Source: Candidatus Krumholzibacteriota bacterium
GTDB lineage: Bacteria; Krumholzibacteriota; Krumholzibacteriia; LZORAL124-64-63
Direction: 5' to 3'
Assembly: GCA_022711765.1 (NCBI GenBank)
Contig: JAKLEB010000001.1
Location: forward strand, 724,694-788,693
DNA: 64,000 nucleotides
Shown here one piece after another: positions 1 through 64,000 of this stretch (the stretch's first letter is position 1; each line of letters begins with the position of its first letter). Under the pieces are notes generated by a model. The model made no database searches. It saw nothing but the letters and a program-made list of their open reading frames with translations, and had not been told where the DNA came from. The position numbers and the translations under genes were made by a program.

Positions 1-1108
1 TGACCACCTTCACGAGGCCGCGGTAGCTGCTGCGGCCGCGGTCCTTGCTGATGGACTTGCTGATGATGCGGCTCGACGTGTTGGGCGCCGCATGGATCAT
101 CTTGGCGCCGGCGTCCTGGTGCTGGCCGTTGCCCGCGTAGGCGATCGAGAGCACCTCGCCGTGGGCCCGCTCCCCGAGCAGGTGAACCGCGGGGTACTTC
201 ATCGTCAGCTTCGAGCCGAGGTTCCCGTCGACCCACTCGACGACGGCGTCGCGATACGCGAACGCCCGCTTGGTCACCAGGTTGAAGACGTTGTTCGACC
301 AGTTCTGGATCGTGGTGTACCGGATGTGCGCGCCGGGCAGCGCGATCAGCTCCACGACCGCGGAGTGCAGGCTGTTCGTGGAGTAGACGGGCGCCGTGCA
401 GCCCTCGATGTAATGCACGCTCGAGCCCTCGTCGGCGATGATCAGCGTGCGCTCGAACTGGCCCATGTTCTGGGTATTGATGCGGAAGTAGGCCTGGAGC
501 GGGATCGCGACCTTGGTGTTCCTCGGCACGTAGATGAACGAACCGCCGGACCACACCGCGCTGTTGAGCGCCGCGAATTTGTTGTCGTCGGGCGGGATCA
601 CCGTGGCGAAGTACTGCTTCACGAGGTCATGGTGCAGTTTCAGGCCGCTATCCATGTCGGTGAACAGGACGCCCAGATCCGTGAGCTCCTTCTGGATCGA
701 ATGGTAGACCACCTCGGATTCGTACTGCGCGGTCACGCCCGCGAGGAACTTCTGCTCCGCCTCGGGGATGCCCAGCTTGGTGAAGGTGCGCTTGATGTTC
801 TCCGGCACGTCGGCCCAGTCGCTCGCCGAACCCTCGGACGACCGCACGTAGTAGTGGATGTCGGCGAAGTCGATCGAGCGCAGCAGCTCCTGGTTGCCCC
901 AGCGCGGCATCGGCTTCGCGAGGAACGTGTCCAGGGCCTGGTGGCGGAACGACCGCATCCAGTCCGGCTCCTGCTTGAACCGCGAGATCATCTCCACGGT
1001 CTCGTGGCTGAGGCCCTTCGGCGCCTTGTGCAGGAACTCCTCCGGGTCGTTGAAGCCGTACTTCTCCAGGTAGTCGAGATTCAGGTCGGCAATACGGTCG
1101 GCAGCCAT
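1..1108 (-). CDS. sufB: Fe-S cluster assembly protein SufB; N-terminal ~369 aa present, C-terminus runs off the window start
   Basis: Not in the ORF track because there is no in-window stop. Hand translation of the reverse strand from the ATG at 1108-1106 gives [33 protein letters not shown]...[50 protein letters not shown]..., a typical SufB sequence. It lies 5 nt downstream of the sufC stop. Confidence 0.85.
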
Positions 1109-1113
1109 GGCGG

Positions 1114-1890
1114 TCATCCTCTCGCGGTGGCGGTGGGCGCGGGATCGGCGAGCCAGTCGTAGCCGCGCGTCTCGAGCTCCCGCGCCAGTTCCGGGCCGGC
1201 CGTGCGAACGATGCGGCCGCCCATGAAGACGTGGACGATGTCGGGCTGCACGTAGTCGAGGATCCGCTGGTAGTGGGTCACGAGCAAGAGACCCATCTCG
1301 GCGCGAGCGGCCAGGTTCACGCCGGCCGACACGATCTTGAGGGCGTCGATGTCGAGCCCGCTGTCGGTCTCGTCGAGCAGGGCGACGGCCGGCTCCAGCA
1401 GCAGCATCTGCATGACCTCGAGCCGCTTCTTCTCGCCGCCGGAGAACCCGTCGTTGAGGTAGCGCCCGGTGAAGTTCTTCGGCACCTCGAGCACGTCGAA
1501 CGCCGCCTGCATCTTCTGCCGGAACTCGCGGACCGGCACCTCGCGGCCGAGGCGGGCGGCGAGAGCGGCGCGCAGGAAGCTGGCCACGGTCACGCCGGGG
1601 ACGGCGACGGGATACTGGAACCCGAGGAAGAGACCGCGACGGGCGCGCTCGTCCGGCGACAGCCCGGCGATCGGTTCGCCGCGCAGGAGGATCTCCCCCT
1701 CGACGCGATAGGCCGGATGGCCCATCAGCGCCGCAGCCAGGGTCGACTTGCCCGAGCCGTTGGGACCCATGAGTGCGTGCTTCTCGCCCGTCCTGATCTC
1801 GAGGTCGACACCCTTGACGATCTCCTTGTCGTCGACGAAGACTCGCAGGTCGCGACAGGACAGCAGGCGTTCGTTCGTCGGCAGATTCAT
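1114..1890 (-). CDS. sufC: Fe-S cluster assembly ATPase SufC
   Basis: Internal Met of track ORF 1114..2433 ([10 protein letters not shown]...). Walker [13 protein letters not shown] signature FSGGEKKR, Walker [11 protein letters not shown], 258 aa. The upstream 180 codons of the track ORF are GC-driven read-through. Confidence 0.9.
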
Positions 1891-1895
1891 GCGCG

Positions 1896-2402
1896 TCAGG
1901 CTCCTTCGGACAGGGTGCGTGCGGAATCGCGGTCGTCCGGGTCGTCTTCGATCAGCGGCCAGACGCCCTGCAGCTGGGCATCGACGCTGTGTTCGAGGCG
2001 CAGGAGGTCGGCGACGCTGGTCTGGTCGAGCAATTCGGCAACCTGTTGCTGCAGGTGTCGCCAGACCGCGCGCAGGCCGCAGTCGCCGGTGCGCGGACAG
2101 CCGCCGCTGTTTTCGGGATTGCTCACGCAGGGATGGTCGGGGGCCGGGTCGCCGCCCAGCGCGCGCAGGACCCGGGCCGTCGAGATCTCGCCGGCCGGCG
2201 CCGCGAGCGTGTACCCGCCGTGACGGCCACGAGCCGCCTCGACCACCCCGCCCCGCCGCAGCTGGCCCAGCAGCTTGGCGACGGTCGGTTCCGGCAGGCT
2301 CTCGAGTTCCGCGAGCTGGCCGAGCGTCAGCTGCTCCCCCGCAGCCGCCAGCCGCATGACCAGCCGGGTCGCCTGGTCTTCCGCCTTCGTGATTCTCAAC
2401 AT
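1896..2402 (-). CDS. Rrf2-family transcriptional regulator (IscR/SufR-like) heading the suf operon
   Basis: Internal Met of ORF 1896..2456 ([18 protein letters not shown]...HGGYTLA), Rrf2 wHTH signature, Cys cluster in the C-terminal half ([17 protein letters not shown]). It sits directly upstream of sufC-sufB on the same strand. Confidence 0.8.
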
Positions 2403-2651
2403 GATCACTCGCCTCCAGCGAGGAGCGCGGCACTCTGGTCTCGTGGTCGCGGTCAATTCGGACTCATGTTATCTCAATCACCAAGGTAAATACAATACTA
2501 ATTATGTCAATAATAAATCGCCAGCGTAGCCAACGGGCGGGGAATTCGGGAATTGCGCCTGTTGACGGCAGGCAGTCAGTGTTATCTTTCGCTCCCGGTC
2601 GGGCGCCCAGCCGGCGCCGGACCTGGCCGTCGAACCCCCGGGAGCTGGTCC
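2403..2651. promoter_or_regulatory. Divergent intergenic control region between rrf2-sufCB and the ferredoxin-NADP reductase gene, with a locally AT-rich core
   Basis: The segment around 2460-2520 (tcatgttatctcaatcaccaaggtaaatacaatactaattatgtcaataataaatcg) is strikingly AT-rich for a 70% GC genome. The motif gttatct occurs twice (about 2466 and about 2580) and aattcgg twice (about 2455 and about 2543). Confidence 0.45.
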
Positions 2652-3467
2652 ATGGACTCCGAACCGAACGCCACCGTCACGATGCGCTACGAGATCAATC
2701 ACGGCCTGCTCGTGCTGCAGGTGACCCCGGACGAGGAGATGCTGCCGTTCGTCGCGGGCCAGTACACGACCCTGGGCCTTCCCGGTGCGGCGCCCCGCCA
2801 TTACGCGGCCGAGCCCGAGGATCCGCCGGCAGACCCGGCGAGGGTCATCAAGCGGGCCTACTCGATCGCGTCCTCCAGCCTGCAGGGCCGGTACTTCGAG
2901 TTCTTCGTGGCCCTGGTGCGGACGGGGGCGCTCACGCCGCGCCTGTTCGCGCTCGAGCAAGGCGACCGGGTGTTCCTCGGCCGCCGGATCGTCGGCATGT
3001 TCACGTTGGGCGACGTGCCGCCCGGCAAGGACGTCGTCTTCGTCGCGACCGGGACCGGACTGGCCCCCTACCTCAGCATGCTTCGCTCCCGGTACGCGTT
3101 CGACGCCGGCCAGCGCACGGTCGTGGTCCACGGCAGCCGCGTGTCCTACGACCTCGGCTACCGCAGCGAGCTGGAGGGGCTGGCCGCGCGCTACCCGTCC
3201 TTCCACTACCTGCCGATCATCGACCGCCCTGACCGGGATCCCGGCTGGACCGGACAGGTCGGCTTCGTCGACCGCTACTTCGCGGACGGCACGGTCAGCC
3301 GCTCGCTCGGCCACCCGATCACTCCGGAGAACACGGTCGTCTTCCTGTGCGGCAACCCGCTGATGGTGCAGGGCATGATGGCGTACCTGGGCGCGCTCGG
3401 GTTCCGGCGGCACACCCGGAAGGAGCCGGGCCACCTGTTCGTCGAGGAATTCTGGAAGGAAGACTGA
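2652..3467 (+). CDS. ferredoxin-NADP+ reductase (plant-type FNR/FPR family)
   Basis: Internal Met of ORF 2553..3467 (MDSEPNATVTMRYEI...). FAD-binding RAYSIAS motif and NAD(P)-binding GTGLAP motif. 271 aa. Confidence 0.8.
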   Translation: MDSEPNATVTMRYEINHGLLVLQVTPDEEMLPFVAGQYTTLGLPGAAPRHYAAEPEDPPADPARVIKRAYSIASSSLQGRYFEFFVALVRTGALTPRLFALEQGDRVFLGRRIVGMFTLGDVPPGKDVVFVATGTGLAPYLSMLRSRYAFDAGQRTVVVHGSRVSYDLGYRSELEGLAARYPSFHYLPIIDRPDRDPGWTGQVGFVDRYFADGTVSRSLGHPITPENTVVFLCGNPLMVQGMMAYLGALGFRRHTRKEPGHLFVEEFWKED

Positions 3468-3590
3468 CGGCCCGACGGCGCTCCCACCGGCCCGGCGCAG
3501 GCGAAAATATGTACGCCACGGCGCGCGGGATGGGTTATGCTGTGGCGACCGAAGATGCGCACGATCGCTCAAGGAGAATCAGGACCCGCC

Positions 3591-4721
3591 ATGCACGACC
3601 AGCCCGCCAGCCAGGACTTCGCCGACGACGACACGCCGCAGGAATCCGCCGAATTCGCCGAGCTCCTCGCCGCCAGCGAAGCGAGCCGCCCCGATCCCAA
3701 GCCGGGCGACCGGGTGACCGGCACGGTCGTCCAGATCACCGCCACCGAGGTTTTCGTCGACGTGGGGGCCCGCCACGAGCTCCCCATGTCGCTCGACGAC
3801 TTCCGCGGGCCGGACGGCGCCCTGCTCTGCCAGGAGGGGCAGTCCGTGTCGGCCTACGTGATCAAGACGACCGACGGTCTCGGCCTCGCGAAAACGGTCC
3901 ACCCGGGGGACGCCGGCAAGCGGGCGCTGCAGGCCCTGCAGGCCGCGCAGGCGGCGAATGCGCCGGTCGAGGGCAAGATCACGAGCACGAACAAGGGCGG
4001 CTTCACCGTCGATCTCGGCGGACAGCGAGGCTTCTGCCCCTTCAGCCAGATGGACCTGCGGCGCATCCAGGATCCCGAGCCATTCGTCGGCACCAGCCAG
4101 CGGTTCCTGATCCTCGAGATCTCGGCGGACGGCCGCAACATCGTGCTGTCGCGCCGGGCCTTGCTGCAGCGCGAGCGCGAGGAGAAGGCTGCCAGCATCC
4201 GGCAGTCGCTCGCCGTCGGCGCGATCTTCACGGGCCAGGTGACGCGGCTGATGCCCTACGGTGCGTTCGTCGACATCGGGGGCGTCGAGGGCCTGGTCCA
4301 CATCTCCCAGATCTGCCACCAGCGCATCAGCGATCCCGCGGAGATCCTGCGGGAGGGCCAGGAGGTGCGCGTCGAGGTGGTCGAGATCCAGCACCCGGGC
4401 GAGAACCGCCGGGAGCGGGTCAGCCTGTCGATGAAGAGCCTGGCGACCGACCCCTGGCCCGCGGAGGCCGCCGCGATCCCGGTCGGGCAGGACACGCAGG
4501 GGACGATCACCCGGCTCGTCGACTTCGGTGCCTTCGTCCTGCTGAAGCAGGGCATCGAGGGACTGGTGCACATCAGCGAGCTCGCGGACCGGCGCCTGGT
4601 GCATCCGCGCGAGGTCGTCAAGGAGGGGGACGAGATCACGGTCCGCGTCCTGGAGATCGACCCGCACCGGCGCCGCATCTCGCTCTCGCGGCGTCAGGCG
4701 GGCGACTACGCCGGCGACTGA
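3591..4721 (+). CDS. multi-S1-domain RNA-binding protein (four S1 repeats, ribosomal protein S1-like)
   Basis: Internal Met of ORF 3537..4721, with AAGGAGA 13 nt upstream. Repeated GxV motifs followed by [16 protein letters not shown] and GLVHISEL blocks, typical of tandem S1 domains. Acidic N-terminal tail. Confidence 0.7.
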
Positions 4722-5674
4722 CGGCTCAGCGCCAGCATGCGATCCAGCGGCACGACCGCCCGCCGGCCGAGCGCGGGGTCGACCGTCAGCTCCGGACTGC
4801 GGTCGCGCATGCAGGCCAGCAGCTTGGCGATCGTGTTCTTGCGCATGTGCGGGCACAGGTTGCAGCTGCAGGTCTCGTCGGCTCCCGGCGCGGGGATGAG
4901 GGCCTTGTCGGGATTCTCCTTCTGCATCTGGTGCAAGATGCCCGCCTCGGTCACCACGATGATCTCGCGCGCCGGCGTCCGCCGCGCGAAGGCCAGGATG
5001 CTGCTGGTCGAACCCACGTGGTCGGCCTGGTCGAGGATGATCTCCGGACATTCGGGGTGAGCGGCCACGACCGCGTCCGGGTGCGCCTCGCGCAGCTCCT
5101 CCAGGCGGATCGCCGAGAAGACCTCGTGGACCTCGCAGCTGCCCGGCCACAGCACGAGCGGCCGGCCCGTCTCTTTCGCGACCCACCGGCCGAGGAAGCG
5201 ATCCGGCGCGAAGACCAGCGGCTGGTCCGGCGGAAAGCTCTCGACGACGCGGACCGCGTTGCTGCTCGTGCAGATGATGTCGCTGAGGGCCTTGGTCGCG
5301 GCCGAACAGTTGATGTAGCTGACGACCTTGTGGTCGGGATAGCCGGCGAGCCAGGCGGCGAACGCCTCGGCCGGGCAGCCGTCGGCGAGGCTGCAACCGG
5401 CCGTCAGGTCGGGGACCAGGACCAGCTTGTCCGGGTTGAGGATCTTGGCGGTCTCGGCCATGAAGTGAACGCCGGCGAACACGATCACCTCGGCATCGGT
5501 CGCCGCCGCCTGCTGGGCCAGGTAGAGGCTGTCGCCGACGTGGTCGGCGACGTCCTGGATCGCGGGTTCCTGGTAGAAATGCGCCAGGATGACGGCGTGG
5601 AGCTCCCGCCGCAACCGGTCGATCTCGGCGACGACCGCGGGGTCGGCGAAGGGACGGGCGGGCGTGGCGATCAT
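4706..5674 (-). CDS. nadA: quinolinate synthase NadA
   Basis: Internal Met of ORF 4706..5779 (MIATPARPF...). Conserved NadA blocks HFYQ, ILVPD, three Cys for the 4Fe-4S cluster, and the CSCNLCPHM-like C-terminus. The 3' end overlaps the convergent S1 gene by 16 nt. Confidence 0.85.
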
Positions 5675-5880
5675 GGCGCTGCTTTCGACGGGGTTGTGCG
5701 GTCCAATGTCGTCAAGGGCGCTGGCGCCGGCAAGGGAGAAGCCCTGAGGATCCAAGTGGACTTTCCCCATTCCAGTCATTACTTTTAGCCGTGGTTTACG
5801 GTTTCGGCCGCGACGCGGGACCCTCGCGCCGCGGTTTCGGCCATCCTCCGATGCGAATCCAGCCTGAGGAGTTGCCCACG

Positions 5881-6984
5881 ATGACTGGTGTCCGGGCTAC
5901 CATCCATCGTCCTGCGCTCGCCGGCCTTCTCGCCGTCGGGTCGCTGGGCCTGGCCCTGGCGGTCGGCTGCGGAGACGATGTGAGCGACGTGAGCTTCCCC
6001 GAGCAGCCGGATCCCCCGATCGGCGTCTGGTTCCTCGGCGTCTGGGGCACGGACCCCGACAACGTCTACGTGGTCGGCCAGCCCGGCCTGATCTACCACT
6101 GGAACGGCGACGAGTGGGCTCGCCAGACCAGCGGCACCGAGGTCGCCCTGACCGACGTCTGGGGCGACGGAGCGGGAACGGTCTACATCACCGGCCACCG
6201 CGGGACGGTCCTGCGCCGCAGCTCGGGCGGTGGCTGGTCCGCCATGAACACCGGCACGAGCGCCGACCTCTTCGCGGTCGGCGAGTACCAGGGCACCGTG
6301 ATGGTATGCGGGCGGGACGGGACCCTGCGGCAACTCAGCGGCGGCGGCTGGATCAACGCTCCGGAGGGAATCTACATCCGGGACAACGAGCAGGCCGTGA
6401 CGGACACGCTGGTCCGGAGCGAGGACGTCGAGTCGATCACATCGGTCGCCCACTACGGCGTGACCGCGTCCGAAGGCATCATCCTCATGGACGACCCGGA
6501 GACCGACTGGCTCCTGCGCCGGGTCACCGGCGGCGAGGACTGGGTCACCTGCTCGACCAGCAGCGATCGGCTCTCCGGGAACTTCGTGGCCACCGATGGC
6601 GGCCGGCTGTTCCAGCTGCGCCAAGACGAGAGCGACGCGCTGTCCTGGGAGGAATGGTACAGCCCGGCGCTCGGCGCCGTCGTCTACGGCATCTATACCG
6701 ACGACGCCGATACCGTGTGGGCCGTGACCAACGACGGCAGAATCAACCGGGTCGACCCCCCCGGTCACTCGTTCCGGCCGCTCTACGAGGACGGCCGGGT
6801 CCTCTTCGATATCTGGGGATCCAGCGGCACCAATCTCTACGCGGTCGGCATCGGTGGCCGCGTCCTGCACTTCCACGAGGTCGCCCCCGACGAGTTCGGC
6901 TGGGAGAGCGAAGAGCTGCCGCTGCCCGAGACCAAGAGCCAGACCGAACGGGTGTTCGACAGATTTGGCCGGACCGTTCCCTAG
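5881..6984 (+). CDS. lipoprotein with repetitive beta-propeller-like blades; function unknown
   Basis: Internal Met of ORF 5791..6984, GAGGAG 8 nt upstream. Signal peptide with lipobox LAVGC-G. At least six repeats of the type VY(V/I)(V/T)G...G.(V/I)..W.G..W. Confidence 0.6.
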
Positions 6985-7063
6985 CCGGCCGCCACGATTC
7001 CCCCGGCGAGCCCGGCCCTCCATAGCCGGGCTCCTTCCTGTACCAACCGCTTGGAGGTCCCTC

Positions 7064-8986
7064 ATGTACCAACGCGCGAATGGCCGAGCGTTCGGTCTCG
7101 CGGTGGCGATCGGCTGCGTGCTGCTGGCGCTGCCCGGCCTCGCCTACACGCCGGACGCCGCGGCGCCCCGGTCCAGCATCCCGACCGAGTACCAGTGGCA
7201 GTGGGGGCAGATCTTCCCCACCATCGAAGCCTGGGAAGCCGAACTGGCCGCATTCGACCAGGACATCCCGAAGCTCATGGAATACCAGGGACGCCTCGGC
7301 GAGTCCAAGGACACCCTGAAGGCCGCCCAGCAGCAGGTCTACGAGATGCTGGACCGCTTCTACCGGCTCATGGTCTATGCGCAGCTGCGGTTCGACATCA
7401 ACCAGGGCGACAACGAGGCGCGGACCTGGCAGGGTCGCGTCCAGCAGCTCGGGCCGAAGTTCGGCCAGGCGACGAGCTGGATGCAGCCCGAGCTGCTGAC
7501 CATTCCGCGCGAGACGATCGAGGGCTGGCTCGCGAGCGACCCCGACATCGCCGAGTGGCGCTTCTATTTCGAGGAGATGTGGCGGCAGGCCGAGCACACC
7601 CTCGACGCCGACGGCGAACGCCTGATGGCCACGACCGGCCGCATGCGCGGCACGCCGAGCGATGCGCACGAGGCTCTGCTGAGCGTCGACATCGAGTTCC
7701 CGGAGATCGTCGGCGCGGACGGGCTTCCCAAGCAGCTGACCCTGAACAACTTCAGCACCCTGCGCGCGTCGCCGACCTACGCGGTGCGCAAGCAAGCCGC
7801 CGAGTCGTTCTTCGGCACCCTGCGCTCCTACGAGAACACGTTCAGCGTGCTGCTCGACGGCGTGGTCAAGAGCCACATCGCCTCGAAGGAGGCGCGCGGG
7901 TACGAGAGCTGCCTGCAGACGGCGCTGTCGCCGGACAACATCTCCGAAGCCACCTACCAGAACCTGATCGCGACGGTCCGCGAGAATCTCCCCAAGACGC
8001 TTCACAAGTACATCGCCCTGCGCAAGAAGGTCCTCGGCCTCGAGACCCCGCTGGACTTCGCGAACCTCTACAACCCGCTGCTCGAGGACGTCGAGAAGCC
8101 GATGACCTACGACGAGGCGATGACCGTCGTCGCCGAAGGACTGCGGCCCCTGGGCAAGGAGTACGTCGATCAGGCGAAGATCGGCATGGATCCCCAAAAC
8201 GGCTGGACCGATGTCTATCCCAACGAGGACAAGCGCTCCGGCGCGTACAGCAACGGCGTGCTCGCCCATGATCTCCACCCGTTCGTGCTCCAGAACTTCG
8301 ACAACACCCTCGACGCCATGTACACCACGGCGCACGAGTACGGCCACGCGATGCACAGCTGGTACAGCAGCCGCAACCAGCCGGCGCAGTACCGCGGGTA
8401 CACGACGTTCCTCGCCGAGGTCGCGTCGACCTGCAACGAGGCGCTGGTGACGAACTACCTGCTCAAGAAGTACAAGGACGACCCGGAGATGACGCTCATG
8501 CTGCTCAACCAGCGGCTCGAGAGCATGCGCCTGACGATCTTCCGGCAGACCCTGTTCGCCGACTTCGAGCTGGCGTTCCACGCGCACGCGGAGGCCGGCA
8601 ACCCGTTGACCGCCGAGTGGCTCAACGCCAAGTACAAGGAACTCATCGAGCTCTACTACGGCCCCGAGTACGAGATGGCGGCCAACGACGAATGCGAGTG
8701 GATGTTCATCCCCCACTTCTACTACGACTTCTACGTGTTCAGCTACGCCACGGGTCTCTGCAGCGGCCTGGCCCTGGCGGAGAACATCTCAGCTCACGGC
8801 GAGAAGCCCGCGCAGCAATACATCGACGGGATGCTCAAGGCCGGCTCCAGCGCGCCGCCGCTGGACATCCTGCGCACTGCCGGCGTCGACCTCGAGACCC
8901 CGGCGCCGATCCAGAGCGCCATGGATCTCTTCGCCGCGACGCTGGCCGAGTTCGAGCGGACCTGGATCAAGGCCAACAAGCAATAG
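7064..8986 (+). CDS. pepF: oligoendopeptidase F (peptidase M3B) with an N-terminal signal peptide
   Basis: Internal Met of ORF 6854..8986 (MYQRANGRAFGLAVAIGCVLLALPGLAYT). HEYGH zinc motif. Length and conserved blocks match M3B PepF. Cleavable signal-like N-terminus, which is unusual because PepF is usually cytoplasmic. Confidence 0.8.
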   Translation: MYQRANGRAFGLAVAIGCVLLALPGLAYTPDAAAPRSSIPTEYQWQWGQIFPTIEAWEAELAAFDQDIPKLMEYQGRLGESKDTLKAAQQQVYEMLDRFYRLMVYAQLRFDINQGDNEARTWQGRVQQLGPKFGQATSWMQPELLTIPRETIEGWLASDPDIAEWRFYFEEMWRQAEHTLDADGERLMATTGRMRGTPSDAHEALLSVDIEFPEIVGADGLPKQLTLNNFSTLRASPTYAVRKQAAESFFGTLRSYENTFSVLLDGVVKSHIASKEARGYESCLQTALSPDNISEATYQNLIATVRENLPKTLHKYIALRKKVLGLETPLDFANLYNPLLEDVEKPMTYDEAMTVVAEGLRPLGKEYVDQAKIGMDPQNGWTDVYPNEDKRSGAYSNGVLAHDLHPFVLQNFDNTLDAMYTTAHEYGHAMHSWYSSRNQPAQYRGYTTFLAEVASTCNEALVTNYLLKKYKDDPEMTLMLLNQRLESMRLTIFRQTLFADFELAFHAHAEAGNPLTAEWLNAKYKELIELYYGPEYEMAANDECEWMFIPHFYYDFYVFSYATGLCSGLALAENISAHGEKPAQQYIDGMLKAGSSAPPLDILRTAGVDLETPAPIQSAMDLFAATLAEFERTWIKANKQ

Positions 8987-9020
8987 GGCCCGCCGGCAGG
9001 CGCCGGCTCACGAGCCCGCC

Positions 9021-9049
9021 GAGCCCCCGGCCGCCGCGGCCGGGGGCTC
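9021..9049 (+). terminator. GC-rich perfect hairpin downstream of pepF
   Basis: gagcccccggccg-ccg-cggccgggggctc, a 13 bp perfect inverted repeat beginning 32 nt after the pepF stop, followed by a U-containing tract cgtcgtctct. Confidence 0.55.
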
Positions 9050-9085
9050 CGTCGTCTCTGGCCACGCGTGGGCCACTGGCGAAAG

Positions 9086-9162
9086 TGGTAGGCCGCCCCG
9101 GAATCGAACCGGGCACCCCCTGCTTAAAAGGCAGGTGCTCTAACCTGATGAGCTAGCGGCCC
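9086..9162 (-). tRNA. tRNA-Lys (anticodon UUU)
   Basis: Reverse complement reads GGGCCGCTAGCTCATCAGGTTAGAGCACCTGCC-TTTTAAG-GCAGGGGGTGCCCGGTTCGATTCCGGGGCGGCCTACCA. Cloverleaf fits, with a GGTTCGATTCC T-arm, a 7-nt anticodon loop cTTTTaa, and an encoded CCA. Confidence 0.9.
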
Positions 9163-9172
9163 TCGATCGGTC

Positions 9173-9194
9173 GGCGCGCTCCCTTCGGCGCGCC
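9173..9194 (-). terminator. hairpin between the purA stop and tRNA-Lys
   Basis: ggcgcgc-tcccttcg-gcgcgcc inverted repeat, 24 nt downstream of the purA stop on the transcribed strand. There is no U-tract, so the evidence is weak. Confidence 0.3.
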
Positions 9195-9217
9195 CGGCTC
9201 GCGGCATAGCGACAGCG

Positions 9218-10513
9218 CTACGCGGTGACGCCGGTCGGCGTCATGACCATCTGCTCCCGGCTCTTGCCCACCGAGATCCCGACGACGAGAACCCCGAGCG
9301 ACCGCTCCAGGTACTCCAGGTACTTCCGGGCGTTGGCCGGCAGGTCGGCGAGGCGGCGGCACTTGCCGAGCGGCTTCTCCCAGCCCGGCAGCTCCTTCAG
9401 CACCGGGCGCACCCGACAGCTCTCGTCCGGGCGGATCGGGAAGTCGTCTCGGCGTTCGCCGTCCAGATCGTACGCCTCGGCGACCTTCACGACCGGCAGC
9501 GCGTCCAGCACATCGAGCTTGGTGATCACGAGTCCGACGAGTCCGTTGACCCCGACGGCGTACCGGCCGGCCACCAGGTCGAACCAGCCGCAGCGGCGCG
9601 GCCGACCGGTCGTCGCCCCGTATTCGCGCCCCAGGGTGCGCAGCTGCTCGCCTTCCTCGGCGCGCAGCTCGGTCGGAAACGGCCCATTGCCGACTCGGGT
9701 GCAGTACGCCTTGAACACGCCCACGACTTCGCCGAGGCAACGCGCCGGCAGGCCGGTACCGGTGAGCGCCCCACCGACGGTGGAGTTGCTGCTGGTCACG
9801 AAGGGATAGGTCCCGTGATCGATATCCAGCAGCGTGCCCTGCGCGCCCTCGAAGAGCGCCGATTCGCGGCCCTCGCGCACGCCGCGCAGCGCCGAGTAAC
9901 CGTCGACGATCAGGGGGCGCAGCGACTGGGCCAGGACCACCAGCTCCTCGGCCAACACCTTGGCCGGGAGCGGCTCGGCGTCGAAGGTCTTGGCGAGCAC
10001 CTCGTTGGCCTCGAGGATGTGCTCGATCGCGGCGCGTTCCAGCTTCTCCAGGGGCGCCGTCAGGTCGCCGAAACGCAGCCCGGCGCGGGCCAGCTTGTCC
10101 TGGTAGGCCGGACCGATGCCGCGTCCGGTCGTGCCGATCGACTTGCGCTTGCGCTGGATCTCGCGCAATTCGTCGAACCGCTTGTGGTACGGCATCAGCA
10201 GCTGCGCGGCGCTCGAGACGTGCAGGCGATTGCGGACCCGGACGCCCTGCTCCTCGAGCGCGAGGATCTCGTCGCGGAGCGCCCAGGGGTCGATGACCAT
10301 TCCGTTGCCCAGATAGCAGCGCACCGCCTCCCGGAAGATCCCCGACGGGACCAGGTGCAGCACGTGCTCGCGGGCGCCGACCTGGATGGTATGGCCGGCG
10401 TTGGCGCCGCCCTGGTACCGGATGACCCAGTCGTAGCCTTCGCCGAGGGCGTCGATGACCTTGCCCTTGCCCTCGTCACCCCACTGCCCCCCGATGATGA
10501 CCCGATTCTCCAC
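9218..10513 (-). CDS. purA: adenylosuccinate synthetase PurA
   Basis: GTG start inferred inside ORF 9218..10681 (VENRVIIGGQWGDEGKGK aligns with the canonical PurA N-terminus). Contains the GTTGRGIGPAY and KLDVLD motifs. 432 aa. Confidence 0.85.
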   Translation of the reverse strand: MENRVIIGGQWGDEGKGKVIDALGEGYDWVIRYQGGANAGHTIQVGAREHVLHLVPSGIFREAVRCYLGNGMVIDPWALRDEILALEEQGVRVRNRLHVSSAAQLLMPYHKRFDELREIQRKRKSIGTTGRGIGPAYQDKLARAGLRFGDLTAPLEKLERAAIEHILEANEVLAKTFDAEPLPAKVLAEELVVLAQSLRPLIVDGYSALRGVREGRESALFEGAQGTLLDIDHGTYPFVTSSNSTVGGALTGTGLPARCLGEVVGVFKAYCTRVGNGPFPTELRAEEGEQLRTLGREYGATTGRPRRCGWFDLVAGRYAVGVNGLVGLVITKLDVLDALPVVKVAEAYDLDGERRDDFPIRPDESCRVRPVLKELPGWEKPLGKCRRLADLPANARKYLEYLERSLGVLVVGISVGKSREQMVMTPTGVTA

Positions 10514-10588
10514 GGCATCTCCTCGCCCGCTGGTCGGAATCGCCCGCCGGACGCCAAAAAAAGAGCCCACACCGGGGCCTGGCACTGC

Positions 10589-10611
10589 GGACCGGGCCGA
10601 CGGCCCGGTCC
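10589..10611 (-). terminator. hairpin immediately after the small CxxCH gene
   Basis: ggaccgggcc-gac-ggcccggtcc, a 10 bp perfect inverted repeat 4 nt past the stop at 10615. A T7 run on the transcribed strand (A-run 10556-10562) lies about 26 nt further downstream, ahead of the purA start. Confidence 0.4.
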
Positions 10612-10614
10612 CCG

Positions 10615-11034
10615 CTATTTCAGCTCGAACAGGGCCTTCAACTCGCCCCAGGTGCGGACGTCCACATTGGAACCGCCGCAATCGCCCGCGACGCCCGGGT
10701 TGCTCAACAGCGAGGTCACGTTGCCATCGACGTTGCCGTCCCCCCCGACGTCGCCGAGTTCCACGCCGTTGACGCAGGCGTCACCGTCGGAATCCACGGC
10801 CGCCAGGGTCGCGTTCCAGATCCGGCCATTGGCCAGGAAGTCGGACCCGAAGGAGTTCAGGTCGGCCGGGAGCGGGTCGCTCACGTGGCAGATCAGGCAT
10901 TCGAACGGCTCGACCAGCGGCAATTGCTGCAGATCCAGCTCCGTCGCCCAGGACGGCAAGCTGAACCCGATCGCGGCCAGCACGGCCAGCCCCAGGGCCC
11001 GCCTCGCTCGCCGGCAGTCGCCGTAACGAATCAT
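10615..11034 (-). CDS. small secreted protein (139 aa) with a CxxCH heme-binding motif and three Asp-rich dockerin/EF-hand-like repeats
   Basis: Internal Met of ORF 10615..11079. Signal peptide MIRYGDCRRARRALGLAVLAAIGFSLPSWA. CLICH motif. Repeats DSDGDACVNG, DVGGDGNVDGNV and DCGGSNVDV. Has its own consensus promoter (next feature). Confidence 0.6.
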   Translation of the reverse strand: MIRYGDCRRARRALGLAVLAAIGFSLPSWATELDLQQLPLVEPFECLICHVSDPLPADLNSFGSDFLANGRIWNATLAAVDSDGDACVNGVELGDVGGDGNVDGNVTSLLSNPGVAGDCGGSNVDVRTWGELKALFELK

Positions 11035-11077
11035 CGGTGCTCGATCCTCTCGCCGCAAAGCCGGTGCCTCTGCTCCC

Positions 11078-11107
11078 ATTATATCGACCCCTGGCGGCTA
11101 AAGTCAA
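11078..11107 (-). promoter_or_regulatory. near-consensus sigma70 promoter for the small CxxCH gene
   Basis: Transcribed strand reads TTGACT-18 nt-TATAAT, about 40 nt upstream of the ATG, with GAGAGGA in the leader. The -35 overlaps the engB stop codon. Confidence 0.6.
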
Positions 11108-11697
11108 ACACCATGATCGGCGGCTGTCAAGACCGCCGCCACCCAGCCCAGAACCTCGTCGCGGCCCTGCTTGCGGCGGGTCGAGGTCGGCAGGAACGGC
11201 ACGTCCGGCCCGAGCCCCAGGACGTCGATGACCCTCCGGTAATGCTCGAGGCGGGCCGGGGCGCCGACCTTGTCGATCTTGGTGGCAACCAAGGCGAACG
11301 GACGTTCGCTGCGGACGAGCCAGCCGGAGACCTCGAGATCCTGGTCGCTCGGCGCGTGGCGGCAGTCCATCAGGTGCAGGACGGCCAGGGGCCGGTCCTC
11401 CGTGGTCAGGTAGCGCTCGAACAGCCGCCACCACTGGCGGCGCTGCGCCTGGCTCACCCGGGCGTAGCCATAGCCTGGCAGGTCCACCAGGTAGTAGCGG
11501 CCATCGACCAGGTAGTAGTTCAGGAGGCGCGTCTTGCCCGGTTGCCCGCTCGTCCTCGCCAAGCCCTTGCGCTGCAAGAGGTAGTTGATGAGCGAGGACT
11601 TGCCGCAGTTGCTGCGCCCGACGCAGGCGAACTCGGGCAGCACCGGCGCGGGCCGCTGCGCGAGATCCGGGAAACTGCCGACGAAGATCACCTGCAA
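11104..11697 (-). CDS. engB: ribosome biogenesis GTPase EngB (YsxC/YihA)
   Basis: TTG start inferred inside ORF 11104..12216 (LQVIFVGSF...). G1 motif GRSNCGKSSLIN, with G3 and G4 present. Start is 1 nt from the lon stop, the same lon-ysxC synteny as in Bacillus. Confidence 0.8.
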   Translation of the reverse strand: MQVIFVGSFPDLAQRPAPVLPEFACVGRSNCGKSSLINYLLQRKGLARTSGQPGKTRLLNYYLVDGRYYLVDLPGYGYARVSQAQRRQWWRLFERYLTTEDRPLAVLHLMDCRHAPSDQDLEVSGWLVRSERPFALVATKIDKVGAPARLEHYRRVIDVLGLGPDVPFLPTSTRRKQGRDEVLGWVAAVLTAADHGV

Positions 11698-11699
11698 GA

Positions 11700-14051
11700 T
11701 CAGGCCCCGTCGATCAGGGCCAGGTCCAGGACAGTGTCCATGGTCTCGACGAGATGCACGGTCAACTGCTTGCGAATCAGCGGGCTGAGTTCCCGGAATT
11801 CCTTCTCGTTGTCGCGCGGGATGATCAGGTGCCTGGCCCCCGCGCGGACGGCGGCCACGGCTTTCTCGGGCAATCCGCCGATCGGCAGGACCTTGCCGCG
11901 CAGGGTGACCTCGCCGGTCATCGCCACGTCCTTGCGCACCTTGCGGTCGGTCAGCAAGGACACCATGGCCGTGGCCATCGCGACCCCCGCCGACGGACCG
12001 TCCTTGGGAATCGCGCCCTCCGGCACGTGGACGTGGATCTGGTGCTCCTGGAACCAGTCGCCGCCGCGATCCGGGCAGTGGACGCGGGCGTAGCTCAGGG
12101 CCGTCTCCGCCGATTCCTTCATGACGTCCTTGAGGTTGCCCGTCAGGACCAGCTTGCCCGAGCCCGACATCGCGCTCGTCTCGATCTCGAGGATCTCGCC
12201 TCCGGCCTCGGTCCACGCGAGGCCCACGACCACGCCGACCTCCGGATCACGGTCCACCTGCTGTCTCAGGTAGCGCGGGACGCCCAGGTAGTGCGACACG
12301 TTGCGGGCCGTGATCCAGCCTGGATACCGGTCGCGTTCCGCCCGATGCTTCGCCACCTTCCGGCAGATGGCGCCGATCTCGCGTTCCAGGTTGCGCACGC
12401 CGGCTTCGCGCGTGTAGCCGTCGATGATGGTCTGCAGCGCCTTCGCGCGGAACCCGGCGTCCCAGCTCTTGATGCCGCTGCGTTCGAGCTGCCGCGGGAC
12501 CAGGAACCGCTCGGCGATCGCCAGCTTCTCGTGCTCCAGGTAGCCCGGCAGGCGGATGATCTCCATCCGGTCCTCCAGCGCGGGCGGGATCGCGTGCAGG
12601 CTGTTCGCGGTCGTGATGAACAGGACCTGCGACAGGTCGAAATCGACCTCGAGGTAGTGATCCGAGAAGTGCGAGTTCTGCTCGGGGTCGAGGACCTCCA
12701 GCAGGGCCGCCGACGGGTCGCCGCGGTAGTCGGCGCCGAGCTTGTCGATCTCGTCCAGCAGGAAGACCGGGTTCCGCGTGCCCGCCTTGCGCAGCGACTC
12801 GATGATGCGGCCCGGCTTGCTGCCGATGTAGGTACGGCGGTGGCCGCGGATCTCCGCCTCGTCGCGCACGCCGCCGAGGCTGATCCGCACGAACCGCCGG
12901 CCGAGGCTCCCGGCGATGCTGCGGCCGAGACTGGTCTTGCCCACGCCCGGGGGACCGACGAGGCACAGGATCGAGCCCTGCATCTTGCGCGTCAGCTTGT
13001 AGACGGCCAGGAACTCGATGATCCGGTCCTTGACCTTGTCCAGCCCGTAATGGTCGGCATCGAGCTGGCGGCGGACCTTGCGCGTGTCGATGCGGTCGCG
13101 CGAGCGCTTCTTCCAGGGCAATTCCAGCAGCGTGTCGAGGTAGTTGCGCACGACCGTGGCCTCGGGGGACATGCCGGGCATGCGCGCGAGCCGGGACAGC
13201 TCGCGCTGGGCCGCGTCGTTGACCTCCGGCGGCAGATCGCACGCCTTGATCTTCTCCGCGTACTCCTCGACCTCGGAATCCTCGTCCGAGTGGTAGCCGA
13301 GCTCCTTGCGGATGGCCCGCAGCTGCTCGTTCAGGTAGAACTCCCGCTGGTTCTTCTGGACCTGGCTCTGGACCTCGCTGTCGATCCGCCGCTCGATCTC
13401 GAGGATCTCCAGCTCGTCGGCGAGGATCTGGTTGATCCGCGACAGCCGCGTGAAGAGGTTGGCTTCGGCGAGCAACTCCTGCTTGAGCGAGGTCTTGCCG
13501 AGGATGTAGCCGCTGATGGAGTCCGCCATGCGGTCGATCGCCTCGAGGTTCAGCACCGAGAGCAACACCTCGTCAGGCAGCCGCTTGTTGAGCCGGACGT
13601 AGTCCTTGAAGCGGTCCTTGATCGAACGGCTGAGCGCCTCGATCCGCGGTCCCTCCTCCGTCTCCTCCACGCGCGGCGAGACGGCGACCGTCAGGTACTC
13701 GCCGGTGTCGCCGGTCTCGCCGAGGTCCACCCGCGCCAGGCCCTCGACGAGGATCTTCAGGGTCTCGTCCGGCGTGCGGATCACCTGCAGGACCTTGATC
13801 ACGGTCCCGACGTCGTGGAGTTCGTCGCGGCCGGGCTCCTCGATGTCCGCCTCCGTCTGGGCCACGACGCAGAGCAGCTTCTCGGCGACCATGGCGGCCT
13901 CGACGGCGGCGACGGAGGCGGCGCGCCCGACCAGGAGCGGCGTCACCATGAACGGGAACACGACCACGTCGCGCAGCGGCAGTAGCGGCAGGAACGAGGG
14001 GACGGCGTGGTCCTCGTCGTCCCGGTGGATGACGAATTCGCGGTCGGCCAT
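11700..14051 (-). CDS. lon: ATP-dependent protease Lon
   Basis: 783 aa. Lon N-domain, AAA+ Walker A GPPGVGKTS, and protease domain with catalytic PKDGPSAG. Confidence 0.95.
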   Translation of the reverse strand: MADREFVIHRDDEDHAVPSFLPLLPLRDVVVFPFMVTPLLVGRAASVAAVEAAMVAEKLLCVVAQTEADIEEPGRDELHDVGTVIKVLQVIRTPDETLKILVEGLARVDLGETGDTGEYLTVAVSPRVEETEEGPRIEALSRSIKDRFKDYVRLNKRLPDEVLLSVLNLEAIDRMADSISGYILGKTSLKQELLAEANLFTRLSRINQILADELEILEIERRIDSEVQSQVQKNQREFYLNEQLRAIRKELGYHSDEDSEVEEYAEKIKACDLPPEVNDAAQRELSRLARMPGMSPEATVVRNYLDTLLELPWKKRSRDRIDTRKVRRQLDADHYGLDKVKDRIIEFLAVYKLTRKMQGSILCLVGPPGVGKTSLGRSIAGSLGRRFVRISLGGVRDEAEIRGHRRTYIGSKPGRIIESLRKAGTRNPVFLLDEIDKLGADYRGDPSAALLEVLDPEQNSHFSDHYLEVDFDLSQVLFITTANSLHAIPPALEDRMEIIRLPGYLEHEKLAIAERFLVPRQLERSGIKSWDAGFRAKALQTIIDGYTREAGVRNLEREIGAICRKVAKHRAERDRYPGWITARNVSHYLGVPRYLRQQVDRDPEVGVVVGLAWTEAGGEILEIETSAMSGSGKLVLTGNLKDVMKESAETALSYARVHCPDRGGDWFQEHQIHVHVPEGAIPKDGPSAGVAMATAMVSLLTDRKVRKDVAMTGEVTLRGKVLPIGGLPEKAVAAVRAGARHLIIPRDNEKEFRELSPLIRKQLTVHLVETMDTVLDLALIDGA

Positions 14052-14056
14052 GGGGG

Positions 14057-15322
14057 CTAGGCTTCCTTGACGTCCACGTCGGGATCGCCGCTGATGACTT
14101 CCGGCGCAGCGCCCTCGGTCACCGTCTCGCGCGTGATGACCACCCGGCGAACGTCGTCCTGGGAGGGAATCTCGAACATCACGTCACGCATCGCGGCTTC
14201 GATGATCGAACGCAGGCCGCGGGCGCCCGTCTTGCGGCCGATGGCCTCGTCGGCGATCGCCTCGAGGGCTCCCGGCGCGAAGACCAGCTCCACGTTCTCC
14301 ATCTCGAGCAGCTTCTGGAACTGCTTCGTGAGCGCGTTGCGCGGCTCGGTCAGGATGCGGATCATCGACGTGCGATCCAGCTCCTCCGTATGCACGACCA
14401 CCGGCAAGCGGCCGATCAGCTCGGGGATCAGGCCGTACTGCATCAGATCCTGGGGCTCGACCTGCGCGAGGGTCTCGCCGCGCCGCGCGTGATGGTGGCG
14501 CTGCTCCGCCTCGCGGCCGAAACCGAGCGCGCCCTGACCGATGCGGCGGGTCACGATCCGGTCCAGACCCTCGAAGGCGCCACCGCAGATGAACAGGATA
14601 TTCCGGGTGTTGACCTCGAGGTACTTCTGCTGCGGATGCTTGCGGCCGCCCTGCGGGGGCACGTTGGCGACGGTCCCCTCGAGGATCTTCAGCAGGGCCT
14701 GCTGGACGCCCTCGCCGGAGACGTCGCGAGTGATGGAGGGATTGCCGCTCTTGCGCCCGATCTTGTCGATCTCGTCGATGTAGATGATGCCCTGCTCCGC
14801 CGAGGCGATGTTGTAGTCCGCCGCCTGCAGCAGGCGCACCAGGATGTTCTCGACGTCCTCGCCGACGTAGCCCGCCTCGGTGAGCGCGGTCGCATCGGCG
14901 ATCGCGAACGGTACGTTCAGGAACCGGGCGAGCGTCTGCGCGAGCAGGGTCTTGCCAGTGCCGGTATTGCCGATCAAGAGGATATTGCTCTTGTCGATCT
15001 CGACCCCGTCTCGGCTCGCCTTCTGGTTGATCCGCTTGTAGTGGTTGTAGACCGCGACCGCGAGCGAGACCTTGGCCTCGTCCTGGCCGATCACGTACTG
15101 GTCGAGGTGGTCCTTGATCTCGAGCGGCTTCGGGAACTCGGGCGGCGCGAGGCTCGCCTCGTCCATGAACTCGCCCTCGAGGATATCGTTGCAGAGCTTG
15201 ATGCACTCGTTGCAGATGTAGACGCTGTTCGGGCCGGCGACGAGCTTCGCCACCTCGTCCTGGCCGCGCGCGCAGAACGAGCACTTGATCATCTGGGGGC
15301 TGCCGTTCTGCCGCCGCTTCAT
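14057..15322 (-). CDS. clpX: ATP-dependent Clp protease ATP-binding subunit ClpX
   Basis: N-terminal zinc finger CSFC...CNEC, Walker A GNTGTGKT, 421 aa. Start is 5 nt after the lon-adjacent stop. Confidence 0.95.
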
Positions 15323-15344
15323 GTTGCCTCCCGGACCTGCCCGA

Positions 15345-15947
15345 CTACTTCTTCTTGGCGTCGATCTCCGAACGACTCTCGATGACCTTGTCGACTAGAC
15401 CATACGCCAGCGCTTCCTCGGCCGACATGAAAAAGTCCCGGTCGCTATCCTCGGCGATCTTCTTCTGGGGCTGGCCCGTGTGCTTGGCGAGGATGGCGTA
15501 CAGCGTGTCGCGGATCTTGAGGATTTCTTTAGTGTAGATCTCGATCATGCTGGCCTGGCCCTGACTCCCGCCCAGCGGCTGGTGGATCATCACCCGGGAG
15601 TTCTTGAGAGCCGACCGCTTGCCCGCGGCTCCCGCAGCCAGCAAAACCGCGCCCATGCTCGAAGCCTGACCCATGCAGATCGTCACGACGTCATTGGTAA
15701 TGTATTGCATCGTATCGTAGATAGCAAGACCGGCCGAGACGCTGCCGCCGGGCGTGTTGACGTACAGGTAGATGTCCCGCTCCGGATCCTCGGCCTGCAG
15801 GTAGAGCAACTGGGCGATGACGAGGTTCGCCACGACGTCATCCACCGGCGACCCCAGGAAAACAATACGATCCTTCAACAAACGCGAATAAATGTCATAA
15901 CCGCGCTCGCCATGGCCCGTCTGCTCCACCACCATCGGCACCAGCAT
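15345..15947 (-). CDS. clpP: ATP-dependent Clp protease proteolytic subunit ClpP
   Basis: 200 aa, Ser-His-Asp triad context ([13 protein letters not shown]). Confidence 0.95.
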
Positions 15948-16038
15948 GTCCGCTCCTTTTGACGCGACGTCGCGTGTCCTGATTACCCCGTACTCCAGCG
16001 CCGGTTCCCATCCATGATACAGCGCCGCCGGGCAATCG

Positions 16039-17355
16039 TCAGTCCTGGTCTTCGACCGGCGCCTGGGTGATTTGAGCGCGGGATAGCAGGAAGTCGTACG
16101 TCAACCGCTCTTCCAGGCCGTGCCGGATCCGGTCCTTCTCGTCGCCATGTTCCACGAACTGGCGGTACTTCTCCAGATCGAAACCGTGGTCGGCGGCGAT
16201 CGCCGCGATCCGGGCGTCCACGTCCTCGGCCGAAACCTCGATCTTCTCCTGGCGGCGCACCGCTTCGAGCAGGAACATGCCCTTGATCTGCCGCTCGGCG
16301 ACCGGTCGCGCGGCCTCGCGGTAGCGCGCATCCTCCTGTTCGCTGTCCGGCCGTCCGAGCTGTTCGTTCCGCTGGTGCAGCTCCTGGAGACCCGAGCGCA
16401 ACCAGGCCTCCACCATGCTGGGCGGCACCGGGACCTCGTTGCGGGCGATCAGGCCGTCGAACAGCTGCTCATCGAGCTCCTCCGCGGCGCGCCGGCGGGC
16501 TTCGGCCTCGAGACCCTCCCGGATGCGGCCGCGCAGCTCCAGGAGTGTCTGCCCGTCCTGCAGCCGGGACGCGAAGGCGTCGTCCGCCTCCGGGAGGATC
16601 TTGGCCTGCACGGCGCCGATCCGGCAGTGGAACGTGACCGTGCGGTCCCGCATCGCCGGGTTGGGGTAGTCCTCGGCGTACGTGACGGTGATGTCGCGCT
16701 CCTGGCCCGCCTCCACGCCGACCAGGGCCTCGTTGAAGGCAGGGAGATTCTGCTCCGCGCCGATGACCACCGGCTGGGCGGCCAGTTGCCTGTCCGTGTC
16801 GAGGCTCCCGTCGTCGCGCCGCGGCACGAGGTCCACCACGACCTGGTCGCCGGTCGCCGCCGGGCGCTGCACGGTCTCGAAGATGGCGCGGTTCTCGCGC
16901 AGGCGCTCGAGGACCTGGTCGACCTCGGAGGTCTTGACCTCGACCGCGCGCTCCGTGACCGGCAGTCCGTCGTAATCCGCGGCGGTCACGTCCGGGCGCA
17001 CCTCGACCCGGAGATCGAAGGCCAGGTCCTTGTCCTCGTCGAAGACGAGGTTCTCGAGAGCCGGCTCGGTGATCGGCAGCAGCCGGTGCTCGATCACCGC
17101 GGCGCGGAAGGCCTGCGGCACGAGCGCCTCGAAGGTCTCGGCGCGCAGGCGGCCGCCCACCTCCTTCTCGACGATCGCCGGCGGAGTCTTGCCCTTGCGG
17201 AATCCCGGGCGCTGATGGCCGCGGATCGCGGCGGCGAGGCGACGCTGGTACTGGCGGTTGTACTCGGCGCGAGGCACCTCCACCTTGATCACCCGCACGC
17301 ACGGCTCGGGCGCCTCGACCGCGAGGCGGAACGGAAGGTTGCTCGGTTCGGGCAT
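16039..17355 (-). CDS. tig: trigger factor (ribosome-associated PPIase chaperone)
   Basis: 438 aa. N-terminal ribosome-binding GFRKGK motif. Conserved position upstream of clpP-clpX-lon. Confidence 0.9.
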
Positions 17356-17405
17356 CAGGGACCTACCTCACAAAGAGCCGACGCCGCCGGCGCCGGACGC
17401 GGTCG

Positions 17406-17490
<85 letters not shown>

Positions 17491-17526
17491 AAAAAACGGC
17501 CCGAGACGGCCCGGACCTGGCGACCC

Positions 17527-17555
17527 AATGTAGCCCGGCCGCCACACGCGGTCAA
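17527..17555 (-). promoter_or_regulatory. candidate sigma70 promoter upstream of tRNA-Leu
   Basis: Transcribed strand reads TTGACC-17 nt-TACATT, about 40 nt before the tRNA 5' end. A GC dyad plus T6 run (gggccgtctcgggccgtttttt) lies between this promoter and the tRNA, so either the promoter or the terminator-like element may not be functional as named. Confidence 0.35.
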
Positions 17556-17584
17556 GCCGGCGACAGCGGGCCTATCCGCCCGGT

Positions 17585-18952
17585 TCACTTCAGCTTGCGG
17601 TAGATCGTCCGCGCATTGATGCCGAGGATCCTGGCCGCGGTTTCCTTGTCGCCGCCCGTCGCGTGGAGCGTGGCCTCGATGAGCTGGAGTTCGGCCTGGT
17701 AGAGCGGAGTGCCGACCGGAATCACGACCTGCTCGTAGCGCGATTTGCCCGCCAGGACCGTCGGCGGCAATACGTCCACGTCCACGAACGGTCCCTTGCT
17801 GAGCACGACGCAGCGCTCGATGCAGTTTTCCAGCTCGCGGACGTTGCCGGGCCAGCCGTGCCGGCTCAGCGCCTCGACCGCCTGCCGCGTGAAACCGCCG
17901 AGGCTCTTGCCGTTCTTCTGGTTGTAGAGCTGCAGGAAGTAGTGGGCGAGCAGGATCACGTCCTCGCCGCGGTTGCGCAGCGGCGGAAGCTCGAGGTTGA
18001 TCACGTTCAGGCGGTAGAACAGGTCCTCGCGGAACTGCCCGCGCTGGACCCGCGCGGCGAGGTCGGCGTTCGTCGCGGCGAGCAGGCGGACGTCCACCGT
18101 ACGGGTCTCGCTGCTGCCCAGGCGCTCGTAGGTCCCCTCCTGGATGACGCGCAGCAGCTTGATCTGGGTGGTGGGGCTCATCTCCCCCACCTCGTCCAGG
18201 AAGAGCGTGCCCCGGTCGGCGAGCTCGAAGCGGCCGGTGCGGCGCCCGACCGCGCCGGTGAAGGCGCCCGGCTCGTAGCCGAAGAGCTCGGCCTCGAGCA
18301 GGGTCTCGGGCAACGCCGCGCAGCTGACCTTCACCAGCGCCTGCTTGCGGCGGTCGCTCCAGCGGTGGATCGCATCGGCGAAGATCTCCTTGCCGGTCCC
18401 GCTCTCCCCGGTCAAGAGCACGGTCGCGGTGCTGGCGGCGACCTGCCGCGCGGTCTCCACGACCTGACGCATGACGTCGCTGCGGCCGATGATGTCGTGG
18501 CGATCCTGGACTTCCTCCAGCCGCCGGCGGAGCTCGAGATTCTCCGCCTGCAATCGCTGCTTTTCCACCGCCTTGCGCACGGTCTTCAAGGTCAGGGCGG
18601 ACGTGAACGGCTTCTCGACGAAATCGTAGGCGCCCAGCTTCATCGCATCGACGGCGACCTCGATGGTCCCGTGGCCGGTGATGATCACGAACTCGGTCCC
18701 GGGCGAGATGACCTTGCCGGTCCGCAGGAGGTCGAGGCCGCCCATCTTGGGCATCACGAGATCCGTCAAAACCAGGTGGATCTCGTGCTGCCGGAGCAGC
18801 CGCAGCGCCTCCTCGCCGTCGCCGGCGGTGAGCACCTGGTAGCCGTTGCGGGTCAGGAGCTTGCTCAGCGCCCGGCAGAGTTCGGGCTCGTCGTCGACCA
18901 CCAGGACCTGGGGTTCTGGCCCGGAGATGGCGGCGGTTTCGCGGTCGGGCAT
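17585..18952 (-). CDS. sigma-54-dependent response regulator (NtrC family: REC + AAA+ sigma54 activator + HTH)
   Basis: 455 aa. REC domain with DDE..D, AAA+ with GESGTGKE and the GAFTGA motif, C-terminal Fis-type HTH. Confidence 0.9.
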   Translation of the reverse strand: MPDRETAAISGPEPQVLVVDDEPELCRALSKLLTRNGYQVLTAGDGEEALRLLRQHEIHLVLTDLVMPKMGGLDLLRTGKVISPGTEFVIITGHGTIEVAVDAMKLGAYDFVEKPFTSALTLKTVRKAVEKQRLQAENLELRRRLEEVQDRHDIIGRSDVMRQVVETARQVAASTATVLLTGESGTGKEIFADAIHRWSDRRKQALVKVSCAALPETLLEAELFGYEPGAFTGAVGRRTGRFELADRGTLFLDEVGEMSPTTQIKLLRVIQEGTYERLGSSETRTVDVRLLAATNADLAARVQRGQFREDLFYRLNVINLELPPLRNRGEDVILLAHYFLQLYNQKNGKSLGGFTRQAVEALSRHGWPGNVRELENCIERCVVLSKGPFVDVDVLPPTVLAGKSRYEQVVIPVGTPLYQAELQLIEATLHATGGDKETAARILGINARTIYRKLK

Positions 18953-19093
18953 GACGGCCTCCGGGGCGGTTGCGGATGGGCTTGGACAGATTGAGGGGGG
19001 CTGGTCCGGGTGTCAAGACCCGCGGTTTGGAGACACCCGTCTCTTGATGTAGATTGGGCGGATTCACGCGTTCGCCCAGCAAAGGAAGGTACG

Positions 19094-20536
19094 ATGGCAG
19101 CCGCCGACTCCGACTCCCCCGCCGCCGGTCGCGCCACCTGGCGTTTCTCGAGGCCGTTCTGGGTCGCCAACGGCGTCGAGGTCCTCGAGCGCGCGGCCTG
19201 GTACGGGGTGTTCGTCGCGATCACGATCTACCTGAGCCGCGTCCTCGGCTTCAACGACGTGCAGGCGGGCGTGATCTCCGGGCTCTTCTCGGCCGGCCTC
19301 TACCTGCTGCCGACGTTCAGCGGCGCGTACGCCGACCGGATCGGGTTCCGCGCGTCCCTGCTCCTGGCGTTCGGCCTGCTCACGGTCGGCTACGCCAGCA
19401 TGTGGGTGTTGCCGGCGCTGATCGAGGCGGGCGGCCTGGCCGCCTACGGGCGAGAGGTCGAGTTCACGGGTCTCGAGCTCACCTGGTACAAGTGGCTCTT
19501 CATCCCGGTGATGCTGGTGGTGATGGTCGGCGGCTCGTTCATCAAGTCCGTCATCACCGGCACGGTCGCCCGGGAAACCAACGAGATCAACCGGGCGCGG
19601 GGCTACTCGATCTTCTACGCGATGGTCAACGTCGGTTCGTTCAGCGGCAAGACGATCGTCCAGCCCCTGCGCGTGAGCCTGGGCGACGAGGGCCTGATCG
19701 TCCTGAACCTGTACGCCGCCGGCATGACGCTCCTCGCGCTCGTCCTCGTCGCGAGATTCTACCGGGCCAGCCGGCCGGCGCAACGGGCGAAGACCCTCGC
19801 CGAGATCTGGCGCTCGCTGGTCGCGGTCTGCACGCGCTGGCGCCTGCTCGCCCTGATCCTCATCATCACCGGCTTCTGGATGGTACAGGCGCAGCTCTAC
19901 GCGACCATGCCGAAGTACGTGCTGCGCATGGCGGGGGAAGGCTCGGCGTTCTCCTGGTACGCCAACGTGAATCCGGCCGTCGTCGTGCTCACGGTGGCCT
20001 GGATCACCCAGTTGATGCGCCGTCGCAGCGCCCTCGCCTCGATGACGGTCGGCATGTTCATCATGCCGCTGTCCGCCTTCTGCATGGCGGCCGGCAACAT
20101 GATCGCGAGCGGCACCCTGTTCGGCGTCAGTGCGATCGCGGCGATGATGCTGATCGGGATCGCGTTCCAGGGCCTCGCGGAGAGCTTCATCTCGCCGCGC
20201 TTCCTCGAGTACTTCTCGAAGCAGGCGCCGGAGGGAGAGGAGGGGCTCTACCTCGGATTCAGCCACCTGCATTCCTTCCTCTCGGCGGTCTTCGGCTTCT
20301 CGCTCTCGGGAGTCCTGCTGCAGCGGTGGTGCCCGGAGCCGACCACGCTCCCGGACGCCGTCCAGCAGCAGCGGCTGCGCGCGCTCGCGGGCGACGCTCC
20401 CTGGCCGGACGCGTACGCCCACGCCCACTACATCTGGTTCGTCTTCGTGGGCGTCGCCATCGTCTCGGCGGTCGCGCTGATCGCCTTCGGCGTGATCACC
20501 CGCCGTCTCGACGAACGGGCGGCGCGGGGCGCGTGA
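19094..20536 (+). CDS. MFS-type membrane transporter (12-14 TM helices; POT/DtpT-like features possible)
   Basis: Internal Met of ORF 19010..20536, with AAGGAAGG 6 nt upstream. Highly hydrophobic repeated helices. A TTGGAG-17-TAGATT sigma70-like element lies about 50 nt upstream. Confidence 0.65.
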   Translation: MAAADSDSPAAGRATWRFSRPFWVANGVEVLERAAWYGVFVAITIYLSRVLGFNDVQAGVISGLFSAGLYLLPTFSGAYADRIGFRASLLLAFGLLTVGYASMWVLPALIEAGGLAAYGREVEFTGLELTWYKWLFIPVMLVVMVGGSFIKSVITGTVARETNEINRARGYSIFYAMVNVGSFSGKTIVQPLRVSLGDEGLIVLNLYAAGMTLLALVLVARFYRASRPAQRAKTLAEIWRSLVAVCTRWRLLALILIITGFWMVQAQLYATMPKYVLRMAGEGSAFSWYANVNPAVVVLTVAWITQLMRRRSALASMTVGMFIMPLSAFCMAAGNMIASGTLFGVSAIAAMMLIGIAFQGLAESFISPRFLEYFSKQAPEGEEGLYLGFSHLHSFLSAVFGFSLSGVLLQRWCPEPTTLPDAVQQQRLRALAGDAPWPDAYAHAHYIWFVFVGVAIVSAVALIAFGVITRRLDERAARGA

Positions 20537-20561
20537 CCCGGGGGCCGGCCCCGTTCACGCC

Positions 20562-20593
20562 GACGGCCCCGTTTCCGCAGGAACGGGGCCGTC
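20562..20593. terminator. bidirectional hairpin between the convergent MFS and kor genes
   Basis: gacggccccgtt-tccgcagg-aacggggccgtc, a 12 bp perfect inverted repeat, 26 nt after the MFS stop and 28 nt after the korB stop on the other strand. Confidence 0.55.
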
Positions 20594-20620
20594 TCGCTGG
20601 TCGCGGGCGCCGGCGTCGCG

Positions 20621-22054
20621 CTAGCTCCGCTGTCCCCGCCGCGCCGCCACAGCATCCCAGCCGGCGGCGAACGCGCGCAGGTTCATCTCCAGGAGGTCCC
20701 GCTTCTTGACGATGACCCGGAGCGTGTCCTTCACGTAATCCGCCGAGAAGATGCCGGTCGCCGCGCAGATCGCGCCGAGCATCACCACGTTGGCGACCTT
20801 CGCCGTGCCCACCTGGTCGGCGAGCTCCGTGGCGGGGAGCATGGTGACCTTGAGCCGCTTCGCGTCCGGCTCCGACGTGCAGATGCCGCTGTCCACGAAG
20901 ATCCAGCCGCCGTCGCGCACGTCCTTCTCGAACATCTCGAGCGACGGCTGGTTCATCACGACCAGGACGTTCGGATGCTCCACGGTCGGCGCGCCGATCC
21001 GGCTCCGGCAGATGTTGACCGAGCAGTTCGCGGTGCCCCCGCGCATCTCCGGACCGTAGGCGGGGAACCAGCTGACCTGGTGGCCGGCCTTCATGCCGAT
21101 CTGCGCCAGGAAGAGCCCCAGCGTGAGGATGCCCTGCCCGCCGAATCCGGCGAACTTGCAATTGAGATCCAGCGGCAGCTCGACGGGGTCGAGCGAGAGG
21201 GGAGTCTGCATCGCCTGGAGGTACTCATGCCGCTTCGCGACGTCGAACGGCTCGCTCGTGCGGTCCCACGCATTCGCTTCCACCTCGTCGCTGCGATCCT
21301 TGAACACGCCGAGCGGGAAGACCTCCTCCATGACGGTCACCAGGTGCTCGCGCGCGTCCGTCGGGTCCATCTTCCAGCCGGTCGGACAGGGCGACAGGAT
21401 CTCGACGAAGCTGTAGCCCTTACCTTCGATCTGGTTCTGCAGCGCCTTGCGGATGGCCTTGCGGGTCTGCATGATCTGCTTGCTGTTGCCCAGGGCCACC
21501 CGGGTGATGTAGGTCGGCGCCGGCAGCGTCGCGAGCAGCTCGCACACCCGGATCGGGTTGCCGTGCACGACCTCCGCGCGCCCGCGCGGGGTGGTCGTCG
21601 TGCGCTGGCCGATCATCGTCGTGGGCGCCATCTGGCCGCCGGTCATCCCGTAGATCGCGTTGTTGATGAAGAACACCGAGATGTTCTCGCCGCGATTCGC
21701 GGCATGGATGGTCTCGGCGGTGCCGATCGCCGCGAGGTCGCCGTCGCCCTGGTAGCTGATCACGATCGCCCGGGGATTCGTGCGTTTGATCCCGGTCGCG
21801 ACCGCCGGCGCGCGACCATGCGCGGACTGGACGTTGCCGCTGTTGAAGTAGTAGTAGCCGAAGACGGAACAGCCGACCGGGCTGACGAACACCGAGCGCT
21901 CGGCGACCCCGAGGTCCTCGAGCGCCTCGGCGATCATCTTGTGGACGTTGCCGTGTCCGCAACCGGGGCAGTAATGGGTCGTCTTCTTGCCGCCAGCGGA
22001 CTTGCGTTCGAACTCGCTGTAGAAGCTGGCGGGTTTCTCGAATACCTTAGCCAT
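20621..22054 (-). CDS. korB: 2-oxoacid:ferredoxin oxidoreductase beta subunit (TPP-binding) with a fused C-terminal gamma domain
   Basis: Internal Met of ORF 20621..22270 (MAKVFEKP...). TPP-binding GDG...NN motif region and four Cys (CPGCGHG...C). The C-terminal ~180 aa resemble gamma/POR_N subunits. The start codon overlaps the korA stop by 1 nt. Confidence 0.8.
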   Translation of the reverse strand: MAKVFEKPASFYSEFERKSAGGKKTTHYCPGCGHGNVHKMIAEALEDLGVAERSVFVSPVGCSVFGYYYFNSGNVQSAHGRAPAVATGIKRTNPRAIVISYQGDGDLAAIGTAETIHAANRGENISVFFINNAIYGMTGGQMAPTTMIGQRTTTTPRGRAEVVHGNPIRVCELLATLPAPTYITRVALGNSKQIMQTRKAIRKALQNQIEGKGYSFVEILSPCPTGWKMDPTDAREHLVTVMEEVFPLGVFKDRSDEVEANAWDRTSEPFDVAKRHEYLQAMQTPLSLDPVELPLDLNCKFAGFGGQGILTLGLFLAQIGMKAGHQVSWFPAYGPEMRGGTANCSVNICRSRIGAPTVEHPNVLVVMNQPSLEMFEKDVRDGGWIFVDSGICTSEPDAKRLKVTMLPATELADQVGTAKVANVVMLGAICAATGIFSADYVKDTLRVIVKKRDLLEMNLRAFAAGWDAVAARRGQRS

Positions 22055-23115
22055 CAGCGCTGACCTCCCGCCAGGATCTGCTCGTACTGAGCCAGGATCT
22101 CCGCGCCGCCCGGCACCATGCCGCCGCAACGGCCGTAGAAGTGCACGGGGCAACGCCCTTCCACCGCCAGCCGCACGTCCTCGACCATCTGACCGGTCGA
22201 CAGCTCGATCGCCAGGAAGTGGTGGACGCGGGACGCCAGCTTGACGATCGCCGCCGTGGGGAACGGCCACACCGTGATGGGTCGCAAGAGTCCCACCTTG
22301 AGCCCCCGGTCGCGGGCCTCGTCGATCGTGGAGTAGACGATGCGGCTCACGACGCCGTAGGCGACGACCACCAGTTCCGCGTCATCGGTGCGGTACTCCT
22401 CGAACCGGACCTCGCGCTGCTTGATCTCCTGGTACTTCCGATCGAGCGCGAGGTTGTGCCGTTCCAGCACCTCCGGCTCCAGGTAGATCGAGCTGATCAG
22501 GTTGTCGCGGGTCGCGGCGTCGCCGCGGACGGCCCAGCTCGTGTGGTCGAAGGGCACGAGCTTGGGCTCGGGGATCTCGACGACCTCCATCATCTGGCCG
22601 GTGATGCCGTCGGCCAGGATGCAGGCCGGGTTGCGGTAGCGGTCCGCGAGATCGAACGCGAGCATCGTCAGGTCGCACATCTCCTGAGCGCTGTTGGGCG
22701 CGAGGGCGATCAGCCGGTAATTGCCGTGGCCGCCGCCCTTGGTGACCTGGAAGTAGTCGGCCTGCTCGGGGGCGATGTTGCCGAGGCCGGGGCCGCCGCG
22801 CACGACGTTCACCACGACGCAGGGCAGTTCGGCGCCGGCGATGTAGCTGAGCCCTTCCTGCTTGAGGCTGAATCCCGGCGAGGACGAGGCGGTCATCGCG
22901 CGGATCCCCATGCCGGCGGTGCCGTAGACCATGTTGATGGCCGCGACCTCGCTCTCCGCCTGGATGAAGACGCCGCCGAGCGCCGGGAAATGCGTGGCGG
23001 CGGCATGGGCGATCTCGCTCGCGGGCGTGATCGGGTAGCCGAAGTAGGAGCGGCAGCCCGCCGCCAGGGCCCCCATGATGATCGCGTCGTTGCCCTTCAT
23101 GAACTGTCTGGCCAT
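22054..23115 (-). CDS. korA: 2-oxoacid:ferredoxin oxidoreductase alpha subunit
   Basis: Internal Met of ORF 22054..23202 (MARQFMKGNDAIIMGALAAG...), with GGAGGATT 7 nt upstream. Conserved alpha-subunit N-terminus and TK-like fold blocks. Confidence 0.8.
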   Translation of the reverse strand: MARQFMKGNDAIIMGALAAGCRSYFGYPITPASEIAHAAATHFPALGGVFIQAESEVAAINMVYGTAGMGIRAMTASSSPGFSLKQEGLSYIAGAELPCVVVNVVRGGPGLGNIAPEQADYFQVTKGGGHGNYRLIALAPNSAQEMCDLTMLAFDLADRYRNPACILADGITGQMMEVVEIPEPKLVPFDHTSWAVRGDAATRDNLISSIYLEPEVLERHNLALDRKYQEIKQREVRFEEYRTDDAELVVVAYGVVSRIVYSTIDEARDRGLKVGLLRPITVWPFPTAAIVKLASRVHHFLAIELSTGQMVEDVRLAVEGRCPVHFYGRCGGMVPGGAEILAQYEQILAGGQR

Positions 23116-23132
23116 GGAGAATCCTCCAGTCC

Positions 23133-23357
23133 TCAAGGTTTGACGACCCGGATCGCGCCCGGCTCGGGACAGGCGTAGAAGCACAGGCCGCAGCCGGTGC
23201 AACCCTCGCCGGTGTAGTACGCCGGGTGGTAGCTGGAGCTGTTGAGCTTCTCGCTGATGGCGATGACGCTCTTCGGACAGACGTCGAGGCAGAGCTGGCA
23301 GCCTTTGCAGAGCTCGGCGTCGACTTCCATGAAGGGGGTTTGGATCGTCACGGGCAT
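23133..23357 (-). CDS. 2x[4Fe-4S] ferredoxin (delta subunit of the oxidoreductase)
   Basis: 74 aa at the C-terminus of ORF 23133..24380. Two CxxCxxCxxxCP clusters ([12 protein letters not shown] and [12 protein letters not shown]). Lies 18 nt upstream of korA. Confidence 0.8.
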
Positions 23358-23440
23358 CACCTCGCGAGGAAGGATCGGGTTTGACCGTGGACCAAACATA
23401 ATCAACGCGTCCGGCCCGCGAAAAAAGAAAGTTGCCGGGC

Positions 23441-24223
23441 TCAGCGGTGCCGGAACTCGGGAGGCCGCTTCGCGAGGAACGCCTGACAACCCTCGGCGGC
23501 GTCGGCGCTCGCGCAGGTCACGCCGAAGAGGGCCGCCTCCAGCCGGACCGCCGCATCGGCGGACATGCCCGCGCCCTCGTTGACGGCCTTGAGCGCCGCG
23601 CGCAGCGCGACCGCCGGCCGGCACGCGAGGCGCGCCGCCAGGTCCAGGGCCTGCGGCAGCACTTCGGCTCGCGGCAGGACACGAGTGACCAGGCCCCAGG
23701 CCAGCGCCTGATCGGCCGTGATCGGCTCGCCGCCGAGGATCATCTCCAGGGCGCGGCCGCGGCCCACGAGCCGCGGCAGCCGCTGGGTGCCCCCGAAACC
23801 GGGAATCAGTCCCAGACCGGTCTCGGGAAGGCCGAGCCTGGCGCTGTCCGCCGCCCAGCGGATCGTGCACGCGAGCGCGAGCTCGAGCCCGCCGCCCAGG
23901 GCGAAACCGCCGATGGCCGCGACGACCGGCTTGCCGAGATTCTCGATGCGCCACATCAGGCTCTGACCGGTGGCGGCGTAGCGCTCGGCGCCGGGCGGGT
24001 CGAGCGCGGCCAGCTCGGCGATGTCGGCACCGGCCACGAAGGCCCGGTCCCCCGCGCCGGTCAGCACGACCGCCCGGATCCCGTCGTCCTGGCCCAGCTC
24101 GGCGAAAACGCGGCCGAGGTCGCTGATCGTGGCGATATCGAGAGCGTTCAGTCGCTGGGGGCGGTCGACGACCACGGTCGCCACGGCCCCCTCGCGCCGG
24201 CACTGCAAGCTCGGACTGGACAT
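23441..24223 (-). CDS. enoyl-CoA hydratase/isomerase (crotonase family)
   Basis: Internal Met of ORF 23441..24271. Crotonase fold blocks ([25 protein letters not shown]). Confidence 0.8.
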
Positions 24224-24406
24224 GGATCGATTCCTCCTGTTTGATGTCGACCCGACCGGATCGCTTGTCACCCCGCAATTTAGCGCGAGTGGCGGGCGTT
24301 GGCTTCACCATCGGTTGGCGCGGTGTTCGACCCCCGTGGTATGATTGAGTCGGGCGAGGGGGCGAAGATCCAGGCGTCACCCGCGGAGAGCGAGAGACGG
24401 GGACGT

Positions 24407-25807
24407 ATGCACGCGACAGGGATCGTCATCCTCACGATCGGCGCGAGCCTCGCGGTCGGGCTCGCCGCCGGCGTCTGGATCGGATGGCGCTGGTACCGAC
24501 GGCGTGCGCGTGGCGGCGCCGACGGCGAGAGCGCCGACCTGCGCCAGCACCTCCAGCGCGCCCAGCGCATGGAAGCGCTCGGCATCCTCAGCGGCAGCAT
24601 CATGCACAACCTCAACAACCTTCTCTCGGTGGTGATCGGGCAGGCGCGTCTCGTTCGCGATGATCTGACGGCGGACACGCCGCCCTGGCGCAGTCTGGGG
24701 CAGGTCATCCAGGCGGCGGAGGTCGCCGCCGAGTTGAGTCGCGAGGTCGACGGCTACCAGAGCGAGATCGACCACGACCGCCGGCCCGTCCGGCTGCAGG
24801 CTGTCGTGCGCGCGACGGTCAAGCTGCTGCGCGACATCCTTCCCGACACCGTCCACATCGAGACCGACCTCGATCCGGGCTGCGGCCCGGTGCTCGCCAG
24901 CACGACCCAGGTCCAGCAGGTCCTGATGAGCCTGTGCAGCAACGCCTACCACGCGATGTACCGCCGTCGCGGCCGCATCTCGGTCTCGATGACGCCGACG
25001 GAGATCGCCACGAAGCGTCCCGCCGTGCCGCGGGATCTCGAGCCGGGTTCCTACGTCCAGCTGTCGGTCGCCGACAACGGCCGCGGCATGGACACCGAGA
25101 CGCTCCAGCACATCTTCGAGCCGTACTTCAGCGCGCGCTCGCCGCGACGCGGCGCGGGTCTGGGCCTGACGATGGTGTCGCGCCTTTTGGCCGCCAACGA
25201 GGGCGTGACGATCCCCAGCAGCTTGCCGGGACACGGCACGCGTTTCGACATCTACTTCCCGATCATCGCGCGGGGCGTGCGGGCCGAGAGGGAACCGGGG
25301 ACGCCGGCGCCCGGCGCCGAGCCGACCGCCCCCGGCCTGCCGCCGGCCCTCGACGCGTACCAGGCGCCCGCGATCGCCGAGTTCGCGGCGGTGCCTCCCC
25401 AGCGCGCGCTCCGACCGGCCCACATCCTCGTGGTCGAGGACGACAGCATGGTGGCGGACACGGTTCGCACCTGCCTCGAGCGTTCGGGCATGCGGGTGAC
25501 CACGCACGACGACGGGGCGGCGGCGCTGGCCGCCTTCGCGGCCGACCCCGGCGCCTACGATCTGCTGTTGACGGACCAGTTCATGCGCGGGCTCGACGGG
25601 CGCGAGGTCATCGCCGAGGTGCGGCGCGTGCGCCCGCGCTTGCCGGTCATCCTGATGTCCGGCCACCCCGAGGGGCTCCGCCGCGAGGAGATCGCGGCGC
25701 TGGGCATGAGCGGCGCGCTCGCCAAGCCGTTCTCGCCGGCCCAGCTCGTCGGGACGGTCCGCACCGCCCTGCGCGCCGACCAGCGCGTGCGCGAGGGACA
25801 GGCCTAG
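24407..25807 (+). CDS. hybrid sensor histidine kinase / response regulator (TM-HisKA-HATPase-REC)
   Basis: Internal Met of ORF 24299..25807. One TM helix, H-box [10 protein letters not shown] boxes, and a C-terminal REC domain (ILVVEDD...D...K). Confidence 0.8.
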
Positions 25808-25809
25808 CC

Positions 25810-27360
25810 TCACAGCGGGATCAGGCCGTGCTTCTTCGGCGGCCGCGCCGCGCGTTTGGTCCGCAGGGCCGCGAGCGCGTGCACCAGGTACCGGCGGGTC
25901 TCCGCCGGTTCGATGATGTCGTCGACCATGCCGCGGCCCGCCGCCACGTAGGGATTGGCGAACGTCTCGGTGTACTCCCGGATCTTCTCCAGCCTCATTT
26001 CGGCCGGGCTCGCCGCCTCCTCGATGTCCCGGCGGTAGAGCACGTTGACCGCGCCCTCGGCGCCCATCACCGCGATCTCGGCGCTGGGCCAGGCGGCGAC
26101 CCGATCCGCGCCCATGCTCTTGCCGCACATGGCGAGATAGGCGCCGCCGTACGCCTTGCGGGTCACCACGGTGACCTTGGGCACGATCGAAGCGCCGTAG
26201 GCGAAGAGCATCTTGGCGCCGTGCCGGATGATGCCGCCGTACTCCTGCTGCACGCCCGGCAGGAAGCCGGGCACGTCCACGAACGTCACGACCGGGAGGT
26301 CGAAGGCATTGCAGAAACGGATGAAGCGCGCGCCCTTGCAGCTGCTGTCGATGTCCAGCACGCCGGCCTTGTGCTGCGGATTGTTGCCGACGATGCCGAC
26401 GGCGTGGCCGTCGAGGCGGCCGAATCCGACGACCAGGTTCGGCGCGAAATCCCGCTGGACCTCGAGGAAGTCCGCGCCGTCGACCACGCCCAGGATGACC
26501 TGGTGCATGTCATACGCCTCGCGCGGATTGTCCGGGACGATGGCGTCGAGCGACCGGTTCGCTGCGGCGGCGTCATCGCGCCGCCCGGGGACGACCGGCG
26601 GCTGGCCGGCGTTGCTGCTCGGCAGGAAGCTCAGGAGCTTGCGACAGATCGCGAACGCCTCGGCCTCGGTCTGCGCGACGAAATGCGTCACGCCGCTGTA
26701 GCGGGCGTGGCTCTGCGCGCCGCCGAGGTCCTCAGGCGTCACGCGCTCGCCGGTCACCTGCTCGATGACCTTGGGCCCGGTGATGAACATCTGGCCGATG
26801 CCCTGCACCTGGATCACGAAGTCGGTGAGCGCCGGCGAGTAGACCGCGCCGCCCGCGCACGGGCCGGCGATGATGCAGATCTGCGGGACGACGCCGGAGA
26901 GCTGGATGTTGCGATAGAAGATGGCGCCGTAGCCGTCCAACGAGTCGACGCCTTCCTGGATGCGGGCGCCGCCGGAGTCGTTGATGAAGACGAATGGGTT
27001 GCCGGTGGCGAGAGCCTGGTCCTGGATCTCGCAGATCTTCCGGGCCGTCGCCTCGCCCACGGCGCCGCCCGCGACCGTGAAATCCTGGCTCGCGGCGTAG
27101 AGCGGGCGCCCGTCGACCAGACCGTGGCCGGTCACCACGCCCTCGCCCGGGAACTCCTGGTTCTCCAGGCCGAAGTGGCTGCACCGGTGCTTCATGAAGA
27201 GGTGCATCTCGCGGAAGGTGTCGCCGTCGAAGAGCAGGGCGAGCCGCTCGCGCGCCGTCAGCTTGCCCTTCTCGTGCTGCTGGACGATCCGCTTCGCGCC
27301 CCCGCCCTGGCCGAGGCGTTCCTTCTCCCGCAGCAGCCGGTCGATCTTGTCCGAGCCCAT
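25810..27360 (-). CDS. acyl-CoA carboxylase carboxyltransferase subunit (propionyl-CoA carboxylase beta / methylmalonyl-CoA decarboxylase alpha family)
   Basis: Internal Met of ORF 25810..27414 (MGSDKIDRLLREKERL...). Carboxyltransferase N and C domains, 516 aa. Confidence 0.8.
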   Translation of the reverse strand: MGSDKIDRLLREKERLGQGGGAKRIVQQHEKGKLTARERLALLFDGDTFREMHLFMKHRCSHFGLENQEFPGEGVVTGHGLVDGRPLYAASQDFTVAGGAVGEATARKICEIQDQALATGNPFVFINDSGGARIQEGVDSLDGYGAIFYRNIQLSGVVPQICIIAGPCAGGAVYSPALTDFVIQVQGIGQMFITGPKVIEQVTGERVTPEDLGGAQSHARYSGVTHFVAQTEAEAFAICRKLLSFLPSSNAGQPPVVPGRRDDAAAANRSLDAIVPDNPREAYDMHQVILGVVDGADFLEVQRDFAPNLVVGFGRLDGHAVGIVGNNPQHKAGVLDIDSSCKGARFIRFCNAFDLPVVTFVDVPGFLPGVQQEYGGIIRHGAKMLFAYGASIVPKVTVVTRKAYGGAYLAMCGKSMGADRVAAWPSAEIAVMGAEGAVNVLYRRDIEEAASPAEMRLEKIREYTETFANPYVAAGRGMVDDIIEPAETRRYLVHALAALRTKRAARPPKKHGLIPL

Positions 27361-27495
27361 GCGCCGCTCGCTCCTGTCATCTGGTTGCGCACCGTCCTCG
27401 TCACCCTCGCCCAAAGGTACCGGCGCGCGGCGACGCCGGCCACTGATTTGTGACAGGAACAGGCTGCTTTTCGCCGCGGCGGAGCGGCGCCGACC

Positions 27496-28611
27496 TTACT
27501 TGAGGTTCTCGGGGTTGAGGCCCTGCAGATCAGCCGGCACGAAGCGCCCGTCCTTGCGGACGAGGACTCCGTCGAAGGTGATCTCGCCGCCGCCCCATTC
27601 GGGCGTCTGGATCGAGACGAGATCCCAGTGCAGCGCCGACTTGTTGCCGTTCCAGGCCCTCTCGTAGGCATTGCCCGGAGTCAGGTGGAAGCTGCCGCCG
27701 ATCTTCTCGTCGAACAGGGTGTCGAGCATGGGTCGCGTGATGTGGGGATTCACGCCGAGGGCGAACTCGCCGAAGAACCGCGCGCCCGCGTCGACGTCGA
27801 GGAACTCGTTCAGCTTGCGCGCGTCGCCGTCGCAGGTCGCCTCGACGATCCTCCCCCCGCGCACGACGAAGCGGATGTTCTGGAACTTGATCCCGCTGCG
27901 CATGGTCGCCGCGTTGTACGTGATCACGCCCTCGACACTGTCGCGGACCGGCGCCGTGTAGACCTCGCCGTCCGGGATGTTGCGGCCGCCGTCGCACTTC
28001 ACCGCGCCGATCCCCTTGACGCTGAACCGCAGATCCGTGCCGGGGCCGGCGACCTGGACGCGGTCCGTCCGGTTGATCAGGTCGGCGAGAGGGTCCATCG
28101 CGCGCGACATCCGCGCGTAGTCGAGGCAGCAGACGTCGTAGTAGAAATCCGCGAAGACCTCCGTCGGCTGCTCCGCCAGCTGCGCCATGGCCGGGTTGGG
28201 GTAGCGCAGGACGCACCATTTCTTCTTCAGCCGGACCGGGATGTGGACCTCGTCCCAATACGCCTGGTCGTGCCACTTCATCCGCTCCGCCGGGACGTCG
28301 GCGAGATCGAAGGGATTCGTGGAGCCGCGGATGCCGAGGTAGGCGTCGACGGATTCCATGATCGGACGATGGAACCGGCCCCAGGCCTGGAACTGGGCCT
28401 GGCTGGCGTGGCGGATGAACGGCCGGCTCAGCTCCTCGTCGTTGTAGTACCAGAACGGCACGCCACCGGCCACGGTCGCCGCCTCGATGACGGCGCGGCC
28501 CAGCTCGAGCGCGTGGAGGCCCTTGATCTCGACGTAGAGCTTCTCGCCCGGCTGGAGCTTGACGCTGTAGGTAACGAGCTGCTCGGCGAGCCGGCGGTTG
28601 CGGGGGTCCAT
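27496..28611 (-). CDS. aminopeptidase, peptidase family M29 (AmpS/PepS-like)
   Basis: Internal Met of ORF 27496..28683, with GGAGGAA 3 nt upstream. M29 conserved blocks throughout, 371 aa. Confidence 0.75.
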   Translation of the reverse strand: MDPRNRRLAEQLVTYSVKLQPGEKLYVEIKGLHALELGRAVIEAATVAGGVPFWYYNDEELSRPFIRHASQAQFQAWGRFHRPIMESVDAYLGIRGSTNPFDLADVPAERMKWHDQAYWDEVHIPVRLKKKWCVLRYPNPAMAQLAEQPTEVFADFYYDVCCLDYARMSRAMDPLADLINRTDRVQVAGPGTDLRFSVKGIGAVKCDGGRNIPDGEVYTAPVRDSVEGVITYNAATMRSGIKFQNIRFVVRGGRIVEATCDGDARKLNEFLDVDAGARFFGEFALGVNPHITRPMLDTLFDEKIGGSFHLTPGNAYERAWNGNKSALHWDLVSIQTPEWGGGEITFDGVLVRKDGRFVPADLQGLNPENLK

Positions 28612-28771
28612 GGTTCCTCCTCGGCACGGTGGTGGCGGACGATCCAGCGATGGATCATAGCCAGAGACCGCCGGTCGAGGCAACCACCGAACGCCGGATC
28701 CGGGCTTGCCGGCGCCTCGCCGCGGCGCTTAAATACGGGCGACGCGAAGGTCTCCGAGCAAAGGAACGACC

Positions 28772-29209
28772 ATGACCGCTTTCCCCGAGCTTCCGGCGGG
28801 CGCCGCCGGCTTCGTGGACCACATCGGCATCGCGGTGCCCGATCTCGACGCGGCGCTCCTGCTCTACCGCGACCTGCTCGGCCTGGAGCTGGAGCGCACC
28901 GAGGAGGTGCCGAGCGAGAAGGTCAAGGTGGCCATGCTGAAGCTCGACCGCGCCGGCGCCGCGGGCCACGTCGAACTCCTCGCGCCGCTGAGCGACGACT
29001 GCAACATCGCGCGGTTCATCGCCAAGCGAGGGCCGGGCCTGCACCACCTCGCCCTGGCTGCGGCGAACCTCGAACTCGTGGTCCAGCGCTGTCGCGCCGC
29101 GGGGCTCCGCGTACTCGACGAGTCCCCGCGCGGCGGCGCCGGCGGCAAGCGGATCGTGTTCCTGCACCCCAAGGATACCGCCGGAGTGCTGCTCGAGATC
29201 TGCCAGTAG
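28772..29209 (+). CDS. methylmalonyl-CoA epimerase (VOC/glyoxalase fold)
   Basis: 145 aa. HIGIAV...H...E metal ligand pattern typical of MM-CoA epimerase. AAAGGAAC upstream. Confidence 0.8.
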   Translation: MTAFPELPAGAAGFVDHIGIAVPDLDAALLLYRDLLGLELERTEEVPSEKVKVAMLKLDRAGAAGHVELLAPLSDDCNIARFIAKRGPGLHHLALAAANLELVVQRCRAAGLRVLDESPRGGAGGKRIVFLHPKDTAGVLLEICQ

Positions 29210-29212
29210 GCG

Positions 29213-29893
29213 CTACTCGCGCGGCGCCCGGGCGCGGTAGATCCCGACGTTCGCATAGCCGATCTTGCACGGAGCGGCCGCGAGGTCCGGCTCGACGGTC
29301 GGATTGAGGACCGCAGGCGCGTAGCCGGCGCCGAAGAAGTAGTTCTCCTGGCTCGCGTCCGTGGTCCCCACGTAGCCGGCGTAGATGCCGGCGTCGCCGC
29401 ATCCCTCCAGATCCGCGCAGGTCGGCACACCCGCCGGGTCGAGCGCGAACCGCACGTTGCTGGCCGGCCCGGCCAGCGTGACCGTCCAGTGGCAGAGCAC
29501 GAGGCGCCCGTCCTTGATCAGCTCGCCGGGCACCGTGCCCACCCGGCACTGGGCCGGGCCGGACCCGAAGTCGCGGTGCGGGATGTCGACCGTCTTGGCG
29601 AGGGTCACCTCGTCGGCGCCCTCGACCAGGAGCGTGAGCTCGAAGCCGCCGAGGGCCAGGAACACGCCGCCGGGACCCTCCACCTGGGCCACCTCGTCGA
29701 GGACCGCCCAGACGTCCACCCGGACGACACCGTTCGAATCGGGCGGCGCGTCCTTGACCGCCTGCAGATCGGGCCCCGGGGTGAACGACAGCTTCACCAC
29801 GCCGTTGCCGCCGCAGAAGATGGTCGCCGCGGCCGGGCCAGCCGCGATGAGGGCGCCCCCGACGAGCGCCGCGGCCAGGATTCTCGACGTCAT
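29213..29893 (-). CDS. secreted hypothetical protein (signal peptide, 8 Cys), last gene of the ABC-2 cluster
   Basis: 226 aa. Signal peptide MTSRILAAALVGGALIAAGPAAA. No recognisable domain. Confidence 0.5.
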   Translation of the reverse strand: MTSRILAAALVGGALIAAGPAAATIFCGGNGVVKLSFTPGPDLQAVKDAPPDSNGVVRVDVWAVLDEVAQVEGPGGVFLALGGFELTLLVEGADEVTLAKTVDIPHRDFGSGPAQCRVGTVPGELIKDGRLVLCHWTVTLAGPASNVRFALDPAGVPTCADLEGCGDAGIYAGYVGTTDASQENYFFGAGYAPAVLNPTVEPDLAAAPCKIGYANVGIYRARAPRE

Positions 29894-29905
29894 GACCGTC
29901 TCCTC

Positions 29906-30748
29906 TCAGCTTCCGGTGCTCGTGTAGCGTCGCAGACCCGCGCGCCACACTGTGTAGGCCAGCGCCATCACGAGCACCCCCACCAGCGGGGTGCACATCG
30001 CCCAGCGCCGGACGTCGGGCCCGCCCACGAACCAGGTGGCGGGCAGGTAGGCCACCCAGGCGAAGGGCAGCACGAAGGTCAGGAAAGCTTGCACCCCGCG
30101 ACCGTAGATGGTCAAGGGGTACCGGGCGAACCGGATGACGTTGTAGATCGGCGGCGCCAGGCCCAGGCGGTCCTCGAACCAGAACGAGACCGCGGCGAGA
30201 CCGAGGAAGACGGCCGTGTAGACCAGCGCGGCCGACGGCACCAGCACGGCGAAGACGGCGATGTCCCAGGGCCCCGGCCGCAGCTCGAGCGCGACCGCGG
30301 CGTAGCCCATGATCCCGGCGCCCAGCATGATCTCGTTGAGGCCGGAGACGTTGAAGGACTCGAAGAGCACCTGGGCGAGCGGGTTGACCGGCCTGAGCAG
30401 CACGCGATCGAGATTGCCGTCGGCGATGTAGTGCTCGGCGAAGCTGTAGATGTTGATGCTGATCAGGTTGAAGAGTCCCAGCGGCAGCAGGCTGAATCCG
30501 TAGATGAACAGGACCTGTTCGAAGCTCCAGCCCTTCAGCGCGGTGACCTTGTCGAACAGCACGGTCAAGGTCGCGAGCTGCACGCCGACGGCGACGAGGT
30601 TCGCCGCCAGGTCGACCAGGAAATCGACGCGGTAGACCAGCCGGGTCTTCAGGAACTGCGCGAAGTACGCGACGATGATCTGCAGTTGCCAGCCGGCGCG
30701 CTGCCAGCGCGTCCGCTGCGGGCCGGCGGCGAGCTGGATCCCGTTCAC
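29906..30748 (-). CDS. ABC-2 family transporter permease (paralogue 2)
   Basis: GTG start (VNGIQ...) overlapping the upstream stop as GTGA. Six TM helices. Paralogous to 31395..32252 (shared FLKxRLxYRxxF and LPxxWFxG blocks). Confidence 0.65.
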   Translation of the reverse strand: MNGIQLAAGPQRTRWQRAGWQLQIIVAYFAQFLKTRLVYRVDFLVDLAANLVAVGVQLATLTVLFDKVTALKGWSFEQVLFIYGFSLLPLGLFNLISINIYSFAEHYIADGNLDRVLLRPVNPLAQVLFESFNVSGLNEIMLGAGIMGYAAVALELRPGPWDIAVFAVLVPSAALVYTAVFLGLAAVSFWFEDRLGLAPPIYNVIRFARYPLTIYGRGVQAFLTFVLPFAWVAYLPATWFVGGPDVRRWAMCTPLVGVLVMALAYTVWRAGLRRYTSTGS

Positions 30749-31392
30749 GGCCGGCCTCCCGCGCGGAGCCAGACCGCGGGCAACAGGGCCGCCTCGACCA
30801 CGCGGTAGTGCGGCGCCCAGCGCTCGGCGTAGCGTGCGCTGTGGTGGATCAGGGGCCAGACGCCGCGGACCTCGCGGTCGAGATCCCGCAGGGCGCCGGG
30901 AGCGACGCGCCCGCGCCAGAGCGCCGAGTCGGCGACGGCGGCCGACCAGAGCGCGGCCAGCTGGTCGGGATCGCCCCGCCAGCGCCGGGCCGTCCGCGTG
31001 AACGCCGCGGCCAGCGTGTCGAGCGCCGCGGGCCCGGCCGCGGGCCCCTCCGCCGCGACCAGGTGCCGGAGCCGCACGAGGTCCACCCGGACGAGACGGC
31101 CGTCGGGCCGCAGAGCGACGAAGAGCGGCGGTCGCCCCGCCGGCGCGAGCCGACCGGCTGCGTCCCACTCGTCCTGGAGCCGGCGGCGGGCCTCGCCCGC
31201 CGAGTCCACGGCGTGAGCGGGGCCCATCACTCCCTGGAAGAGGAACTTGTAGAGATCGGCCGGATCGTCGGCGCCCGTGCGGTCCAGCTCGGCGGCGAGC
31301 AGCTCGCGCCAGGCCGCGTAACCGTCGGGCGCCTCGTCGGCGCGGCAGCCGGCGATCAGCGCGATGAGCAGCGTCGCGGCGACGACCCGCAT
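30745..31392 (-). CDS. lipoprotein of unknown function embedded between the two ABC-2 permeases
   Basis: Internal Met of ORF 30745..32229 (MRVVATLLIALIAGC lipobox). Start is 2 nt after the upstream permease stop. 215 aa, Ala/Arg-rich soluble domain. Confidence 0.55.
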   Translation of the reverse strand: MRVVAATLLIALIAGCRADEAPDGYAAWRELLAAELDRTGADDPADLYKFLFQGVMGPAHAVDSAGEARRRLQDEWDAAGRLAPAGRPPLFVALRPDGRLVRVDLVRLRHLVAAEGPAAGPAALDTLAAAFTRTARRWRGDPDQLAALWSAAVADSALWRGRVAPGALRDLDREVRGVWPLIHHSARYAERWAPHYRVVEAALLPAVWLRAGGRP

Positions 31393-31394
31393 GG

Positions 31395-32252
31395 TCAACC
31401 TCCCTGCAGGGTCACCGAGCGCACGGCCCGGGCCCACAGCAGGCGACCCGCGAGGAAGAGCCCGATCGCCCAGGCCGCCTGCACGAGCAAAGCCGACGCG
31501 AGATCGGGACCCGCGCGCTTGCCGAGATAGATCATGACGGGCACGTAGCTCAGGCCCTGGAAGGGCAGCCAGGCCGCCAGCGTCTGGACCCAGCCCGGGA
31601 AGAAGCTGAACGGCACCAGGACGCCCGCGAGGAAATCGAGGGTGATGGCCTTCGCCCGGATCACCCCATCGATGTTCTTGAGGTAGAAGGCCAGGCAGCC
31701 GACGAGGAAGTTCAGCTGACAGTTGATCACCATGCCCAGCAGGAAGCTCAGGAGCGTCCAGCCGTAGAGCGCGGCGCGCGGCGGTCCGCCGATGTCGAAG
31801 AGCGGCACCACCACGATCATGATCGGCAGCGTGAACAGCAGCAGCCGGAAGCCGGCCTCCCCCGCCGCCTCGAACATCGTCACGGTCTGCACGTGGAATG
31901 GCTTGATCAGCTGCATCGCGATCTCGCCCTGCTGGATCTGGTGGGCCAGCGTGCGGTCGATGTTGTTGAACATGAAGCTGCGCCCGATCCACGAGACCGC
32001 GATGTAGGTGATCATCTCGGGCAGGGTGAAGCCGCCGATCTCGACGCCGCCGGCCGTCTCCGGCCGGCTGGCGAAGAGCGCGCGGAAGAGATAGGCGTTG
32101 CCCGTGACGAAGATCGTGTAGCTTACGACGCCGGTGTAGTACCGCAACCGGTACGCCAGGTATTTCAGGAACGCCAGGCGCGCGAAGCCGAGGTACAGGC
32201 GGAGGCTCGCGCCCGGGGCGCGCCGCCACGGCGCGAGGACGAGCTCACTCAA
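31395..32252 (-). CDS. ABC-2 family transporter permease (paralogue 1)
   Basis: 285 aa, six TM helices. Overlaps the ATPase gene by 8 nt. Confidence 0.7.
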   Translation of the reverse strand: MSELVLAPWRRAPGASLRLYLGFARLAFLKYLAYRLRYYTGVVSYTIFVTGNAYLFRALFASRPETAGGVEIGGFTLPEMITYIAVSWIGRSFMFNNIDRTLAHQIQQGEIAMQLIKPFHVQTVTMFEAAGEAGFRLLLFTLPIMIVVVPLFDIGGPPRAALYGWTLLSFLLGMVINCQLNFLVGCLAFYLKNIDGVIRAKAITLDFLAGVLVPFSFFPGWVQTLAAWLPFQGLSYVPVMIYLGKRAGPDLASALLVQAAWAIGLFLAGRLLWARAVRSVTLQGG

Positions 32253-33273
32253 GGTTCGCCTCCTGCCCGGGCTGCAGACCCTCGCGGTAGATGCGGCGGA
32301 CGACGTCCTCGATCGCCGGCTCGGTGAGCGCCATGTCGCGCAGCCGGTGCGCGGCGAGAACCCTCGAGAGGATGGCCGCCGCCGTCGTTTCCGCGCGGGA
32401 GAAGAGCGCGCAGTGGCGGTGGGCGCCGTCGCTCTCCCACTGGACCGGCAGGTCGCGCGTCGCCGCCGCCAGGGCGGCCGCGGTCACGGGCTCGGCCAGG
32501 TCCAGGCACAGGCGCAGGCGGTGGCCGGGGCCACGGCGCAGGTCCTCGAGGAGTCCATCGTAGAGCACCTTGCCGTGGTCGATGATGATGACGCGGCGGC
32601 AGAGCTGTTCGATGTCGCCGAGGTCGTGGGTCGTCAGGATCACGGTCACGCCCAGCGTGTCGCGCGCCCGGCGAAGGAACCCGCGCACGTTCTCCTTGGC
32701 CACCACGTCGAGGCCGATCGTCGGCTCATCGAGGAACAACACGCGGGGCTCGTGGACCAGCGCCGCGGCCAGGTCGCAGCGCATGCGCTGCCCGAGGCTC
32801 AGCTTGCGGACCGGCTGGTTGAGGAACTCGTCGATCCCGAGCAGCTCGGCGAAGAACGCCATCTGCGAGCGGTAGCGGTCCTCCGGGACCTCGAAGATCC
32901 GCTGCAGCAGGCGGAAGCTCTCGACCACCGCCAGATCCCACCACAGCTGGGTCCGCTGGCCGAACACGACGCCGATGTGCCGCGTGTAGCTCTGCCGCTG
33001 GCGATAGGGCACCAGCCCGCCCACCCGGACCTCGCCGGAGGTCGGCGTGAGGATCCCGGTGAGCACCTTGATCGTCGTGCTCTTGCCGGCGCCGTTGGCT
33101 CCGATGTAACCGACCATCTCGCCCGGGTCGATCGTGAACGAGACCTCGTCGACCGCCCGCAGGATCCGCTTGCGCGGGCGCACCAGATCGACGATCCCGC
33201 CCTTGACGCCCTCGCGGCGCACGGTGAGCCGGTAGTCCTTGGTCAGACGATCGACGGTGATCAGCGGCGCCAT
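32245..33273 (-). CDS. ABC transporter ATP-binding protein with ~100 aa C-terminal extension
   Basis: Walker A GANGAGKST, signature LSLGQRMR, Walker B LFLDEPT, H-loop. Confidence 0.85.
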   Translation of the reverse strand: MAPLITVDRLTKDYRLTVRREGVKGGIVDLVRPRKRILRAVDEVSFTIDPGEMVGYIGANGAGKSTTIKVLTGILTPTSGEVRVGGLVPYRQRQSYTRHIGVVFGQRTQLWWDLAVVESFRLLQRIFEVPEDRYRSQMAFFAELLGIDEFLNQPVRKLSLGQRMRCDLAAALVHEPRVLFLDEPTIGLDVVAKENVRGFLRRARDTLGVTVILTTHDLGDIEQLCRRVIIIDHGKVLYDGLLEDLRRGPGHRLRLCLDLAEPVTAAALAAATRDLPVQWESDGAHRHCALFSRAETTAAAILSRVLAAHRLRDMALTEPAIEDVVRRIYREGLQPGQEANLE

Positions 33274-33274
33274 G

Positions 33275-33511
33275 TCAGATCTGGTCCGGCTCGTCGGCGG
33301 GAGCCAGCCGCACCACGAGGTCGCGGACCTCGCGGTCGGTCCGCTCCAGCCGCGCGCGGCAGGCCGCGATCAGCTCCACCGCACGCTCGACCTCGGCGGC
33401 CAGCTCGTCCACGTCCGTCTGTTCGCTCTCGAGCCTCGCCACGATGGCCTCGACCTCGGCCACCGCCTCGCTAAAAGAGAGCTTGCTGATCGGGGTCTTC
33501 CTTGCCGCCAC
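33275..33511 (-). CDS. xseB: exodeoxyribonuclease VII small subunit
   Basis: 78 aa coiled-coil protein with the XseB signature SFEEAL-like FSEAVAEVEAIVARLE. Overlaps the xseA 3' end by 41 nt. Confidence 0.75.
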   Translation of the reverse strand: MAARKTPISKLSFSEAVAEVEAIVARLESEQTDVDELAAEVERAVELIAACRARLERTDREVRDLVVRLAPADEPDQI

Positions 33512-34778
33512 CTCGGCCTCCCTTGCGCACCACGCTGGTGACTTCGCCGTCGGCGAACCGTGTCCGGAGCGATTGCCGCGGCCGGACGTCCGCCGCTCGC
33601 CGCACGAGCCGGCCGCCGGCGTCCAGGGTCAGGGTGAAACCGCGCTCCAGCAGGCGGCGCGGATCCAGAAGCCGGATCCGCTCGGACTGCAGCTCGAGCC
33701 GCGCGCGACAGTCCTGCAGCCGGCGGGGCGCTTCGCGGCGGAGTCGGCTGGCAAGATAGTCCGTCCGCGCCCGGGCCGCCGCCGAGCGCCCGCGCACGCC
33801 GCCCGCGAGCCGTCCCACGGCCAGCTGGAGCCAGCGGCTCGTCTCGCGCAACCGCCCGACCGCCGCCGCGGCGAGCCGCTCCGTCGCGTCGTCCAGGCGC
33901 TCGTCCGCGGCGCGCACGCGTTCCACCAGGAACTCGGCGGCCGCGGTCGGCGTCCTCGCGCGCGTGTGCGCGCAGAGGTCGGCGAGGCTCGTGTCGATCT
34001 CGTGGCCGATGGCGGTCACCACGGGCAGCGGACAGCGCGCGATCGCCACGCAGAGATCCTGCTGGTCGAACCAGCTGAGGTCGGCCCGGGACCCGCCGCC
34101 CCGGGTGATCACGATCACGTCGAGGTCGAGGCGGGCGAGGTGCGCGAGCGCGGCGGAGATCTGCGGCGCGGTCTGCTCGCCCTGCATCCGGCAATCGGCC
34201 AGCCGGACCGCGAACGGATAGCGGCTCGCCGCGAGCCCGCTGCAAAAATCCAGCTCCGCCGCGCTGCCCGCGCTCGTCACGAGCCCGACCCGCAGCGGCA
34301 GGTCCGCGAGGACCCGGGTCTGATTGAGCGCGAGCAGACCCTGCGCCTCGAGCCAGGCCAGCACCTGGCGCCGACGCCGCTCGAGCTGTCCCAGCGAGTA
34401 CTCCGGATCGATGCCGACGACCTTGAGGCTGATCTTGCCGTACGGCGGATAGAAATCCACCCGGCAGAGCAAGCAGACCTCGAGCTGGTCCTGCAGGCGC
34501 AGCAGCGGGTCGGAACCGTCGAGATAGCGCGCGAGGCCGAAGCGATCGCGGTCCCAGCCGAGGATCGCGGCCGGGATCTGGAAACTCGCGGCGCCCCCGG
34601 CGCCGCCCTCGTGGAGCTCGAAGTAGACGTGCTTGCGCCGGGCCGCGTCGGGACCGAGGCGCTGGACCTCGCCCTTGACCCACAGGGGTTCGGGGAACGA
34701 CGTCTGCAAGGCGGTCTGGATGGCCTCGTTGAGCTGCCGGACGCTCAGGATGCGGCGGTCGGGCGTGGTCAAGGACAC
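33471..34778 (-). CDS. xseA: exodeoxyribonuclease VII large subunit
   Basis: 435 aa, N-terminal OB-fold followed by the catalytic domain. Confidence 0.8.
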   Translation of the reverse strand: MSLTTPDRRILSVRQLNEAIQTALQTSFPEPLWVKGEVQRLGPDAARRKHVYFELHEGGAGGAASFQIPAAILGWDRDRFGLARYLDGSDPLLRLQDQLEVCLLCRVDFYPPYGKISLKVVGIDPEYSLGQLERRRRQVLAWLEAQGLLALNQTRVLADLPLRVGLVTSAGSAAELDFCSGLAASRYPFAVRLADCRMQGEQTAPQISAALAHLARLDLDVIVITRGGGSRADLSWFDQQDLCVAIARCPLPVVTAIGHEIDTSLADLCAHTRARTPTAAAEFLVERVRAADERLDDATERLAAAAVGRLRETSRWLQLAVGRLAGGVRGRSAAARARTDYLASRLRREAPRRLQDCRARLELQSERIRLLDPRRLLERGFTLTLDAGGRLVRRAADVRPRQSLRTRFADGEVTSVVRKGGRGGGKEDPDQQALF

Positions 34779-34781
34779 CTC

Positions 34782-36140
34782 CTACAGGCGGATCCGCAGC
34801 CAGCGCCGCCTCAGGAACAAGCGGGTCATCAGGAACGCGTGCAACGCGAACCAGAGGGTCAGCGCCCACCACGCTCCCCGCAACCCGCCGCGGAACGCCA
34901 CCGCGAACAACCAGGCAACCGGCAGCATGAAGCCGGCGCCGGTGCCGACGTCGACGGCGAGGACCCGGTCGGTCGCGCCCGCGCCGCGCAGGACACCGGC
35001 GAACGTCAGCCCCGCGGCGGCCAGCACCTGGACGAGGGCGGTGATCCGCAGGATCCCGCGCCCCGCGGCGAGCACCGGTTCGTCGACGGCGAACGCGCGC
35101 AGGACGAGGTCGGGCCACAGCAGGAACGGCAGGCCGAGCAGGGCCATGAGCGCCGCCGAGAGCCAGAATCCCGCGAGTCCCACGCGCCAGGCGCCCCGCG
35201 CGTCGCGCGCGCCCAGGCAGCGGCTCACGAGGGTCTGGACCGCCACGCCGACGCCGACCGCCGCCATCAGACACATCGCGGCGAGCCGCATGATGATGTT
35301 GCCGGCGGCGACGGCGACGGTGGACACCTGTCCGAGGATCCCGTAGAAGACGACCAGACCCCCGACCAGACCGAGCCCCTGCGCCGCCTGCGGCAAGCCG
35401 ACGCGCAGCAGCGGCCGCAGCAGGTCGCGCCTCAGGCTGCCGCGGCCGAACAGGCGATGGGGGCGCCGCACCGACGGCCGCAGCGCGACGCTCAGGATGA
35501 TCAGCGCCGAGATCAACGCCGACAGGCTCGTCGCCAGCGCGGCGCCGCCGACGCCCATCGCCGGCGCACCGAGCCGACCGTAGATCAACACCCAGTTGAG
35601 GACCACGTTGAGGCCGTTCATCACGAAGCTCGTCACCATGCCGACCCTGGTCAGGCCGAGGCCGTCGAAGCACGAGCGGCTCAAGGCGAAGAAGAGGAAC
35701 GGCAGGAGCCCGGCGCATCGCCAGTAGTAATACTCCGCACCGAGCCGGATCACCTCGGGGTCGCCGCTCACGAGGGCGATCCCCAGGTGCGGCCAGCGCA
35801 TCCCGGCGGCGGTCGCGATCGAGCCGGCGACGAGGGCGAGCAGCAGCCCGGAGCCCAGGACCGCCCCCACCTCGGGCGAACGCCCCTCGCCCTCCCGGCG
35901 CGCGGTGAACGTCTGCACGGCGACGTCGAGCGCGCGCAGAGTCGTCGCCAGCGCCGAGAAGAGCAGGGTGCCGATGCCGACGGCGGCAATCGCCGCCGTC
36001 CCCAGGCGGCCCACCATCAACGTGTCCACGAGACCCATGAGGGTCTGGGAGAGATTGGCGAGGACGACCGGGCCCGACAGCCGGACCAGGAGGCTCACCA
36101 GGCGGCTCCGCGGGAGCCGGCCCAGGCGCTCAGCCGACAA
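34782..36140 (-). CDS. MATE family efflux transporter
   Basis: 452 aa, 12 TM helices, MATE N-terminal pattern. Confidence 0.8.
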   Translation of the reverse strand: MSAERLGRLPRSRLVSLLVRLSGPVVLANLSQTLMGLVDTLMVGRLGTAAIAAVGIGTLLFSALATTLRALDVAVQTFTARREGEGRSPEVGAVLGSGLLLALVAGSIATAAGMRWPHLGIALVSGDPEVIRLGAEYYYWRCAGLLPFLFFALSRSCFDGLGLTRVGMVTSFVMNGLNVVLNWVLIYGRLGAPAMGVGGAALATSLSALISALIILSVALRPSVRRPHRLFGRGSLRRDLLRPLLRVGLPQAAQGLGLVGGLVVFYGILGQVSTVAVAAGNIIMRLAAMCLMAAVGVGVAVQTLVSRCLGARDARGAWRVGLAGFWLSAALMALLGLPFLLWPDLVLRAFAVDEPVLAAGRGILRITALVQVLAAAGLTFAGVLRGAGATDRVLAVDVGTGAGFMLPVAWLFAVAFRGGLRGAWWALTLWFALHAFLMTRLFLRRRWLRIRL

Positions 36141-37614
36141 GGATCTCCACCGCGCGGGCGAGGAGTCGCGCCCCGAACCCGGTCCCGCCGCGCGGGCCCA
36201 GCGGTCCGCCCTTGTCGGTCCAGGCCGGGCCGGCGAGATCCACGTGAGCCCAGGCGATGTCCTCGGGAACGAATTGCGAGAGGAACGCGGCCGCGGTGAG
36301 CGCGCCGCCTTCGCGCGGACCCAGGTTCTTGAGGTCCGCGACCTTCGACTGGAGCGCCTCGCGATGAGCGTCGACCAGGGGCAGCGGCCAGACCCGCTCG
36401 CCCGTTTCGCCGCCGGCCTGCTCGAGGACCGCGACGAGTTCGCTGCTGTTGCCCAGGAGACCGGCGAAATCCTGGCCCAGTGCGATCACACAGGCGCCGG
36501 TGAGGGTGGCGGCGTCGATCAGGTAGTCGGGCCGCCGGCGGCACGTCCAGTGCAGGGCGTCGGCGAGGATCAACCGTCCCTCGGCATCCGTGTTCAAGAC
36601 CTCCACCGTCGTGCCGCTGGCCATCGTCAGGACGTCCGACGGTTTGATCGCCCCGCCGTCCGGCATGTTCTCGGCCGTCGGCACCACGACCAGCAGGCGC
36701 ACGGGGAGCCGGCGCGCGGCGACGATGACGGCGGCGCCCAGGACGGCGGCCGCGCCGGCCATGTCGCACTTCATCACTTCCATCTTGGCGCCGGGTTTCA
36801 GGCTGATGCCGCCCGAGTCGAAGGTCACGCCCTTGCCGACGAGCGCGACCGTCGGCGCGCCGCGCGGCGCGCCGCGCGACTCCAGGCTGATCAGGCGCGG
36901 CGCGTTGCGGCTGCCCTGGCCGACGCCGAGCAGGCCGCCCATCTTCAACGTGCGCAGCTGCGCCGGCCCGAGGACGGTGCACCGGTATCCGGACCGCTTG
37001 GCGATGCCCCGGGCCGCTTCGGCGAGCAGCTGCGGCGTGAGCTGGTTGGGCGGTAGGTTCACCAGCCGGCGAGCCTCGAGACAACCAGCGGCGGCGACCT
37101 CGCCCTGGCTCACGCCCCGCCGCAGCGCCTCGCGGTCCCGCTCGCGCTCGGCCACCACCTTGCCGACCAGAGGCCCGTGCGTCGCGCTGCGCCGCGCGTC
37201 GGCGGTCCCGGCGGGCGCCAGCCCCATCTCGAAACCCTCGACCCAGCAGCGCGCGACCGTCTCGGCATCGAGTCCAGTTTCGGCGGCGAGCGGCGCGACG
37301 ACCACCGTGCGGGCCCGCATCGAACGGGCCTGTTGAGCGGCGGTGCCGGCGGCCTTGCGCACGGTCTCCAGCGAGATCCGGTCGGGTTTGCCCAGTCCGA
37401 CGAGCAAAATCCACCCCGTCGCCGGGCCGGCGCAGAAGACCGGCAGCGTGCTGGCCGCCGCGCCGCGGAACCCCGCACGCTCGACGATGGCCGCCAGGTC
37501 GTCGCGACCGCCGGTCAGACGCTGGACGGCGGCGAGGTCCCCCTCCACGACGGGCAGGATCAGGAGATCCCCACCGGTTCGAGCCACACCACTCTTGACC
37601 ACGCTCCAGCGCAT
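36130..37614 (-). CDS. pepA: leucyl aminopeptidase PepA (peptidase M17)
   Basis: Second Met of ORF 36130..37632 preferred (GGAAGGAGA 5 nt upstream; MRWSVVKSG aligns with the E. coli MEFSVKSGS start). NTDAEGRL active-site motif, and VGKGVTFDSGGISLKP. Confidence 0.85.
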   Translation of the reverse strand: MRWSVVKSGVARTGGDLLILPVVEGDLAAVQRLTGGRDDLAAIVERAGFRGAAASTLPVFCAGPATGWILLVGLGKPDRISLETVRKAAGTAAQQARSMRARTVVVAPLAAETGLDAETVARCWVEGFEMGLAPAGTADARRSATHGPLVGKVVAERERDREALRRGVSQGEVAAAGCLEARRLVNLPPNQLTPQLLAEAARGIAKRSGYRCTVLGPAQLRTLKMGGLLGVGQGSRNAPRLISLESRGAPRGAPTVALVGKGVTFDSGGISLKPGAKMEVMKCDMAGAAAVLGAAVIVAARRLPVRLLVVVPTAENMPDGGAIKPSDVLTMASGTTVEVLNTDAEGRLILADALHWTCRRRPDYLIDAATLTGACVIALGQDFAGLLGNSSELVAVLEQAGGETGERVWPLPLVDAHREALQSKVADLKNLGPREGGALTAAAFLSQFVPEDIAWAHVDLAGPAWTDKGGPLGPRGGTGFGARLLARAVEILVG

Positions 37615-37786
37615 CGTCGTCTCCTTCCGCACGCGGCCCGTGCAGGATGACGGTTTCGCTGGACCAATTCAACGGAAACCTGCCTGCTTCGCCATTGTGG
37701 CGGCTCCCCGGTCGCACTAGAATTCTGAAACGAACGGCGCGCCGCTGCGTAGGCGTTCCGGCCTCGACGCACCGAAAGGACCACCC

Positions 37787-38413
37787 TTGAGCCTGGCCAG
37801 CCTCGACCCTCCCCCGTGGGAACGGCGGCGCGAGTACGGGACGCTCAATGCCCTGGTCGTGACCATCCGCCTCGTCCTGTTCTCGCCGGACCGCCTGTTC
37901 AGCCGCATGCCCGTCGGACTCGGCCTGCTCCAGCCGCTGCTCTTCGCCGTGGTGGTGGCGCTCGTCGGCGCCCTGTTCGACTGGATGTGGGCGCTGGCGA
38001 CCGGCAACCTGCCGTCCGTCCTGGCGCCGGGCCTCGCCCGTGCCATCCGCGGCCCTTACTTCACGGCCGCGCATTTCCTGCTGAGCCCGGCGGTCGCGGT
38101 GGTCGTCGTCTTCGTGCGGGCGGCTGTGTTCCACGGCGTCCTTGTCGTGCTCGGATGCAACCGGCTGGGCTTCGAGGCCACGTTCCGCGTGGTCGCGTAC
38201 TGCCGCGCCACGCGACTGCTCTCGATCCTGCCGTTCTGCGGCGGCATCGCCGGCCTCGTCTGGGAACTGGTCGCGACGGTCATCGGGCTCGCGCGGATCC
38301 ACGACTGCGCGACGGGCAAGGCCGTCCTCGCGGTGGTGCTGCCGGTCGTCGTGATCGCCGTGAGCCTCGGCGGCTGGATCCTGACCTTGCTCGGAATGGC
38401 GGCGTTGCGATGA
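37787..38413 (+). CDS. Yip1-domain integral membrane protein
   Basis: TTG start as given by the track, 208 aa, five TM helices, Yip1-like topology. Overlaps the next gene as ATGA. Confidence 0.55.
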   Translation: MSLASLDPPPWERRREYGTLNALVVTIRLVLFSPDRLFSRMPVGLGLLQPLLFAVVVALVGALFDWMWALATGNLPSVLAPGLARAIRGPYFTAAHFLLSPAVAVVVVFVRAAVFHGVLVVLGCNRLGFEATFRVVAYCRATRLLSILPFCGGIAGLVWELVATVIGLARIHDCATGKAVLAVVLPVVVIAVSLGGWILTLLGMAALR

Positions 38414-38814
38414 GATTGGGCGCCGGCGACGCGCCGCTCGCGCGGCAGCTCGGGATCGCCGCCGCGATCCTCCTGCCCCTCGGGATCCGCTGGCTGGCGC
38501 ACGACCCGGCGGCGCTGTCGGCCCTGACCGGGCCGTGTCCCCTGCGCGCGTTGTCCGGGCTGCCCTGTCCGACCTGCGGCGGGACCCGCGCGCTGGTCGC
38601 CCTGGCGGATGGCCGCCTGGTCGCCGCCGTGGCGGACAACGCGCTGGTCACCGTCGCCGTGCTCGCGGTCGCCGCCTGGAGCCTCGGCGCCCTGGCCGCC
38701 ACCGTCGTCCCCGCCTGGCGGCGACGCATCGTCGCGGACGCCGGCGACCGGCGGCGGCTCGTGGTCCTGGGTGGCGGTCTGATCGCGGCCGGCTGGGTCT
38801 GGCTGCTGCTCTAG
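38410..38814 (+). CDS. DUF2752-like small membrane protein (CPTCGGTR motif)
   Basis: Internal Met of ORF 37816..38814 (MRLGAGDAPL...). CPLRALSGLPCPTCGGTRA motif plus two TM helices. Confidence 0.55.
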   Translation: MRLGAGDAPLARQLGIAAAILLPLGIRWLAHDPAALSALTGPCPLRALSGLPCPTCGGTRALVALADGRLVAAVADNALVTVAVLAVAAWSLGALAATVVPAWRRRIVADAGDRRRLVVLGGGLIAAGWVWLLL

Positions 38815-39959
38815 CCGACGCGGCCGGCCAGGGTCTGCCGTGCGATCACCAGGCGCTGGATCTCGCTCGTCCCCTCGTAGATCCGCGTGACCCGCGCATC
38901 GCGGTAGTACCGTTCGACCGGATACTCCTTCACGTAGCCGTACCCGCCGTGGATCTGCAGCGCTTCGTCGGCGGCGCGGCCCGCGGCCTCGGTGGCGAAG
39001 AGCTTGGCCATGGCCGCCTCGCGCGTGTGCGGGCGCCCCTCGTCCTTGAGCCAGGCCGCGCGCAGCGCCAGCAGGCGGGCCGCCTCGAGCTCGGTCGTCA
39101 TGTCGGCGATCTTGTGCTGGATGACCGGCTGTTCCGCAAGCGTCCTGCCGAAGGTCTCCCGCTGCCGCGCGTACTTCAGCGCTTCCTCGAGGCACGCCCG
39201 GCCGATGCCGATCGCCTGGAACGCGACCCCGATCCGGCCGCCGTCGAGCGCGGTCATGGCGATCCGGAATCCGCCGCCCTCTTCGCCCAGGCGGTGCGTC
39301 GCCGGCACGCGCACACCGTCGAGGGCGATCACGACCGTGTCGCTCGCGCGCAGTCCGAGCTTGTCCTCCTTCTTGGCGACCGCGAGGCCCGGCGTGTCGC
39401 GCTCGACGAGGAACGCGTGGATGCCGCGGTGGCCCGCAGTCCCCGGCGTCCGCGCGAGGATCACGAAGAACCGCGCGCGCGAACCGTTCGTGACCCAGAC
39501 CTTCGAGCCGTCGAGGATGTAGTCGTCGCCCTCGCGCCGCGCCGTGCTCGCGAGCGCCGCCGCGTCGCTGCCGGCGTTCGGTTCGGAGATGCAGAACGCC
39601 GCGAGTTCCCCGGCCGCCATGCGCGGCAGGTACCGCGCCTGCAGCTCGGCGCTGCCGAACCCGGCCACCGGATAGTAGCCCACGCTGTTGTGCACGGTGA
39701 CCATGATGCAGATGCCGGCGCTCTGACGCGCCAGCTCCTCCACCACCAGGCCATAGGTGACCGTGTCGAGGCCGAGGCCGCCGTAGCGCTCGGGATAGGC
39801 GAGGCCGAAGAACCCGGCCTCGCGCATCTTCGCGAGGAGCGCGTCCGGGACCTCACCGGTCGCGTCCATCGCGTGCGCGAGCGGCGCGATCTCCCGGGCG
39901 GCGAAATCCCGCGTCATGTCGCGCAGCAGGCGCTGGTTCTCGCTGAGCTCGAAGTCCAT
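38811..39959 (-). CDS. acyl-CoA dehydrogenase (short/medium-chain, butyryl-CoA dehydrogenase-like)
   Basis: C-terminal 382 aa of track ORF 38811..42638 from MDFELSENQ. ACAD N, middle and C domains, and catalytic-base region YGGYGY..EYPVERYYRDARV..IYEGTSEIQ. The remainder of the 1275-aa ORF is read-through over two other genes. Confidence 0.85.
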   Translation of the reverse strand: MDFELSENQRLLRDMTRDFAAREIAPLAHAMDATGEVPDALLAKMREAGFFGLAYPERYGGLGLDTVTYGLVVEELARQSAGICIMVTVHNSVGYYPVAGFGSAELQARYLPRMAAGELAAFCISEPNAGSDAAALASTARREGDDYILDGSKVWVTNGSRARFFVILARTPGTAGHRGIHAFLVERDTPGLAVAKKEDKLGLRASDTVVIALDGVRVPATHRLGEEGGGFRIAMTALDGGRIGVAFQAIGIGRACLEEALKYARQRETFGRTLAEQPVIQHKIADMTTELEAARLLALRAAWLKDEGRPHTREAAMAKLFATEAAGRAADEALQIHGGYGYVKEYPVERYYRDARVTRIYEGTSEIQRLVIARQTLAGRVG

Positions 39960-39970
39960 CGGGCGTCCTG

Positions 39971-40810
39971 TCAGTAAGGGTAGAACCCGCGTCCGGTCTT
40001 GCGGCCGAGCTGGCCAGCGTCGACGAGCCGCCGCAGCAGCGGGCAGGGACGGTACTTGTCGTCGCCGAGGCCCGCGTGGAGGACCTCCATGATGTCCAGG
40101 CAGACGTCCAGCCCGATGAAGTCCGCGAGCGCGAGCGGGCCCATGGGGTGCGCCATGCCCAGCTTCATGACCTCGTCGATCGCCTCGCGCGTGGCGACTC
40201 CTTCCATGAGGCAGAAGACCGCCTCGTTGATCATGGGCATCAGCACCCGGTTGCTCACGAATCCCGGATAGTCCTGCACCGTGACCGGCACCTTGCCGAG
40301 CGCCTTCGCCGCCTCGGTGACGAAGGCGAGCGTCTCGGGACTCGTGGCCTGGCCGCAGATCACCTCCACGAGCTTCATGACCGGCACGGGGTTCATGAAA
40401 TGCATGCCGATCGTGCGGTCCGGCCGCCGCGTCGCCGCGCCGATCCTCGTCAGGCTGATGCTGCTCGTGTTGCTGGCGAGGATGGTCTCGTCGGCGCAGA
40501 CCTCGTCCAGGCGGACGAAGATCTGCTGCTTCACCGCGAGGTCCTCGAACACCGCCTCGACCACGAGCCGGCTGCCCGCCGCCAGCGCGAGGTCGGTCCC
40601 CGGGTGCACGCGCGCGCGGGTCGCCTGGGCATCCGCCGGCGTGATGGCTTCCTTCTTCACCTGGCGGGCGAGGTTCGCCTCGATGGTGGCCAGGGCGCGG
40701 TCGAGCGCCGCCGGCTGGGCGTCGATCAGGACGACCTCGTGCCCGTGCTGGGCGAAGACGTGAGCGATGCCGTTGCCCATGGTCCCGCCCCCGATCACCG
40801 CGACCTTCAC
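39971..40810 (-). CDS. 3-hydroxyacyl-CoA (3-hydroxybutyryl-CoA) dehydrogenase
   Basis: 279 aa, Rossmann VIGGGTMG, and the HFMNP and NTSS motifs. Confidence 0.85.
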
Positions 40811-40831
40811 GTCGTTCCTCCTTCGGCCCGC

Positions 40832-42019
40832 CTACCGGCGGCGGATGGTGAGCGCGACGGCGTCGCCGCCGCCGAGGCAGAGCGTCGCCAGACCCTGCTC
40901 CCCGCCCGTGTCCTCGAGGGCGTGGAGCAAGGTCACCAGGATGCGCGCGCCGGAGCAGCCGATCGGATGGCCGAGGCTGACGCCGCCGCCGCGCAAGTTC
41001 GTTCGCTCGAGGTCCAGCTCGAGCTCGCGCGAGACGGCGATCGCCTGCGCCGCGAAGGCCTCGTTGACCTCGTAGAGGTCGTAGTCGCCGATCTTCGTGC
41101 GGGTCCGCTCGAGCAGACGGCTCACCGCGGTCACGGGCGCCATCATCACCTCGTTGGGCTGGACCGCGCCGGTGCCGTACGCCGTGATCTCGGCGCGGAC
41201 CGCGAGCCCGTGGGCCCTCGCGAACTCCTCGTCGCAGACGAGCAGGGCCGCCGCGCCGTCGTTGATCGTCGAGGCGTTGCCCGCGGTAACCGTGCCGCCG
41301 TCGCGCTTGAACGCCGGCCGCAGCGCCCCCAGACTCTCGACGGTGGTGTCGGCGCGCGGGCCCTCGTCGCGGTCGACCACCAGGGGATCCCCCCGGCGCT
41401 GCGGGATGCTCACGGGCGCGACCTCGCGCGCGAACGCGCCCTCGGCCCAGGCCGTCACGGCGCGCCGGTGGCTCTCGGCCGCGAAGGCATCCTGGTCGGC
41501 GCGGCTCACCCGGTAGGTGTCGACGACCCACTCGGCCGTCATGCCCATGTGGTAGTCGTTGTAGACGTCCCAGAGGCCGTCGTGGACCAGCAGGTCGACG
41601 ACCTTGCCGTCGCCCAGCCTCAGGCCCGCGCGCACCTGGGGCAAGGCGTACGGGATGTTGCTCATGCTCTCGAAGCCGCCCGCGAGCACGCAGCGCGCGT
41701 CGCCGGCGCGGATCGCCTGGGCCGCCAGGGCGACCGCCTTGAGGCCGGACCCGCAGACCTTGTTGACCGTCATCGCGCTCACGCCGGCCGGCACCCCGCC
41801 GAAGATGGCCGCCTGGCGCGCGGGATTCTGGTGCTGGCCCGCCTGGACGACGTTGCCGAGGATCACCTCGTCGAGCGCGGCCGGGTCGATTCCCGTGCGC
41901 GATAGCAGGGCCTTGACCGCCTCGGCGCCGAGCTGCGGCGCCCGCAGGGGGGCCAGGCCGCCCTGGAACCTTCCGATCGGAGTTCGCACTCCGCCACAGA
42001 TCACGACCCGCTTGCTCAC
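40832..42019 (-). CDS. acetyl-CoA C-acetyltransferase (thiolase II)
   Basis: 395 aa. Active-site Cys in VNKVCGSGLKA, C-terminal GHPIGCSGARI and the NEAFA...H motif. Confidence 0.85.
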   Translation of the reverse strand: MSKRVVICGGVRTPIGRFQGGLAPLRAPQLGAEAVKALLSRTGIDPAALDEVILGNVVQAGQHQNPARQAAIFGGVPAGVSAMTVNKVCGSGLKAVALAAQAIRAGDARCVLAGGFESMSNIPYALPQVRAGLRLGDGKVVDLLVHDGLWDVYNDYHMGMTAEWVVDTYRVSRADQDAFAAESHRRAVTAWAEGAFAREVAPVSIPQRRGDPLVVDRDEGPRADTTVESLGALRPAFKRDGGTVTAGNASTINDGAAALLVCDEEFARAHGLAVRAEITAYGTGAVQPNEVMMAPVTAVSRLLERTRTKIGDYDLYEVNEAFAAQAIAVSRELELDLERTNLRGGGVSLGHPIGCSGARILVTLLHALEDTGGEQGLATLCLGGGDAVALTIRRR

Positions 42020-42115
42020 GTGACACCTCGCCGTCGAGTGCCGGGACCGCGGAAACCAGGAGTCCGGCTCCGCCGCGGCGGCGGGGCCGGACTCGCGGTA
42101 GGATAACCACGATCG

Positions 42116-42769
42116 CTAGCGCCAGCGAGCCTTCACCGTGCTCCAGGTCGCGCCCTCGGCTGGCGTCTCGTCGCAGAGATTGGCGGCGGCGGGCGTGGGA
42201 TCGCAGCCGTTGCCCTGCGGCTCGTCGTCGCCGTCGTAGGGATTCAGCCCGTCGAAGAGGGACCACGTCCCACCGTCGGGTTCGCGGCCGCCGGAGCGGT
42301 CGTCGGCGCCCTCGTGCTCCAGGTAGGTCTTCTCGTCGACGACGTCGAGCAGGTCCGGATTCTCGGGGTCGGTCTTGAGCAGCTGGATGGTGTCCCCCGC
42401 GTTGTTGAGCGAGAAGCCAGAGGAGCCGCCGCCGTTCTCCTGCTGCCACGCCACCGCGTGATGCCCGTAGAACACCGCGACCTGGTCCGGCTCGAGCACG
42501 CCGAAGAGGTTCAGGTGCGGCGTCTCCCCCAGTCCGTCGCGCAGCCAGTACGCCGTCAGGCTCACGGCGTCGGGACCGGGATTGTAGACCTCCACCCATT
42601 CGTCGAGAGTCGAGTGGACCTCGCCGTCGCCGTTCCAATCGGTGGCGGGGTCGGCCAGGAACTCGTTGATCATGACCTCGGCCCGGGCCAGGTCAGGTTC
42701 CAGGCAGAAGCTGAGCGAGAGGGCCCACAGCAGGATGCCCAGGCCCGTGCGCCAGGATCCGTCGCGCAT
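42116..42769 (-). CDS. secreted lamin-tail-domain (LTD) protein
   Basis: Internal Met of ORF 42116..43489. Signal peptide, then EVMINEFLADP...EWVEVYNPGPDAVSL...WLRDG...FSLNNAGDTIQL, the characteristic LTD signature. Confidence 0.6.
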   Translation of the reverse strand: MRDGSWRTGLGILLWALSLSFCLEPDLARAEVMINEFLADPATDWNGDGEVHSTLDEWVEVYNPGPDAVSLTAYWLRDGLGETPHLNLFGVLEPDQVAVFYGHHAVAWQQENGGGSSGFSLNNAGDTIQLLKTDPENPDLLDVVDEKTYLEHEGADDRSGGREPDGGTWSLFDGLNPYDGDDEPQGNGCDPTPAAANLCDETPAEGATWSTVKARWR

Positions 42770-42955
42770 GCGGTTGCTCCTTGCGGGAGGTGGATCTACG
42801 CTGCGGGCGGACCCCGGCCGCCCGCTCGGCCGGGGACTCGCACGATCCGGACCGGTCCGGCGGCGCCAGGGGCGACGTCGCCGATCGTGGTCGAGCGCGC
42901 TTCGCCGGCCGCCGGCTGACCACCCGCGACCTCGCCCCGGAAGTGACCACTCGCG

Positions 42956-43927
42956 ATGACGCTCCGCGTGGGAATCGTCGGCGCCGGGATCCACGGCACC
43001 CGCTACCTCCGTCACCTCGAGCACGACGCGCCCGGACTCGCGCCGGCGGCGCTCTGCCGCCGCGACCCCCGCGCGGGCCAGGAACTCGGCGCGGGGCTCG
43101 GCATCCCGTGGTTCGCAAGCTACGAGGACCTGATCGACCACCCCGGGGTCGATTCCGTGATCGTCGCCACGCCGCCGGCGAGCCACTTCGCCATCGCCGC
43201 GCGCGCGCTCGCCGCCGGCAAGCCGGTCCTGGTCGAGAAGCCGATGACCGGGACGCTGGCCGAGGCGAGGCGGCTCGCGACGCTGGCGGCGGCGCCCGGC
43301 GCGCCTCTGCTCATGGTGGCCCAGACGTTGCGCTGGAATCCGGTCCTGCAGCGCGTCCGCTCGCTGTGGCCGCGGCTCGGGCGCGTCCACCTGGTGCGGT
43401 TCGCGCAGCGGCTCGCCCCCACGGCTCTGACCTGGCAGCGCGAGCCGGCCGAGACCGTCGGCGGCTCCGTCCTCTTGACCGGCGTGCACGGCTTCGATCT
43501 CGTGCGCTGGCTCACCGGCCGCGAGTTCCGTCGCATGGATTCTCGCCAGCGCCAGGTGCTCAATCCCGTGGTCGAGGACCTGTTCCTCGCGCGCGCCGAA
43601 CTGGACGACGGCTGCTGGGTGAGCTGCGAGGTCAGCAAGTTCACGCAGAGCCAGGCGTGCTGGCTCGAGGCCGTCGGCGAGGCGGGACAGATCTGGGCCG
43701 ACTACCTCGACGGCGGCCTCGTGCTGCGATGCGGCCGCGAGGAGTTCCGCGAGACGGTCGACGCGCGGTCGCCGACGCTGCCCTCAGTGCTCGACGCCTG
43801 GCGTGACGCGATCGAGCGCGAGCGGCCAGCCCCGGTAACGGCCGTCGACGGGCTGCGCACCCTCGAGGTCGCCGACGCGTGCTACCGCTCGCAGCGGCGC
43901 GGCGGCGCCGTGGGCCTCGAGCTCTAG
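42956..43927 (+). CDS. Gfo/Idh/MocA family NAD(P)-dependent oxidoreductase
   Basis: Rossmann VGIVGAGIHG N-terminus and the GKPVLVEKP motif. 323 aa. Confidence 0.75.
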   Translation: MTLRVGIVGAGIHGTRYLRHLEHDAPGLAPAALCRRDPRAGQELGAGLGIPWFASYEDLIDHPGVDSVIVATPPASHFAIAARALAAGKPVLVEKPMTGTLAEARRLATLAAAPGAPLLMVAQTLRWNPVLQRVRSLWPRLGRVHLVRFAQRLAPTALTWQREPAETVGGSVLLTGVHGFDLVRWLTGREFRRMDSRQRQVLNPVVEDLFLARAELDDGCWVSCEVSKFTQSQACWLEAVGEAGQIWADYLDGGLVLRCGREEFRETVDARSPTLPSVLDAWRDAIERERPAPVTAVDGLRTLEVADACYRSQRRGGAVGLEL

Positions 43928-45013
43928 GCTCGCGCGGGCCGCCGTGATGTCGCAGGAGTGCAGGAGCGAGCCGGCGCCGAAGTCGCGGATGGTCGCCTGG
44001 ACCCAGGCGCGACCGTCGCGATCGGTCACGGCCATGGGCTCGGGCAGGAGCTCCACCTCCGTTTCGGCCGGCAGCCGCTCGCTGGCGGCCATCGCCTCCA
44101 GGATCAGGCGATCGCGCCGCCCCCAGCTGCGCGCGCGTCCCAGGGTCTCGCAGCCCAGCAGGCCGACGACCTCGCCGCGCCGCCGCACCGGCACCACCAT
44201 CAGGCTCGCGATGCCCTGGTCGAGCCAGCGGGCCAGCTCGGGGACGTCGGCCGCCGACAGCGTACGCAGGTCGGGAACGAGGATCGCCCCCTCGTCGCGC
44301 AGCCGCGCGACGAGCCAGGGAAACTGCGCGAGGGCCGGCAGAGTCTGGTCGCCCGCGAGCGGAGAGACGCCCTCGGCGTACCACTGGCGCACGCTGACCA
44401 GGCTCGTCCGGTCGGCGCTGCTCTCGTAGTGGTAGCACCGATCGGCGCGGAGTTGCCGGCCGATCTCGGCCAGGCCGCCGCTGACCACGAGCTCGATCTC
44501 GTCCGGACTGACCGCCGCGGCATCCGGATCGGGCGCGAAGAACCCGCGCCAGCCGGCGACGCGGCCGCGCTCGAGGCTCGCAGCCAGCCGCAGCGACGCC
44601 GGGACGGTCGCGCCGTCGCGACAGCGGAGCCAGTACGAGTGGACCCGGACGCCCGAGCCCGCGCCGGCCCGATCGAGGTCCTGCAGCAGGCGAGTCCTGT
44701 CCTCGGGCGCGACGAGATCGCCGAGCGTCAGGCCGCAGTGCAGGTCGCGGTCCCGGTAGCCCGTGAGGACCTGGAACGCGCGGTTCGTGTACGTCACGAC
44801 CAGGCTGGCGTTGGCCTCGAAGAGGACCCCGTCCAGGAGATCGCCTACCGCATCGAGACGGGCGGTGCTACGCTGGTAGATGCGACCGGTCTCGGTCCAG
44901 GCGGCCCGGACCTGGCGGCGCAGGCGGAGGATCAGGAGACCCGAGACGGCGAGGGCCGAACCGGCCGCGGCGAGCGCTGCGACCGGCCAGGAAGCGATCA
45001 CGGCCGGCACCAT
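43784..45013 (-). CDS. membrane-anchored PAS-GAF sensor protein without output domain
   Basis: 409 aa. N-terminal TM helix, PAS-like block (VTYTNRAFQVLTGY), then a GAF-like block. The last 48 codons overlap the convergent oxidoreductase gene, so the true stop is uncertain. Confidence 0.5.
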   Translation of the reverse strand: MVPAVIASWPVAALAAAGSALAVSGLLILRLRRQVRAAWTETGRIYQRSTARLDAVGDLLDGVLFEANASLVVTYTNRAFQVLTGYRDRDLHCGLTLGDLVAPEDRTRLLQDLDRAGAGSGVRVHSYWLRCRDGATVPASLRLAASLERGRVAGWRGFFAPDPDAAAVSPDEIELVVSGGLAEIGRQLRADRCYHYESSADRTSLVSVRQWYAEGVSPLAGDQTLPALAQFPWLVARLRDEGAILVPDLRTLSAADVPELARWLDQGIASLMVVPVRRRGEVVGLLGCETLGRARSWGRRDRLILEAMAASERLPAETEVELLPEPMAVTDRDGRAWVQATIRDFGAGSLLHSCDITAARASLELEAHGAAAPLRAVARVGDLEGAQPVDGRYRGWPLALDRVTPGVEH

Positions 45014-45129
45014 GGCGCATCCACTTTCGTCTGGCGCCTTCCGTGCGCGCGACAGGCTCCCTCACGCGAGTTCTGCAGTATGATTAAGGATGTCACGTAG
45101 TGTCAAGAAGGAACCCCGAGGCCAGGCCG

Positions 45130-46773
45130 ATGACGGACGTTCTCAAGGCCCTGGGAGCCACGATCCTGCTGGTTGCCGGGTGCTCCGGCGGACCTCCGGT
45201 CCGTTCGGATCTCTGGCGGGATCAGCCCTACGATCCCGGATCCCTCGACCTGCCGAGCGCCGCCGCGAGCGAGTGCCCCGACCGGAGCCGGTCCCGGACG
45301 GCCACGGGGTTCCGGCTCGCCCTGCCCGGAGAGATCGATCCGGCCGCCGCGCCGCTGCCACGGACCGAGGCCGAGCGTCACGTCTTCCACAACCTCTACG
45401 AGACCCTGGTGAGGATCGATTGCGAGGGCCGGCTGCGGGTGGGGCTCGCGGCGACCTGGCAAGCCTACGACGGCGGCCGGGTCTGGACGTTCACCCTTCG
45501 CGACGACGCGCGCTTCTGGGACGGCACGCCGCTCGGCGCGATCGACGTGATCGCGTCCTGGCGGCGCGCCCAGGATCTCTGCGAACGTCGAGGCGAGCCG
45601 TCGCCGTTCCTGCTCTTCGATCCCCGCGGCCCGGGCCTCGCGCCGGCCGGCGCGCGCGAGCTCGTGATCAGGCTGGACGTGGCGAGCGACGAGCTGCCTC
45701 TCGCGCTCGTGCATCCTGCGCTCGCGGTCGTGGGCGGTCCTGGCGGGAGGGGCTGGCTCCTGGGCAGCGGCCCCTGCCGCCCGGACAGCACGACCGGCGG
45801 CGGCGCACTCGTCCTGGTGCCGACGCCCGGTCACCCGGACGCGCCCCCCTGGCGGCGGGTCGAGGTCCTGACCGACGGCGGGCGCGATCCGCGCGAGTAC
45901 CTCGACATCGGGGCGGACGCGCTCGTGACCCGCGAGCGGGAGGTCGTCGCCTACTACGCCGGACGCCGGGCCACCCGCGTCGAGCCGCTGCCGTGGGACC
46001 GCTGGTACTACCTCGTCGCCCCGGCGGGGCCTGACGCGGACCGACTGCGCTGGACTGCCGGGTGGGACCGCCTGGAGCTGGCGCGCGAGGTCGTGGCGCA
46101 GGATGCCGCGCCGGCCGACTTCTTTCCCTGGGAACCGGCCGAGGGATCCTGCCCCGCGATCCCGCCGCCGGTGGCGGCGCTCGGCGCCCCCGCGCTTCCG
46201 GACGCGGATGTCCGCGCCTCGCGCGACGCCGACCTGGTGCTCTGGCCCGGCGACGACGCCGACGCGGGGCGCCTCGCGGAGCGGCTCGCCGCGATCGCCG
46301 CTCGACCGATCGGCGCCGACCCGAACGTCGTCAGCCGCGGGCCGCTCGCCCGACCGTTCCCCCCGGGGCCGGGCGTCGCCGCGGAGGCGCTCGCCGTCCC
46401 CGAGCGGGACCTCACCGCCCACCTGCAGGCAGCCCGCGCCGGCGCGGTGATCCTGCCCTGGCCGCGCCGTCTCCCGACGCCGTGCGGCGAGCTCGCCCGG
46501 CTGCTCTCGCTCGCCGAGTGGTTGCGTGAGGCCGGCCTCGAGCCGGGTCCCGACACCGGCAAGATCCCCCCCGGAGCGACGGCGGCCCGCCCCCTCGACG
46601 CCGCGGAGCCCGTCCGGACCCTGGCCATCGCCCGCCGGCTCGAGCGAGACCGGACGGTCCAGCCGCTGATCCGCACCCGGGCGCACCTCATTCACGCGCC
46701 GGATCTCGCGGGATTCGGCGCCAGCTTCGACGGCGCGCTCGAGTTGTGGTCTGCCGGCTGGCAGTCGCGCTAG
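45130..46773 (+). CDS. ABC transporter substrate-binding lipoprotein, family 5 (peptide/nickel type), orphan
   Basis: Internal Met of ORF 45100..46773. Lipobox LLVAGCSG. Family-5 SBP blocks (FHNLYETLVRID, WTFTLRDDARFWDG). No cognate permease or ATPase genes nearby. Confidence 0.65.
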   Translation: MTDVLKALGATILLVAGCSGGPPVRSDLWRDQPYDPGSLDLPSAAASECPDRSRSRTATGFRLALPGEIDPAAAPLPRTEAERHVFHNLYETLVRIDCEGRLRVGLAATWQAYDGGRVWTFTLRDDARFWDGTPLGAIDVIASWRRAQDLCERRGEPSPFLLFDPRGPGLAPAGARELVIRLDVASDELPLALVHPALAVVGGPGGRGWLLGSGPCRPDSTTGGGALVLVPTPGHPDAPPWRRVEVLTDGGRDPREYLDIGADALVTREREVVAYYAGRRATRVEPLPWDRWYYLVAPAGPDADRLRWTAGWDRLELAREVVAQDAAPADFFPWEPAEGSCPAIPPPVAALGAPALPDADVRASRDADLVLWPGDDADAGRLAERLAAIAARPIGADPNVVSRGPLARPFPPGPGVAAEALAVPERDLTAHLQAARAGAVILPWPRRLPTPCGELARLLSLAEWLREAGLEPGPDTGKIPPGATAARPLDAAEPVRTLAIARRLERDRTVQPLIRTRAHLIHAPDLAGFGASFDGALELWSAGWQSR

Positions 46774-46803
46774 GAAGAATTATTTCTCAAGATTACGGAC
46801 AAT

Positions 46804-47388
46804 ATGTCGAAATGGAACGAGATCTTGATGCGTGGATCCGCCAGCGACAAGGGGACCTCGATGTCGACGCGTCACGACGGTACGGCCGTGCTGGAATCCA
46901 CCGAGGTGGGTCGCCGCCTGGCCGGCAAGTACATGGGTTTCAAGCTGGGCGCCGAGAACTTCGCCCTGGAGATCCTCAAGGTCCAGGAGATCATCGGCTT
47001 GATGAACATCACCGCCGTGCCGCGCACGCCGGAATTCGTCCGCGGCGTGATCAACCTGCGCGGCAAGGTCATTCCCGTGATCGACCTGCGCCTGAAGTTC
47101 GGCATGCCCGCCAAGGAGTACACCGAACTGACCTGCATCATGGTCGTCCAGGTGGCGCTGAACGACGACCAGGTGACCATGGGCGTCATCGTGGACCAGG
47201 TCTCCGAGGTCATGGACATCAAGGCCGACCAGGTCGAGGAGCCCCCGCACTTCGGGGCGGGAGACGCCGGGCAGTTCCTGCTCGGCATGGGCAAGTTCCA
47301 GAACACCGTGGTCATGCTCCTGGACGCGGACAGCATCCTCACCGCGGGTGAGATGACGATGGTCGACGCCATGAGCGACGAAGCTTGA
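46804..47388 (+). CDS. cheW: CheW-like chemotaxis coupling protein (orphan)
   Basis: CheW domain (YMGFKLGAENFALEILKVQEIIGL...VRGVINLRGKVIPVIDLR). The start may instead be the ATG at 46861, which has AAGGGGA 5 nt upstream. Confidence 0.75.
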   Translation: MSKWNEILMRGSASDKGTSMSTRHDGTAVLESTEVGRRLAGKYMGFKLGAENFALEILKVQEIIGLMNITAVPRTPEFVRGVINLRGKVIPVIDLRLKFGMPAKEYTELTCIMVVQVALNDDQVTMGVIVDQVSEVMDIKADQVEEPPHFGAGDAGQFLLGMGKFQNTVVMLLDADSILTAGEMTMVDAMSDEA

Positions 47389-47418
47389 CCCCCCTGCTCC
47401 ATCACTGTGGCGTCGCCG

Positions 47419-47443
47419 GGCCCCGCGGTCGTACCGCGGGGCC
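47419..47443 (+). terminator. hairpin terminator after cheW
   Basis: ggccccgcgg-tcgta-ccgcggggcc, a 10 bp perfect inverted repeat followed by tttcgtcgt. It lies 30 nt after the cheW stop and 20 nt before the next start. Confidence 0.55.
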
Positions 47444-47463
47444 TTTCGTCGTATCATGGTGGC

Positions 47464-49410
47464 ATGCGCACGCTCCTCGCCGCCACGCTCCTGGCCGCCG
47501 CCGCGGCCCGCGTCGTCTGGCCCGCGCCGGCCGACAAGTTCAGCGCCGCCGAGCCCTGGCCCGGCCGGATCCCCGCCGCTGACGACCGCGGCTTCGACGT
47601 GCTGCAGTACGACCTCGAGGTGGACCTGGACATCGACGCCGGCGCGCCCGTGGAACGGCGGCTCTGGCTCGACGGCGTGATGCGCGTCATCCTGCGTCTG
47701 GCCGCCCCGCTGCCGCCCGAGGTGCGCCTCGACCTCGTGGACTCGCTCGGGGCGATCGAGGTCCGCTGGCAGGACGTCCCGACGCCGTTCGTCCAGGCCG
47801 GAGACAGCCTGCGCGTCGCGACCGGCCCCGGCGCCGCGGCCGGCGACACCGTCACCGTGACCGTGACCTACGGAGGGTACGTCCAGCGCCATGGGCCGAT
47901 GTCCGCCGGTCTCCTCACGCGAGCGCATGCCGGCGGGCGGCCAAGCGTGGGCAACGTGAACCAGCCGTATTCCAGCCACAGCTGGTTCCCGTGCAAGGAC
48001 CACCCGTCGGACAAGGCCGCGCTGCGCTTCGCGGTGACGGTCCCCGACACCCTCGCCGCGGTCGCGAGCGGCCGGCTCCTGGGGACCGAGGAACCGGCCC
48101 CGGGCCGCCGCACCTGGCGCTGGGCGACCGACCACCCGATCGCGCCGTACCTCGTCGGCCTCGCGGTGAGCGACTTCGCGGTCTGGGACGAAGACTGCGA
48201 CGGGGTGCCCCTGCAGTACCTCGTGTTTCCCGAACACCGCGCCGCCGCCGAGGCCGTGTTCGCCGAGACCTGCGCGATGATGCGCTGGCTCGGCGATCTC
48301 TGCGGTCCCTACCCGTTCGCCGACGAGAAATACGCGCAGGCCGAGTTCGTCTGGGGCGGCGCGATGGAGAACCAGACCGCGACCGTGATCGGTCAGACCG
48401 TGTTCGCGCAGCCGGTGCGCGACGCGCAGCTCACCGTGGTCCACGAGCTGTCGCACCACTGGTTCGGCGACAGCCTGACTCCGCGCCACTGGCGCGACAT
48501 CTGGCTCAACGAGGGTTTCGCGCGCTACGTCGAGCTGCTCTGGCTCGAGCACACCGAGGGCCCGCAGGCGTATCGCGAGCGCCTCCAGGGACTGAAGCCC
48601 GCCGACCTCTTCCAGGGCGACGGCCTGCTCGGCGATCCGGATCCCGTCCTGCAGCGGCTCGTCTACGACAAGGGAGCCTGGGTGCTGCACATGCTGCGGC
48701 TGTACCTCGGCGACCCGACGTTCTTCGCGTTCCTCCGCGAGTACGCCACCGATCCCGACCTGGCGTACGCGCACACCGATCGAGCCGCGCTCACCGCCGC
48801 GCTCGGCCGCGCCGCGGGCCGCGACCTGGCGCCGTTCCTCGCACCCTGGCTCGACACGGAGGCGCTGCCCGCGATCGGCGCGCGCTGGCGCGCCGGCGGC
48901 GGCTCGCGCACCCTGGTGGAGGTCGTCCAGAGCCAGGGCGAGCCGTTCTTCCCGCTCGTGGTGCCCGTGCGCGTGCACGCCGGCCTCGAGACCCGGGACC
49001 TGCTGCTGCGCATGGACGACCTGCTCGCCAGCGCGGAGGTCACGACCACGATGCCGGTCGACAGTGTCGTCGTCGATCCGGACGACCTCCTGCTGCGCGT
49101 GACCGCGGCCACGCCGCAGCCGCGGTTGCTCGCGGCCCAGGTCCGGCCCAATCCGGCCTCCGGCGCGACCGTCCTGGCGTACTGGCTCGCGGGCGCCGAC
49201 CGGGTCGCGGCCGCCGTGTACGATGTGCGCGGACGGCTCGTCAGGCGCATGGACCTCGGCGCGCAGCCGGCGACCGGCGACGGCGAGCCGCGCCTCTGGG
49301 TCTGGGATGGCCGCGACGAGGCCGGCCGGCGCGCCGCGGCCGGCGTCTACTGGCTGGAGCTCCGCACCCGCGACGACCGCGCGGCGCGCAAGGTCACGCT
49401 GCTGCGCTAG
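47464..49410 (+). CDS. M1-family aminopeptidase with signal peptide and C-terminal FlgD-Ig/T9SS-like sorting domain
   Basis: Internal Met of ORF 47407..49410. GAMEN motif (GGAMENQ), HELSHHWFGD...E zinc site. C-terminal ~80 aa (VRPNPASGATVLAYW...VYDVRGRLV...AGVYWLELRT...KVTLLR) shared with two other proteins in the window. Confidence 0.8.
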   Translation: MRTLLAATLLAAAAARVVWPAPADKFSAAEPWPGRIPAADDRGFDVLQYDLEVDLDIDAGAPVERRLWLDGVMRVILRLAAPLPPEVRLDLVDSLGAIEVRWQDVPTPFVQAGDSLRVATGPGAAAGDTVTVTVTYGGYVQRHGPMSAGLLTRAHAGGRPSVGNVNQPYSSHSWFPCKDHPSDKAALRFAVTVPDTLAAVASGRLLGTEEPAPGRRTWRWATDHPIAPYLVGLAVSDFAVWDEDCDGVPLQYLVFPEHRAAAEAVFAETCAMMRWLGDLCGPYPFADEKYAQAEFVWGGAMENQTATVIGQTVFAQPVRDAQLTVVHELSHHWFGDSLTPRHWRDIWLNEGFARYVELLWLEHTEGPQAYRERLQGLKPADLFQGDGLLGDPDPVLQRLVYDKGAWVLHMLRLYLGDPTFFAFLREYATDPDLAYAHTDRAALTAALGRAAGRDLAPFLAPWLDTEALPAIGARWRAGGGSRTLVEVVQSQGEPFFPLVVPVRVHAGLETRDLLLRMDDLLASAEVTTTMPVDSVVVDPDDLLLRVTAATPQPRLLAAQVRPNPASGATVLAYWLAGADRVAAAVYDVRGRLVRRMDLGAQPATGDGEPRLWVWDGRDEAGRRAAAGVYWLELRTRDDRAARKVTLLR

Positions 49411-51749
49411 CGCACGAGGGTGATCTTGAGGATCGCCTGGCCGCCCGGTCCGGCCGCGCGGACCCAGTACACGCCGCTCGCGCAGTCGCGCCCGCGATCG
49501 TCGCGACCGTTCCAGACCTCGCGGTATCGCCCGCCGGGCCGGAAGCCGTCGGCCAGCGCGCGGACCTGCCGCCCCGCGGCGTCGTGGATGGCGAGGCGGA
49601 CCGTTCCCGCGGCGGGGACCGTGAAGTAGATCGAGGCATGCGGGTTGAAGGGGTTGGGGACGCAGGGTCCCAGACGCAGCGCGGTCGCGTCAGGGACGTC
49701 GGTGGTCGAGCCGGCGATCGCGAAGACCGCGCTCTGATCCCAGCCGAGATTGCCGGCCGCGTCGCGGGCCAGCGCCCGCAGGCAAGCGCTGGCGCAGGCG
49801 AGGTCGGGCACCGTCCACGCCGCGCTGCCGTTCGCGGCGAGGCCGGTCAACGCCGTCGGCGCCCAGTGCTCGCCGCCGTCGCAGCTCAGCTCGAGGTCGA
49901 CCGCGACGACGGCGACGTTGTCGGCCGATTGCCAGGCGACCGTCACGACGGCGCCGGGTTCGAGCACCGCGCCCGCCGGCGGGCCCGCGCTCCACAGGAC
50001 TCCGGGCCCGTAGCGATCGCGCAGCGCGAAGACGCCGCTCTGGGCGACGCCGGCGTTGCCCTCGGGGTCGCGCGCCGTGACCCGCACCCGCAACGCCTCG
50101 CCCGGCACCGCGCCGAGGCTGCCGGTCCAGGTCCCCGCGTTCGCGAGGTTCCGCGCCAGGACCACCGGGTAGGTCGCGCCGCCGTCGCGGCTGAGGTGGA
50201 GGTCGACGGCGACGACGCCGCTCGCGTCCGTGGCCGTCCAGCGCACCGCCTGCGGATCGCCGAGAGTCCCGGCCTCGCCCGCGGCAGGCTGCAGGACGGA
50301 GACCGCGGGCGGCGTCTGGTCGAGGTCCACGACGCCGATCGCGACGGTGATGGTCGCCGGGTCGCGGGGCGCCAGGACATCGCGCACGTCGACGTCGGTG
50401 CGGGCGCCTCCGTTGGTCCGCGACGCCGGCAGCGTCGTCGCGGCGAAGCGCACCGCGCCGCTCGAGCCGGGCCAGGGATCGCCCGCGTCGCCGCGGTTCG
50501 CGCCGACCTGGTCCAGGCCGTCGGCCTGCTCCAAGGCGATCCCGGCGATCGGGCCCGCGTTGACCTCGTTCAGCGCCCGCGCGGCCGCGATCACCGACCC
50601 GTCGACGTGCCAGATCAGGAGGCCCGCTGCGGGGAGCGACGCGTCGAAACCGGTCCGCCGCCGGTTCTCGACCAGGAAGAGCTCCCCCGCAGCCATGTCC
50701 GGATCCCGGACCACGAGCACGTGGCCGGCCGGCAGGGTGACCGGGCCGTCCTCGCGCACGTCCACGACCGGCCCCCAGCCGAGGTCTCGCCGGCTCCAGG
50801 CGCACGGCAGCGACGGCGACGACGGCGTCCGCCCGTCGCCCCCCCAGCTGCCGGTCCCCATGAGCCCCCAGCCGCCGATGCCGGCGCCGCCGCCCACCGT
50901 GTCATAGAGGTCGGGCAGGCCCAGGACGTGGCCGTACTCGTGGCAGATCACGCCGATCTCGATCGCGCCGCCCGCGCAGCTCAGCTCGGGCACCAGGACG
51001 TAGTCGTCGACCTTGATGAAGCCGCCGCCCGCCCGCGCGGTCGCCGTGACGTAGGCGCCGTAGCCCCAGCCGGCGAGGAAGAAGCAATGGCTCCAGAGCT
51101 CGCTCGAACCGCATTCGCCGCCCTTGCCGGCGTGCATCACGACGACGCAGTCGACGTAGCCGTCGTCGTCGCCGCTGTTCGGCGCGCCGTCGGGACCGTC
51201 GTCGTCGTAGCGGCCCCAGTCGAAGCCCTGGACGTCGGCCGCCGCCACGACGTCGTACACGAAGCGGCCGGCGTTGTCGGGCGCGGCCCACACGTCCATG
51301 CCGTTGTGGTCGCCTGCGTAGTCGCCGACCGCGCGCGGTGCGCGCTTCCAGTCGATCACCTCGCCCACGACCTCGAGGGCGCCCCCGCTCGCCGCGAGGT
51401 AGTAGTCGCGGACGGAGTTCGTCCCGGTGAACCGCGCCTGCAGGGTCGCCTTCGGGATCGTGACCGCGCGGTCGCTGAATCCGCCCGGGATCACGAGGAG
51501 GCGCCTCGTGTCGGTCGCGCCCTTGTCACCGCCGGCGCCGACCGCCAGCCGCGACGGGAAGCCTGGGCGCGGGCCGGTCCAGCGCTCGAGCGCGGACGGC
51601 AGCGTCGCGCCCGAACCGGGGCGCGGCGGCGCGATGGCGAGGCCAGGCTGTGCGCCCGCCGCGGCGAGCGCCATCAGCGCCGCGCTGCAGAATGCGCGTG
51701 CACGGGCCGCTCGCTTGCGGTGGCCGCCTCGCACAACCGATTGCGACAT
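49407..51749 (-). CDS. M6-family (immune inhibitor A-like) metalloprotease with Ig-like repeats and C-terminal FlgD-Ig/T9SS-like sorting domain
   Basis: 780 aa. Signal peptide. HEYGHVLGLPDLYD, the M6 HExxHxxGxxD signature. Repeated beta-sandwich segments. C-terminus CVPNPFNPHASIYFTV...VRLAIHDAAGRQV...GVYWVRAAG...KITLVR. Confidence 0.75.
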   Translation of the reverse strand: MSQSVVRGGHRKRAARARAFCSAALMALAAAGAQPGLAIAPPRPGSGATLPSALERWTGPRPGFPSRLAVGAGGDKGATDTRRLLVIPGGFSDRAVTIPKATLQARFTGTNSVRDYYLAASGGALEVVGEVIDWKRAPRAVGDYAGDHNGMDVWAAPDNAGRFVYDVVAAADVQGFDWGRYDDDGPDGAPNSGDDDGYVDCVVVMHAGKGGECGSSELWSHCFFLAGWGYGAYVTATARAGGGFIKVDDYVLVPELSCAGGAIEIGVICHEYGHVLGLPDLYDTVGGGAGIGGWGLMGTGSWGGDGRTPSSPSLPCAWSRRDLGWGPVVDVREDGPVTLPAGHVLVVRDPDMAAGELFLVENRRRTGFDASLPAAGLLIWHVDGSVIAAARALNEVNAGPIAGIALEQADGLDQVGANRGDAGDPWPGSSGAVRFAATTLPASRTNGGARTDVDVRDVLAPRDPATITVAIGVVDLDQTPPAVSVLQPAAGEAGTLGDPQAVRWTATDASGVVAVDLHLSRDGGATYPVVLARNLANAGTWTGSLGAVPGEALRVRVTARDPEGNAGVAQSGVFALRDRYGPGVLWSAGPPAGAVLEPGAVVTVAWQSADNVAVVAVDLELSCDGGEHWAPTALTGLAANGSAAWTVPDLACASACLRALARDAAGNLGWDQSAVFAIAGSTTDVPDATALRLGPCVPNPFNPHASIYFTVPAAGTVRLAIHDAAGRQVRALADGFRPGGRYREVWNGRDDRGRDCASGVYWVRAAGPGGQAILKITLVR

Positions 51750-51841
51750 CTCGCGCTACGCTCCCTGGTCACGCACCGCGCGGTGCGGTCCTGCACGGTC
51801 GGCAGATCGTGCCGGCGACCGGTGCAAGATGCGCGCCCGGG

Positions 51842-54064
51842 TCAGTCGACCGGGTGCAGGGGCGCGAAGCGCGGCAGGATATGCTTGCGGCCGTGGTCGA
51901 GGAACTCGACGGTGACCTCGAGGTCGTCGCCCGCTCCCTCGACCCGCACGACGGTGCCGGCGCCGAAGCTCGCGTGCACCACCGTCTGCCCCTCGTAGAA
52001 CGGCGACACCTGGGCGACGTCGCGGTCCCAGCTCGACGCGGGGGAGCGCGCGCGGCGCCCGGCGATCGCGGACGCCGAATAGCGGTCGGCGTCGGCCGAG
52101 GCGGTCCTTGGCGGCGGCAGCCGCCAGCCGTGGTCGATCTGGCGGCGCTCGCAGAGCTCCGCGGGGATCTCGCCGAGGAACCGCGACGGCAGGCTGTCCT
52201 CGTAGGCGCCGTAGCGGCGGCGGCGCGCGGCGTGCAGCAGGTAGAGGCGGGTGCGCGCGCGGGTCAGGGCGACGTAGAAGAGACGGCGCTCCTCCTCCAC
52301 GCCGGCCGCGGTGTCGCTGCTCGTCGCGTGCGGCAACAGGTCGTCCTCGCAGCCGGTCACGACGACCACGGGGAATTCCAGGCCCTTGGCCGTGTGCACG
52401 GTCATCAGGCGGACGGCGCCCTCGCCGTCGCGGATCGCGTCCTGGTCGGCCACGAGCGCGATCTGTTCGAGGAACTGGACCAGCGTGCCGCCGTCCGCCG
52501 CCTCGTGGAAGGCGTGGGCGCCGTTGAGCAGCTCGGCGACGTTCTCGAGGCGGCCGAGAGCGGTCTCGGGCTCGTCGTCGCGCAGGAACGCCTCGTACTG
52601 GATGTCGGCGATGATGCGTTCGAGCAGCGCCGGCACCGGCTTGCCATCGGCGGCGTCGCGGCGCCAGGCGGCGAGCTGGCCCAGGAACTGGAGCACGCGC
52701 TGGGCGGCCGCGGGCCCGAGCGCGTCGCGCAGCAGGTCCGACCGCATGACGAGATCGCCGGCCGCGATCGCGTGCTCGCGGGCGCAGGCCAAGAGGCGGG
52801 ACACGGTCGTGTCGCCGATCTTGCGCTTCGGCTGGTTGATGATCCGCTGCAGCGAGACCTCGTCGGCGGGATTCGCGGTGAGCTTGAGGTAGGCCAGCAG
52901 ATCGCGGATCTCGCGCCGCTCGTAGAACTGGACGCTGCCCACGACCTGGTGGGGCACGCGCGCGCGGCGGAGCGCGTCCTCCAGCAGGCGCGACTGCGCG
53001 TTCGTGCGGTACATCACCGTGATGTCGCCGCGCTCGCGGCCGAGCGACTGCTCGCGCCGGACGATCTCCACGACCCGCGCCGCCTCGTCCTCGGCGTCCA
53101 GGTGCTCCTCGACGGAGATCGGGTCGCCGCGGGCGGCCTCGGTCCAGAGGTTCTTGCCCTTGCGGCGCTTGTTGTTGGCGATCAGCGCGTTGGCCGCGTC
53201 GAGGATGATCCCGACCGAGCGGTAGTTCTGTTCGAGCCGGTAGAGGTGCGTGCCCGGGAAGTGCTGCTCGAACTCCAGCATGTTCTCCACGCGCGCCCCG
53301 CGCCAGCCGTAGATCGACTGGTCGTCGTCGCCGACGACGAAGACATTGCCGTGCACGCTGCTCAACAGGCGGACCAGCAGCAGCTGCAGCGCGTTCGTGT
53401 CCTGGAACTCGTCGACGAGCACGTGGCGGAACTTGCCGGCGTACAGATCGCGGACGTCGTCGCAGGTCTCGAGCAGATGGACGGTCTCGAGGATGAGGTC
53501 GTCGAAGTCGACGGCCTTGCACGCGCGCAGGGCCTTCTGGTAGCCCTCGTAGACCTTGACGTAGGTCTCCTCGACGAAGGTCTTCGCCTTGCTGCGAGCC
53601 TGCTCGGGCGAGTCGTCCTCGTTCTTCCAGGTGCTGATCGCCGCGCGCGCAGCCGGGATCGCGAACTGCTTCGCGTCCACGTTCAGGTCGGCGAAGACGT
53701 TCTTCAGGAGGCGTTTCTGGTCGTCCGTGTCGTAGATCGCGAAGTCGCGGGCGAGGCCGAGGCGGTCGGCGTGGCTGCGCAGGATGCGGGCGCCGGTCGC
53801 GTGGAAGGTGCCGATCCAGAACGGCGCGTTGGTCTCGCCGACCAGGGTCGCCACCCGCTCCTTCATCTGGTTGGCGGCCCGGTTGGTGAAGGTGTAGGCG
53901 AGGACCTGCGACGGATAGACGCCGTGCTCGAGGAGCCAGGCGACGCGCGTGGTGAGGACCCGCGTCTTGCCCGAGCCCGCGCCGGCGACGACGAGGACCG
54001 GACCGTCGGGCGCGGTGACGGCGGCGCGCTGGGCGGAGTTGAGGGACTCGAGGAGGTCGGTCAC
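51842..54064 (-). CDS. ATP-dependent DNA helicase, UvrD/PcrA family
   Basis: 740 aa. Motif I AGAGSGKT, motif II DEFQDTN, motifs III-VI in order. Confidence 0.9.
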   Translation of the reverse strand: MTDLLESLNSAQRAAVTAPDGPVLVVAGAGSGKTRVLTTRVAWLLEHGVYPSQVLAYTFTNRAANQMKERVATLVGETNAPFWIGTFHATGARILRSHADRLGLARDFAIYDTDDQKRLLKNVFADLNVDAKQFAIPAARAAISTWKNEDDSPEQARSKAKTFVEETYVKVYEGYQKALRACKAVDFDDLILETVHLLETCDDVRDLYAGKFRHVLVDEFQDTNALQLLLVRLLSSVHGNVFVVGDDDQSIYGWRGARVENMLEFEQHFPGTHLYRLEQNYRSVGIILDAANALIANNKRRKGKNLWTEAARGDPISVEEHLDAEDEAARVVEIVRREQSLGRERGDITVMYRTNAQSRLLEDALRRARVPHQVVGSVQFYERREIRDLLAYLKLTANPADEVSLQRIINQPKRKIGDTTVSRLLACAREHAIAAGDLVMRSDLLRDALGPAAAQRVLQFLGQLAAWRRDAADGKPVPALLERIIADIQYEAFLRDDEPETALGRLENVAELLNGAHAFHEAADGGTLVQFLEQIALVADQDAIRDGEGAVRLMTVHTAKGLEFPVVVVTGCEDDLLPHATSSDTAAGVEEERRLFYVALTRARTRLYLLHAARRRRYGAYEDSLPSRFLGEIPAELCERRQIDHGWRLPPPRTASADADRYSASAIAGRRARSPASSWDRDVAQVSPFYEGQTVVHASFGAGTVVRVEGAGDDLEVTVEFLDHGRKHILPRFAPLHPVD

Positions 54065-54165
54065 GGTCTGGGGAGGTCCTTCTCCGGAGGTGTCAGGGTC
54101 GCGGCGACGCGGGCACGCCGGCCAAGGATAGTCGCGCGCCCGGCCGTGTCAAACGCGGTTGTCGG

Positions 54166-54594
54166 TCAGCGCAGGAGCACCGCCTTCGTGGTGCGGATCG
54201 CGGACTCCGTGGTCAGGCGCACGAGGTACGCGCCCGACGGGAGGGCGCGGCCGGCGTCGTCCGTGCCGCGCCAGCTGAGGATGTGGCGGCCGGCGGGGCG
54301 GGGGGTGTCGAGGAGCGTGACCAGGCGGCGGCCGCGGAGGTCGTGGATGGTGACGGTGGCGTGGGTCGGGCACGGGAGATCGAAGGAGATCGTCGTTGCC
54401 GGGTTGAAGGGGTTGGGGGTGGCGGGGTGGAGGATGATGGCTGCGGCCGCCACGCCAACGGGTTCCTCCGGCCCCTCTGGGTGATCAACCGGCAGAATGT
54501 CGTGGCAATCGACCGGGAGAAGGTGACGGACCGCAGGCGAGGTAGACCTCTCCATCGAACTCGCGGATACGGATCTCCGAGTAGTCCGGCACAT
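54166..54594 (-). pseudogene. orphan FlgD-Ig/T9SS-like C-terminal sorting domain without signal peptide or passenger domain; probable gene remnant
   Basis: 142-aa ORF whose last ~85 aa match the sorting domains of the M1 and M6 proteases (ATPNPFNPATTISFDLP...VTIHDLRGRRLV...GAYLVRLTT...KAVLLR). The N-terminal 55 aa are Arg/Ser-rich with no signal peptide. Upstream DNA is the AT-rich promoter of the HNH gene. Confidence 0.35.
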
Positions 54595-54713
54595 CGCAAC
54601 GACGACCAGCGTGTGCCTTTCCGCAGCATGGGATTCTCCCTCCGGAACTCGCCCACGACCCCACGATGATACGTCGATCTCAGCAACATTGTCGATCGTC
54701 CGCTCTTACCCCA

Positions 54714-54745
54714 TTGACAACGCGCCAATCTTTTCGTCTAATTTT
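54714..54745 (+). promoter_or_regulatory. sigma70-like promoter in an AT-rich patch upstream of the HNH endonuclease gene
   Basis: TTGACA (54714-54719), then a 17-19 nt spacer, then a tcTAATtt -10 region, about 35 nt before the ATG at 54778. The local sequence (attgtcgatcgtccgctcttaccccattgacaacgcgccaatcttttcgtctaattttcg) is well below the genomic GC. Confidence 0.45.
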
Positions 54746-54777
54746 CGCCATCACCCCCTCCCGGAACCCAGGCCCCG

Positions 54778-55908
54778 ATGTCCTTCGTACCAGACGACTT
54801 CCGCCCCGGTCTGTCCGCCACCGAGGTCGACCGCGCCCTGCGCGGCGCCGTGTCGGCCTACGACCGCGCCCGCCGCAACGTCGCCCTCTGGTTCACCGAC
54901 GCCCTCGAGCGCGGCCTCTACCGCGACCTGGGCCACGCCAGCATGGAGATCTACGCCCGCGAGGGTCTCGGCTTCTCCCCCGGCCGCACGCGACAGTTCC
55001 TCGCCCTCGCCCGCGACCTGCGCCGGCTGCCGCACCTGCGCGCCGCGGTCACGGACGGGCGCCTCGGCTGGACCAAGGCGCAGGAGGTGGCGCGGGTGGT
55101 GGCGCCGGCGAGCGAAGCGGCGTGGGTCGAGCGCGCCGTCGCGTTGCCGCGGGACGAGCTGCGGCGCGAGGTGGCGACCGCGCGGGCGCGGGCGCGCGGT
55201 GCGCGGCTCGCGGCGCGGGGCAAGGCCGCGGGCCAGCTGGAGTCGTCGACCACCCGTGCGACGTCGACCCGCGGCGACGGATCGTCGCGCGCGGCGGCCC
55301 CCGCAGCCGCGCCGGCGACCATCCCGCCGACCACGATCGCGATCCAGCTCGACGCCCTCGAGCTCGCCCGCTTCGACGCCCTCGTCACGGCCGCGAGGAG
55401 ATCCGGCGCCGTCGCCGCCGACGCGACGCGCGCCGAGATCGTGCTCTCCGGACTCGCCGCCCTTACGAAAACTCCGCAGCGCGTACGCCGCGGACGTGGC
55501 GTCGGCCGCACGCACGGCAGCGCAAGCTGTCAGTATAACGGCGCGCGCCACCTTGCCCCGGCCGCCACGGTGATCGTGCAGCGATGTCCGGAGTGCGACG
55601 CCGCCTTCGCGCTCACGACCGCGGGACCCAAGCGGCTCGACCGCGCCGCGGACGCCGCGCTCGCCTGCGACCACGTCGCGCGGGACGCGCGCGGGCACAA
55701 CCGCAGCGCGGTCCCGCCGGCCGTCCGGCGGCAGGTGCTCGATCGCGACGGGCATCGCTGCACGACAGCGGGTTGCGATAACACGCGCTTCCTAGAGGTC
55801 CATCACGTCGTGCCCAGAGCGCAGGGAGGGACCAACACGACGGATAACCTGACGACGTTGTGCGCGCGGTGCCACCGGTTCGCGCACGAGCGGGCCCCCG
55901 CCCCCTAG
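54778..55908 (+). CDS. HNH endonuclease with N-terminal DUF222-like domain (actinobacterial 13E12-repeat type)
   Basis: 376 aa. C-terminal HNH motif C..C...H..HH.....GG.N..DNL..LC..CH, preceded by an Ala/Arg-rich helical domain. Stop overlaps the convergent Omp85-fusion gene by 4 nt. Confidence 0.75.
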   Translation: MSFVPDDFRPGLSATEVDRALRGAVSAYDRARRNVALWFTDALERGLYRDLGHASMEIYAREGLGFSPGRTRQFLALARDLRRLPHLRAAVTDGRLGWTKAQEVARVVAPASEAAWVERAVALPRDELRREVATARARARGARLAARGKAAGQLESSTTRATSTRGDGSSRAAAPAAAPATIPPTTIAIQLDALELARFDALVTAARRSGAVAADATRAEIVLSGLAALTKTPQRVRRGRGVGRTHGSASCQYNGARHLAPAATVIVQRCPECDAAFALTTAGPKRLDRAADAALACDHVARDARGHNRSAVPPAVRRQVLDRDGHRCTTAGCDNTRFLEVHHVVPRAQGGTNTTDNLTTLCARCHRFAHERAPAP

Positions 55909-58900
55909 AAATCCGGTCCGATCGAGAAGTGGAACACGCTGCCGTCGACGTGGCGCAGGTCGGTCCGCCAGGCCCAGTCGAACTTGAGCGGCAGCCAGAA
56001 CACGTTGGCGCGCAGGCCGAAGCCGAAGTCGCCGCGGAGGTCGCCGAACGCCCCGTCGTCGAAGAACTGGACCTCGTCGGTCCAGGCGCAGCCGGCGTCG
56101 AAGAAGACGGCGCCGCCGATGCCCGTGAGGCCCCACTGGCCGGGCCAGCCGAAGATCAGGTAGTCGACGAAGGGCAGGCGGTACTCGAGGCTCGCGAGGG
56201 CCATCTTGGTGCCGGCGAGGTTGTCGAGGGTCTGGTAGTCGTAGTAGCGGTAGCCGCGGAGGGTCCAGGGGCCGCCGATCACGAAGCCGCGCGGATCCTC
56301 GCCCGCCGAGTGGGCGTAGGTGAGGCGCAGGGCGAGGCTGTTGCGCCGCAGCGGCAGCCAGTATTTGCGGAGGTCGCCGACGAAGTTGAAGCGGTCGAGG
56401 CTGCTGTCGGAGAGCGGCAGGCCCTTGGCGACGCTCAGCGACCAGCGGCTGCCGGCCACGGGGCCGTGCAGGCCGTACAGCGCGTTGTCGTGGACGAAGC
56501 TGAGCGCCGGTTGCAGGAGGCGGCTCCGCCGCTTGGCGACCGGCACCAGGAAGCCGAACTCGTCGAAATCGTAGTCGGTGCGGTCGCTGTTGAGGATCTC
56601 CACATCGAAATCGACGCGCTCGAAGACCGACAGCGGGTAGCTCGCGCGGCCGAAAAATCCGTAGTTGCGCTCCTTGAAGAGGGTCTCGTCGGTCAACAGC
56701 TCGCCCACGCTGGTGATGACCGAGTTGTAGTAGTTGTTGTACAGGAACGCGCCGGCCGACAGGTCGACGCGGCGCTTGAGGAAGGTGTAGGCTGCGGCGA
56801 GGTCGCTGTTGTCGACGGCGCCGTAGAAATTCACCAGGAAGTCGAGGCGGCGGTCGCCGAGGTCGTCGGTCAGCGTGATGACGTTGGCGAAGCCGAGGCC
56901 GCCCGCGCTCGTCCAGTACACGGCGCCGCCGGCCCCGGCGCGGGTCGCGTCGAGGCGGAAGCGGGGGCGGTAGCGTTCGACGAGGCCGATGCGGTCGGGG
57001 TCGATCCGCACGGTGTCGGGGGGACCGGCGCGCGTGACGAGCTGCGGCGGTTCGATCACGACCGGGCCCGGCGCCGTGCCGCCCGGCGTCCGCGCCGACC
57101 AGCTGCCGCGGAACTGGTCGGCGGCGTAGAGATCGTAGCCTGCGTTATGGAACGCGCTGAAGACGAGGCGGTCGCCGGCGACCGCGTAGGTGAGATGCTG
57201 CAAGCCGCCGAGGAGGTTCGTCAGCGGGCGGTCGCTGGCCACGGCCGAGCCTGTCGAATCGAGCGCCACGAGCGACAGGTTGTCGATGCCGTTCGCGCCG
57301 TCGACCACGACGAGCGCGCGATCGTCGATCCACACGGGGTCGCGGCGGCGGTCGCGGGACGCGAAGAGGCGGCTCCGCGCGCCGTCAAGCGCGAGGACCT
57401 CGACCGCCGGCGGCGGCGCCGTCCGGGTCGTGTCGAGGGCCGCCTCGCCCACGAGGCGCGCCTGGCGCAGGCGCTTGGCGCCGTCCGCCAGCAGCTCGAT
57501 CTCGAAGGCGACCTCGGCCAGCGGATTGAACGAGAAGGCGAGCCGCGAGCCGTCCGGCGACCAGGCCGGCGAACTCTCGTCGCCGGCGTCGTCCGTCAGG
57601 CGCACGAGGCGCGCGCCGTCCGGCAGTCGGCGCGGCGGCGCGGCGGCGGCGACCCCGAGGCTGTCGAGCGCGCCGGGGACCATCTCCACGAGGTAGAGAT
57701 CGGTGCGGCCGCGGTCGGTGCCCACGAGGGCGACCAGGCGGCCGTCGGGCGACCAGGCCGGATCGGCGGCGACGTCGAGCTCGAGATCCCAGCTGCGGGT
57801 CACGTCGCCGTTCGCCGCGTCGATCGTGTGCAGCGTCTCCCGGTTGCCGCTCTTCGCGACCAGGACGACCTCGCGGCCGTCCGGCGACCAGCCCAGGCCC
57901 GAGCGGAAACTGTGGAAGCTCTCGAAGCGGCTCGCGCGCATGCTGCGGCCGAGGCGACGGATCACCTGGCCGTCGATGGCCGACAGGAGATAGAGGTCGA
58001 TCAGACCGTCGCGGTCGGTGAAGCAGGCGACCAGGTCGCCGTCGGGATTCAGGGCGGGCCGACCGTAGAACGACGCCTCGTCCGTCTCGACGCCGGTCAG
58101 CGGCCGCGAGATGTCCTCCATCTGCTCGAGGTCGCTGAAGCCCGGCCAGTAGCGCTGGCGGAGGGACCGGTGGTAGAGCTCCTCGAATTCCTCCATCGTC
58201 AGACCGTAGGTGAGCGCGAGCGCGCGGTCGACGCTGCGCACGCGGCCGACGGTGCGCCAGAACTCGTTGAGGCGCTCGGCGCCGTAGCGATCGGAGAGCA
58301 GGCGCATCGCCGCCTGGCCCTGCTTGTAGACCAGGTAGCCGCCGACCCGCTCGAGCGGCTGCAGGTAGTCGTTGATCGTGGCGTCGCGGATGACCATGTC
58401 GGCGTTCGCGTCCCAGCCCGAGCTGAGCCACTCGGCCACGCCCTCGGCGAACCACAGGGGGATATTGAAGAAGGCGTTGCGGCCGAGGTCGACGCTGCGG
58501 GAGCCGAAGGCCATGTCGAACATGAAGACGTGGACCAGCTCGTGGCGGATCACGTGCACGAGGTCGGCGTGCGAGCCGTTGTACGGCAGGACCATGCGGT
58601 TGCGGAACGGCTCGGAGAAGCCGCCGGTGCCCTCGCCGATGAGGTAGTCGGAGATGTTGGTCTGCGCGAATTCGGCGTGGCTCGAGTAGAGGATCAGCGG
58701 CGTGCGCAGCGGCAGATCGCGGTCGAGGCGATCGGCGTACTCCTTGTAGGCGCGCTCGGCGATGATCGCCGCGCGGAACGCGAGCTCCTCGGCGCCGTCG
58801 TGGAAGTGCAGGTCGAAGTGCGGAGTCGTGAGCACGCGCCAGTCGTGGTCGCCGGTCTGGACCTTGTTCTTGCCGTACCGCTGCGCCTGCGCCGGTACGG

Positions 58901-58979
58901 CGCAGGCGATCGCGCACAGCACGACCACGAGCGCTCTAGTACTCGAAACGATACTTGAGATCGAGATTGTACGTCGCAT
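55905..58979 (-). CDS. Omp85-superfamily outer-membrane beta-barrel protein whose periplasmic region is an HExxH zinc-peptidase-like domain plus a PD40/TolB-type beta-propeller instead of POTRA domains
   Basis: 1024 aa. Signal peptide. HELVHVFMFD...WFAEGVAEW around residue 150. At least three WSPDG PD40 repeats between residues 330 and 480. C-terminal ~380 aa with the Omp85 L6 RGY motif (GGPWTLRGYRYYD) and terminal aromatic signature ...FHFSIGPDF. The 5' end overlaps the tamB-like gene by 44 nt. Confidence 0.7.
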   Translation of the reverse strand: MRRTISISSIVSSTRALVVVLCAIACAVPAQAQRYGKNKVQTGDHDWRVLTTPHFDLHFHDGAEELAFRAAIIAERAYKEYADRLDRDLPLRTPLILYSSHAEFAQTNISDYLIGEGTGGFSEPFRNRMVLPYNGSHADLVHVIRHELVHVFMFDMAFGSRSVDLGRNAFFNIPLWFAEGVAEWLSSGWDANADMVIRDATINDYLQPLERVGGYLVYKQGQAAMRLLSDRYGAERLNEFWRTVGRVRSVDRALALTYGLTMEEFEELYHRSLRQRYWPGFSDLEQMEDISRPLTGVETDEASFYGRPALNPDGDLVACFTDRDGLIDLYLLSAIDGQVIRRLGRSMRASRFESFHSFRSGLGWSPDGREVVLVAKSGNRETLHTIDAANGDVTRSWDLELDVAADPAWSPDGRLVALVGTDRGRTDLYLVEMVPGALDSLGVAAAAPPRRLPDGARLVRLTDDAGDESSPAWSPDGSRLAFSFNPLAEVAFEIELLADGAKRLRQARLVGEAALDTTRTAPPPAVEVLALDGARSRLFASRDRRRDPVWIDDRALVVVDGANGIDNLSLVALDSTGSAVASDRPLTNLLGGLQHLTYAVAGDRLVFSAFHNAGYDLYAADQFRGSWSARTPGGTAPGPVVIEPPQLVTRAGPPDTVRIDPDRIGLVERYRPRFRLDATRAGAGGAVYWTSAGGLGFANVITLTDDLGDRRLDFLVNFYGAVDNSDLAAAYTFLKRRVDLSAGAFLYNNYYNSVITSVGELLTDETLFKERNYGFFGRASYPLSVFERVDFDVEILNSDRTDYDFDEFGFLVPVAKRRSRLLQPALSFVHDNALYGLHGPVAGSRWSLSVAKGLPLSDSSLDRFNFVGDLRKYWLPLRRNSLALRLTYAHSAGEDPRGFVIGGPWTLRGYRYYDYQTLDNLAGTKMALASLEYRLPFVDYLIFGWPGQWGLTGIGGAVFFDAGCAWTDEVQFFDDGAFGDLRGDFGFGLRANVFWLPLKFDWAWRTDLRHVDGSVFHFSIGPDF

Positions 58980-61900
58980 CGCCCTGGTACTCGTCGATCC
59001 GGCGGCGGATCTCCGTCTGCAGCAGCAGGTGGTTGGTGATCTGGTACTCGATCAGCAGGTCCCGGTCGTTCTGGTTCACGCCCTGCGCGTACGTGATGTA
59101 GAGGTCGGTGCCGACATACTTGCCAACGCCGATCAACGGGTCGAGGCCGGTCTCGCCGCTCGTCTGCTGGCGCTGGATCTGCTCGATCTCGACCGTGTCG
59201 AAGATACCGATCTCCGAGGCGATCTCGCGCTCGAGGATGTTCAAGCCGGCCGAGATCGACGCGTTCGCGAGGACGTCGCTGTCGCCCTGCGCGTCCGGAT
59301 AGGGCGAGAGGCCGAGCAGCATGCGCTCGATCGCCGCGCGCGGATAGCCGCTCTCGCTCGAATAGCTGATCTCCATGGCATCGGCCGGGCCGGTCGCGTG
59401 GACGGTGATCAGCTCGACCACGCTCGCGCCCTGGACCTGGCTCGGCAGGCGCACGCGGGTCTCGGCGTCGATGTCGACGTTGGGCACCACGCCGACCGCC
59501 CGGCTGAAATCGAGGCGGCCGCGCACGACCTTGAAGGTGTTGTTGAACACCGGCAGGCGGCCGTTGTCGATGTCCATGCCGCCCTTGATGATCATCCCGT
59601 CGGCGTCGCGCACGACGGTGACGTCGCCGGAGAGGTCGAGATCCATCGTGCGGTTGACGATGCGGGCGGTGCGCGGCGGACCGCTGACCCGCACGTCCGC
59701 GAGCCAGTTCGGCGCGACCGTGCCGAGGGTCGGATCGAGGGTGCCCTCGGTGGCGGCGAAGTTGCCCGTGTAGCGCCCGCGGATCAACTCGAAGTCGCCG
59801 GTGAAATGAGGCACCAGGGTGCTGTCCGGACCGACGGGCACGCCGGTGAGGCGGCCGTTGTCCGTCCGGACCAGGGCCCGCAGGTCGGGGATCGAGGCCA
59901 CCAGGAATCGATCGGCGGCGAACGCGATGTCCCAGGTCTTCAGCACGAGTCCCGCGAAGGTCACGGAGCCGGAGCCCGTGAAGACGCCGCGCTGGCCTTC
60001 CTGGCCGCGCAGCTCCTGGACGATCAGCAGATCGTCCTGGAAGACCCCGCGCGCGCGGCAGTCATGGTAGACCTCCTCGTTGCCGCGCAGGACGAACGCG
60101 ACGTCATCGACGGCGATCGTGCCCTGGTAGACGGGGTGCGAGAGCGGGCCGGACACGATCAGGTCGGCCTGGCCGCGGCCGGAGCAACGGCTGAACGCGT
60201 TGGTCGCGTCCAGAAGCGGCGCCAGGTCGGTTCCGGCGGGCACGACGAGGTGGCCGAAGAACGGGCCGTCCGGGGGCGTCGTCGGCGCCGCCAGCAGGTC
60301 AAAGCTCAGCGGCAGCTCGAGGCGGCCCTCCAGGCGGAGTTCGTCCTGGTTGCCGCGCAGATCGCCGAACGCGAGCTGCCCGTCCTCGGCGCGGACGGTG
60401 CCGGTGAGCCGATCCAGGTGCAGCCACTGGAAGTGGAAGGGCGCGCTGTCGAGATCGCCGGTCACCAGCGGGTCCTCGCTCGTCCCGGCCAGGTGCAGGT
60501 CGCCGCGGAACCGGCCCGCGAGCCGGTCGAGCGCCGGCAGCTGGAATTGCTCGAGGAACGCCCAGTCGCCGTCCGGGATCTCGATGTCGAGGTCCAGCGA
60601 CGCGCCCGGCCAGAACTCGCGGAGGCTGGCGCCCCGGTGGCTCACCGTGCCGGCCAGACGGACCCTGCCGAACTCGCTGGCCACGTCGACCGCATCGATC
60701 GTCACCGTGCCGCGGCGGAGGTGCGCGGCCACCCTGAGCGAATCGACGCGGGCGAGCGGGAACCTCGCGTCCACGAGGTCGCCGCGCAGGGTGACCGTGG
60801 GCGAATCGGGCCGCCCGCCGACCTCCACGAGAGCGGTCGCGCGGCCGCCCGTCTGCACCGACCGGCGCAGCAGCGGGTCCAGCAGGTCGAGATCGAAGTT
60901 CGTCGCCTCCAGGCGACCGTTGAGCAGATCGTCGGCGGCGCGGTAGTCGACGGACGCGGTGAAATCGCCGTGGTCGGAGACGAGGCGCAAACGCGGGACC
61001 TGCACGAGGCCGTCGCCGACGGCGGCCGCCACGGCGGCGTCGGTGCGCCATTCGTTGCCGGCGAAGTCGATCGCGAGCCCGGCGACATTCAGATCGGCCC
61101 GCCCCGGCGACAGGTCGGCGCGGCCGCGGCAGGCGACGACCGTATCGCCGTGGACCGTGCGCAGGGAGTCGACCTCGACGCTGGTCGGGCCGACCCGGGT
61201 CCACAGGAGGTAGCGGCCGAGCGGCACGCCGCCGAGCGCGAAGCCGTCGCCCTCGGTCGCGGCGCTCAGGGACCAGTCCTCGCCCAGGACCCGCTCGGCG
61301 AGCACGTCCGCGGTGCCGGTCGTCGCGGTCAACGTGCCCACGGCGAGGTCGGCGAACTCGAGGGTGCCGGCGGCCTCGAGCGCATCGAGCGGCCCGTCGA
61401 GCGCGACCTGCCCGGCGAGCCGGCCGCCGAGCGCCGGCCAGCCCCAGCCGGGCGGGACGCTGCGCAGGTCGGCGCAGGCGACGTCGAGCCAGCCGGCGAA
61501 GACCTCGTCGCGATCGCTGGTGCCGGCCAGTCGCGCCCGCAGCGCGCCGTGGCTCAGGTCGACGGAGCGGAAATGGAGCGAGTCCCCCCGGGCCCAGACA
61601 TCGACCCGGCACGTATCGAAGGGCATGATCTCGATCTCGCCGTCGACGATCAGCCCGCTCACCCGCGTCGCCTCGTCGGCGGTCGTGTGCACGATCTCGA
61701 GCCGGCCGTGGCCCGCGGTCCGCGGCAGGTCCGCGACCTCCGGGATCAGGCCGGCGCGCAGGTCGAGATCGCGCGCATCGCCGGCGATCGTGATGACCGT
61801 GCCGGCTGGGTCGCGGGCGTCGACGCGCAGCGTCCCGTCGAACCAGGCGCCGCCGACCCCGCCGCGCAGCACCGCGAACTCGGCCACCCCGCCCGAGACC

Positions 61901-62799
61901 ACCGCCTCGCCCCGGACGGCGTCGAGGTTCCACTGCTCGAAGCGCCCGGAGAAATCGCCGGCGAAGCGCACGGTATCGTCGTGGGCCGTGACCGTGCAAT
62001 CGACGTCGCCGGCCGCGTCGAAGTCGAGGGACAGCCCGACGAGATCGTTCACGGCCGCGACCGAAACGCCGCGCGCGGCCACGGCCACCGCCACGCCGGC
62101 CTCGGTGACGCCGCCGTCGACGGTCACGCGGCCGTCGTTCCACAGCGCGCTGAGGTCCCTCGCCCGCACGCCGTCTTTCGCGATGGTGAGCTCGCCGTAG
62201 AGCCGGTCCAACGTCGACCTGCGGGTGTCCCAGCGCACCGAGCCGCCCCGCGAGACCAGCCGGAGGCGCTCGCCGTCGCCACGGATCCCGCCGCGCCACC
62301 CGACGTCCTGCAGGAGCTCGCGCTGCCGGCCGTCGGCGTCGGCGATCTCGATCCGCGCGTTGCGGACATCGACGAGATCCACCTCGATCCGCGGGATCGC
62401 CCGCGGCTCGTCGTCCGCGGCCGCCGCCGGCTCGGTCGCCGGCGGCTGGTTGTGATAGACCTCCACCCCGCGCATCGCCAGCCGACGCAGCCGCAGCCGG
62501 GGTCCCAGGACCTCCCGCAGGCGGAAGTCGATCTCGAGCGTGTCCACCGCGACGAGCGTCAGGCCGCCCCGTTCGCCGCGGACGGTCAGGGTGGCGTCGT
62601 AGGCGTCCAGGCCGCCGAACGCGCGCACGTGGTAGGCGCCGACCCGCAGATGGCCGTTCAGGCGCGCTTCGAGCTGCCGGTTCACGAGGCGGGTCGCGAA
62701 CGGCGCCAGGACCTGCGGATTGCGGTCGAGCAGGACCACTCCCCCCGCCAGCAGCAGGAGGGTGAGGATGGCCGGCCAGCGGATGCGTCGTCGCGCCAT
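58936..62799 (-). CDS. tamB: TamB-like translocation and assembly module protein (AsmA/DUF490 family)
   Basis: Internal Met of ORF 58936..63669 (MARRRIRWPAILTLLLLAGGVVLLD signal-anchor). 1288 aa of repetitive beta-rich sequence. C-terminal DUF490-like region (...GKYVGTDLYITYAQG...DLKYRFEY). Located 2 nt downstream of an Omp85 gene. Confidence 0.8.
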   Translation of the reverse strand: MARRRIRWPAILTLLLLAGGVVLLDRNPQVLAPFATRLVNRQLEARLNGHLRVGAYHVRAFGGLDAYDATLTVRGERGGLTLVAVDTLEIDFRLREVLGPRLRLRRLAMRGVEVYHNQPPATEPAAAADDEPRAIPRIEVDLVDVRNARIEIADADGRQRELLQDVGWRGGIRGDGERLRLVSRGGSVRWDTRRSTLDRLYGELTIAKDGVRARDLSALWNDGRVTVDGGVTEAGVAVAVAARGVSVAAVNDLVGLSLDFDAAGDVDCTVTAHDDTVRFAGDFSGRFEQWNLDAVRGEAVVSGGVAEFAVLRGGVGGAWFDGTLRVDARDPAGTVITIAGDARDLDLRAGLIPEVADLPRTAGHGRLEIVHTTADEATRVSGLIVDGEIEIMPFDTCRVDVWARGDSLHFRSVDLSHGALRARLAGTSDRDEVFAGWLDVACADLRSVPPGWGWPALGGRLAGQVALDGPLDALEAAGTLEFADLAVGTLTATTGTADVLAERVLGEDWSLSAATEGDGFALGGVPLGRYLLWTRVGPTSVEVDSLRTVHGDTVVACRGRADLSPGRADLNVAGLAIDFAGNEWRTDAAVAAAVGDGLVQVPRLRLVSDHGDFTASVDYRAADDLLNGRLEATNFDLDLLDPLLRRSVQTGGRATALVEVGGRPDSPTVTLRGDLVDARFPLARVDSLRVAAHLRRGTVTIDAVDVASEFGRVRLAGTVSHRGASLREFWPGASLDLDIEIPDGDWAFLEQFQLPALDRLAGRFRGDLHLAGTSEDPLVTGDLDSAPFHFQWLHLDRLTGTVRAEDGQLAFGDLRGNQDELRLEGRLELPLSFDLLAAPTTPPDGPFFGHLVVPAGTDLAPLLDATNAFSRCSGRGQADLIVSGPLSHPVYQGTIAVDDVAFVLRGNEEVYHDCRARGVFQDDLLIVQELRGQEGQRGVFTGSGSVTFAGLVLKTWDIAFAADRFLVASIPDLRALVRTDNGRLTGVPVGPDSTLVPHFTGDFELIRGRYTGNFAATEGTLDPTLGTVAPNWLADVRVSGPPRTARIVNRTMDLDLSGDVTVVRDADGMIIKGGMDIDNGRLPVFNNTFKVVRGRLDFSRAVGVVPNVDIDAETRVRLPSQVQGASVVELITVHATGPADAMEISYSSESGYPRAAIERMLLGLSPYPDAQGDSDVLANASISAGLNILEREIASEIGIFDTVEIEQIQRQQTSGETGLDPLIGVGKYVGTDLYITYAQGVNQNDRDLLIEYQITNHLLLQTEIRRRIDEYQGDATYNLDLKYRFEY

Positions 62800-62801
62800 G
62801 A

Positions 62802-64000
62802 TCAGAACACGTGCCCCAGCGAGAAGTGGAGCCGCCAGCGGTCGTCGACCAGGGTCTTCTCGAGGCTCTGGTACCGGGCCCGCTTCAGGGGGAAACCGAG
62901 GTCGAGCCGGAACGGCCCGAACGGCGTGTCCAGCCGCAGGCCGGTCCCGACACTGTAACGATAATCCCAGATCTTGGTGCTCGTCGGATCTTCCGGGTCG
63001 CCCGGGTACGAACGCAAGCGAAAGGCGTCGAGCGTGATGTCGTCGAGGTCCTCCCAGACGTTGCCGCCGTCGCAGAACAGGACGCTGCTGAGGTGCCAGC
63101 GTGAGAGCCAGGGCAGCGGGAAGCGCCACTCGGCGTTCGTGATGAGCTGGTAGTTGCCGCCGCGGGCCGGATCGTCGGGCAGCGGGACGTCGCTCCCCCA
63201 GCCGATCTCCGCCTGCTCCTCGGGGTCGGTGATCTGCGGACCGAGGCTGTTCTCGCGATAGCCGCGGACGCTGTAGGCCCCGCCCGCGAAGAAGCGGTCG
63301 TCGTACGGGACGCCGTCGCTGCCGAGCTCGCGCGAATCGCCGTAGGGACGGACCGCGCCGAGGCGCACGCGGGCCGCGACGACGCCGCCCAGCAACGGCC
63401 GGTAGTCCTGCAGGGAGCCGCTCCACTTCAGGAAGCTGTTGTCGCCGCCGAGCAGCCCGCCGGCCAGTTCGAGCTGGCTCGTGAAGTACTGTCCGCGGAC
63501 CGGGTTGAAGGCGTCGTCGCGTCCCTCGCGGAACAGCGAGTGGATGACCGAGCGCGTCGTGCTGGCCGTGACGCCGGCCGCCTCGAAATCCTCCTGCAGA
63601 TCGGACGGCGCCAGCGGATGGACCGCGGGATCGACCGTGCGCAGGCTGAGGTCCAGACGGTTGGTCCACAGCAGGTCGTCGCGGCGCTGGGTGCCGACCA
63701 GGATGCCGTAGATCGTCTGGATCAGGCCCGATTCGCCGCGCGTCGCGCGCTTGGCGTAGACGTTCACGTCCAGCGGGTAGTCGCGGCCGAACAGGTGCGG
63801 ATTGTCGTAGAGGACGTCCGCGCGGTAGTTGAGGTCGCCCTCGGCGAAGATGCGCGGCTCGCCGATGATCTCCTCGACGTTCCAGTAGCCACGCAGCCGC
63901 AGCTGCAGGCGCCGGCCGCTCCCCCAGAGGTTGTTGTGGCCCCAGGCCACCATCGCGCGGATCCGCTCGCGGCTGCCGAAGCCCGCGCCGAACTCGTAGA
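62802..64000 (-). CDS. Omp85-family outer-membrane protein (TamA/BamA-like); C-terminal ~390 aa of barrel, N-terminus beyond the window end
   Basis: Barrel motifs RFFAGGAYSVRGYREN (L6 VRGY motif) and C-terminal ...RLHFSLGHVF. No stop in frame up to 64000, so the gene continues upstream. Confidence 0.8.
   Translation of the reverse strand, partial: YEFGAGFGSRERIRAMVAWGHNNLWGSGRRLQLRLRGYWNVEEIIGEPRIFAEGDLNYRADVLYDNPHLFGRDYPLDVNVYAKRATRGESGLIQTIYGILVGTQRRDDLLWTNRLDLSLRTVDPAVHPLAPSDLQEDFEAAGVTASTTRSVIHSLFREGRDDAFNPVRGQYFTSQLELAGGLLGGDNSFLKWSGSLQDYRPLLGGVVAARVRLGAVRPYGDSRELGSDGVPYDDRFFAGGAYSVRGYRENSLGPQITDPEEQAEIGWGSDVPLPDDPARGGNYQLITNAEWRFPLPWLSRWHLSSVLFCDGGNVWEDLDDITLDAFRLRSYPGDPEDPTSTKIWDYRYSVGTGLRLDTPFGPFRLDLGFPLKRARYQSLEKTLVDDRWRLHFSLGHVF

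Follow-up and report, generated by a model that had tools for sequence, protein, structure and literature searches.

Aplysia temptin is a water-borne protein of a pheromone complex whose known role is attractin binding, and two disulfides have been mapped in it. A calcium loop was reportedly proposed for it by Cummins and colleagues in 2007. The temptin literature that we found consists of animal and oomycete work only, and we found no link to heme in it. In lophotrochozoans, a temptin domain takes DOMON's place at the N-terminus of DBH-like copper monooxygenases (PMC2762978). A family with related features is NCBIfam NF041762 (GEGP motif-containing diheme protein), whose name rests on motifs and whose members contain two or more CxxCH units; our literature search found no paper describing the 'GEGP motif'.

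The protein examined here, encoded between engB and purA in a 64,000-nt stretch of Krumholzibacteriota DNA (the window), is almost certainly a real, expressed and exported member of the temptin family. Like Aplysia temptin, it is small and secreted with a signal peptide, and the two proteins have in common P39, H50, LNxFGxDF, W73, DSDGDGxxNGxELGD and (N/H)PG. Where bacterial relatives have CxxCH, however, eukaryotic temptins have (G/A)VGH, with the His retained and the CxxC missing. Their disulfide cysteines lie elsewhere (LC...GDPxC and a C-terminal Cys), at positions that are Ala or absent in the window protein, which instead has the CxxC, C87 and C119. This departure from the temptin disulfide pattern is a subfamily difference that leaves Pfam membership unaffected. 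Eukaryotic temptins also lack the C-terminal TWGxLKxLF helix of the window protein, and the attractin-binding role has no obvious bacterial counterpart.

With NF041762, the window protein shares a unit composed of CxxCH, about 10 residues, Nx(F/Y)G and a DSDGDG EF-hand-like loop. It has only a single unit and CxxCH, carries an added C-terminal helix and scores 24.4 bits against a cut-off of 300, and is thus related but not the same; among tandem relatives, P0072 scores about 435 bits and P0100 248. Small soluble periplasmic c-type cytochromes (class I monoheme proteins such as c551/c552, or abundant shuttles such as Geobacter PpcA and Desulfovibrio c3) offer another parallel: the window protein likewise has a Sec signal peptide, is acidic and soluble, measures ~110 aa when mature, bears a single CxxCH close to its processed N-terminus and shows indications of strong expression. 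By analogy, it may act as a periplasmic redox carrier. Class I cytochromes have a three-helix fold and a distal Met (or His) 40-60 residues after the CxxCH, whereas the window protein is predicted to be mostly loops, with calcium loops and no Met or His distal ligand. Its first calcium loop resembles those of EF-hands and dockerin I (12 residues, with Asp at 1, 3 and 5, Asn at 9 and Glu at 12), but this is a single conserved loop with no flanking helix-loop-helix pair.

A conserved ORF at a fixed position

The locus has the following elements:

11102-11107, minus strand: -35 hexamer TTGACT; its TGA (11104-11106) is the engB stop codon
11078-11083, minus strand: -10 hexamer TATAAT, after an 18-nt spacer; transcription probably starts near 11071
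11045-11051, minus strand: Shine-Dalgarno-like GAGAGGA, 10 nt 5´ of the ATG at 11034, as read from the sequence
10615-11034, minus strand: CDS, 139 aa plus stop codon TAG, Temptin_C family PF24784, by ORF reading and homology
10589-10612, minus strand: perfect 10-bp GC-rich hairpin, mRNA GGACCGGGCC-CGUC-GGCCCGGUCC, beginning 2 nt past the stop codon
10556-10579, minus strand: weaker 5-bp hairpin (10564-10579), then a T7 run (10556-10562), a likely intrinsic terminator judging from the sequence

The 139-aa ORF picked out by an earlier, sequence-only reading of this DNA is real, and its product is identical to the NCBI hypothetical protein PLL30_05225 from a Candidatus Krumholzibacteria MAG. A longer 154-aa reading would begin at 11079, but this start is unlikely to be used because its ATG (11077-11079) sits within the -10 box. 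GAGGAG-like boxes are also found in the 5´ leaders of homologues. No known RNA families were detected in an Rfam scan of 10400-11250. Elsewhere in the window, a second ORF with a CxxCH (54742-55905) encodes an HNH endonuclease, not a cytochrome.

The gene order tig-clpP-clpX-lon-engB-ORF-purA was found in all eight loci with called genes. In every species-level locus with enough flanking sequence, purA (here starting with a GTG at 10513) lies downstream, at protein identities down to ~40%. Gene context gave no functional partner. Around the gene in Krumholzibacteria lie housekeeping genes that form transcription units of their own, and relatives in other lineages are found in varied settings, near a Rieske protein and a P-type ATPase, near ThuA and glycoside hydrolases, or near transposases.

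Homology searches place the protein in the Pfam Temptin_C family together with 58 close homologues, all of which have a precomputed PF24784 match. For the window protein the match scores 42.5 bits, well above the gathering threshold of 27 (E 9e-11), with residues 49-97 aligned to profile positions 30-78. A superfamily profile search returned 2,726 cluster representatives at E ≤ 1e-3, and the module is scattered over many phyla, eukaryotes included, often as the N-terminal part of large Ig-repeat surface proteins. Aplysia temptin (P0282) matches a profile built only from bacterial modules with an E of 2e-16, and it aligns across the whole module with 33% identity. The conserved core of the family consists of P39, CxxCH, NxFG, W73, LA and NPG.

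Promoter and terminator of a probable independent transcription unit

TTGACT-18-TATAAT (11107-11078) matches the consensus at 11 of 12 positions and is the best promoter in the window, as the sequence-only reading had claimed; a score this high did not arise in any of 100 Markov-shuffled versions of the window. The overlap with engB that it had described also holds, since the -35 box contains the engB TGA. Of 59 species, 50 have a promoter scoring at least 11/12 ahead of the gene, compared with 1.3% of background 250-nt windows, and the compared loci carry an equivalent -35 box, TTGAC(T/A/G/C).

At the 3´ end, the perfect 10-bp hairpin was correctly recognised as following the stop codon by 2 nt, whereas the T7 run does not come directly after it: the run is found 26 nt beyond the perfect hairpin, behind the second, 5-bp hairpin. 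T runs of at least five residues are present within 130 nt 3´ of the gene in 47 of 58 species loci, and the combination of hairpin and T-run terminator is kept in most species compared. With promoter and terminator conserved across the phylum, the independent, strongly expressed unit that had been suggested is probable, and from its sequence the gene is likely a monocistronic transcription unit, probably strongly expressed.

The CxxCH motif and heme c

The protein itself has the following features:

10945-11034, minus strand: predicted signal peptide, residues 1-30, with cleavage between SWA and TE, pattern-based
10885-10899, minus strand: CLICH (C46, C49, H50), c-type heme attachment motif, residues 46-50
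10759-10794, minus strand: EF-hand-like 12-residue loop DSDGDACVNGVE, D81-S-D-G-D-A-C-V-N-G-V-E92, with ligand positions 1, 3, 5, 9 and 12
10720-10752, minus strand: second acidic Gly/Asp loop DVGGDGNVDGN, residues 95-105, degenerate relative to the first
10678-10776, minus strand: probable disulfide between C87 (codon 10774-10776) and C119 (codon 10678-10680), judged from their paired loss
10624-10659, minus strand: C-terminal amphipathic helix VRTWGELKALFE, residues 126-137, from the model and alignment

Two features expected of a c-type cytochrome, an export signal and a CxxCH conserved among homologues, are present. The N-terminus fits the signal peptide proposed for it, with an Arg-rich start, the hydrophobic core LGLAVLAAIGF and SWA followed by T at the -3/-1 site. 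By the same pattern-based reading, the basic, hydrophobic and AxA segments are conserved in the family (-1 is Ala in 80% of relatives and -3 is Ala or Val in 70%), and the window protein has neither a lipobox nor a conserved twin-arginine motif. An Omp85 protein is encoded within the window, which indicates a diderm cell with a periplasm.

The CLICH motif named in the sequence-only reading is present. That reading had also allowed for a fortuitous motif, should homologues without it turn up. CxxCH is invariant in the 58 close homologues and in all 59 recognised species-level Krumholzibacteriota (GTDB) loci, and it is present in ~140 of 148 representatives from the profile search and in 94 of another 101 matches. 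About 95% of distant bacterial relatives keep it, and the exceptions are fragments or look eukaryotic. The middle two residues vary freely (LI, LA, LS, AN, QN, HS, TI and others) around the invariant C, C and H, which is the signature expected of heme c motifs. Since the bacterial relatives examined, fragments aside, all retain CxxCH, the motif is not fortuitous, and the 'mini-cytochrome' of the sequence-only reading becomes the leading interpretation. In P0138 and P0183, the same temptin module forms a fusion with multiheme c7/c3 domains.

Other comparisons with cytochromes gave no match. Neither Pfam nor NCBIfam cytochrome c families matched the protein, with no hit to class I cytochrome c (PF00034/PF13442) at E ≤ 10. 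The mature protein contains no Met, Tyr or second His, and no Met or His that could act as the usual distal ligand is conserved in the family; the distal heme ligand is therefore unusual (possibly K133 or the N-terminal amine) or absent. No cytochrome c maturation genes were found among the scanned window ORFs. Multiheme proteins are numerous in Krumholzibacteriota MAGs, which also encode cox/cbb3 oxidases, NrfAH and Hao (PMC11495043; PMC7914226), in line with a capacity for heme c maturation in the phylum. The type species of the phylum has been described as fermentative, without external electron acceptors (PMC7914226), which counts against a heme or redox reading. Taken as a whole, the sequence makes it likely that the protein carries heme c; that it serves specifically as an electron shuttle is rather doubtful.

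Calcium loops, cysteines and predicted structure

Instead of the three D-rich repeats originally described, we found one EF-hand-like loop and one degenerate loop; the third repeat is not separate but overlaps the second. Across the superfamily, D81, S82, D83, D85, N89, G90 and E92 of the first loop show at least 91% conservation. Residues 81-92 satisfy the loose pattern DxDxD[GA]xxNxxE. The strict PROSITE pattern PS00018 matches 27 of the 58 close homologues but not the window protein, because position 6 of its loop is Ala. Relaxing the threshold to E ≤ 10 still gives no Pfam Dockerin_1 or EF-hand hit for the window protein, though the corresponding loop or loops of the tandem relative P0072 are recognised by EF-hand_1. 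In the second loop, for which the family consensus is GDADGDGxADGN, D95 and G98 reach a superfamily-wide conservation of at least 95%; the remainder is specific to the small family.

C87 and C119 are replaced jointly in P0055 and P0057, and it is this joint loss that makes a disulfide between them probable. One face of the C-terminal helix carries W129, L132, K133 and F136, which show at least 90% conservation; the same helix is found in small single-domain relatives from other lineages. The idea that WGxLKxLF is a general sorting signal found no support here, as a six-frame translation of the window contains the motif solely in this ORF.

Loops and short helices make up most of the AF2 model (mean pLDDT 84), and the CxxC lies on a helical turn. 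A short helix is predicted at 89-92, inside the C-terminal half of the first calcium loop, and no helix precedes that loop. On general grounds, a loop-rich model of this kind would suit a protein with a cofactor at its core. A Foldseek search of the PDB gave no match for the window protein. PDB sequence searches, run from the protein alone as well as from its family profile, returned nothing significant: the best match was a TFIIE zinc ribbon (E 0.13), and the closest cytochrome was the diheme FoxE (E 0.37, likewise insignificant). Both matches arise because the CxxCH drives them.

Alternative explanations

The CxxCH might not be a heme site at all but a redox-active disulfide or a Zn, Cu or Fe site, in an abundant calcium-binding envelope protein with a binding role like that of animal temptin. 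We regard this as unlikely, though several observations fit it. Eukaryotic temptins function without the two Cys, the standard distal heme ligand is not conserved, and the module forms the N-terminal 'tip' of surface proteins containing Ig repeats, CHRD, BNR or cohesin/dockerin domains; its position on Ig-repeat surface proteins suggests binding over electron transfer. One relative is encoded between the Rieske protein and the P-type ATPase, which is of the heavy-metal type, another is fused to MopE-type metal-binding motifs, and zinc ribbons are among the best, though insignificant, PDB sequence matches. The pattern of conservation argues otherwise: in bacterial proteins that are exported, a fully invariant C, C and adjacent H with a free xx is the hallmark of heme c attachment, and a Cys and a His next to each other are seldom ligands of one metal ion, which speaks against a non-heme metal site. 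A Cys2His site, moreover, would not survive the eukaryotic state, in which both Cys are lost and the His is kept. The eukaryotic secretory pathway is not known to attach heme c, and the loss of CxxC with retention of His in eukaryotic homologues fits this. Fusions to multiheme domains, and the decision of NCBIfam curators to call the tandem form a diheme protein, also weigh against a non-heme CxxCH.

The sequence-only reading had raised the idea of a dockerin-like or adhesion module docking on a cohesin-like partner via duplicated calcium loops, which we now consider very improbable. A DxDxD(G/A)xxNxxE loop is indeed followed by a second Asp/Gly-rich loop, and the distant multidomain relative P0147 has cohesin and dockerin domains elsewhere in its chain; in P0147, however, the temptin module and dockerin are separate domains. 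Dockerin_1 (PF00404) and EF-hand Pfam models gave no match at the permissive threshold given above, and the protein belongs to Temptin_C. Only one loop is conserved superfamily-wide, a duplicated loop-helix F-hand pair is missing, and the conserved core, from P39 to NPG, has no dockerin counterpart. Also advanced was a module dropped into a housekeeping neighbourhood, and we give almost no credence to the corresponding explanation, a recently acquired cargo gene that was horizontally transferred into the cluster with its own promoter. A strong promoter and terminator amid a housekeeping block would suit such a gene, as would the scattering of the wider module family over many phyla, even eukaryotes. 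Yet the gene's position is unchanged wherever the flanks are long enough to tell, down to the protein identities of ~40% noted above, its GC content (0.671) is like that of its neighbours (0.68-0.70), and no mobile-element genes adjoin it in the window.

Discussion

On balance, we favour a monocistronic gene between engB and purA that encodes a Sec-exported, abundant temptin-family protein, stabilised by calcium and carrying one putative covalent heme c. An invariant heme motif adjoining a calcium loop, together with a near-perfect promoter, points to what is therefore probably an abundant periplasmic hemoprotein. The near-consensus promoter would make the protein abundant in the periplasm, into which it would be exported by Sec as a soluble protein. 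After export, C46 and C49 would receive a single covalent heme from the cytochrome c maturation system, and H50 would serve as its proximal ligand. The heme would be five-coordinate, or ligated by K133 or the N-terminal amine, and the C-terminal helix face W129/L132/K133/F136 would pack over it. Ca2+ in the D81-E92 loop and the C87-C119 disulfide would stabilise the mostly-loop fold, and the D95-N105 loop perhaps holds a second ion. The most likely role of such a protein would be that of a periplasmic soluble redox carrier or small-ligand-binding hemoprotein.

More tentatively, the temptin fold may have begun as a bacterial, calcium-stabilised, heme c-carrying module. Animal, oomycete and monooxygenase-fused temptins would in that case descend from it, having shed both Cys for want of heme c attachment in the secretory pathway and kept the axial His, possibly for a non-covalent heme or another metal. 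The Krumholzibacterial protein would rank among the most strongly transcribed envelope proteins of the phylum, as a monoheme cytochrome with a previously unsolved fold and either Lys133 or nothing as distal ligand.

If the protein binds no heme, it amounts to no more than a conserved hypothetical envelope protein that binds calcium. For the uncultured Krumholzibacteriota, the gene marks a conserved and probably very abundant periplasmic protein, and thus a natural target for metaproteomics, and its promoter illustrates cleanly how a near-consensus sigma-70 promoter looks in this phylum. If heme c is attached, the family would define a widespread, previously uncharacterised exported heme/calcium module, for which our search found no experimental literature. 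Attachment would also link the animal pheromone protein temptin to bacterial cytochromes and, where temptin domains are fused to monooxygenases, would point to a function of these domains in redox chemistry or cofactor binding.

The ORF and its transcription signals

The gene encoding the 139-aa temptin-like protein is on the minus strand, in the order lon, engB, ORF, purA.

Features at the locus
11700-14051, minus: lon
11104-11691, minus: engB
11107-11078, minus: promoter TTGACT-18-TATAAT
11079, minus: start of a longer 154-aa reading, at an upstream ATG within the TATAAT box
11034 to 10615, minus: 139-aa ORF, stop TAG
10885-10899, minus: CLICH motif
10589-10612, minus: perfect 10-bp hairpin
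10556-10562, minus: T7 run
9218-10513, minus: purA

We consider the 139-aa product the right one, since the alternative ATG is inside the TATAAT box and homologues line up with the 139-aa version at their N-termini. Its sequence matches exactly a "hypothetical protein" from a Candidatus Krumholzibacteria MAG and is present on 22 contigs, most of them >1 Mb. A sequence-only reading of this DNA was largely right about the gene, but erred on its strand, its repeat count and the spacing of its hairpin and T run.

The promoter, singled out in that reading as the best in the window, matches 11/12 consensus positions and is indeed the top site; the TGA within TTGACT is the engB stop, and in 100 Markov shuffles of the window no site scored as high as 11/12. 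At a threshold of at least 10/12, four sites were observed in this 70%-GC window versus 0.13 expected from the shuffles.

Other promoter-like sites (at least 10/12)
45106, minus: 60-75 nt upstream of the start of ORF 43784-45013
54152, minus: 60-75 nt upstream of the start of the UvrD-like helicase 51842-54064
54695, minus: 60-75 nt upstream of the start of the 142-aa ORF 54166-54594

Because all three sit 60-75 nt 5´ of minus-strand ORF starts, transcription in this organism seems to rely on classical sigma-70 promoters, and the consensus seems meaningful here. The perfect hairpin begins 2 nt past the ORF stop, as described from the sequence, but the T7 run does not follow it directly; it comes after a second, weaker hairpin, 26 nt beyond the perfect one. 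An Rfam scan of the ORF flanks found no known RNA element. At the engB end (11109-11122, minus), a weak terminator-like hairpin, CGCCGATCATGGTG, is followed by TTTGACTTTA and extends into the -35 box; one possible effect is less read-through from the lon-engB transcript.

Conserved position across Krumholzibacteriota

Eight of eight loci recovered via homologues 42-71% identical to the protein carried tig-clpP-clpX-lon-engB-ORF-purA as far as the contig extends, and P0297, a more distantly related member, has the same block. Scanning GTDB with one genome for each species gave 73 loci, with the ORF pattern recognised in 59; the informatively labelled loci among the 73 were mostly Krumholzibacteriota, and many others had only "bacterium" as their title. 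In every recognised species locus with enough flank, purA was downstream. An upstream promoter of at least 11/12 was present in 50 of the 59 (16 of the 50 being perfect TTGACA-17/18-TATAAT), against 1.3% of 250-nt windows at 11/12 elsewhere in the same loci, and a run of at least five T within 130 nt downstream in 47/58. The fixed position, the recurrence of the promoter above background and the recurrence of the T run therefore indicate an old, vertically inherited and independently transcribed gene, and retention of a near-consensus promoter across species argues for high expression. The proposal that the gene had been dropped into a housekeeping neighbourhood is effectively refuted by this constant order.

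Recent insertion of the ORF was effectively ruled out by the conserved block together with a GC content (0.671) close to that of the neighbours (0.68-0.70; window, 70.4%). The chaperone/protease block tig-clpP-clpX-lon-engB (11104-20400, minus) is kept in Krumholzibacteria (L001, L003-L009, L086). In Bacillus subtilis the order is tig-clpX-lonB-lonA-ysxC(engB), then the hemAXCDBL heme-biosynthesis operon; the CxxCH protein 3´ of engB parallels this arrangement, which may be coincidence. Some GTDB records with the Krumholzibacteria-type engB-ORF-purA (L010, L013, L014, L016 and others) carry the title "uncultured Fibrobacteraceae bacterium", while Gemmatimonadales and Latescibacterota each appear once as a title; such names look like placeholder or wrong taxonomy.

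Protein features and family

At the N-terminus a basic start is followed by a hydrophobic core (LGLAVLAAIGF) and the junction SWA/T, and by this pattern a signal peptide is predicted; at the predicted cleavage sites of relatives, position -1 is Ala in 80% and -3 is Ala or Val in 70%. The CLICH motif reported from the sequence was confirmed at residues 46-50, and CxxCH was present in 59/59 recognised species loci. The 109-aa mature protein has 18 Asp+Glu versus 4 Lys+Arg, lacks Met and Tyr and contains just one His. Instead of the three Asp-rich repeats claimed earlier, we found a single EF-hand-like loop of 12 residues (D81-E92) plus a degenerate acidic one (95-105). The protein fails the strict PROSITE pattern PS00018 (position 6 is Ala), which 27/58 close homologues pass. 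Two observations make calcium the likely structural ion: D81-E92 has the EF-hand ligand pattern (positions 1, 3, 5, 9 and 12), and P0072, a tandem-array relative, has Pfam EF-hand_1 matches in the corresponding loops.

In Pfam the protein falls in PF24784 Temptin_C, scoring 42.5 bits where 27 is the cut-off, with no cytochrome, EF-hand or dockerin family at E<=10, which effectively disposes of the dockerin reading; NCBIfam offered no more than a weak match to NF041762, "GEGP motif-containing diheme protein", at 24 bits against a 300-bit cut-off. A first search for homologues brought up 58 short sequences of 102-184 aa, every one with PF24784. Invariant among these are C46, C49, H50, N60, F62, G63, W73, L77, A78, S82, D83, D85, N89, G90, E92, G94, D95, N112, P113 and G114; conservation is 90% or higher at C87, W129, G130, L132, K133 and F136. 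Because C87 and C119 are lost together in the relatives P0055 and P0057, a C87-C119 disulfide is suggested.

Among 1.84 billion cluster representatives, a profile search gave 2,726 matches at E<=1e-3 and 560 at E<=1e-10. About 140 of 148 newly listed representatives have CxxCH, 13-17 residues before NxFG and ~35 before DxDxDG; those lacking it are either fragmentary or eukaryotic, the latter from two oomycetes, Lagenidium and Phytophthora, and from the mollusc Tegillarca, whose protein is named "Temptin Cys/Cys disulfide domain-containing protein".

Architectures of the family
Small single-domain proteins, like the protein studied here
N-terminal module "SSYxSxIPNGxxxxCxxCH..." right after the signal peptide, on large proteins
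Tandem arrays of 4-7 units (P0100, P0094, P0072)

Partners of the N-terminal module include Ig arrays, MopE and EGF_CA repeats, CHRD, BNR/sortilin and cohesin/dockerin domains, and, in P0138 and P0183, multiheme c7/c3 domains. P0072 is a full NF041762 member (434 bits). Conserved superfamily columns are P39, CxxCH, N60, F62, G63, W73, L77, A78, D81, S82, D83, D85, N89, G90, E92, L93, D95, G98 and N112-P113-G114, with no Met, Tyr, Lys or second His among them. A2, a profile built from bacterial modules alone, retrieved Aplysia temptin (P0282) at E 2e-16; temptin aligned with the protein studied here over the whole module at 33% identity. Eukaryotic temptins have (G/A)VGH where bacteria have CxxCH, retaining the His but neither Cys.

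The single-domain relative P0209 (151 aa, JGI) ends in VPALTSQGLFILASILVVSGVHAWRSSSQRA where the amphipathic TWGxLKxLF helix is expected, an end that resembles an IPTL-CTERM type sorting tail. Its source name, "dopamine beta-monooxygenase", looks wrong for this protein and probably reflects homology to temptin-DBH fusions. In the window, a peptidase M1 (47389-49410, plus) carries at its C-terminus an FlgD_ig domain that may be a tail for secretion or sorting.

A putative heme c site

Covalent heme c is most likely the reason for the C-x-x-C-H invariance. This reading is favoured because the middle residues vary freely, because the proteins are exported, and because the module is fused to multiheme domains and occurs in arrays called diheme proteins by NCBIfam curators. 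It is also favoured because eukaryotic secreted homologues dropped exactly both thioether Cys yet retain the axial His; machinery for attaching heme c is not known from the secretory pathway of eukaryotes. The Omp85 protein encoded in the window indicates a periplasm. Krumholzibacteriota encode many multiheme proteins (PMC11495043), and one MAG of the phylum carries cox, cbb3, NrfAH, Hao, OmcS and Cyc2 (PMC7914226); the phylum has the machinery for c-type cytochromes. Heme would be attached to the C46 and C49 thioethers with H50 axial, and since the mature protein offers neither Met nor Tyr and only that one His, the distal position would be empty or occupied by an unusual ligand. Speculatively, K133 is a candidate: it shares a face of the C-terminal helix with W129, L132 and F136 (i, i+3, i+4, i+7), and the TW(G/A)xIKxL helix recurs among small single-domain relatives of other lineages.

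Against heme we counted that the protein matched no cytochrome family model in the Pfam and NCBIfam searches, that many relatives resemble surface-protein tips more than redox proteins, that no partner gene was found in the loci examined, that no cytochrome c maturation gene turned up among the window ORFs scanned, and that a fermentative metabolism is described for the phylum's type species (PMC7914226). The main rival, in which the CxxCH of a calcium-binding binding protein serves as a metal or disulfide site, we consider unlikely, though worth weighing, given the variable middle residues and multiheme fusions. The best reading is still an independently, strongly transcribed mini-cytochrome, as first proposed, with the cytochrome part putative and the "dropped in" and "dockerin" elements removed.

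At one locus (L083, 3986-8746) of an unrelated 4.2-Mb genome, a small temptin-like CxxCH protein (P0226) has on one side a 602-aa Rieske-domain protein, transcribed divergently, and on the other a heavy-metal (HMA) P-type ATPase, which hints at a metal or redox context absent from the other loci examined. Pfam identifies the sole other CxxCH ORF in the window (54742-55905, plus; CARCH) as an HNH endonuclease, and the motif there was therefore rejected as a heme site and assigned to the zinc-finger CxxC type. The Omp85 domain is part of a 1048-aa protein with PD40 beta-propeller repeats (55905-59051, minus); after this gene, a very long ORF (58936-63999) extends past the window end.

Implications for the temptin family

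The protein belongs to an existing Pfam family and its sequence is already public as hypothetical, while a bacterial temptin branch with an invariant heme c motif beside a calcium loop appears unreported in the literature searched. The gene is conserved across Krumholzibacteriota; that its product binds heme, the central biochemical claim, we infer from sequence. The DOMON superfamily includes heme-binding, electron-donating members. In lophotrochozoans, DOMON was replaced by the temptin domain on DBH-like copper monooxygenases (PMC2762978), a replacement that, as a lead only, fits a cofactor-binding ancestry for temptin.

What the first reader, a model, noticed from the sequence alone, without database searches (positions are those of the whole stretch)
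47464..51749. Convergent M1 and M6 secreted metalloproteases share a C-terminal FlgD-Ig/T9SS-like sorting domain
Both proteases end with the same ~80-aa beta-sandwich tail (PNP(F/A)NP...V.L.(I/V)(Y/H)D..GR.V....G.Y......D..G......GVYW(L/V).....KV(T/I)L(L/V)R). A third copy occurs as an orphan fragment at 54166..54594. The domain resembles the C-terminal sorting tags used for surface or extracellular targeting in several candidate FCB phyla. Its presence on two HExxH proteases hints at a secreted proteolytic arsenal and at the likely lineage of the organism.
Basis: partly seen in the sequence, partly recalled or inferred. Interest (0 to 1): 0.55.

Follow-up and report, generated by a model that had tools for sequence, protein, structure and literature searches.

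The report
Two secreted proteases sharing an export tail
Two neighbouring zinc proteases of an uncultured Krumholzibacteria bacterium end in the same roughly 90-residue export tag of the type IX secretion kind, and a third, stand-alone copy nearby is the leftover end of a destroyed gene; this is an ordinary, already automatically annotated arrangement.

Summary
An M1 aminopeptidase (47464..49410, +) and an M6 InhA-like protease (49407..51749, -) converge and share only an ~87-91-aa C-terminal domain (BLASTP E 7e-10). A third copy lies at 54166..54453. All three pass Pfam FlgD_ig; only the orphan passes the T9SS type-A model TIGR04183.

The tail behaves like a sorting domain:
- It ends exactly at the stop codon in 71 of 72 cases in 831 kb of related DNA.
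- It sits behind unrelated passenger domains.
- In some M6 homologues it is replaced by membrane-anchor-type C-terminal tags.
- It keeps the Gly-loop and terminal-Lys motifs shown to matter for T9SS export.
- Its confident model (pLDDT 95) best matches the PorU and PorZ C-terminal domains.

NCBI names the organism Candidatus Krumholzibacteria. The orphan is the 3' remnant of a 787-aa cargo gene that is intact at the same position in a relative; an HNH gene now occupies the rest.

T9SS core genes could not be tested: none occur in the ~82 kb of this genome I could see. Verdict: new member of a known kind, low interest.

The parts
47464..49410 (+). M1-family aminopeptidase gene, 648 aa, with signal peptide, M1 N-terminal and catalytic domains, and the C-terminal tail
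   Evidence: Pfam Peptidase_M1 E 2e-28, Peptidase_M1_N and FlgD_ig. NCBI name 'M1 family aminopeptidase [Candidatus Krumholzibacteria bacterium]'.
47464..47532 (+). Probable Sec signal peptide of M1 (MRTLLAATLLAAAAARVVWPAPA)
   Evidence: By inspection. The maximum 12-aa hydropathy is 2.26, starting at residue 4. No predictor was run.
48442..48456 (+). M1 zinc-binding motif HELSH, followed 18 residues later by Glu; GAMEN lies at residues 299-303
   Evidence: Motif scan.
49147..49407 (+). M1 C-terminal tail (residues 562-648), an FlgD_ig / type-A-CTD-like beta-sandwich ending KVTLLR
   Evidence: All 120 listed M1 homologues carry it at the C-terminus.
49404..49413 (.). Palindrome GCGCTAGCGC formed by the two converging Arg-stop ends; the stop codons overlap in CTAG at 49407-49410
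   Evidence: Sequence read.
49407..51749 (-). M6-family (immune inhibitor A-like) metalloprotease gene, 780 aa
   Evidence: Pfam Peptidase_M6 E 4.7e-32; TIGR03296 at 168.6 bits against a cutoff of 110.8. The exact protein is on record in GCA_035392125.1.
49410..49682 (-). M6 C-terminal tail (residues 690-780), ending KITLVR
   Evidence: AlphaFold2 model with pLDDT 95.1. Best structural matches are the PorU and PorZ C-terminal domains.
50025..50309 (-). Ig-like module(s) between the catalytic domain and the tail (Big_7 / Kre9_KNH-like, residues 481-575)
50607..51479 (-). M6 catalytic domain (residues 91-381), with HEYGH at residues 270-274 (50928..50942)
51641..51749 (-). Probable Sec signal peptide of M6: Arg-rich n-region, hydrophobic AFCSAALMALAAAGA, then QPGLA
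   Evidence: By inspection. The maximum hydropathy is 2.07, starting at residue 20. Another assembly calls a start 25 codons later.
54166..54453 (-). Orphan tail: a 95-codon ORF consisting only of the tail, with no signal peptide and no passenger domain
   Evidence: FlgD_ig E 2.8e-9; TIGR04183 at 30.4 bits against a cutoff of 23. GC3 is 0.97. It is 55% identical to the tail of a 787-aa protein at the same position in L064.
54454..54601 (-). Decayed upstream remains of the lost cargo gene: linker homology down to 54522 in the orphan's frame, and a 25-aa piece (DGEVYLA) in another frame at 54601..54524
   Evidence: tblastn of the L064 787-aa protein against the window: residues 673-787 at E 3e-29, and residues 73-97 at E 0.016, which is weak. 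GC3 is 0.66.
54778..55908 (+). HNH endonuclease gene occupying the place of the lost cargo-gene body; absent from this position in all relatives examined
   Evidence: Pfam HNH. Synteny. DNA collinearity of the flanks.

Best explanation
The two genes encode active zinc proteases, an M1 aminopeptidase and an M6 InhA-like endopeptidase. Each is probably exported across the inner membrane by an N-terminal Sec signal peptide. Each is then probably carried across the outer membrane, or fixed to the cell surface, by its C-terminal ~90-residue beta-sandwich. [quoted passage not shown] It differs from the textbook Bacteroidota version mainly by a short 'W-x-G-x-D-x-x-G' loop after the fifth strand, at the place where PorU and PorZ also carry an extra hairpin. 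Shown here: domain identity, fold, motif conservation, strict terminal position, independence from the passenger domain, and replacement by other sorting tags in homologues. Inferred: that a T9SS exists in this Krumholzibacteria genome and recognises the tail, and what happens to the tail afterwards (cleavage and lipid attachment, or release). The third copy is not a working gene. It is the 3' end of a former 787-aa cargo gene whose body was lost where an HNH endonuclease gene now lies.
For: Domain identity:
- Pfam FlgD_ig is above the gathering score for all three tails.
- The orphan is above the TIGR04183 cutoff.
- Relatives' tails are precomputed as PF18962 plus PF13860, and NCBI names them 'T9SS type A sorting domain-containing protein [Candidatus Krumholzibacteria]'.
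- Members that match PF18962 only align over the full length of the tail and differ by a 5-residue loop deletion.

Fold:
- The AlphaFold2 model has pLDDT 95.1.
- The best PDB matches are the PorU C-terminal domain 6za2 (TM 0.73) and PorZ 5m11, ahead of FlgD.
- A profile search hits the whole PorU and PorZ C-terminal domains and the RgpB C-terminal domain.

Motifs:
- The motifs that mutagenesis showed to be needed for export in P. gingivalis are kept (PMC11285876). These are the D-x-x-G-R loop between strands 3 and 4, with its Gly invariant, and a Lys in the last strand.

Position:
- 71 of 72 tail hits in 831 kb of related loci end at the stop codon.
- 103 of 104 M6 homologues with a tail, and 120 of 120 M1 homologues, carry it at the C-terminus.

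Independence from the passenger domain:
- The same tail follows C25 gingipain-like, S8, CotH, Exo_endo_phos and BlaR1-like proteins.
- Most of the 16 M6 homologues without the tail end instead in a Gly-rich stretch plus a membrane helix and an Arg-rich end.

Other:
- Both proteases have signal-peptide-like N-termini and intact active sites.
[quoted passage not shown] Metallopeptidases make up about 10% of annotated TIGR04183 proteins (PMC11205867).
- Orphan.
Against: No T9SS core gene (SprA/Sov, PorV, PorU, PorK/L/M/N) was seen. None occurs in the ~82 kb of this genome that could be read. A GldK-motif search of the related loci found none. The rest of the 2.06-Mb contig was out of reach. The M1 and M6 tails score only about 13 bits on TIGR04183 against a cutoff of 23. 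By sequence, the closest solved relatives are FlgD Ig domains. The same fold occurs as internal tandem repeats in very large proteins: 751 of 837 domains in the top hits are internal, so the fold alone is not a sorting signal. M6 homologues from Elusimicrobiota end in a related tail, although that phylum is outside the FCB superphylum, where T9SS genes are reported absent (PMC11285876). No paper in the library links Krumholzibacteria with T9SS.
Confidence: 0.7

Rival explanations
1. The tail is a genuine C-terminal sorting signal, but for a pathway other than the canonical T9SS. This would be an as yet undescribed outer-membrane translocation or anchoring system in lineages outside Bacteroidota.
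For: No T9SS component was seen in the accessible part of the genome. The M1 and M6 tails fall below the TIGR04183 cutoff. Related terminal tails occur on M6 proteases of Elusimicrobiota, a phylum outside the FCB superphylum. No literature links Krumholzibacteria to T9SS.
Against: The tails align continuously with canonical PF18962 tails. They share the functional motifs and their best structural matches are PorU and PorZ. T9SS is reported in neighbouring phyla (PMC11285876). Relatives carry a classic T9SS cargo type, a gingipain-like C25 protease with its pro-domain. Only about 4% of the contig was inspected.
Confidence: 0.12
2. The tail is not a sorting signal. It is an ordinary Ig-like accessory module, used for substrate or cell-surface binding or for folding and maturation, that happens to sit at the end of secreted enzymes.
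For: The fold is generic and is repeated internally in giant proteins. Structural neighbours include Ig/Fn-like modules of C5a peptidase and Vpr. Sequence similarity to FlgD is stronger than to the solved T9SS C-terminal domains.
Against: The tail ends at the very last residue in 71 of 72, 103 of 104 and 120 of 120 cases. The terminal K-x-x-L-x-[KR] strand is conserved. The tail is attached to many unrelated enzymes. In M6 homologues it is replaced by membrane-anchor-type C-terminal tags. Internal repeats mostly lack the last strand of the profile: only 13 of 751 internal domains reach it.
Confidence: 0.12
3. The tails are flagellar FlgD-related, as some pipelines name them, and are connected with the neighbouring CheW gene.
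For: JGI names many tail fragments 'flagellar hook assembly protein FlgD'. FlgD structures are the best sequence hits in the PDB. CheW lies next to M1.
Against: Only the Ig-like part of FlgD matches. Scores of 17-28 bits are far below the FlgD equivalog cutoffs of 230-383. There is no FlgD N-terminal domain. The proteins are proteases with signal peptides.
Confidence: 0.01

Closest known systems
T9SS type-A C-terminal sorting domain (TIGR04183 / PF18962), as on P. gingivalis gingipains and T. forsythia KLIKK proteases
   Same: It is about 80-90 aa long and lies at the extreme C-terminus of Sec-exported hydrolases. It has a beta-sandwich fold, a D-x-x-G-R loop between strands 3 and 4, and a Lys in the last strand. 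It is attached to many passenger families, including metalloproteases (PMC11285876, PMC11205867).
   Different: The M1 and M6 tails score below the curated TIGR04183 cutoff. They carry an extra W-x-G-x-D-x-x-G loop that makes them match FlgD_ig instead. The host is Krumholzibacteria, for which no T9SS has been described in the searched literature. The machinery was not seen here.
C-terminal domains of the T9SS components PorU (PDB 6za2) and PorZ (PDB 5m11)
   Same: These are the best structural matches, with TM 0.73 and 0.55, and are matched over the full domain by the tail profile. Both carry an insertion after the fifth strand (PMC11285876), where the tails here carry their FlgD-like loop.
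   Different: The PorU and PorZ domains are not cleaved and belong to machinery proteins. Sequence identity is only 23-24%.
Ig-like domain of the flagellar hook cap FlgD (PF13860; PDB 3osv, 7eh9)
   Same: This is the closest solved relative by sequence over the central strands, E 6e-10 with the 41-sequence profile.
   Different: There is no FlgD N-terminal or Tudor-like part. The first strand (PNPFNP) and the last strand (K-x-T-L-L-R) of the tails lie outside the aligned stretches, which cover profile positions about 23-82 of 91. The host proteins are exported proteases.
Immune inhibitor A (M6) and aminopeptidase N-type (M1) metalloproteases
   Same: The catalytic domains and zinc motifs are intact.
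   Different: The M1 has no Pfam hit between residue 462 and the tail that starts at residue 562. The M6 combines Ig-like modules with the tail. This architecture is found in more than 100 listed homologues, which carry automatic names.

Membership tests
Pfam FlgD_ig (PF13860) | HMM score at or above the gathering score of 27 bits | tested here: met
   M1 36.6, M6 29.0 and orphan 37.3 bits.
T9SS type-A CTD (TIGR04183 / PF18962) | HMM score at or above the curated cutoff (23 bits for TIGR04183, 27 bits for PF18962), M1 and M6 tails | tested here: not met
   TIGR04183: M1 13.5 and M6 13.2 bits. There was no PF18962 hit for either.
T9SS type-A CTD (TIGR04183 / PF18962) | HMM score at or above the curated cutoff, orphan tail | tested here: met
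   TIGR04183 at 30.4 bits, above the cutoff of 23. PF18962 at 20.5 bits is below its cutoff of 27.
T9SS type-A CTD (TIGR04183 / PF18962) | Domain ends at the C-terminus of the protein | tested here: met
   All three window copies run to the last residue. In related loci 71 of 72 do so. Among homologues the counts are 103 of 104 and 120 of 120.
T9SS type-A CTD (TIGR04183 / PF18962) | Compact Ig-like beta-sandwich resembling solved CTDs | tested here: met
   Model with pLDDT 95.1. The top Foldseek hits are the PorU and PorZ CTDs; the mirolase CTD and a translocon-bound CTD are also listed.
T9SS type-A CTD (TIGR04183 / PF18962) | Conserved Gly in the strand 3-4 loop and Lys in the last strand (motifs shown to be needed in P. 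gingivalis, PMC11285876) | tested here: met
   D34, G37, R38 and K86 are invariant in the three tails. G37 is invariant and D34 nearly invariant across 41 sequences.
T9SS type-A CTD (TIGR04183 / PF18962) | N-terminal Sec signal peptide on the same protein | tested here: inconclusive
   M1 and M6 have typical n/h/c regions by eye and by hydropathy, but no predictor was available. The orphan has none.
T9SS type-A CTD (TIGR04183 / PF18962) | T9SS core genes (SprA/Sov, PorV, PorU, PorK/L/M/N) in the same genome | not testable with these tools
   None occur in the ~82 kb seen. The remaining ~2 Mb of the contig could not be fetched.
T9SS type-A CTD (TIGR04183 / PF18962) | Tail-dependent export and removal of the tail shown by experiment | not testable with these tools
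   The organism is uncultured and no data are available.
FlgD flagellar hook cap | Full-length match to an FlgD equivalog model, including the N-terminal FlgD domain | tested here: not met
   Only the Ig part matches. Scores of about 12-28 bits compare with cutoffs of 197-383 bits.
Peptidase family M1 | GxMEN exopeptidase motif and HExxH-x18-E zinc site | tested here: met
   GAMEN at residue 299 and HELSH at residue 327, followed by Glu 18 residues later. Pfam Peptidase_M1 E 2e-28.
Peptidase family M6 (active, not the inactivated T9SS-dependent M6-like family NF052323) | M6 domain model above cutoff with HExxH present | tested here: met
   TIGR03296 at 168.6 bits against a cutoff of 110.8. HEYGH is present. 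NF052323 scores only 78.8 bits against a cutoff of 600.

The most novel reading that the evidence does not exclude
The FlgD_ig-type terminal tail may define a sorting signal served by machinery that is not the canonical Bacteroidota T9SS. It is present on hundreds of thousands of proteins in Krumholzibacteriota, Latescibacterota, Zixibacteria and Cloacimonadota, and in a variant form in Elusimicrobiota. On this reading Krumholzibacteria would export these proteases through an undescribed or strongly diverged outer-membrane system.
Probability: 0.1. Interest if true: 0.65.

Novelty: new member of a known kind. Interest (0 to 1): 0.2.

Why it matters
The finding gives a reasonable prediction that this Krumholzibacteria organism puts an endopeptidase and an aminopeptidase outside the cell. 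Both genes lie next to an oligopeptide-binding lipoprotein gene, which fits a protein-degrading way of life. It also extends the list of lineages that carry T9SS-type cargo tails. On the practical side, it shows that such tails are often mislabelled as flagellar FlgD, and that curated T9SS-tail models miss many non-Bacteroidota tails. None of this changes current understanding.

Tried and rejected
1. Folding the whole M6 protein from a single sequence gave an unusable model, pLDDT 33. Only the tail folded with an alignment was informative.

2. I looked for T9SS core genes.
- Precomputed Pfam labels for the window and about 9 kb beyond each end show housekeeping genes only.
- A GldK/FGE-sulfatase motif search over all fetched loci found nothing.
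- Two further neighbourhoods in Krumholzibacteria relatives showed none.
- I had no T9SS component sequence to use as a query.

3. A 1559-aa C25 protein between M6 and M1 in relative L004 was considered as a PorU sortase candidate. It matches gingipains RgpB and Kgp with their pro-domain instead, so it is cargo.

4. I considered that the two converging tails might form a hairpin or terminator. Only short GC-rich inverted matches turned up, together with a 10-nt palindrome that follows from both genes ending in Arg-stop.

5. A conserved ~1800-aa ORF near Elusimicrobiota M6 genes was tested as a possible translocon. It has no Pfam match.

6. The alternative C-terminal tags on tail-less M6 homologues were not named by NCBIfam. 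I describe them from the sequence only.

7. Literature searches linking Krumholzibacteria or allied candidate phyla with T9SS returned nothing relevant.

Full report
**What is there**

The window is part of a 2.06-Mb contig of the metagenome-assembled genome GCA_035392125.1. NCBI names its proteins as from 'Candidatus Krumholzibacteria bacterium'.

At 47464..49410 (+) lies a 648-aa M1 aminopeptidase.
- It has Pfam Peptidase_M1_N and Peptidase_M1.
- It carries GAMEN and HELSH-x18-E.

At 49407..51749 (-) lies a 780-aa M6 immune-inhibitor-A-like protease.
- It has Peptidase_M6 and matches TIGR03296 at 168.6 bits against a cutoff of 110.8.
- It carries HEYGH and Ig-like modules.

The genes converge, and their stop codons share CTAG inside the palindrome GCGCTAGCGC. 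Both N-termini look like Sec signal peptides. This was judged by eye and by hydropathy only.

**The shared tail**

The only significant similarity between the two proteases is in the last 87 residues: 36% identity, E 7e-10, running to the final residue.

A third copy, at 54166..54453 (-), matches the M6 tail at E 3e-20 and the M1 tail at E 1e-9.

A small HMM of the three tails finds no further copy in the six-frame translation of the window.

All three pass Pfam FlgD_ig. On the T9SS type-A model TIGR04183, the orphan passes with 30.4 bits against a cutoff of 23. M1 and M6 do not, with about 13 bits each.

**What the tail is**

A profile of the three tails matches 360,332 cluster representatives at E <= 1e-3. 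Close fragments are precomputed as PF13860 together with PF18962, and NCBI names some of them 'T9SS type A sorting domain-containing protein [Candidatus Krumholzibacteria]'.

In a 41-sequence alignment, members that match only PF18962 align end to end with the window tails. They differ by a five-residue deletion of the 'G-R-D-D-A-G' loop.

The tail model is confident, with pLDDT 95.1. Its best solved-structure matches are the C-terminal domains of the T9SS proteins PorU (TM 0.73) and PorZ, followed by FlgD.

By sequence, the central strands are closest to FlgD, at E 6e-10. The profile also covers the whole PorU and PorZ C-terminal domains, at E about 5e-4 to 1e-3, and hits the RgpB C-terminal domain.

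Mutagenesis in P. gingivalis identified two motifs as needed for export (PMC11285876). One is the loop between strands 3 and 4, with its Gly. The other is the last strand, with its Lys. Both are conserved here as D-x-x-G-R and K-x-T-L-[LV]-R.

**Is it a sorting tag or just an Ig fold?**

Several observations point to a sorting tag.
- In 831 kb of related loci, 71 of 72 matches end exactly at a stop codon.
- Of 120 M6 homologues, 104 have the tail, 103 of them at the C-terminus. All 120 M1 homologues have it there.
- In relatives the same tail follows unrelated passenger domains. These include a gingipain-like C25 protease with its pro-domain, S8 proteases, CotH, an Exo_endo_phos enzyme and a BlaR1-like protein.
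- Most of the 16 M6 homologues without the tail end instead in a Pro/Thr linker, a Gly-rich stretch, a hydrophobic helix and an Arg-rich end. This is the layout of sortase-type C-terminal anchors, as read from the sequence. NCBIfam did not name them. Interchange of terminal tags on one enzyme family argues for a targeting role.

One observation points the other way. Among the highest-scoring proteins the fold is mostly an internal tandem repeat: 751 of 837 domains are internal. The fold as such is therefore generic. Only 13 of those 751 internal copies reach the last strand of the profile.

**Machinery**

I could not test whether the genome encodes a T9SS.
- About 82 kb around the genes contains none of its components.
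- No such component turned up in related loci either.
- The searched literature does not link Krumholzibacteria with T9SS.
- T9SS is reported or suspected in Fibrobacterota, Gemmatimonadetes, Cloacimonadota, Ignavibacteriota and other FCB phyla (PMC11285876).

M6 proteases of Elusimicrobiota also end in a related tail. It lacks PNPFNP and ends GKLxLxR. This keeps open the possibility of a non-canonical pathway.

**The orphan**

Only the 95 tail codons look coding: GC3 is 0.97 there against 0.66 upstream. There is no signal peptide.

Four relatives (L002, L003, L005, L006) have the Omp85-family gene directly next to uvrD. Another Krumholzibacteriia genome (L064) has a 787-aa tail-bearing gene in exactly that position.
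- The orphan is 55% identical to that protein's tail (E 1e-32). This is higher than its identity to any other tail compared directly (41-45%).
- The homology continues into the linker before the tail. A 25-residue piece of the N-terminal region survives in another frame, although that match is weak, at E 0.016.
- The DNA flanks are collinear.

The orphan is therefore the 3' remnant of a lost cargo gene. An HNH endonuclease gene (54778..55908) now fills the gap.

**Context**

The arrangement Omp85-family gene, uvrD, M6, then converging M1, CheW and an SBP_bac_5 gene is conserved across relatives. The SBP_bac_5 protein has a lipobox (LVAGC) by eye and weak OppA-like matches. This is compatible with extracellular proteolysis feeding peptide uptake, but that link is an inference.

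**Verdict**

This is a further example of a very common and already auto-annotated architecture, in a lineage where the secretion system itself has not been described. It is a new member of a known kind, and of low interest.

Noticed in passing
window 55905..58979 (-): A 1024-aa Omp85-family protein has an N-terminal HExxH (HELVH) metalloprotease-like region with a flagellinolysin-like match. It also has a TolB/PD40 propeller and a BamA-like barrel. It lies directly after bamA and a tamB-like gene (58936..62799) and is conserved next to uvrD-M6-M1 in relatives.
   Followed up: partly
window 54778..55908 (+): An HNH endonuclease gene is present at this position only in this genome, where relatives have either nothing or an intact 787-aa cargo gene. 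Its 3' end overlaps the Omp85-family gene's stop by 4 nt. It matches the IscB model only over the HNH part.
   Followed up: partly
L064 4634..6994 (Krumholzibacteriia GCA_041390065.1): This is the intact 787-aa counterpart of the orphan. It has a signal-peptide-like start, no Pfam hit apart from the tail, and a passenger domain of unknown function. The 479-aa ORF called next to it looks like an antisense artefact over a fragmented uvrD.
   Followed up: partly
L004 12443..17119 (-) and 17250..19922 (+): A close relative carries two extra tail-bearing genes between M6 and M1. One is a gingipain-like C25 protease with its pro-domain; the other is a CotH kinase-LTD protein. The site therefore behaves as a cargo-gene island.
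   Followed up: yes
L022-L051 (Elusimicrobiota loci), e.g. L046 9818..11518 and 14040..19454: Elusimicrobiota M6 proteases end in a variant tail without PNPFNP, ending GKLxL[IV]R. About 4 kb downstream of many of them lies a conserved ~1800-aa ORF with no Pfam match.
   Followed up: partly
proteins P0296, P0297, P0314, P0316, P0321, P0322, P0326, P0327, P0329 (M6 homologues): These M6 homologues lack the tail. They end instead in a Pro/Thr linker, a Gly-rich stretch with C-S-G, a hydrophobic helix and an Arg-rich end. This resembles sortase-type C-terminal anchors but was not named by NCBIfam.
   Followed up: partly
proteins P0009, P0016-P0018, P0022, P0024 and others: JGI annotation names many tail fragments 'flagellar hook assembly protein FlgD'. 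This is a systematic mislabel of these sorting tails.
   Followed up: no
window 45100..46773 (+) and 46804..47388 (+): An SBP_bac_5 (OppA/NikA-like) protein with a lipobox, and a CheW gene, are conserved next to the M1 gene in relatives. No ABC permease genes are adjacent.
   Followed up: no
window 49404..49413: A perfect 10-nt palindrome, GCGCTAGCGC, arises because both converging genes end with Arg (CGC) plus TAG. There is no room for a terminator between them.
   Followed up: yes

Follow-up and report, generated by a model that had tools for sequence, protein, structure and literature searches.

Related Omp85 Proteins and Periplasmic Peptidases

The 'WD40-like Omp85' subfamily was defined by Heinz & Lithgow in 2014, whose Table S3 records matches of its members to BamA/TamA, TolB and aminopeptidase (PMC4104836). 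The 2014 set, of about 62 sequences, was drawn from cultured Rhodothermus, Caldithrix, myxobacteria and Chloroherpeton, among others, and the main text treats the propeller only (PMC4104836). A 2024 paper sums the subfamily up as Omp85s that have 'divergent WD40 and peptidase domains' (PMC11358297). The searched literature yielded no experiment or functional study on any member, and the subfamily is among the few Omp85 subfamilies without an assigned function. Two other systems offer precedents. In PlpD, an Omp85 fusion, the enzyme domain stays periplasmic (PMC11116518), and BepA is a periplasmic HExxH peptidase working on BAM (PMC8423444, PMC13478230).

The Gene and Its Product

The window, the whole stretch of 64,000 nucleotides that was analysed, contains a 1024-codon ATG-to-stop open reading frame on the minus strand with M1 at 58979-58977. 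Its features are as follows.

55905..58979, minus strand: peptidase-propeller-Omp85 coding sequence, 1024 aa, stop at 55905-55907 (ORF list, translation)
58884..58979, minus strand: Sec-type signal peptide, residues 1-32 (MRRTISISSIVSSTRALVVVLCAIACAVPAQA, followed by Q), read from sequence
58107..58844, minus strand: gluzincin (clan MA(E)) zinc-metallopeptidase domain, residues ~46-291
58530..58544, minus strand: H146-E147-x-x-H150
58428..58454, minus strand: W176-FAEGVAE-W184, with the third Zn ligand E179
58326..58328, minus strand: Y218 in VYKQGQ, aligned with the M1 'VYxKG' tyrosine
57117..58070, minus strand: six-bladed TolB/PD40-type β-propeller, residues ~304-621, 24 strands
56925..57116, minus strand: Pro/Gly-rich linker, residues 622-685, in the place of the POTRA domains of BamA/TamA
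55908..56924, minus strand: 16-strand Omp85 β-barrel, residues 686-1024
56250..56261, minus strand: loop 6 L907-R908-G909-Y910, between β11 and β12
56091..56105, minus strand: F959-F-D961-A-G963 on β13

The first-pass annotation had given the same span without stating its strand, which is the minus strand; the span itself and the motifs quoted there are borne out, with HELVH at 146-150, WFAEGVAEW at 176-184, WSPDG at 364, 409 and 473, LRGY at 907-910 within GGPWTLRGYRY, and FHFSIGPDF ending at the last residue, 1024. Its three modules, peptidase, propeller and barrel, are all real and in the order claimed, according to Pfam and the AF2 full-length model (pLDDT 85.2, pTM 0.84). A chance open reading frame of a ~70% GC genome is ruled out by the profile matches of the minus-strand frame and by the homologues; the shadow ORF on the plus strand (55860..58958) has a low-complexity translation rich in Ala, Arg, Glu and Gly. 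The identical protein (P0001) is present on JGI contigs of ~2 Mb, and more than 3000 homologues were found at E<=1e-5 among 8000 candidates scored. The choice of start codon is uncertain. With the ATG at 58979, the gene begins inside tamB, overlapping its stop by 44 nt, and yields a canonical signal peptide (MRRT...AQA, followed by Q), while the JGI gene call starts at the GTG at 58928, 7 nt past the tamB stop, and gives 1007 aa.

Inspection of the signal peptide sequence shows a positive n-region followed by a hydrophobic core and an AxA site for cleavage, with no convincing lipobox. The low AF2 pLDDT across residues 1-33 and the retention of AxAQ in the homologue consensus support the signal peptide that had been proposed.

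The Peptidase Domain

The domain has a thermolysin-like predicted fold, HExxH and a downstream Glu as third ligand, which places it among the gluzincins. This catalytic fold is common to M1 (aminopeptidase N, ERAP1, LTA4H, tricorn factor F3), M9 (collagenases) and M30 (lugdulysin), which also resemble it in HExxH, the Glu third ligand in W(L/F)xEGxA and the downstream Tyr. The third zinc ligand, on which the proposed peptidase depended, is thus present as E179. It is invariant together with H146, E147, H150 and Y218 in 81/81 sequences from five candidate phyla (~30-78% identity), and the same five residues are invariant in all 53 protein-database homologues. This argues for retained catalysis, and the protein is, as judged from its sequence, probably an enzyme and not just a BamB-like scaffold.

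Profile scores are low. Peptidase_MA_2 matches with E 5e-5 and 27.5 bits against a Pfam gathering threshold of 32.4, no curated Pfam family threshold is reached by the domain, sequence comparison gives marginal similarity to solved peptidases (E 0.018), and against the M1 peptidase encoded in the window itself hhalign reports a probability of 3.7%. The enzyme assignment therefore rests on the predicted fold and the motifs. Membership of M1 is not indicated, as the domain has no PF01433 match in Pfam. Unlike M1 enzymes, the protein keeps the catalytic domain only, of ~245 residues, without the domains that flank it N- and C-terminally in M1; nor was a GxMEN exopeptidase motif recognised, with FAQTN...GGFSEP at the aligned place. 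A search with the peptidase domain alone retrieves 615 cluster representatives (50% identity) at E<=1e-30, which makes this a large family.

The Propeller, the Linker and the Barrel

The propeller carries PD40 signatures as LNPDG at 310, the three WSPDG motifs and two degenerate blades. Pfam PD40 (PF07676) scores 39.5 bits against a cut-off of 20.9, and the best structural match is TolB. Unlike TolB, the protein has no N-terminal TolA-binding domain, and its propeller is fused into a larger protein and lies outside any tol-pal operon. In the linker that follows, the AF2 pLDDT is 60-77 and just two strands of 3-4 residues are modelled. Pfam gives no POTRA match even at E<=10, which together with the modelled linker confirms that POTRA domains are absent, as had been claimed. 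The protein differs in this respect from BamA, TamA and TamL, which are POTRA-bearing insertases.

The barrel matches Pfam Omp85 (PF01103) with 50.4 bits against a cut-off of 24 (51.7 bits for the C-terminal segment alone). As the first reading had expected, AF2 models 16 strands with RGY in loop 6, and the protein ends in a β-signal, FHFSIGPDF. Of the motif residues, R908 is kept in 80/81 sequences and G909 in 79/81, and D961 in 78/78 non-gap positions. The protein scores far below the cut-offs of the named insertase families, with 35.7 bits for NCBIfam BamA against a cut-off of 297, 17.8 for TamA against 625 and a TamL score likewise far below its cut-off.

With PF07676 repeats before an Omp85 barrel, TolB as best structural match (Table S2 and the Table S3 description) and an aminopeptidase-like region of M1 type ahead of the propeller (Table S3), the protein is a member of the WD40-like Omp85 subfamily, placed by the published description of its architecture. 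The first-pass annotation did not treat this architecture as a characterised family; it was in fact catalogued in 2014 (PMC4104836, PMC11358297). The 2014 set came from cultured sources, whereas the present member belongs to a lineage that is uncultured and Krumholzibacteriota-like. Neither Heinz & Lithgow 2014 nor Heinz 2015 describes the invariant catalytic site or the bamA-tamB operon context.

Genomic Context

Two genes precede the peptidase-propeller-Omp85 gene in the window.

58936..62799, minus strand: tamB, 1287 aa, directly upstream (Pfam, JGI call, translation)
62802..64000, minus strand: 3' part of a gene for a POTRA-bearing BamA-like Omp85, directly upstream of tamB and cut by the window end

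TamB is identified by Pfam (TamB, E 2e-33) and has the N-terminal signal anchor MARRRIRWPAILTLLLLAGG. A 1577-codon tamB ORF was rejected as over-extended in favour of the span above, given by the JGI gene call and translation. The TamB C-terminus, ...YNLDLKYRFEY, resembles a β-signal, and its strand pattern and terminal aromatic residue (Y/F) are conserved in 60/60 loci. In full, on the source contig (locus L081, gene 4025-6127), the BamA-like gene encodes 700 aa with POTRA and Omp85 domains; the best NCBIfam match is BamA TIGR03303 (240.8 bits, profile positions 149-731) and the translation ends ...LHFSLGHVF. Its barrel shares ~24% identity across 91 residues with that of the peptidase-propeller-Omp85 protein. 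Several secreted peptidases with T9SS tails are encoded in the neighbourhood.

On the source contig the gene order is uppS-cdsA-dxr-rseP-bamA-like-tamB and then the gene studied here. The order dxr-rseP-bamA-tamB-[peptidase-propeller-Omp85]-uvrD recurs in ~50 loci, down to ~32% identity, from Krumholzibacteriota, Eisenbacteria and related MAGs. In 56 of the 70 informative loci tamB lies directly upstream, with an estimated gap of -44 to +227 nt (median 23). The linkage to tamB that had been raised earlier is therefore lineage-wide, but it is not universal. In Zixibacteria/Ignavibacteria-type loci murA is upstream instead and the bamA-tamB synteny is absent, so the family as a whole need not have a dedicated BAM/TAM role; a homologue search from such a member returned MAG proteins only. 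In two loci (L036, L046) the gene directly follows rseP. All these neighbours are envelope-biogenesis genes. The bamA-tamB context of a WD40-like Omp85 gene appears to be new.

Proposed Function and Alternatives

The protein may well be a metallopeptidase that faces the periplasm from an anchor in the outer membrane and acts in envelope biogenesis or quality control alongside BamA-TamB, a reading to which we give about an even chance. The BamA-type 16-strand barrel would anchor the protein, and the Pro-rich tether of ~64 residues would keep the propeller and a catalytically competent gluzincin in the periplasm, a topology suggested by analogy. The propeller may capture an unfolded or partner polypeptide, which the HExxH/E/Y site would then cleave. 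The idea in the first-pass annotation, that the soluble part of the protein would handle substrates by binding or processing and not by chaperoning, is reasonable. Co-transcription with rseP-bamA-tamB would point to transiting envelope proteins as substrates, for example OMPs that have stalled or been mis-assembled, or TamB-associated cargo, and contact with BamA or TamB may be involved. Operon membership does not by itself identify substrates.

The overall role would be that of a membrane-tethered processing or quality-control protease, resembling BepA docking on BAM in logic and not in ancestry. [quoted passage not shown] BepA is soluble and uses TPR, whereas the present protein is barrel-anchored and has a propeller. 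BepA belongs to M48, unrelated to the M1/M9/M30-like gluzincin found here, and no homology is claimed. PlpD, a type Vd protein, shares the enzyme domain N-terminal to an Omp85 barrel and is the best experimental precedent for such a domain working in the periplasm (PMC11116518); it is dimeric, with a patatin lipase and one POTRA, in place of a metallopeptidase and propeller without POTRA.

It is unlikely, on present evidence, that the POTRA-less barrel is instead the OM docking partner of TamB, the functional equivalent of TamA/TamL in these phyla, with the β-signal-like C-terminal strands of TamB augmenting its lateral seam and the peptidase-propeller accessory to a lipid/OMP transport bridge. 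The tight and often overlapping arrangement with tamB in the 56 of 70 loci, the alternating strand pattern at the TamB C-terminus and the Omp85 functional motifs retained in the barrel are consistent with such docking. [quoted passage not shown] However, a POTRA-bearing BamA-like Omp85 is encoded immediately upstream of tamB in the same operon, so TamB's partner is not necessarily the peptidase-propeller-Omp85 protein; with bamA-tamB as the ancestral pairing (Heinz 2015), the BamA-like protein is the conventional partner. Moreover, the DUF490 region of TamB biochemically binds POTRA, which the present protein lacks, and many family members have no adjacent tamB.

It is distinctly unlikely, but conceivable, that in Krumholzibacteriota, Eisenbacteria and their relatives a single envelope machine is made up of three parts, BamA, TamB and the peptidase-propeller-Omp85 protein. 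In such a machine the TamB C-terminus would dock on the POTRA-less barrel as a TamA equivalent and the tethered gluzincin-propeller would cleave or trim cargo, TamB or BamA. A transport bridge between the membranes would then have proteolysis built into it, for which no counterpart has been described.

More doubtful still is a purely structural role, with the propeller as a built-in BamB/TolB-like docking platform and the HExxH domain as a non-catalytic binding module. TolB propellers are protein-binding modules of the Tol-Pal system, which counts for such a role, as does the sub-threshold Pfam peptidase score. Heinz & Lithgow proposed a docking platform and likened the subfamily to a BamA-BamB fusion (PMC4104836). 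Against this, both zinc-ligating His residues, the Glu residues that serve in catalysis and as third ligand, and the transition-state Tyr are the same in all 81 sequences while surrounding positions vary, and a binding-only module is not expected to keep such invariance.

Least probable, with very little to expect of it, is that the barrel exports its own peptidase-propeller to the surface as an extracellular protease, for although the layout resembles type Vd and the neighbouring T9SS-tailed peptidases suggest that the organism invests in extracellular proteolysis, the PlpD enzyme domain has since been found to stay in the periplasm, passing a folded ~30 kDa domain across an Omp85 barrel is judged energetically unfavourable, type Vb/Vd proteins have the POTRA that is missing here (PMC11116518), the passenger would be ~65 kDa including a closed propeller, and the gene lies in a housekeeping envelope-biogenesis operon and not among secretion or nutrient-acquisition genes. 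Such display follows the original type Vd model for PlpD.

Significance

The strictly conserved peptidase active site, and the position of the gene as the last member of an rseP-bamA-tamB operon across a whole branch of FCB-type phyla, provide testable leads to the function of the WD40-like Omp85 proteins. If the proposal of a barrel-anchored protease is wrong, the protein is one more member of an already catalogued architecture. If such a protease does work with BAM/TAM, it would be a second, independent solution to the job done by BepA in E. coli, and would bear on how TamB engages OM partners outside Proteobacteria.

The Gene and Its Neighbours

The peptidase-propeller Omp85 lies on the minus strand with a BamA-like gene and tamB upstream of it and an HNH endonuclease gene converging from the other side. 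The main features are the following (residues counted from M1 = 58979-58977).

55905..58979, minus strand: peptidase-propeller Omp85 gene, ATG-to-stop ORF of 1024 codons
Residues 146-150, minus strand: HELVH
Residues 176-184, minus strand: WFAEGVAEW
Residues 364, 409 and 473, minus strand: WSPDG
Residues 907-910, minus strand: LRGY
C-terminal end of the protein, minus strand: FHFSIGPDF
58936..62799, minus strand: tamB, 1287 aa with an N-terminal signal anchor; the start at 62799 follows from this anchor and from the JGI gene call
62802..64000, minus strand: 3' part of the BamA-like, POTRA-bearing Omp85 gene, which the window end truncates and whose complete product on the source contig has 700 aa
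54778..55908, plus strand: HNH endonuclease gene, 376 aa, converging on the Omp85 gene with a 4-nt overlap with its stop

The ORF proposed in the first-pass annotation at 55905..58979 is borne out, with the added detail of the minus strand, which had been left unstated, and every motif quoted there is found in the minus-strand translation. The plus strand offers only a low-complexity shadow ORF typical for ~70% GC DNA. The gene is real, since an identical protein is encoded on ~2 Mb JGI metagenome contigs, homologue searches return homologues in the thousands, and the minus-strand frame matches Pfam Omp85 and PD40 above threshold, with Peptidase_MA_2 just below. Two start codons are plausible: ATG 58979, which gives a 44-nt overlap with the tamB stop and a canonical signal peptide, and GTG 58928, the JGI call. 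For tamB, a 1577-codon ORF (58936..63669, minus strand) was rejected as a high-GC artefact, over-extended ~870 nt into the BamA-like gene.

A promoter and terminator scan within the operon gave nothing exceeding shuffle expectation, the terminator count included. A terminator-like hairpin lies at 55473..55494 (minus strand), ~410 nt 3' of the Omp85 stop and within the antisense HNH gene. Outside the operon, a sigma-70-like promoter that does exceed shuffle expectation is found at 54666..54695 (minus strand), upstream of the small ORF of a cluster of secreted-protein genes (47407..49410, plus; 49407..51749, minus; 54166..54594, minus). The members of this cluster, a canonical M1 peptidase, an M6 (immune inhibitor A-like) peptidase and the small ORF of 129-142 aa, carry T9SS-type C-terminal sorting or FlgD_ig domains, a sign that this organism secretes proteins through the type IX system.

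The HNH gene stands beside the Omp85 gene in only one of 80 related loci (L004), with a weaker match ~5 kb off in another (L015); this distribution suggests an insertion, specific to the lineage, between the Omp85 gene and uvrD. The HNH motif of its product is confined to residues ~312-373. Matches of IscB-like, McrA-like and group II maturase-like type are weak, and the NCBIfam guided_IscB model scores 54 bits, under its cut-off of 175. No HEARO or omega-RNA was found near this gene in an Rfam gathering scan, whose sole gathering-level matches in the 64 kb window are two tRNA genes (9089..9162 and 17409..17490, both minus strand). The GC content of the window reveals no island.

Protein Anatomy and Peptidase Assignment

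The AlphaFold2 model of the full-length protein, built from a 53-sequence alignment, is confident (pLDDT 85.2, pTM 0.84) and has four parts after the signal peptide: the predicted gluzincin peptidase, the TolB-like propeller, a linker and the Omp85 barrel. The linker is 64 residues long, Pro/Gly-rich and modelled with low confidence, and neither the Pfam search nor the model places a POTRA fold in it. The barrel does not derive from a recent duplication of that of the neighbouring bamA, with which BLASTP finds just 24% identity over 91 residues (E 0.05).

Searched against PDB sequences, the full-protein profile matches TolB and BamA and no peptidase, while a profile of the peptidase domain only gives marginal matches to M9 collagenases; hhalign against the window's own M1 peptidase aligns the motifs at a probability of only 3.7%. 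These weak matches place the HExxH, the glutamate of EGxAE and the tyrosine of VYK(Q/E)G on the catalytic motifs of M9 and M1. Because sequence profiles and hhalign yield only marginal matches, the probable peptidase identity is drawn from the fold search together with the invariance of the motifs.

Conservation

Conservation was assessed in 81 sequences, that of the window and those of 80 species-level genome loci, at ~30-78% identity. The loci come from metagenome-assembled genomes (MAGs) labelled Krumholzibacteriota, Eisenbacteria, Zixibacteria, Latescibacteria and Ignavibacteria, with many others labelled only 'bacterium' or Fibrobacteraceae. H146, E147, H150, E179 and Y218 are invariant (81/81). 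In the barrel, R908 is kept in 80 of the 81 sequences and G909 in 79, D961 at all 78 non-gap positions and the terminal Phe in 76 of 77. Like conservation is seen across 53 protein-database homologues. Such a pattern would be expected if both the zinc peptidase and the Omp85 barrel that carries it were functional, and it speaks against the HExxH motif being a relic with a structural role only. With the peptidase domain alone as query, 3268 representatives of 50%-identity clusters are found at E<=1e-3 and 615 at E<=1e-30; most of the best matches span 920-1125 residues and carry the domain N-terminally, and the three-module architecture is therefore, judged by sequence length and domain position, the norm for this domain.

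Operon and Synteny

On the source contig the gene order is uppS-cdsA-dxr-rseP (M50)-POTRA-Omp85 (700 aa)-tamB (1287 aa)-peptidase-propeller Omp85-HNH (opposite strand)-...-uvrD/pcrA. The best match of the 700-aa protein is BamA (TIGR03303, 240.8 bits), and since 62802..64000 belongs to this gene, the operon holds two Omp85 genes flanking tamB. By tblastn, the order dxr-rseP-bamA-tamB-peptidase-propeller Omp85-uvrD recurs in about 50 of the 80 loci, down to ~32% identity. The estimated gap between tamB and the Omp85 gene runs from -44 to +227 nt (median 23).

Two Eisenbacteria MAG loci (L036, 7322..15221; L046, 6826..15459) have the order dxr-rseP-peptidase-propeller Omp85-uvrD with neither bamA nor tamB between rseP and uvrD, so that the POTRA-less protein fills the bamA slot of the classical rseP-bamA cluster. 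In Zixibacteria/Ignavibacteria-type loci (L063, 8600..13012; also L039, L050, L053 and L058) murA rather than tamB lies directly upstream, identified by TIGR01072 in L063 (566 bits) and L039 (534 bits) and by a Pfam EPSP_synthase match only in the others; the remaining surroundings are unrelated housekeeping genes. Because of these exceptions the tamB link, which is strong in one large branch, is not universal. The linkage raised by the first-pass annotation thus holds for 56 of the 70 loci with enough upstream DNA, where tamB immediately precedes the gene in the same orientation, but not as a constant companionship.

Possible Mechanism and Alternatives

The reading to which we give about an even chance is that of a barrel-anchored, periplasm-facing zinc peptidase acting in envelope biogenesis or quality control beside BamA-TamB. 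The barrel would anchor the predicted peptidase, the propeller would recruit polypeptide substrates or partners, and the whole protein would serve the envelope next to BamA-TamB. A periplasmic location of peptidase and propeller is inferred because everything N-terminal to an Omp85 barrel is periplasmic, including the enzyme domain of PlpD, formerly thought to be secreted (PMC11116518). BepA offers a functional analogue: it joins an HExxH peptidase to a TPR scaffold, docks on BAM and triages OMPs that have stalled (PMC8423444, PMC13478230), although its peptidase is unrelated to the gluzincin domain considered here.

Alternatively, the barrel may be the docking partner of TamB. The window TamB ends in ...YNLDLKYRFEY* (58936..58980, minus strand), and the terminal (Y/F)N(L/V)(D/N)LKxRxE(Y/F)* is kept in all 60 loci with tamB; this alternating terminal strand looks like an OMP beta-signal. 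In published models the last strands of TamB pair with the seam of an Omp85 barrel (PMC13382580; bioRxiv 10.1101/2024.10.17.618404; Heinz 2015), and the conserved C-terminus would fit docking by beta-augmentation, for which either flanking Omp85 could serve. In the tamB-linked branch TamB already adjoins a conventional POTRA-bearing Omp85, and the proposal is considered unlikely. The readings are partly compatible, since a TamB-docked protease would combine two of them, a combination that seems quite unlikely. A purely scaffolding, non-catalytic role is improbable in view of the active-site invariance. Surface display of the protease in a type V-like manner is very improbable given the PlpD precedent (PMC11116518), the large size that the passenger would have and the housekeeping gene context.

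Relation to Known Omp85 Proteins

The Omp85/TpsB superfamily has been divided into ten subfamilies (Heinz & Lithgow 2014, PMC4104836), one of which, termed 'WD40-like' or 'WD40-Omp85', carries TolB-resembling PD40 repeats ahead of the barrel and was read by those authors as reminiscent of a BamA-BamB fusion (PMC4104836). The architecture, which the first-pass annotation did not recognise as a characterised family, is thus already known and catalogued there (PMC4104836). The observation made in the first-pass annotation stands, on the minus strand, and the interpretation given with it is supported in part. The searched literature contained neither functional nor structural nor genetic work on the subfamily and, the TAM evolution paper included, no mention of a bamA-tamB-WD40-Omp85 operon. 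Database names of the homologues are generic, and a second homologue search, meant to reach the members that the 2014 list names from cultured organisms, yielded MAG proteins exclusively. The invariance of the catalytic site and the operon context are new, if incremental, observations. The architecture is not new and the carrier here is uncultured, but the protein opens a clean and testable way into an orphan Omp85 subfamily.
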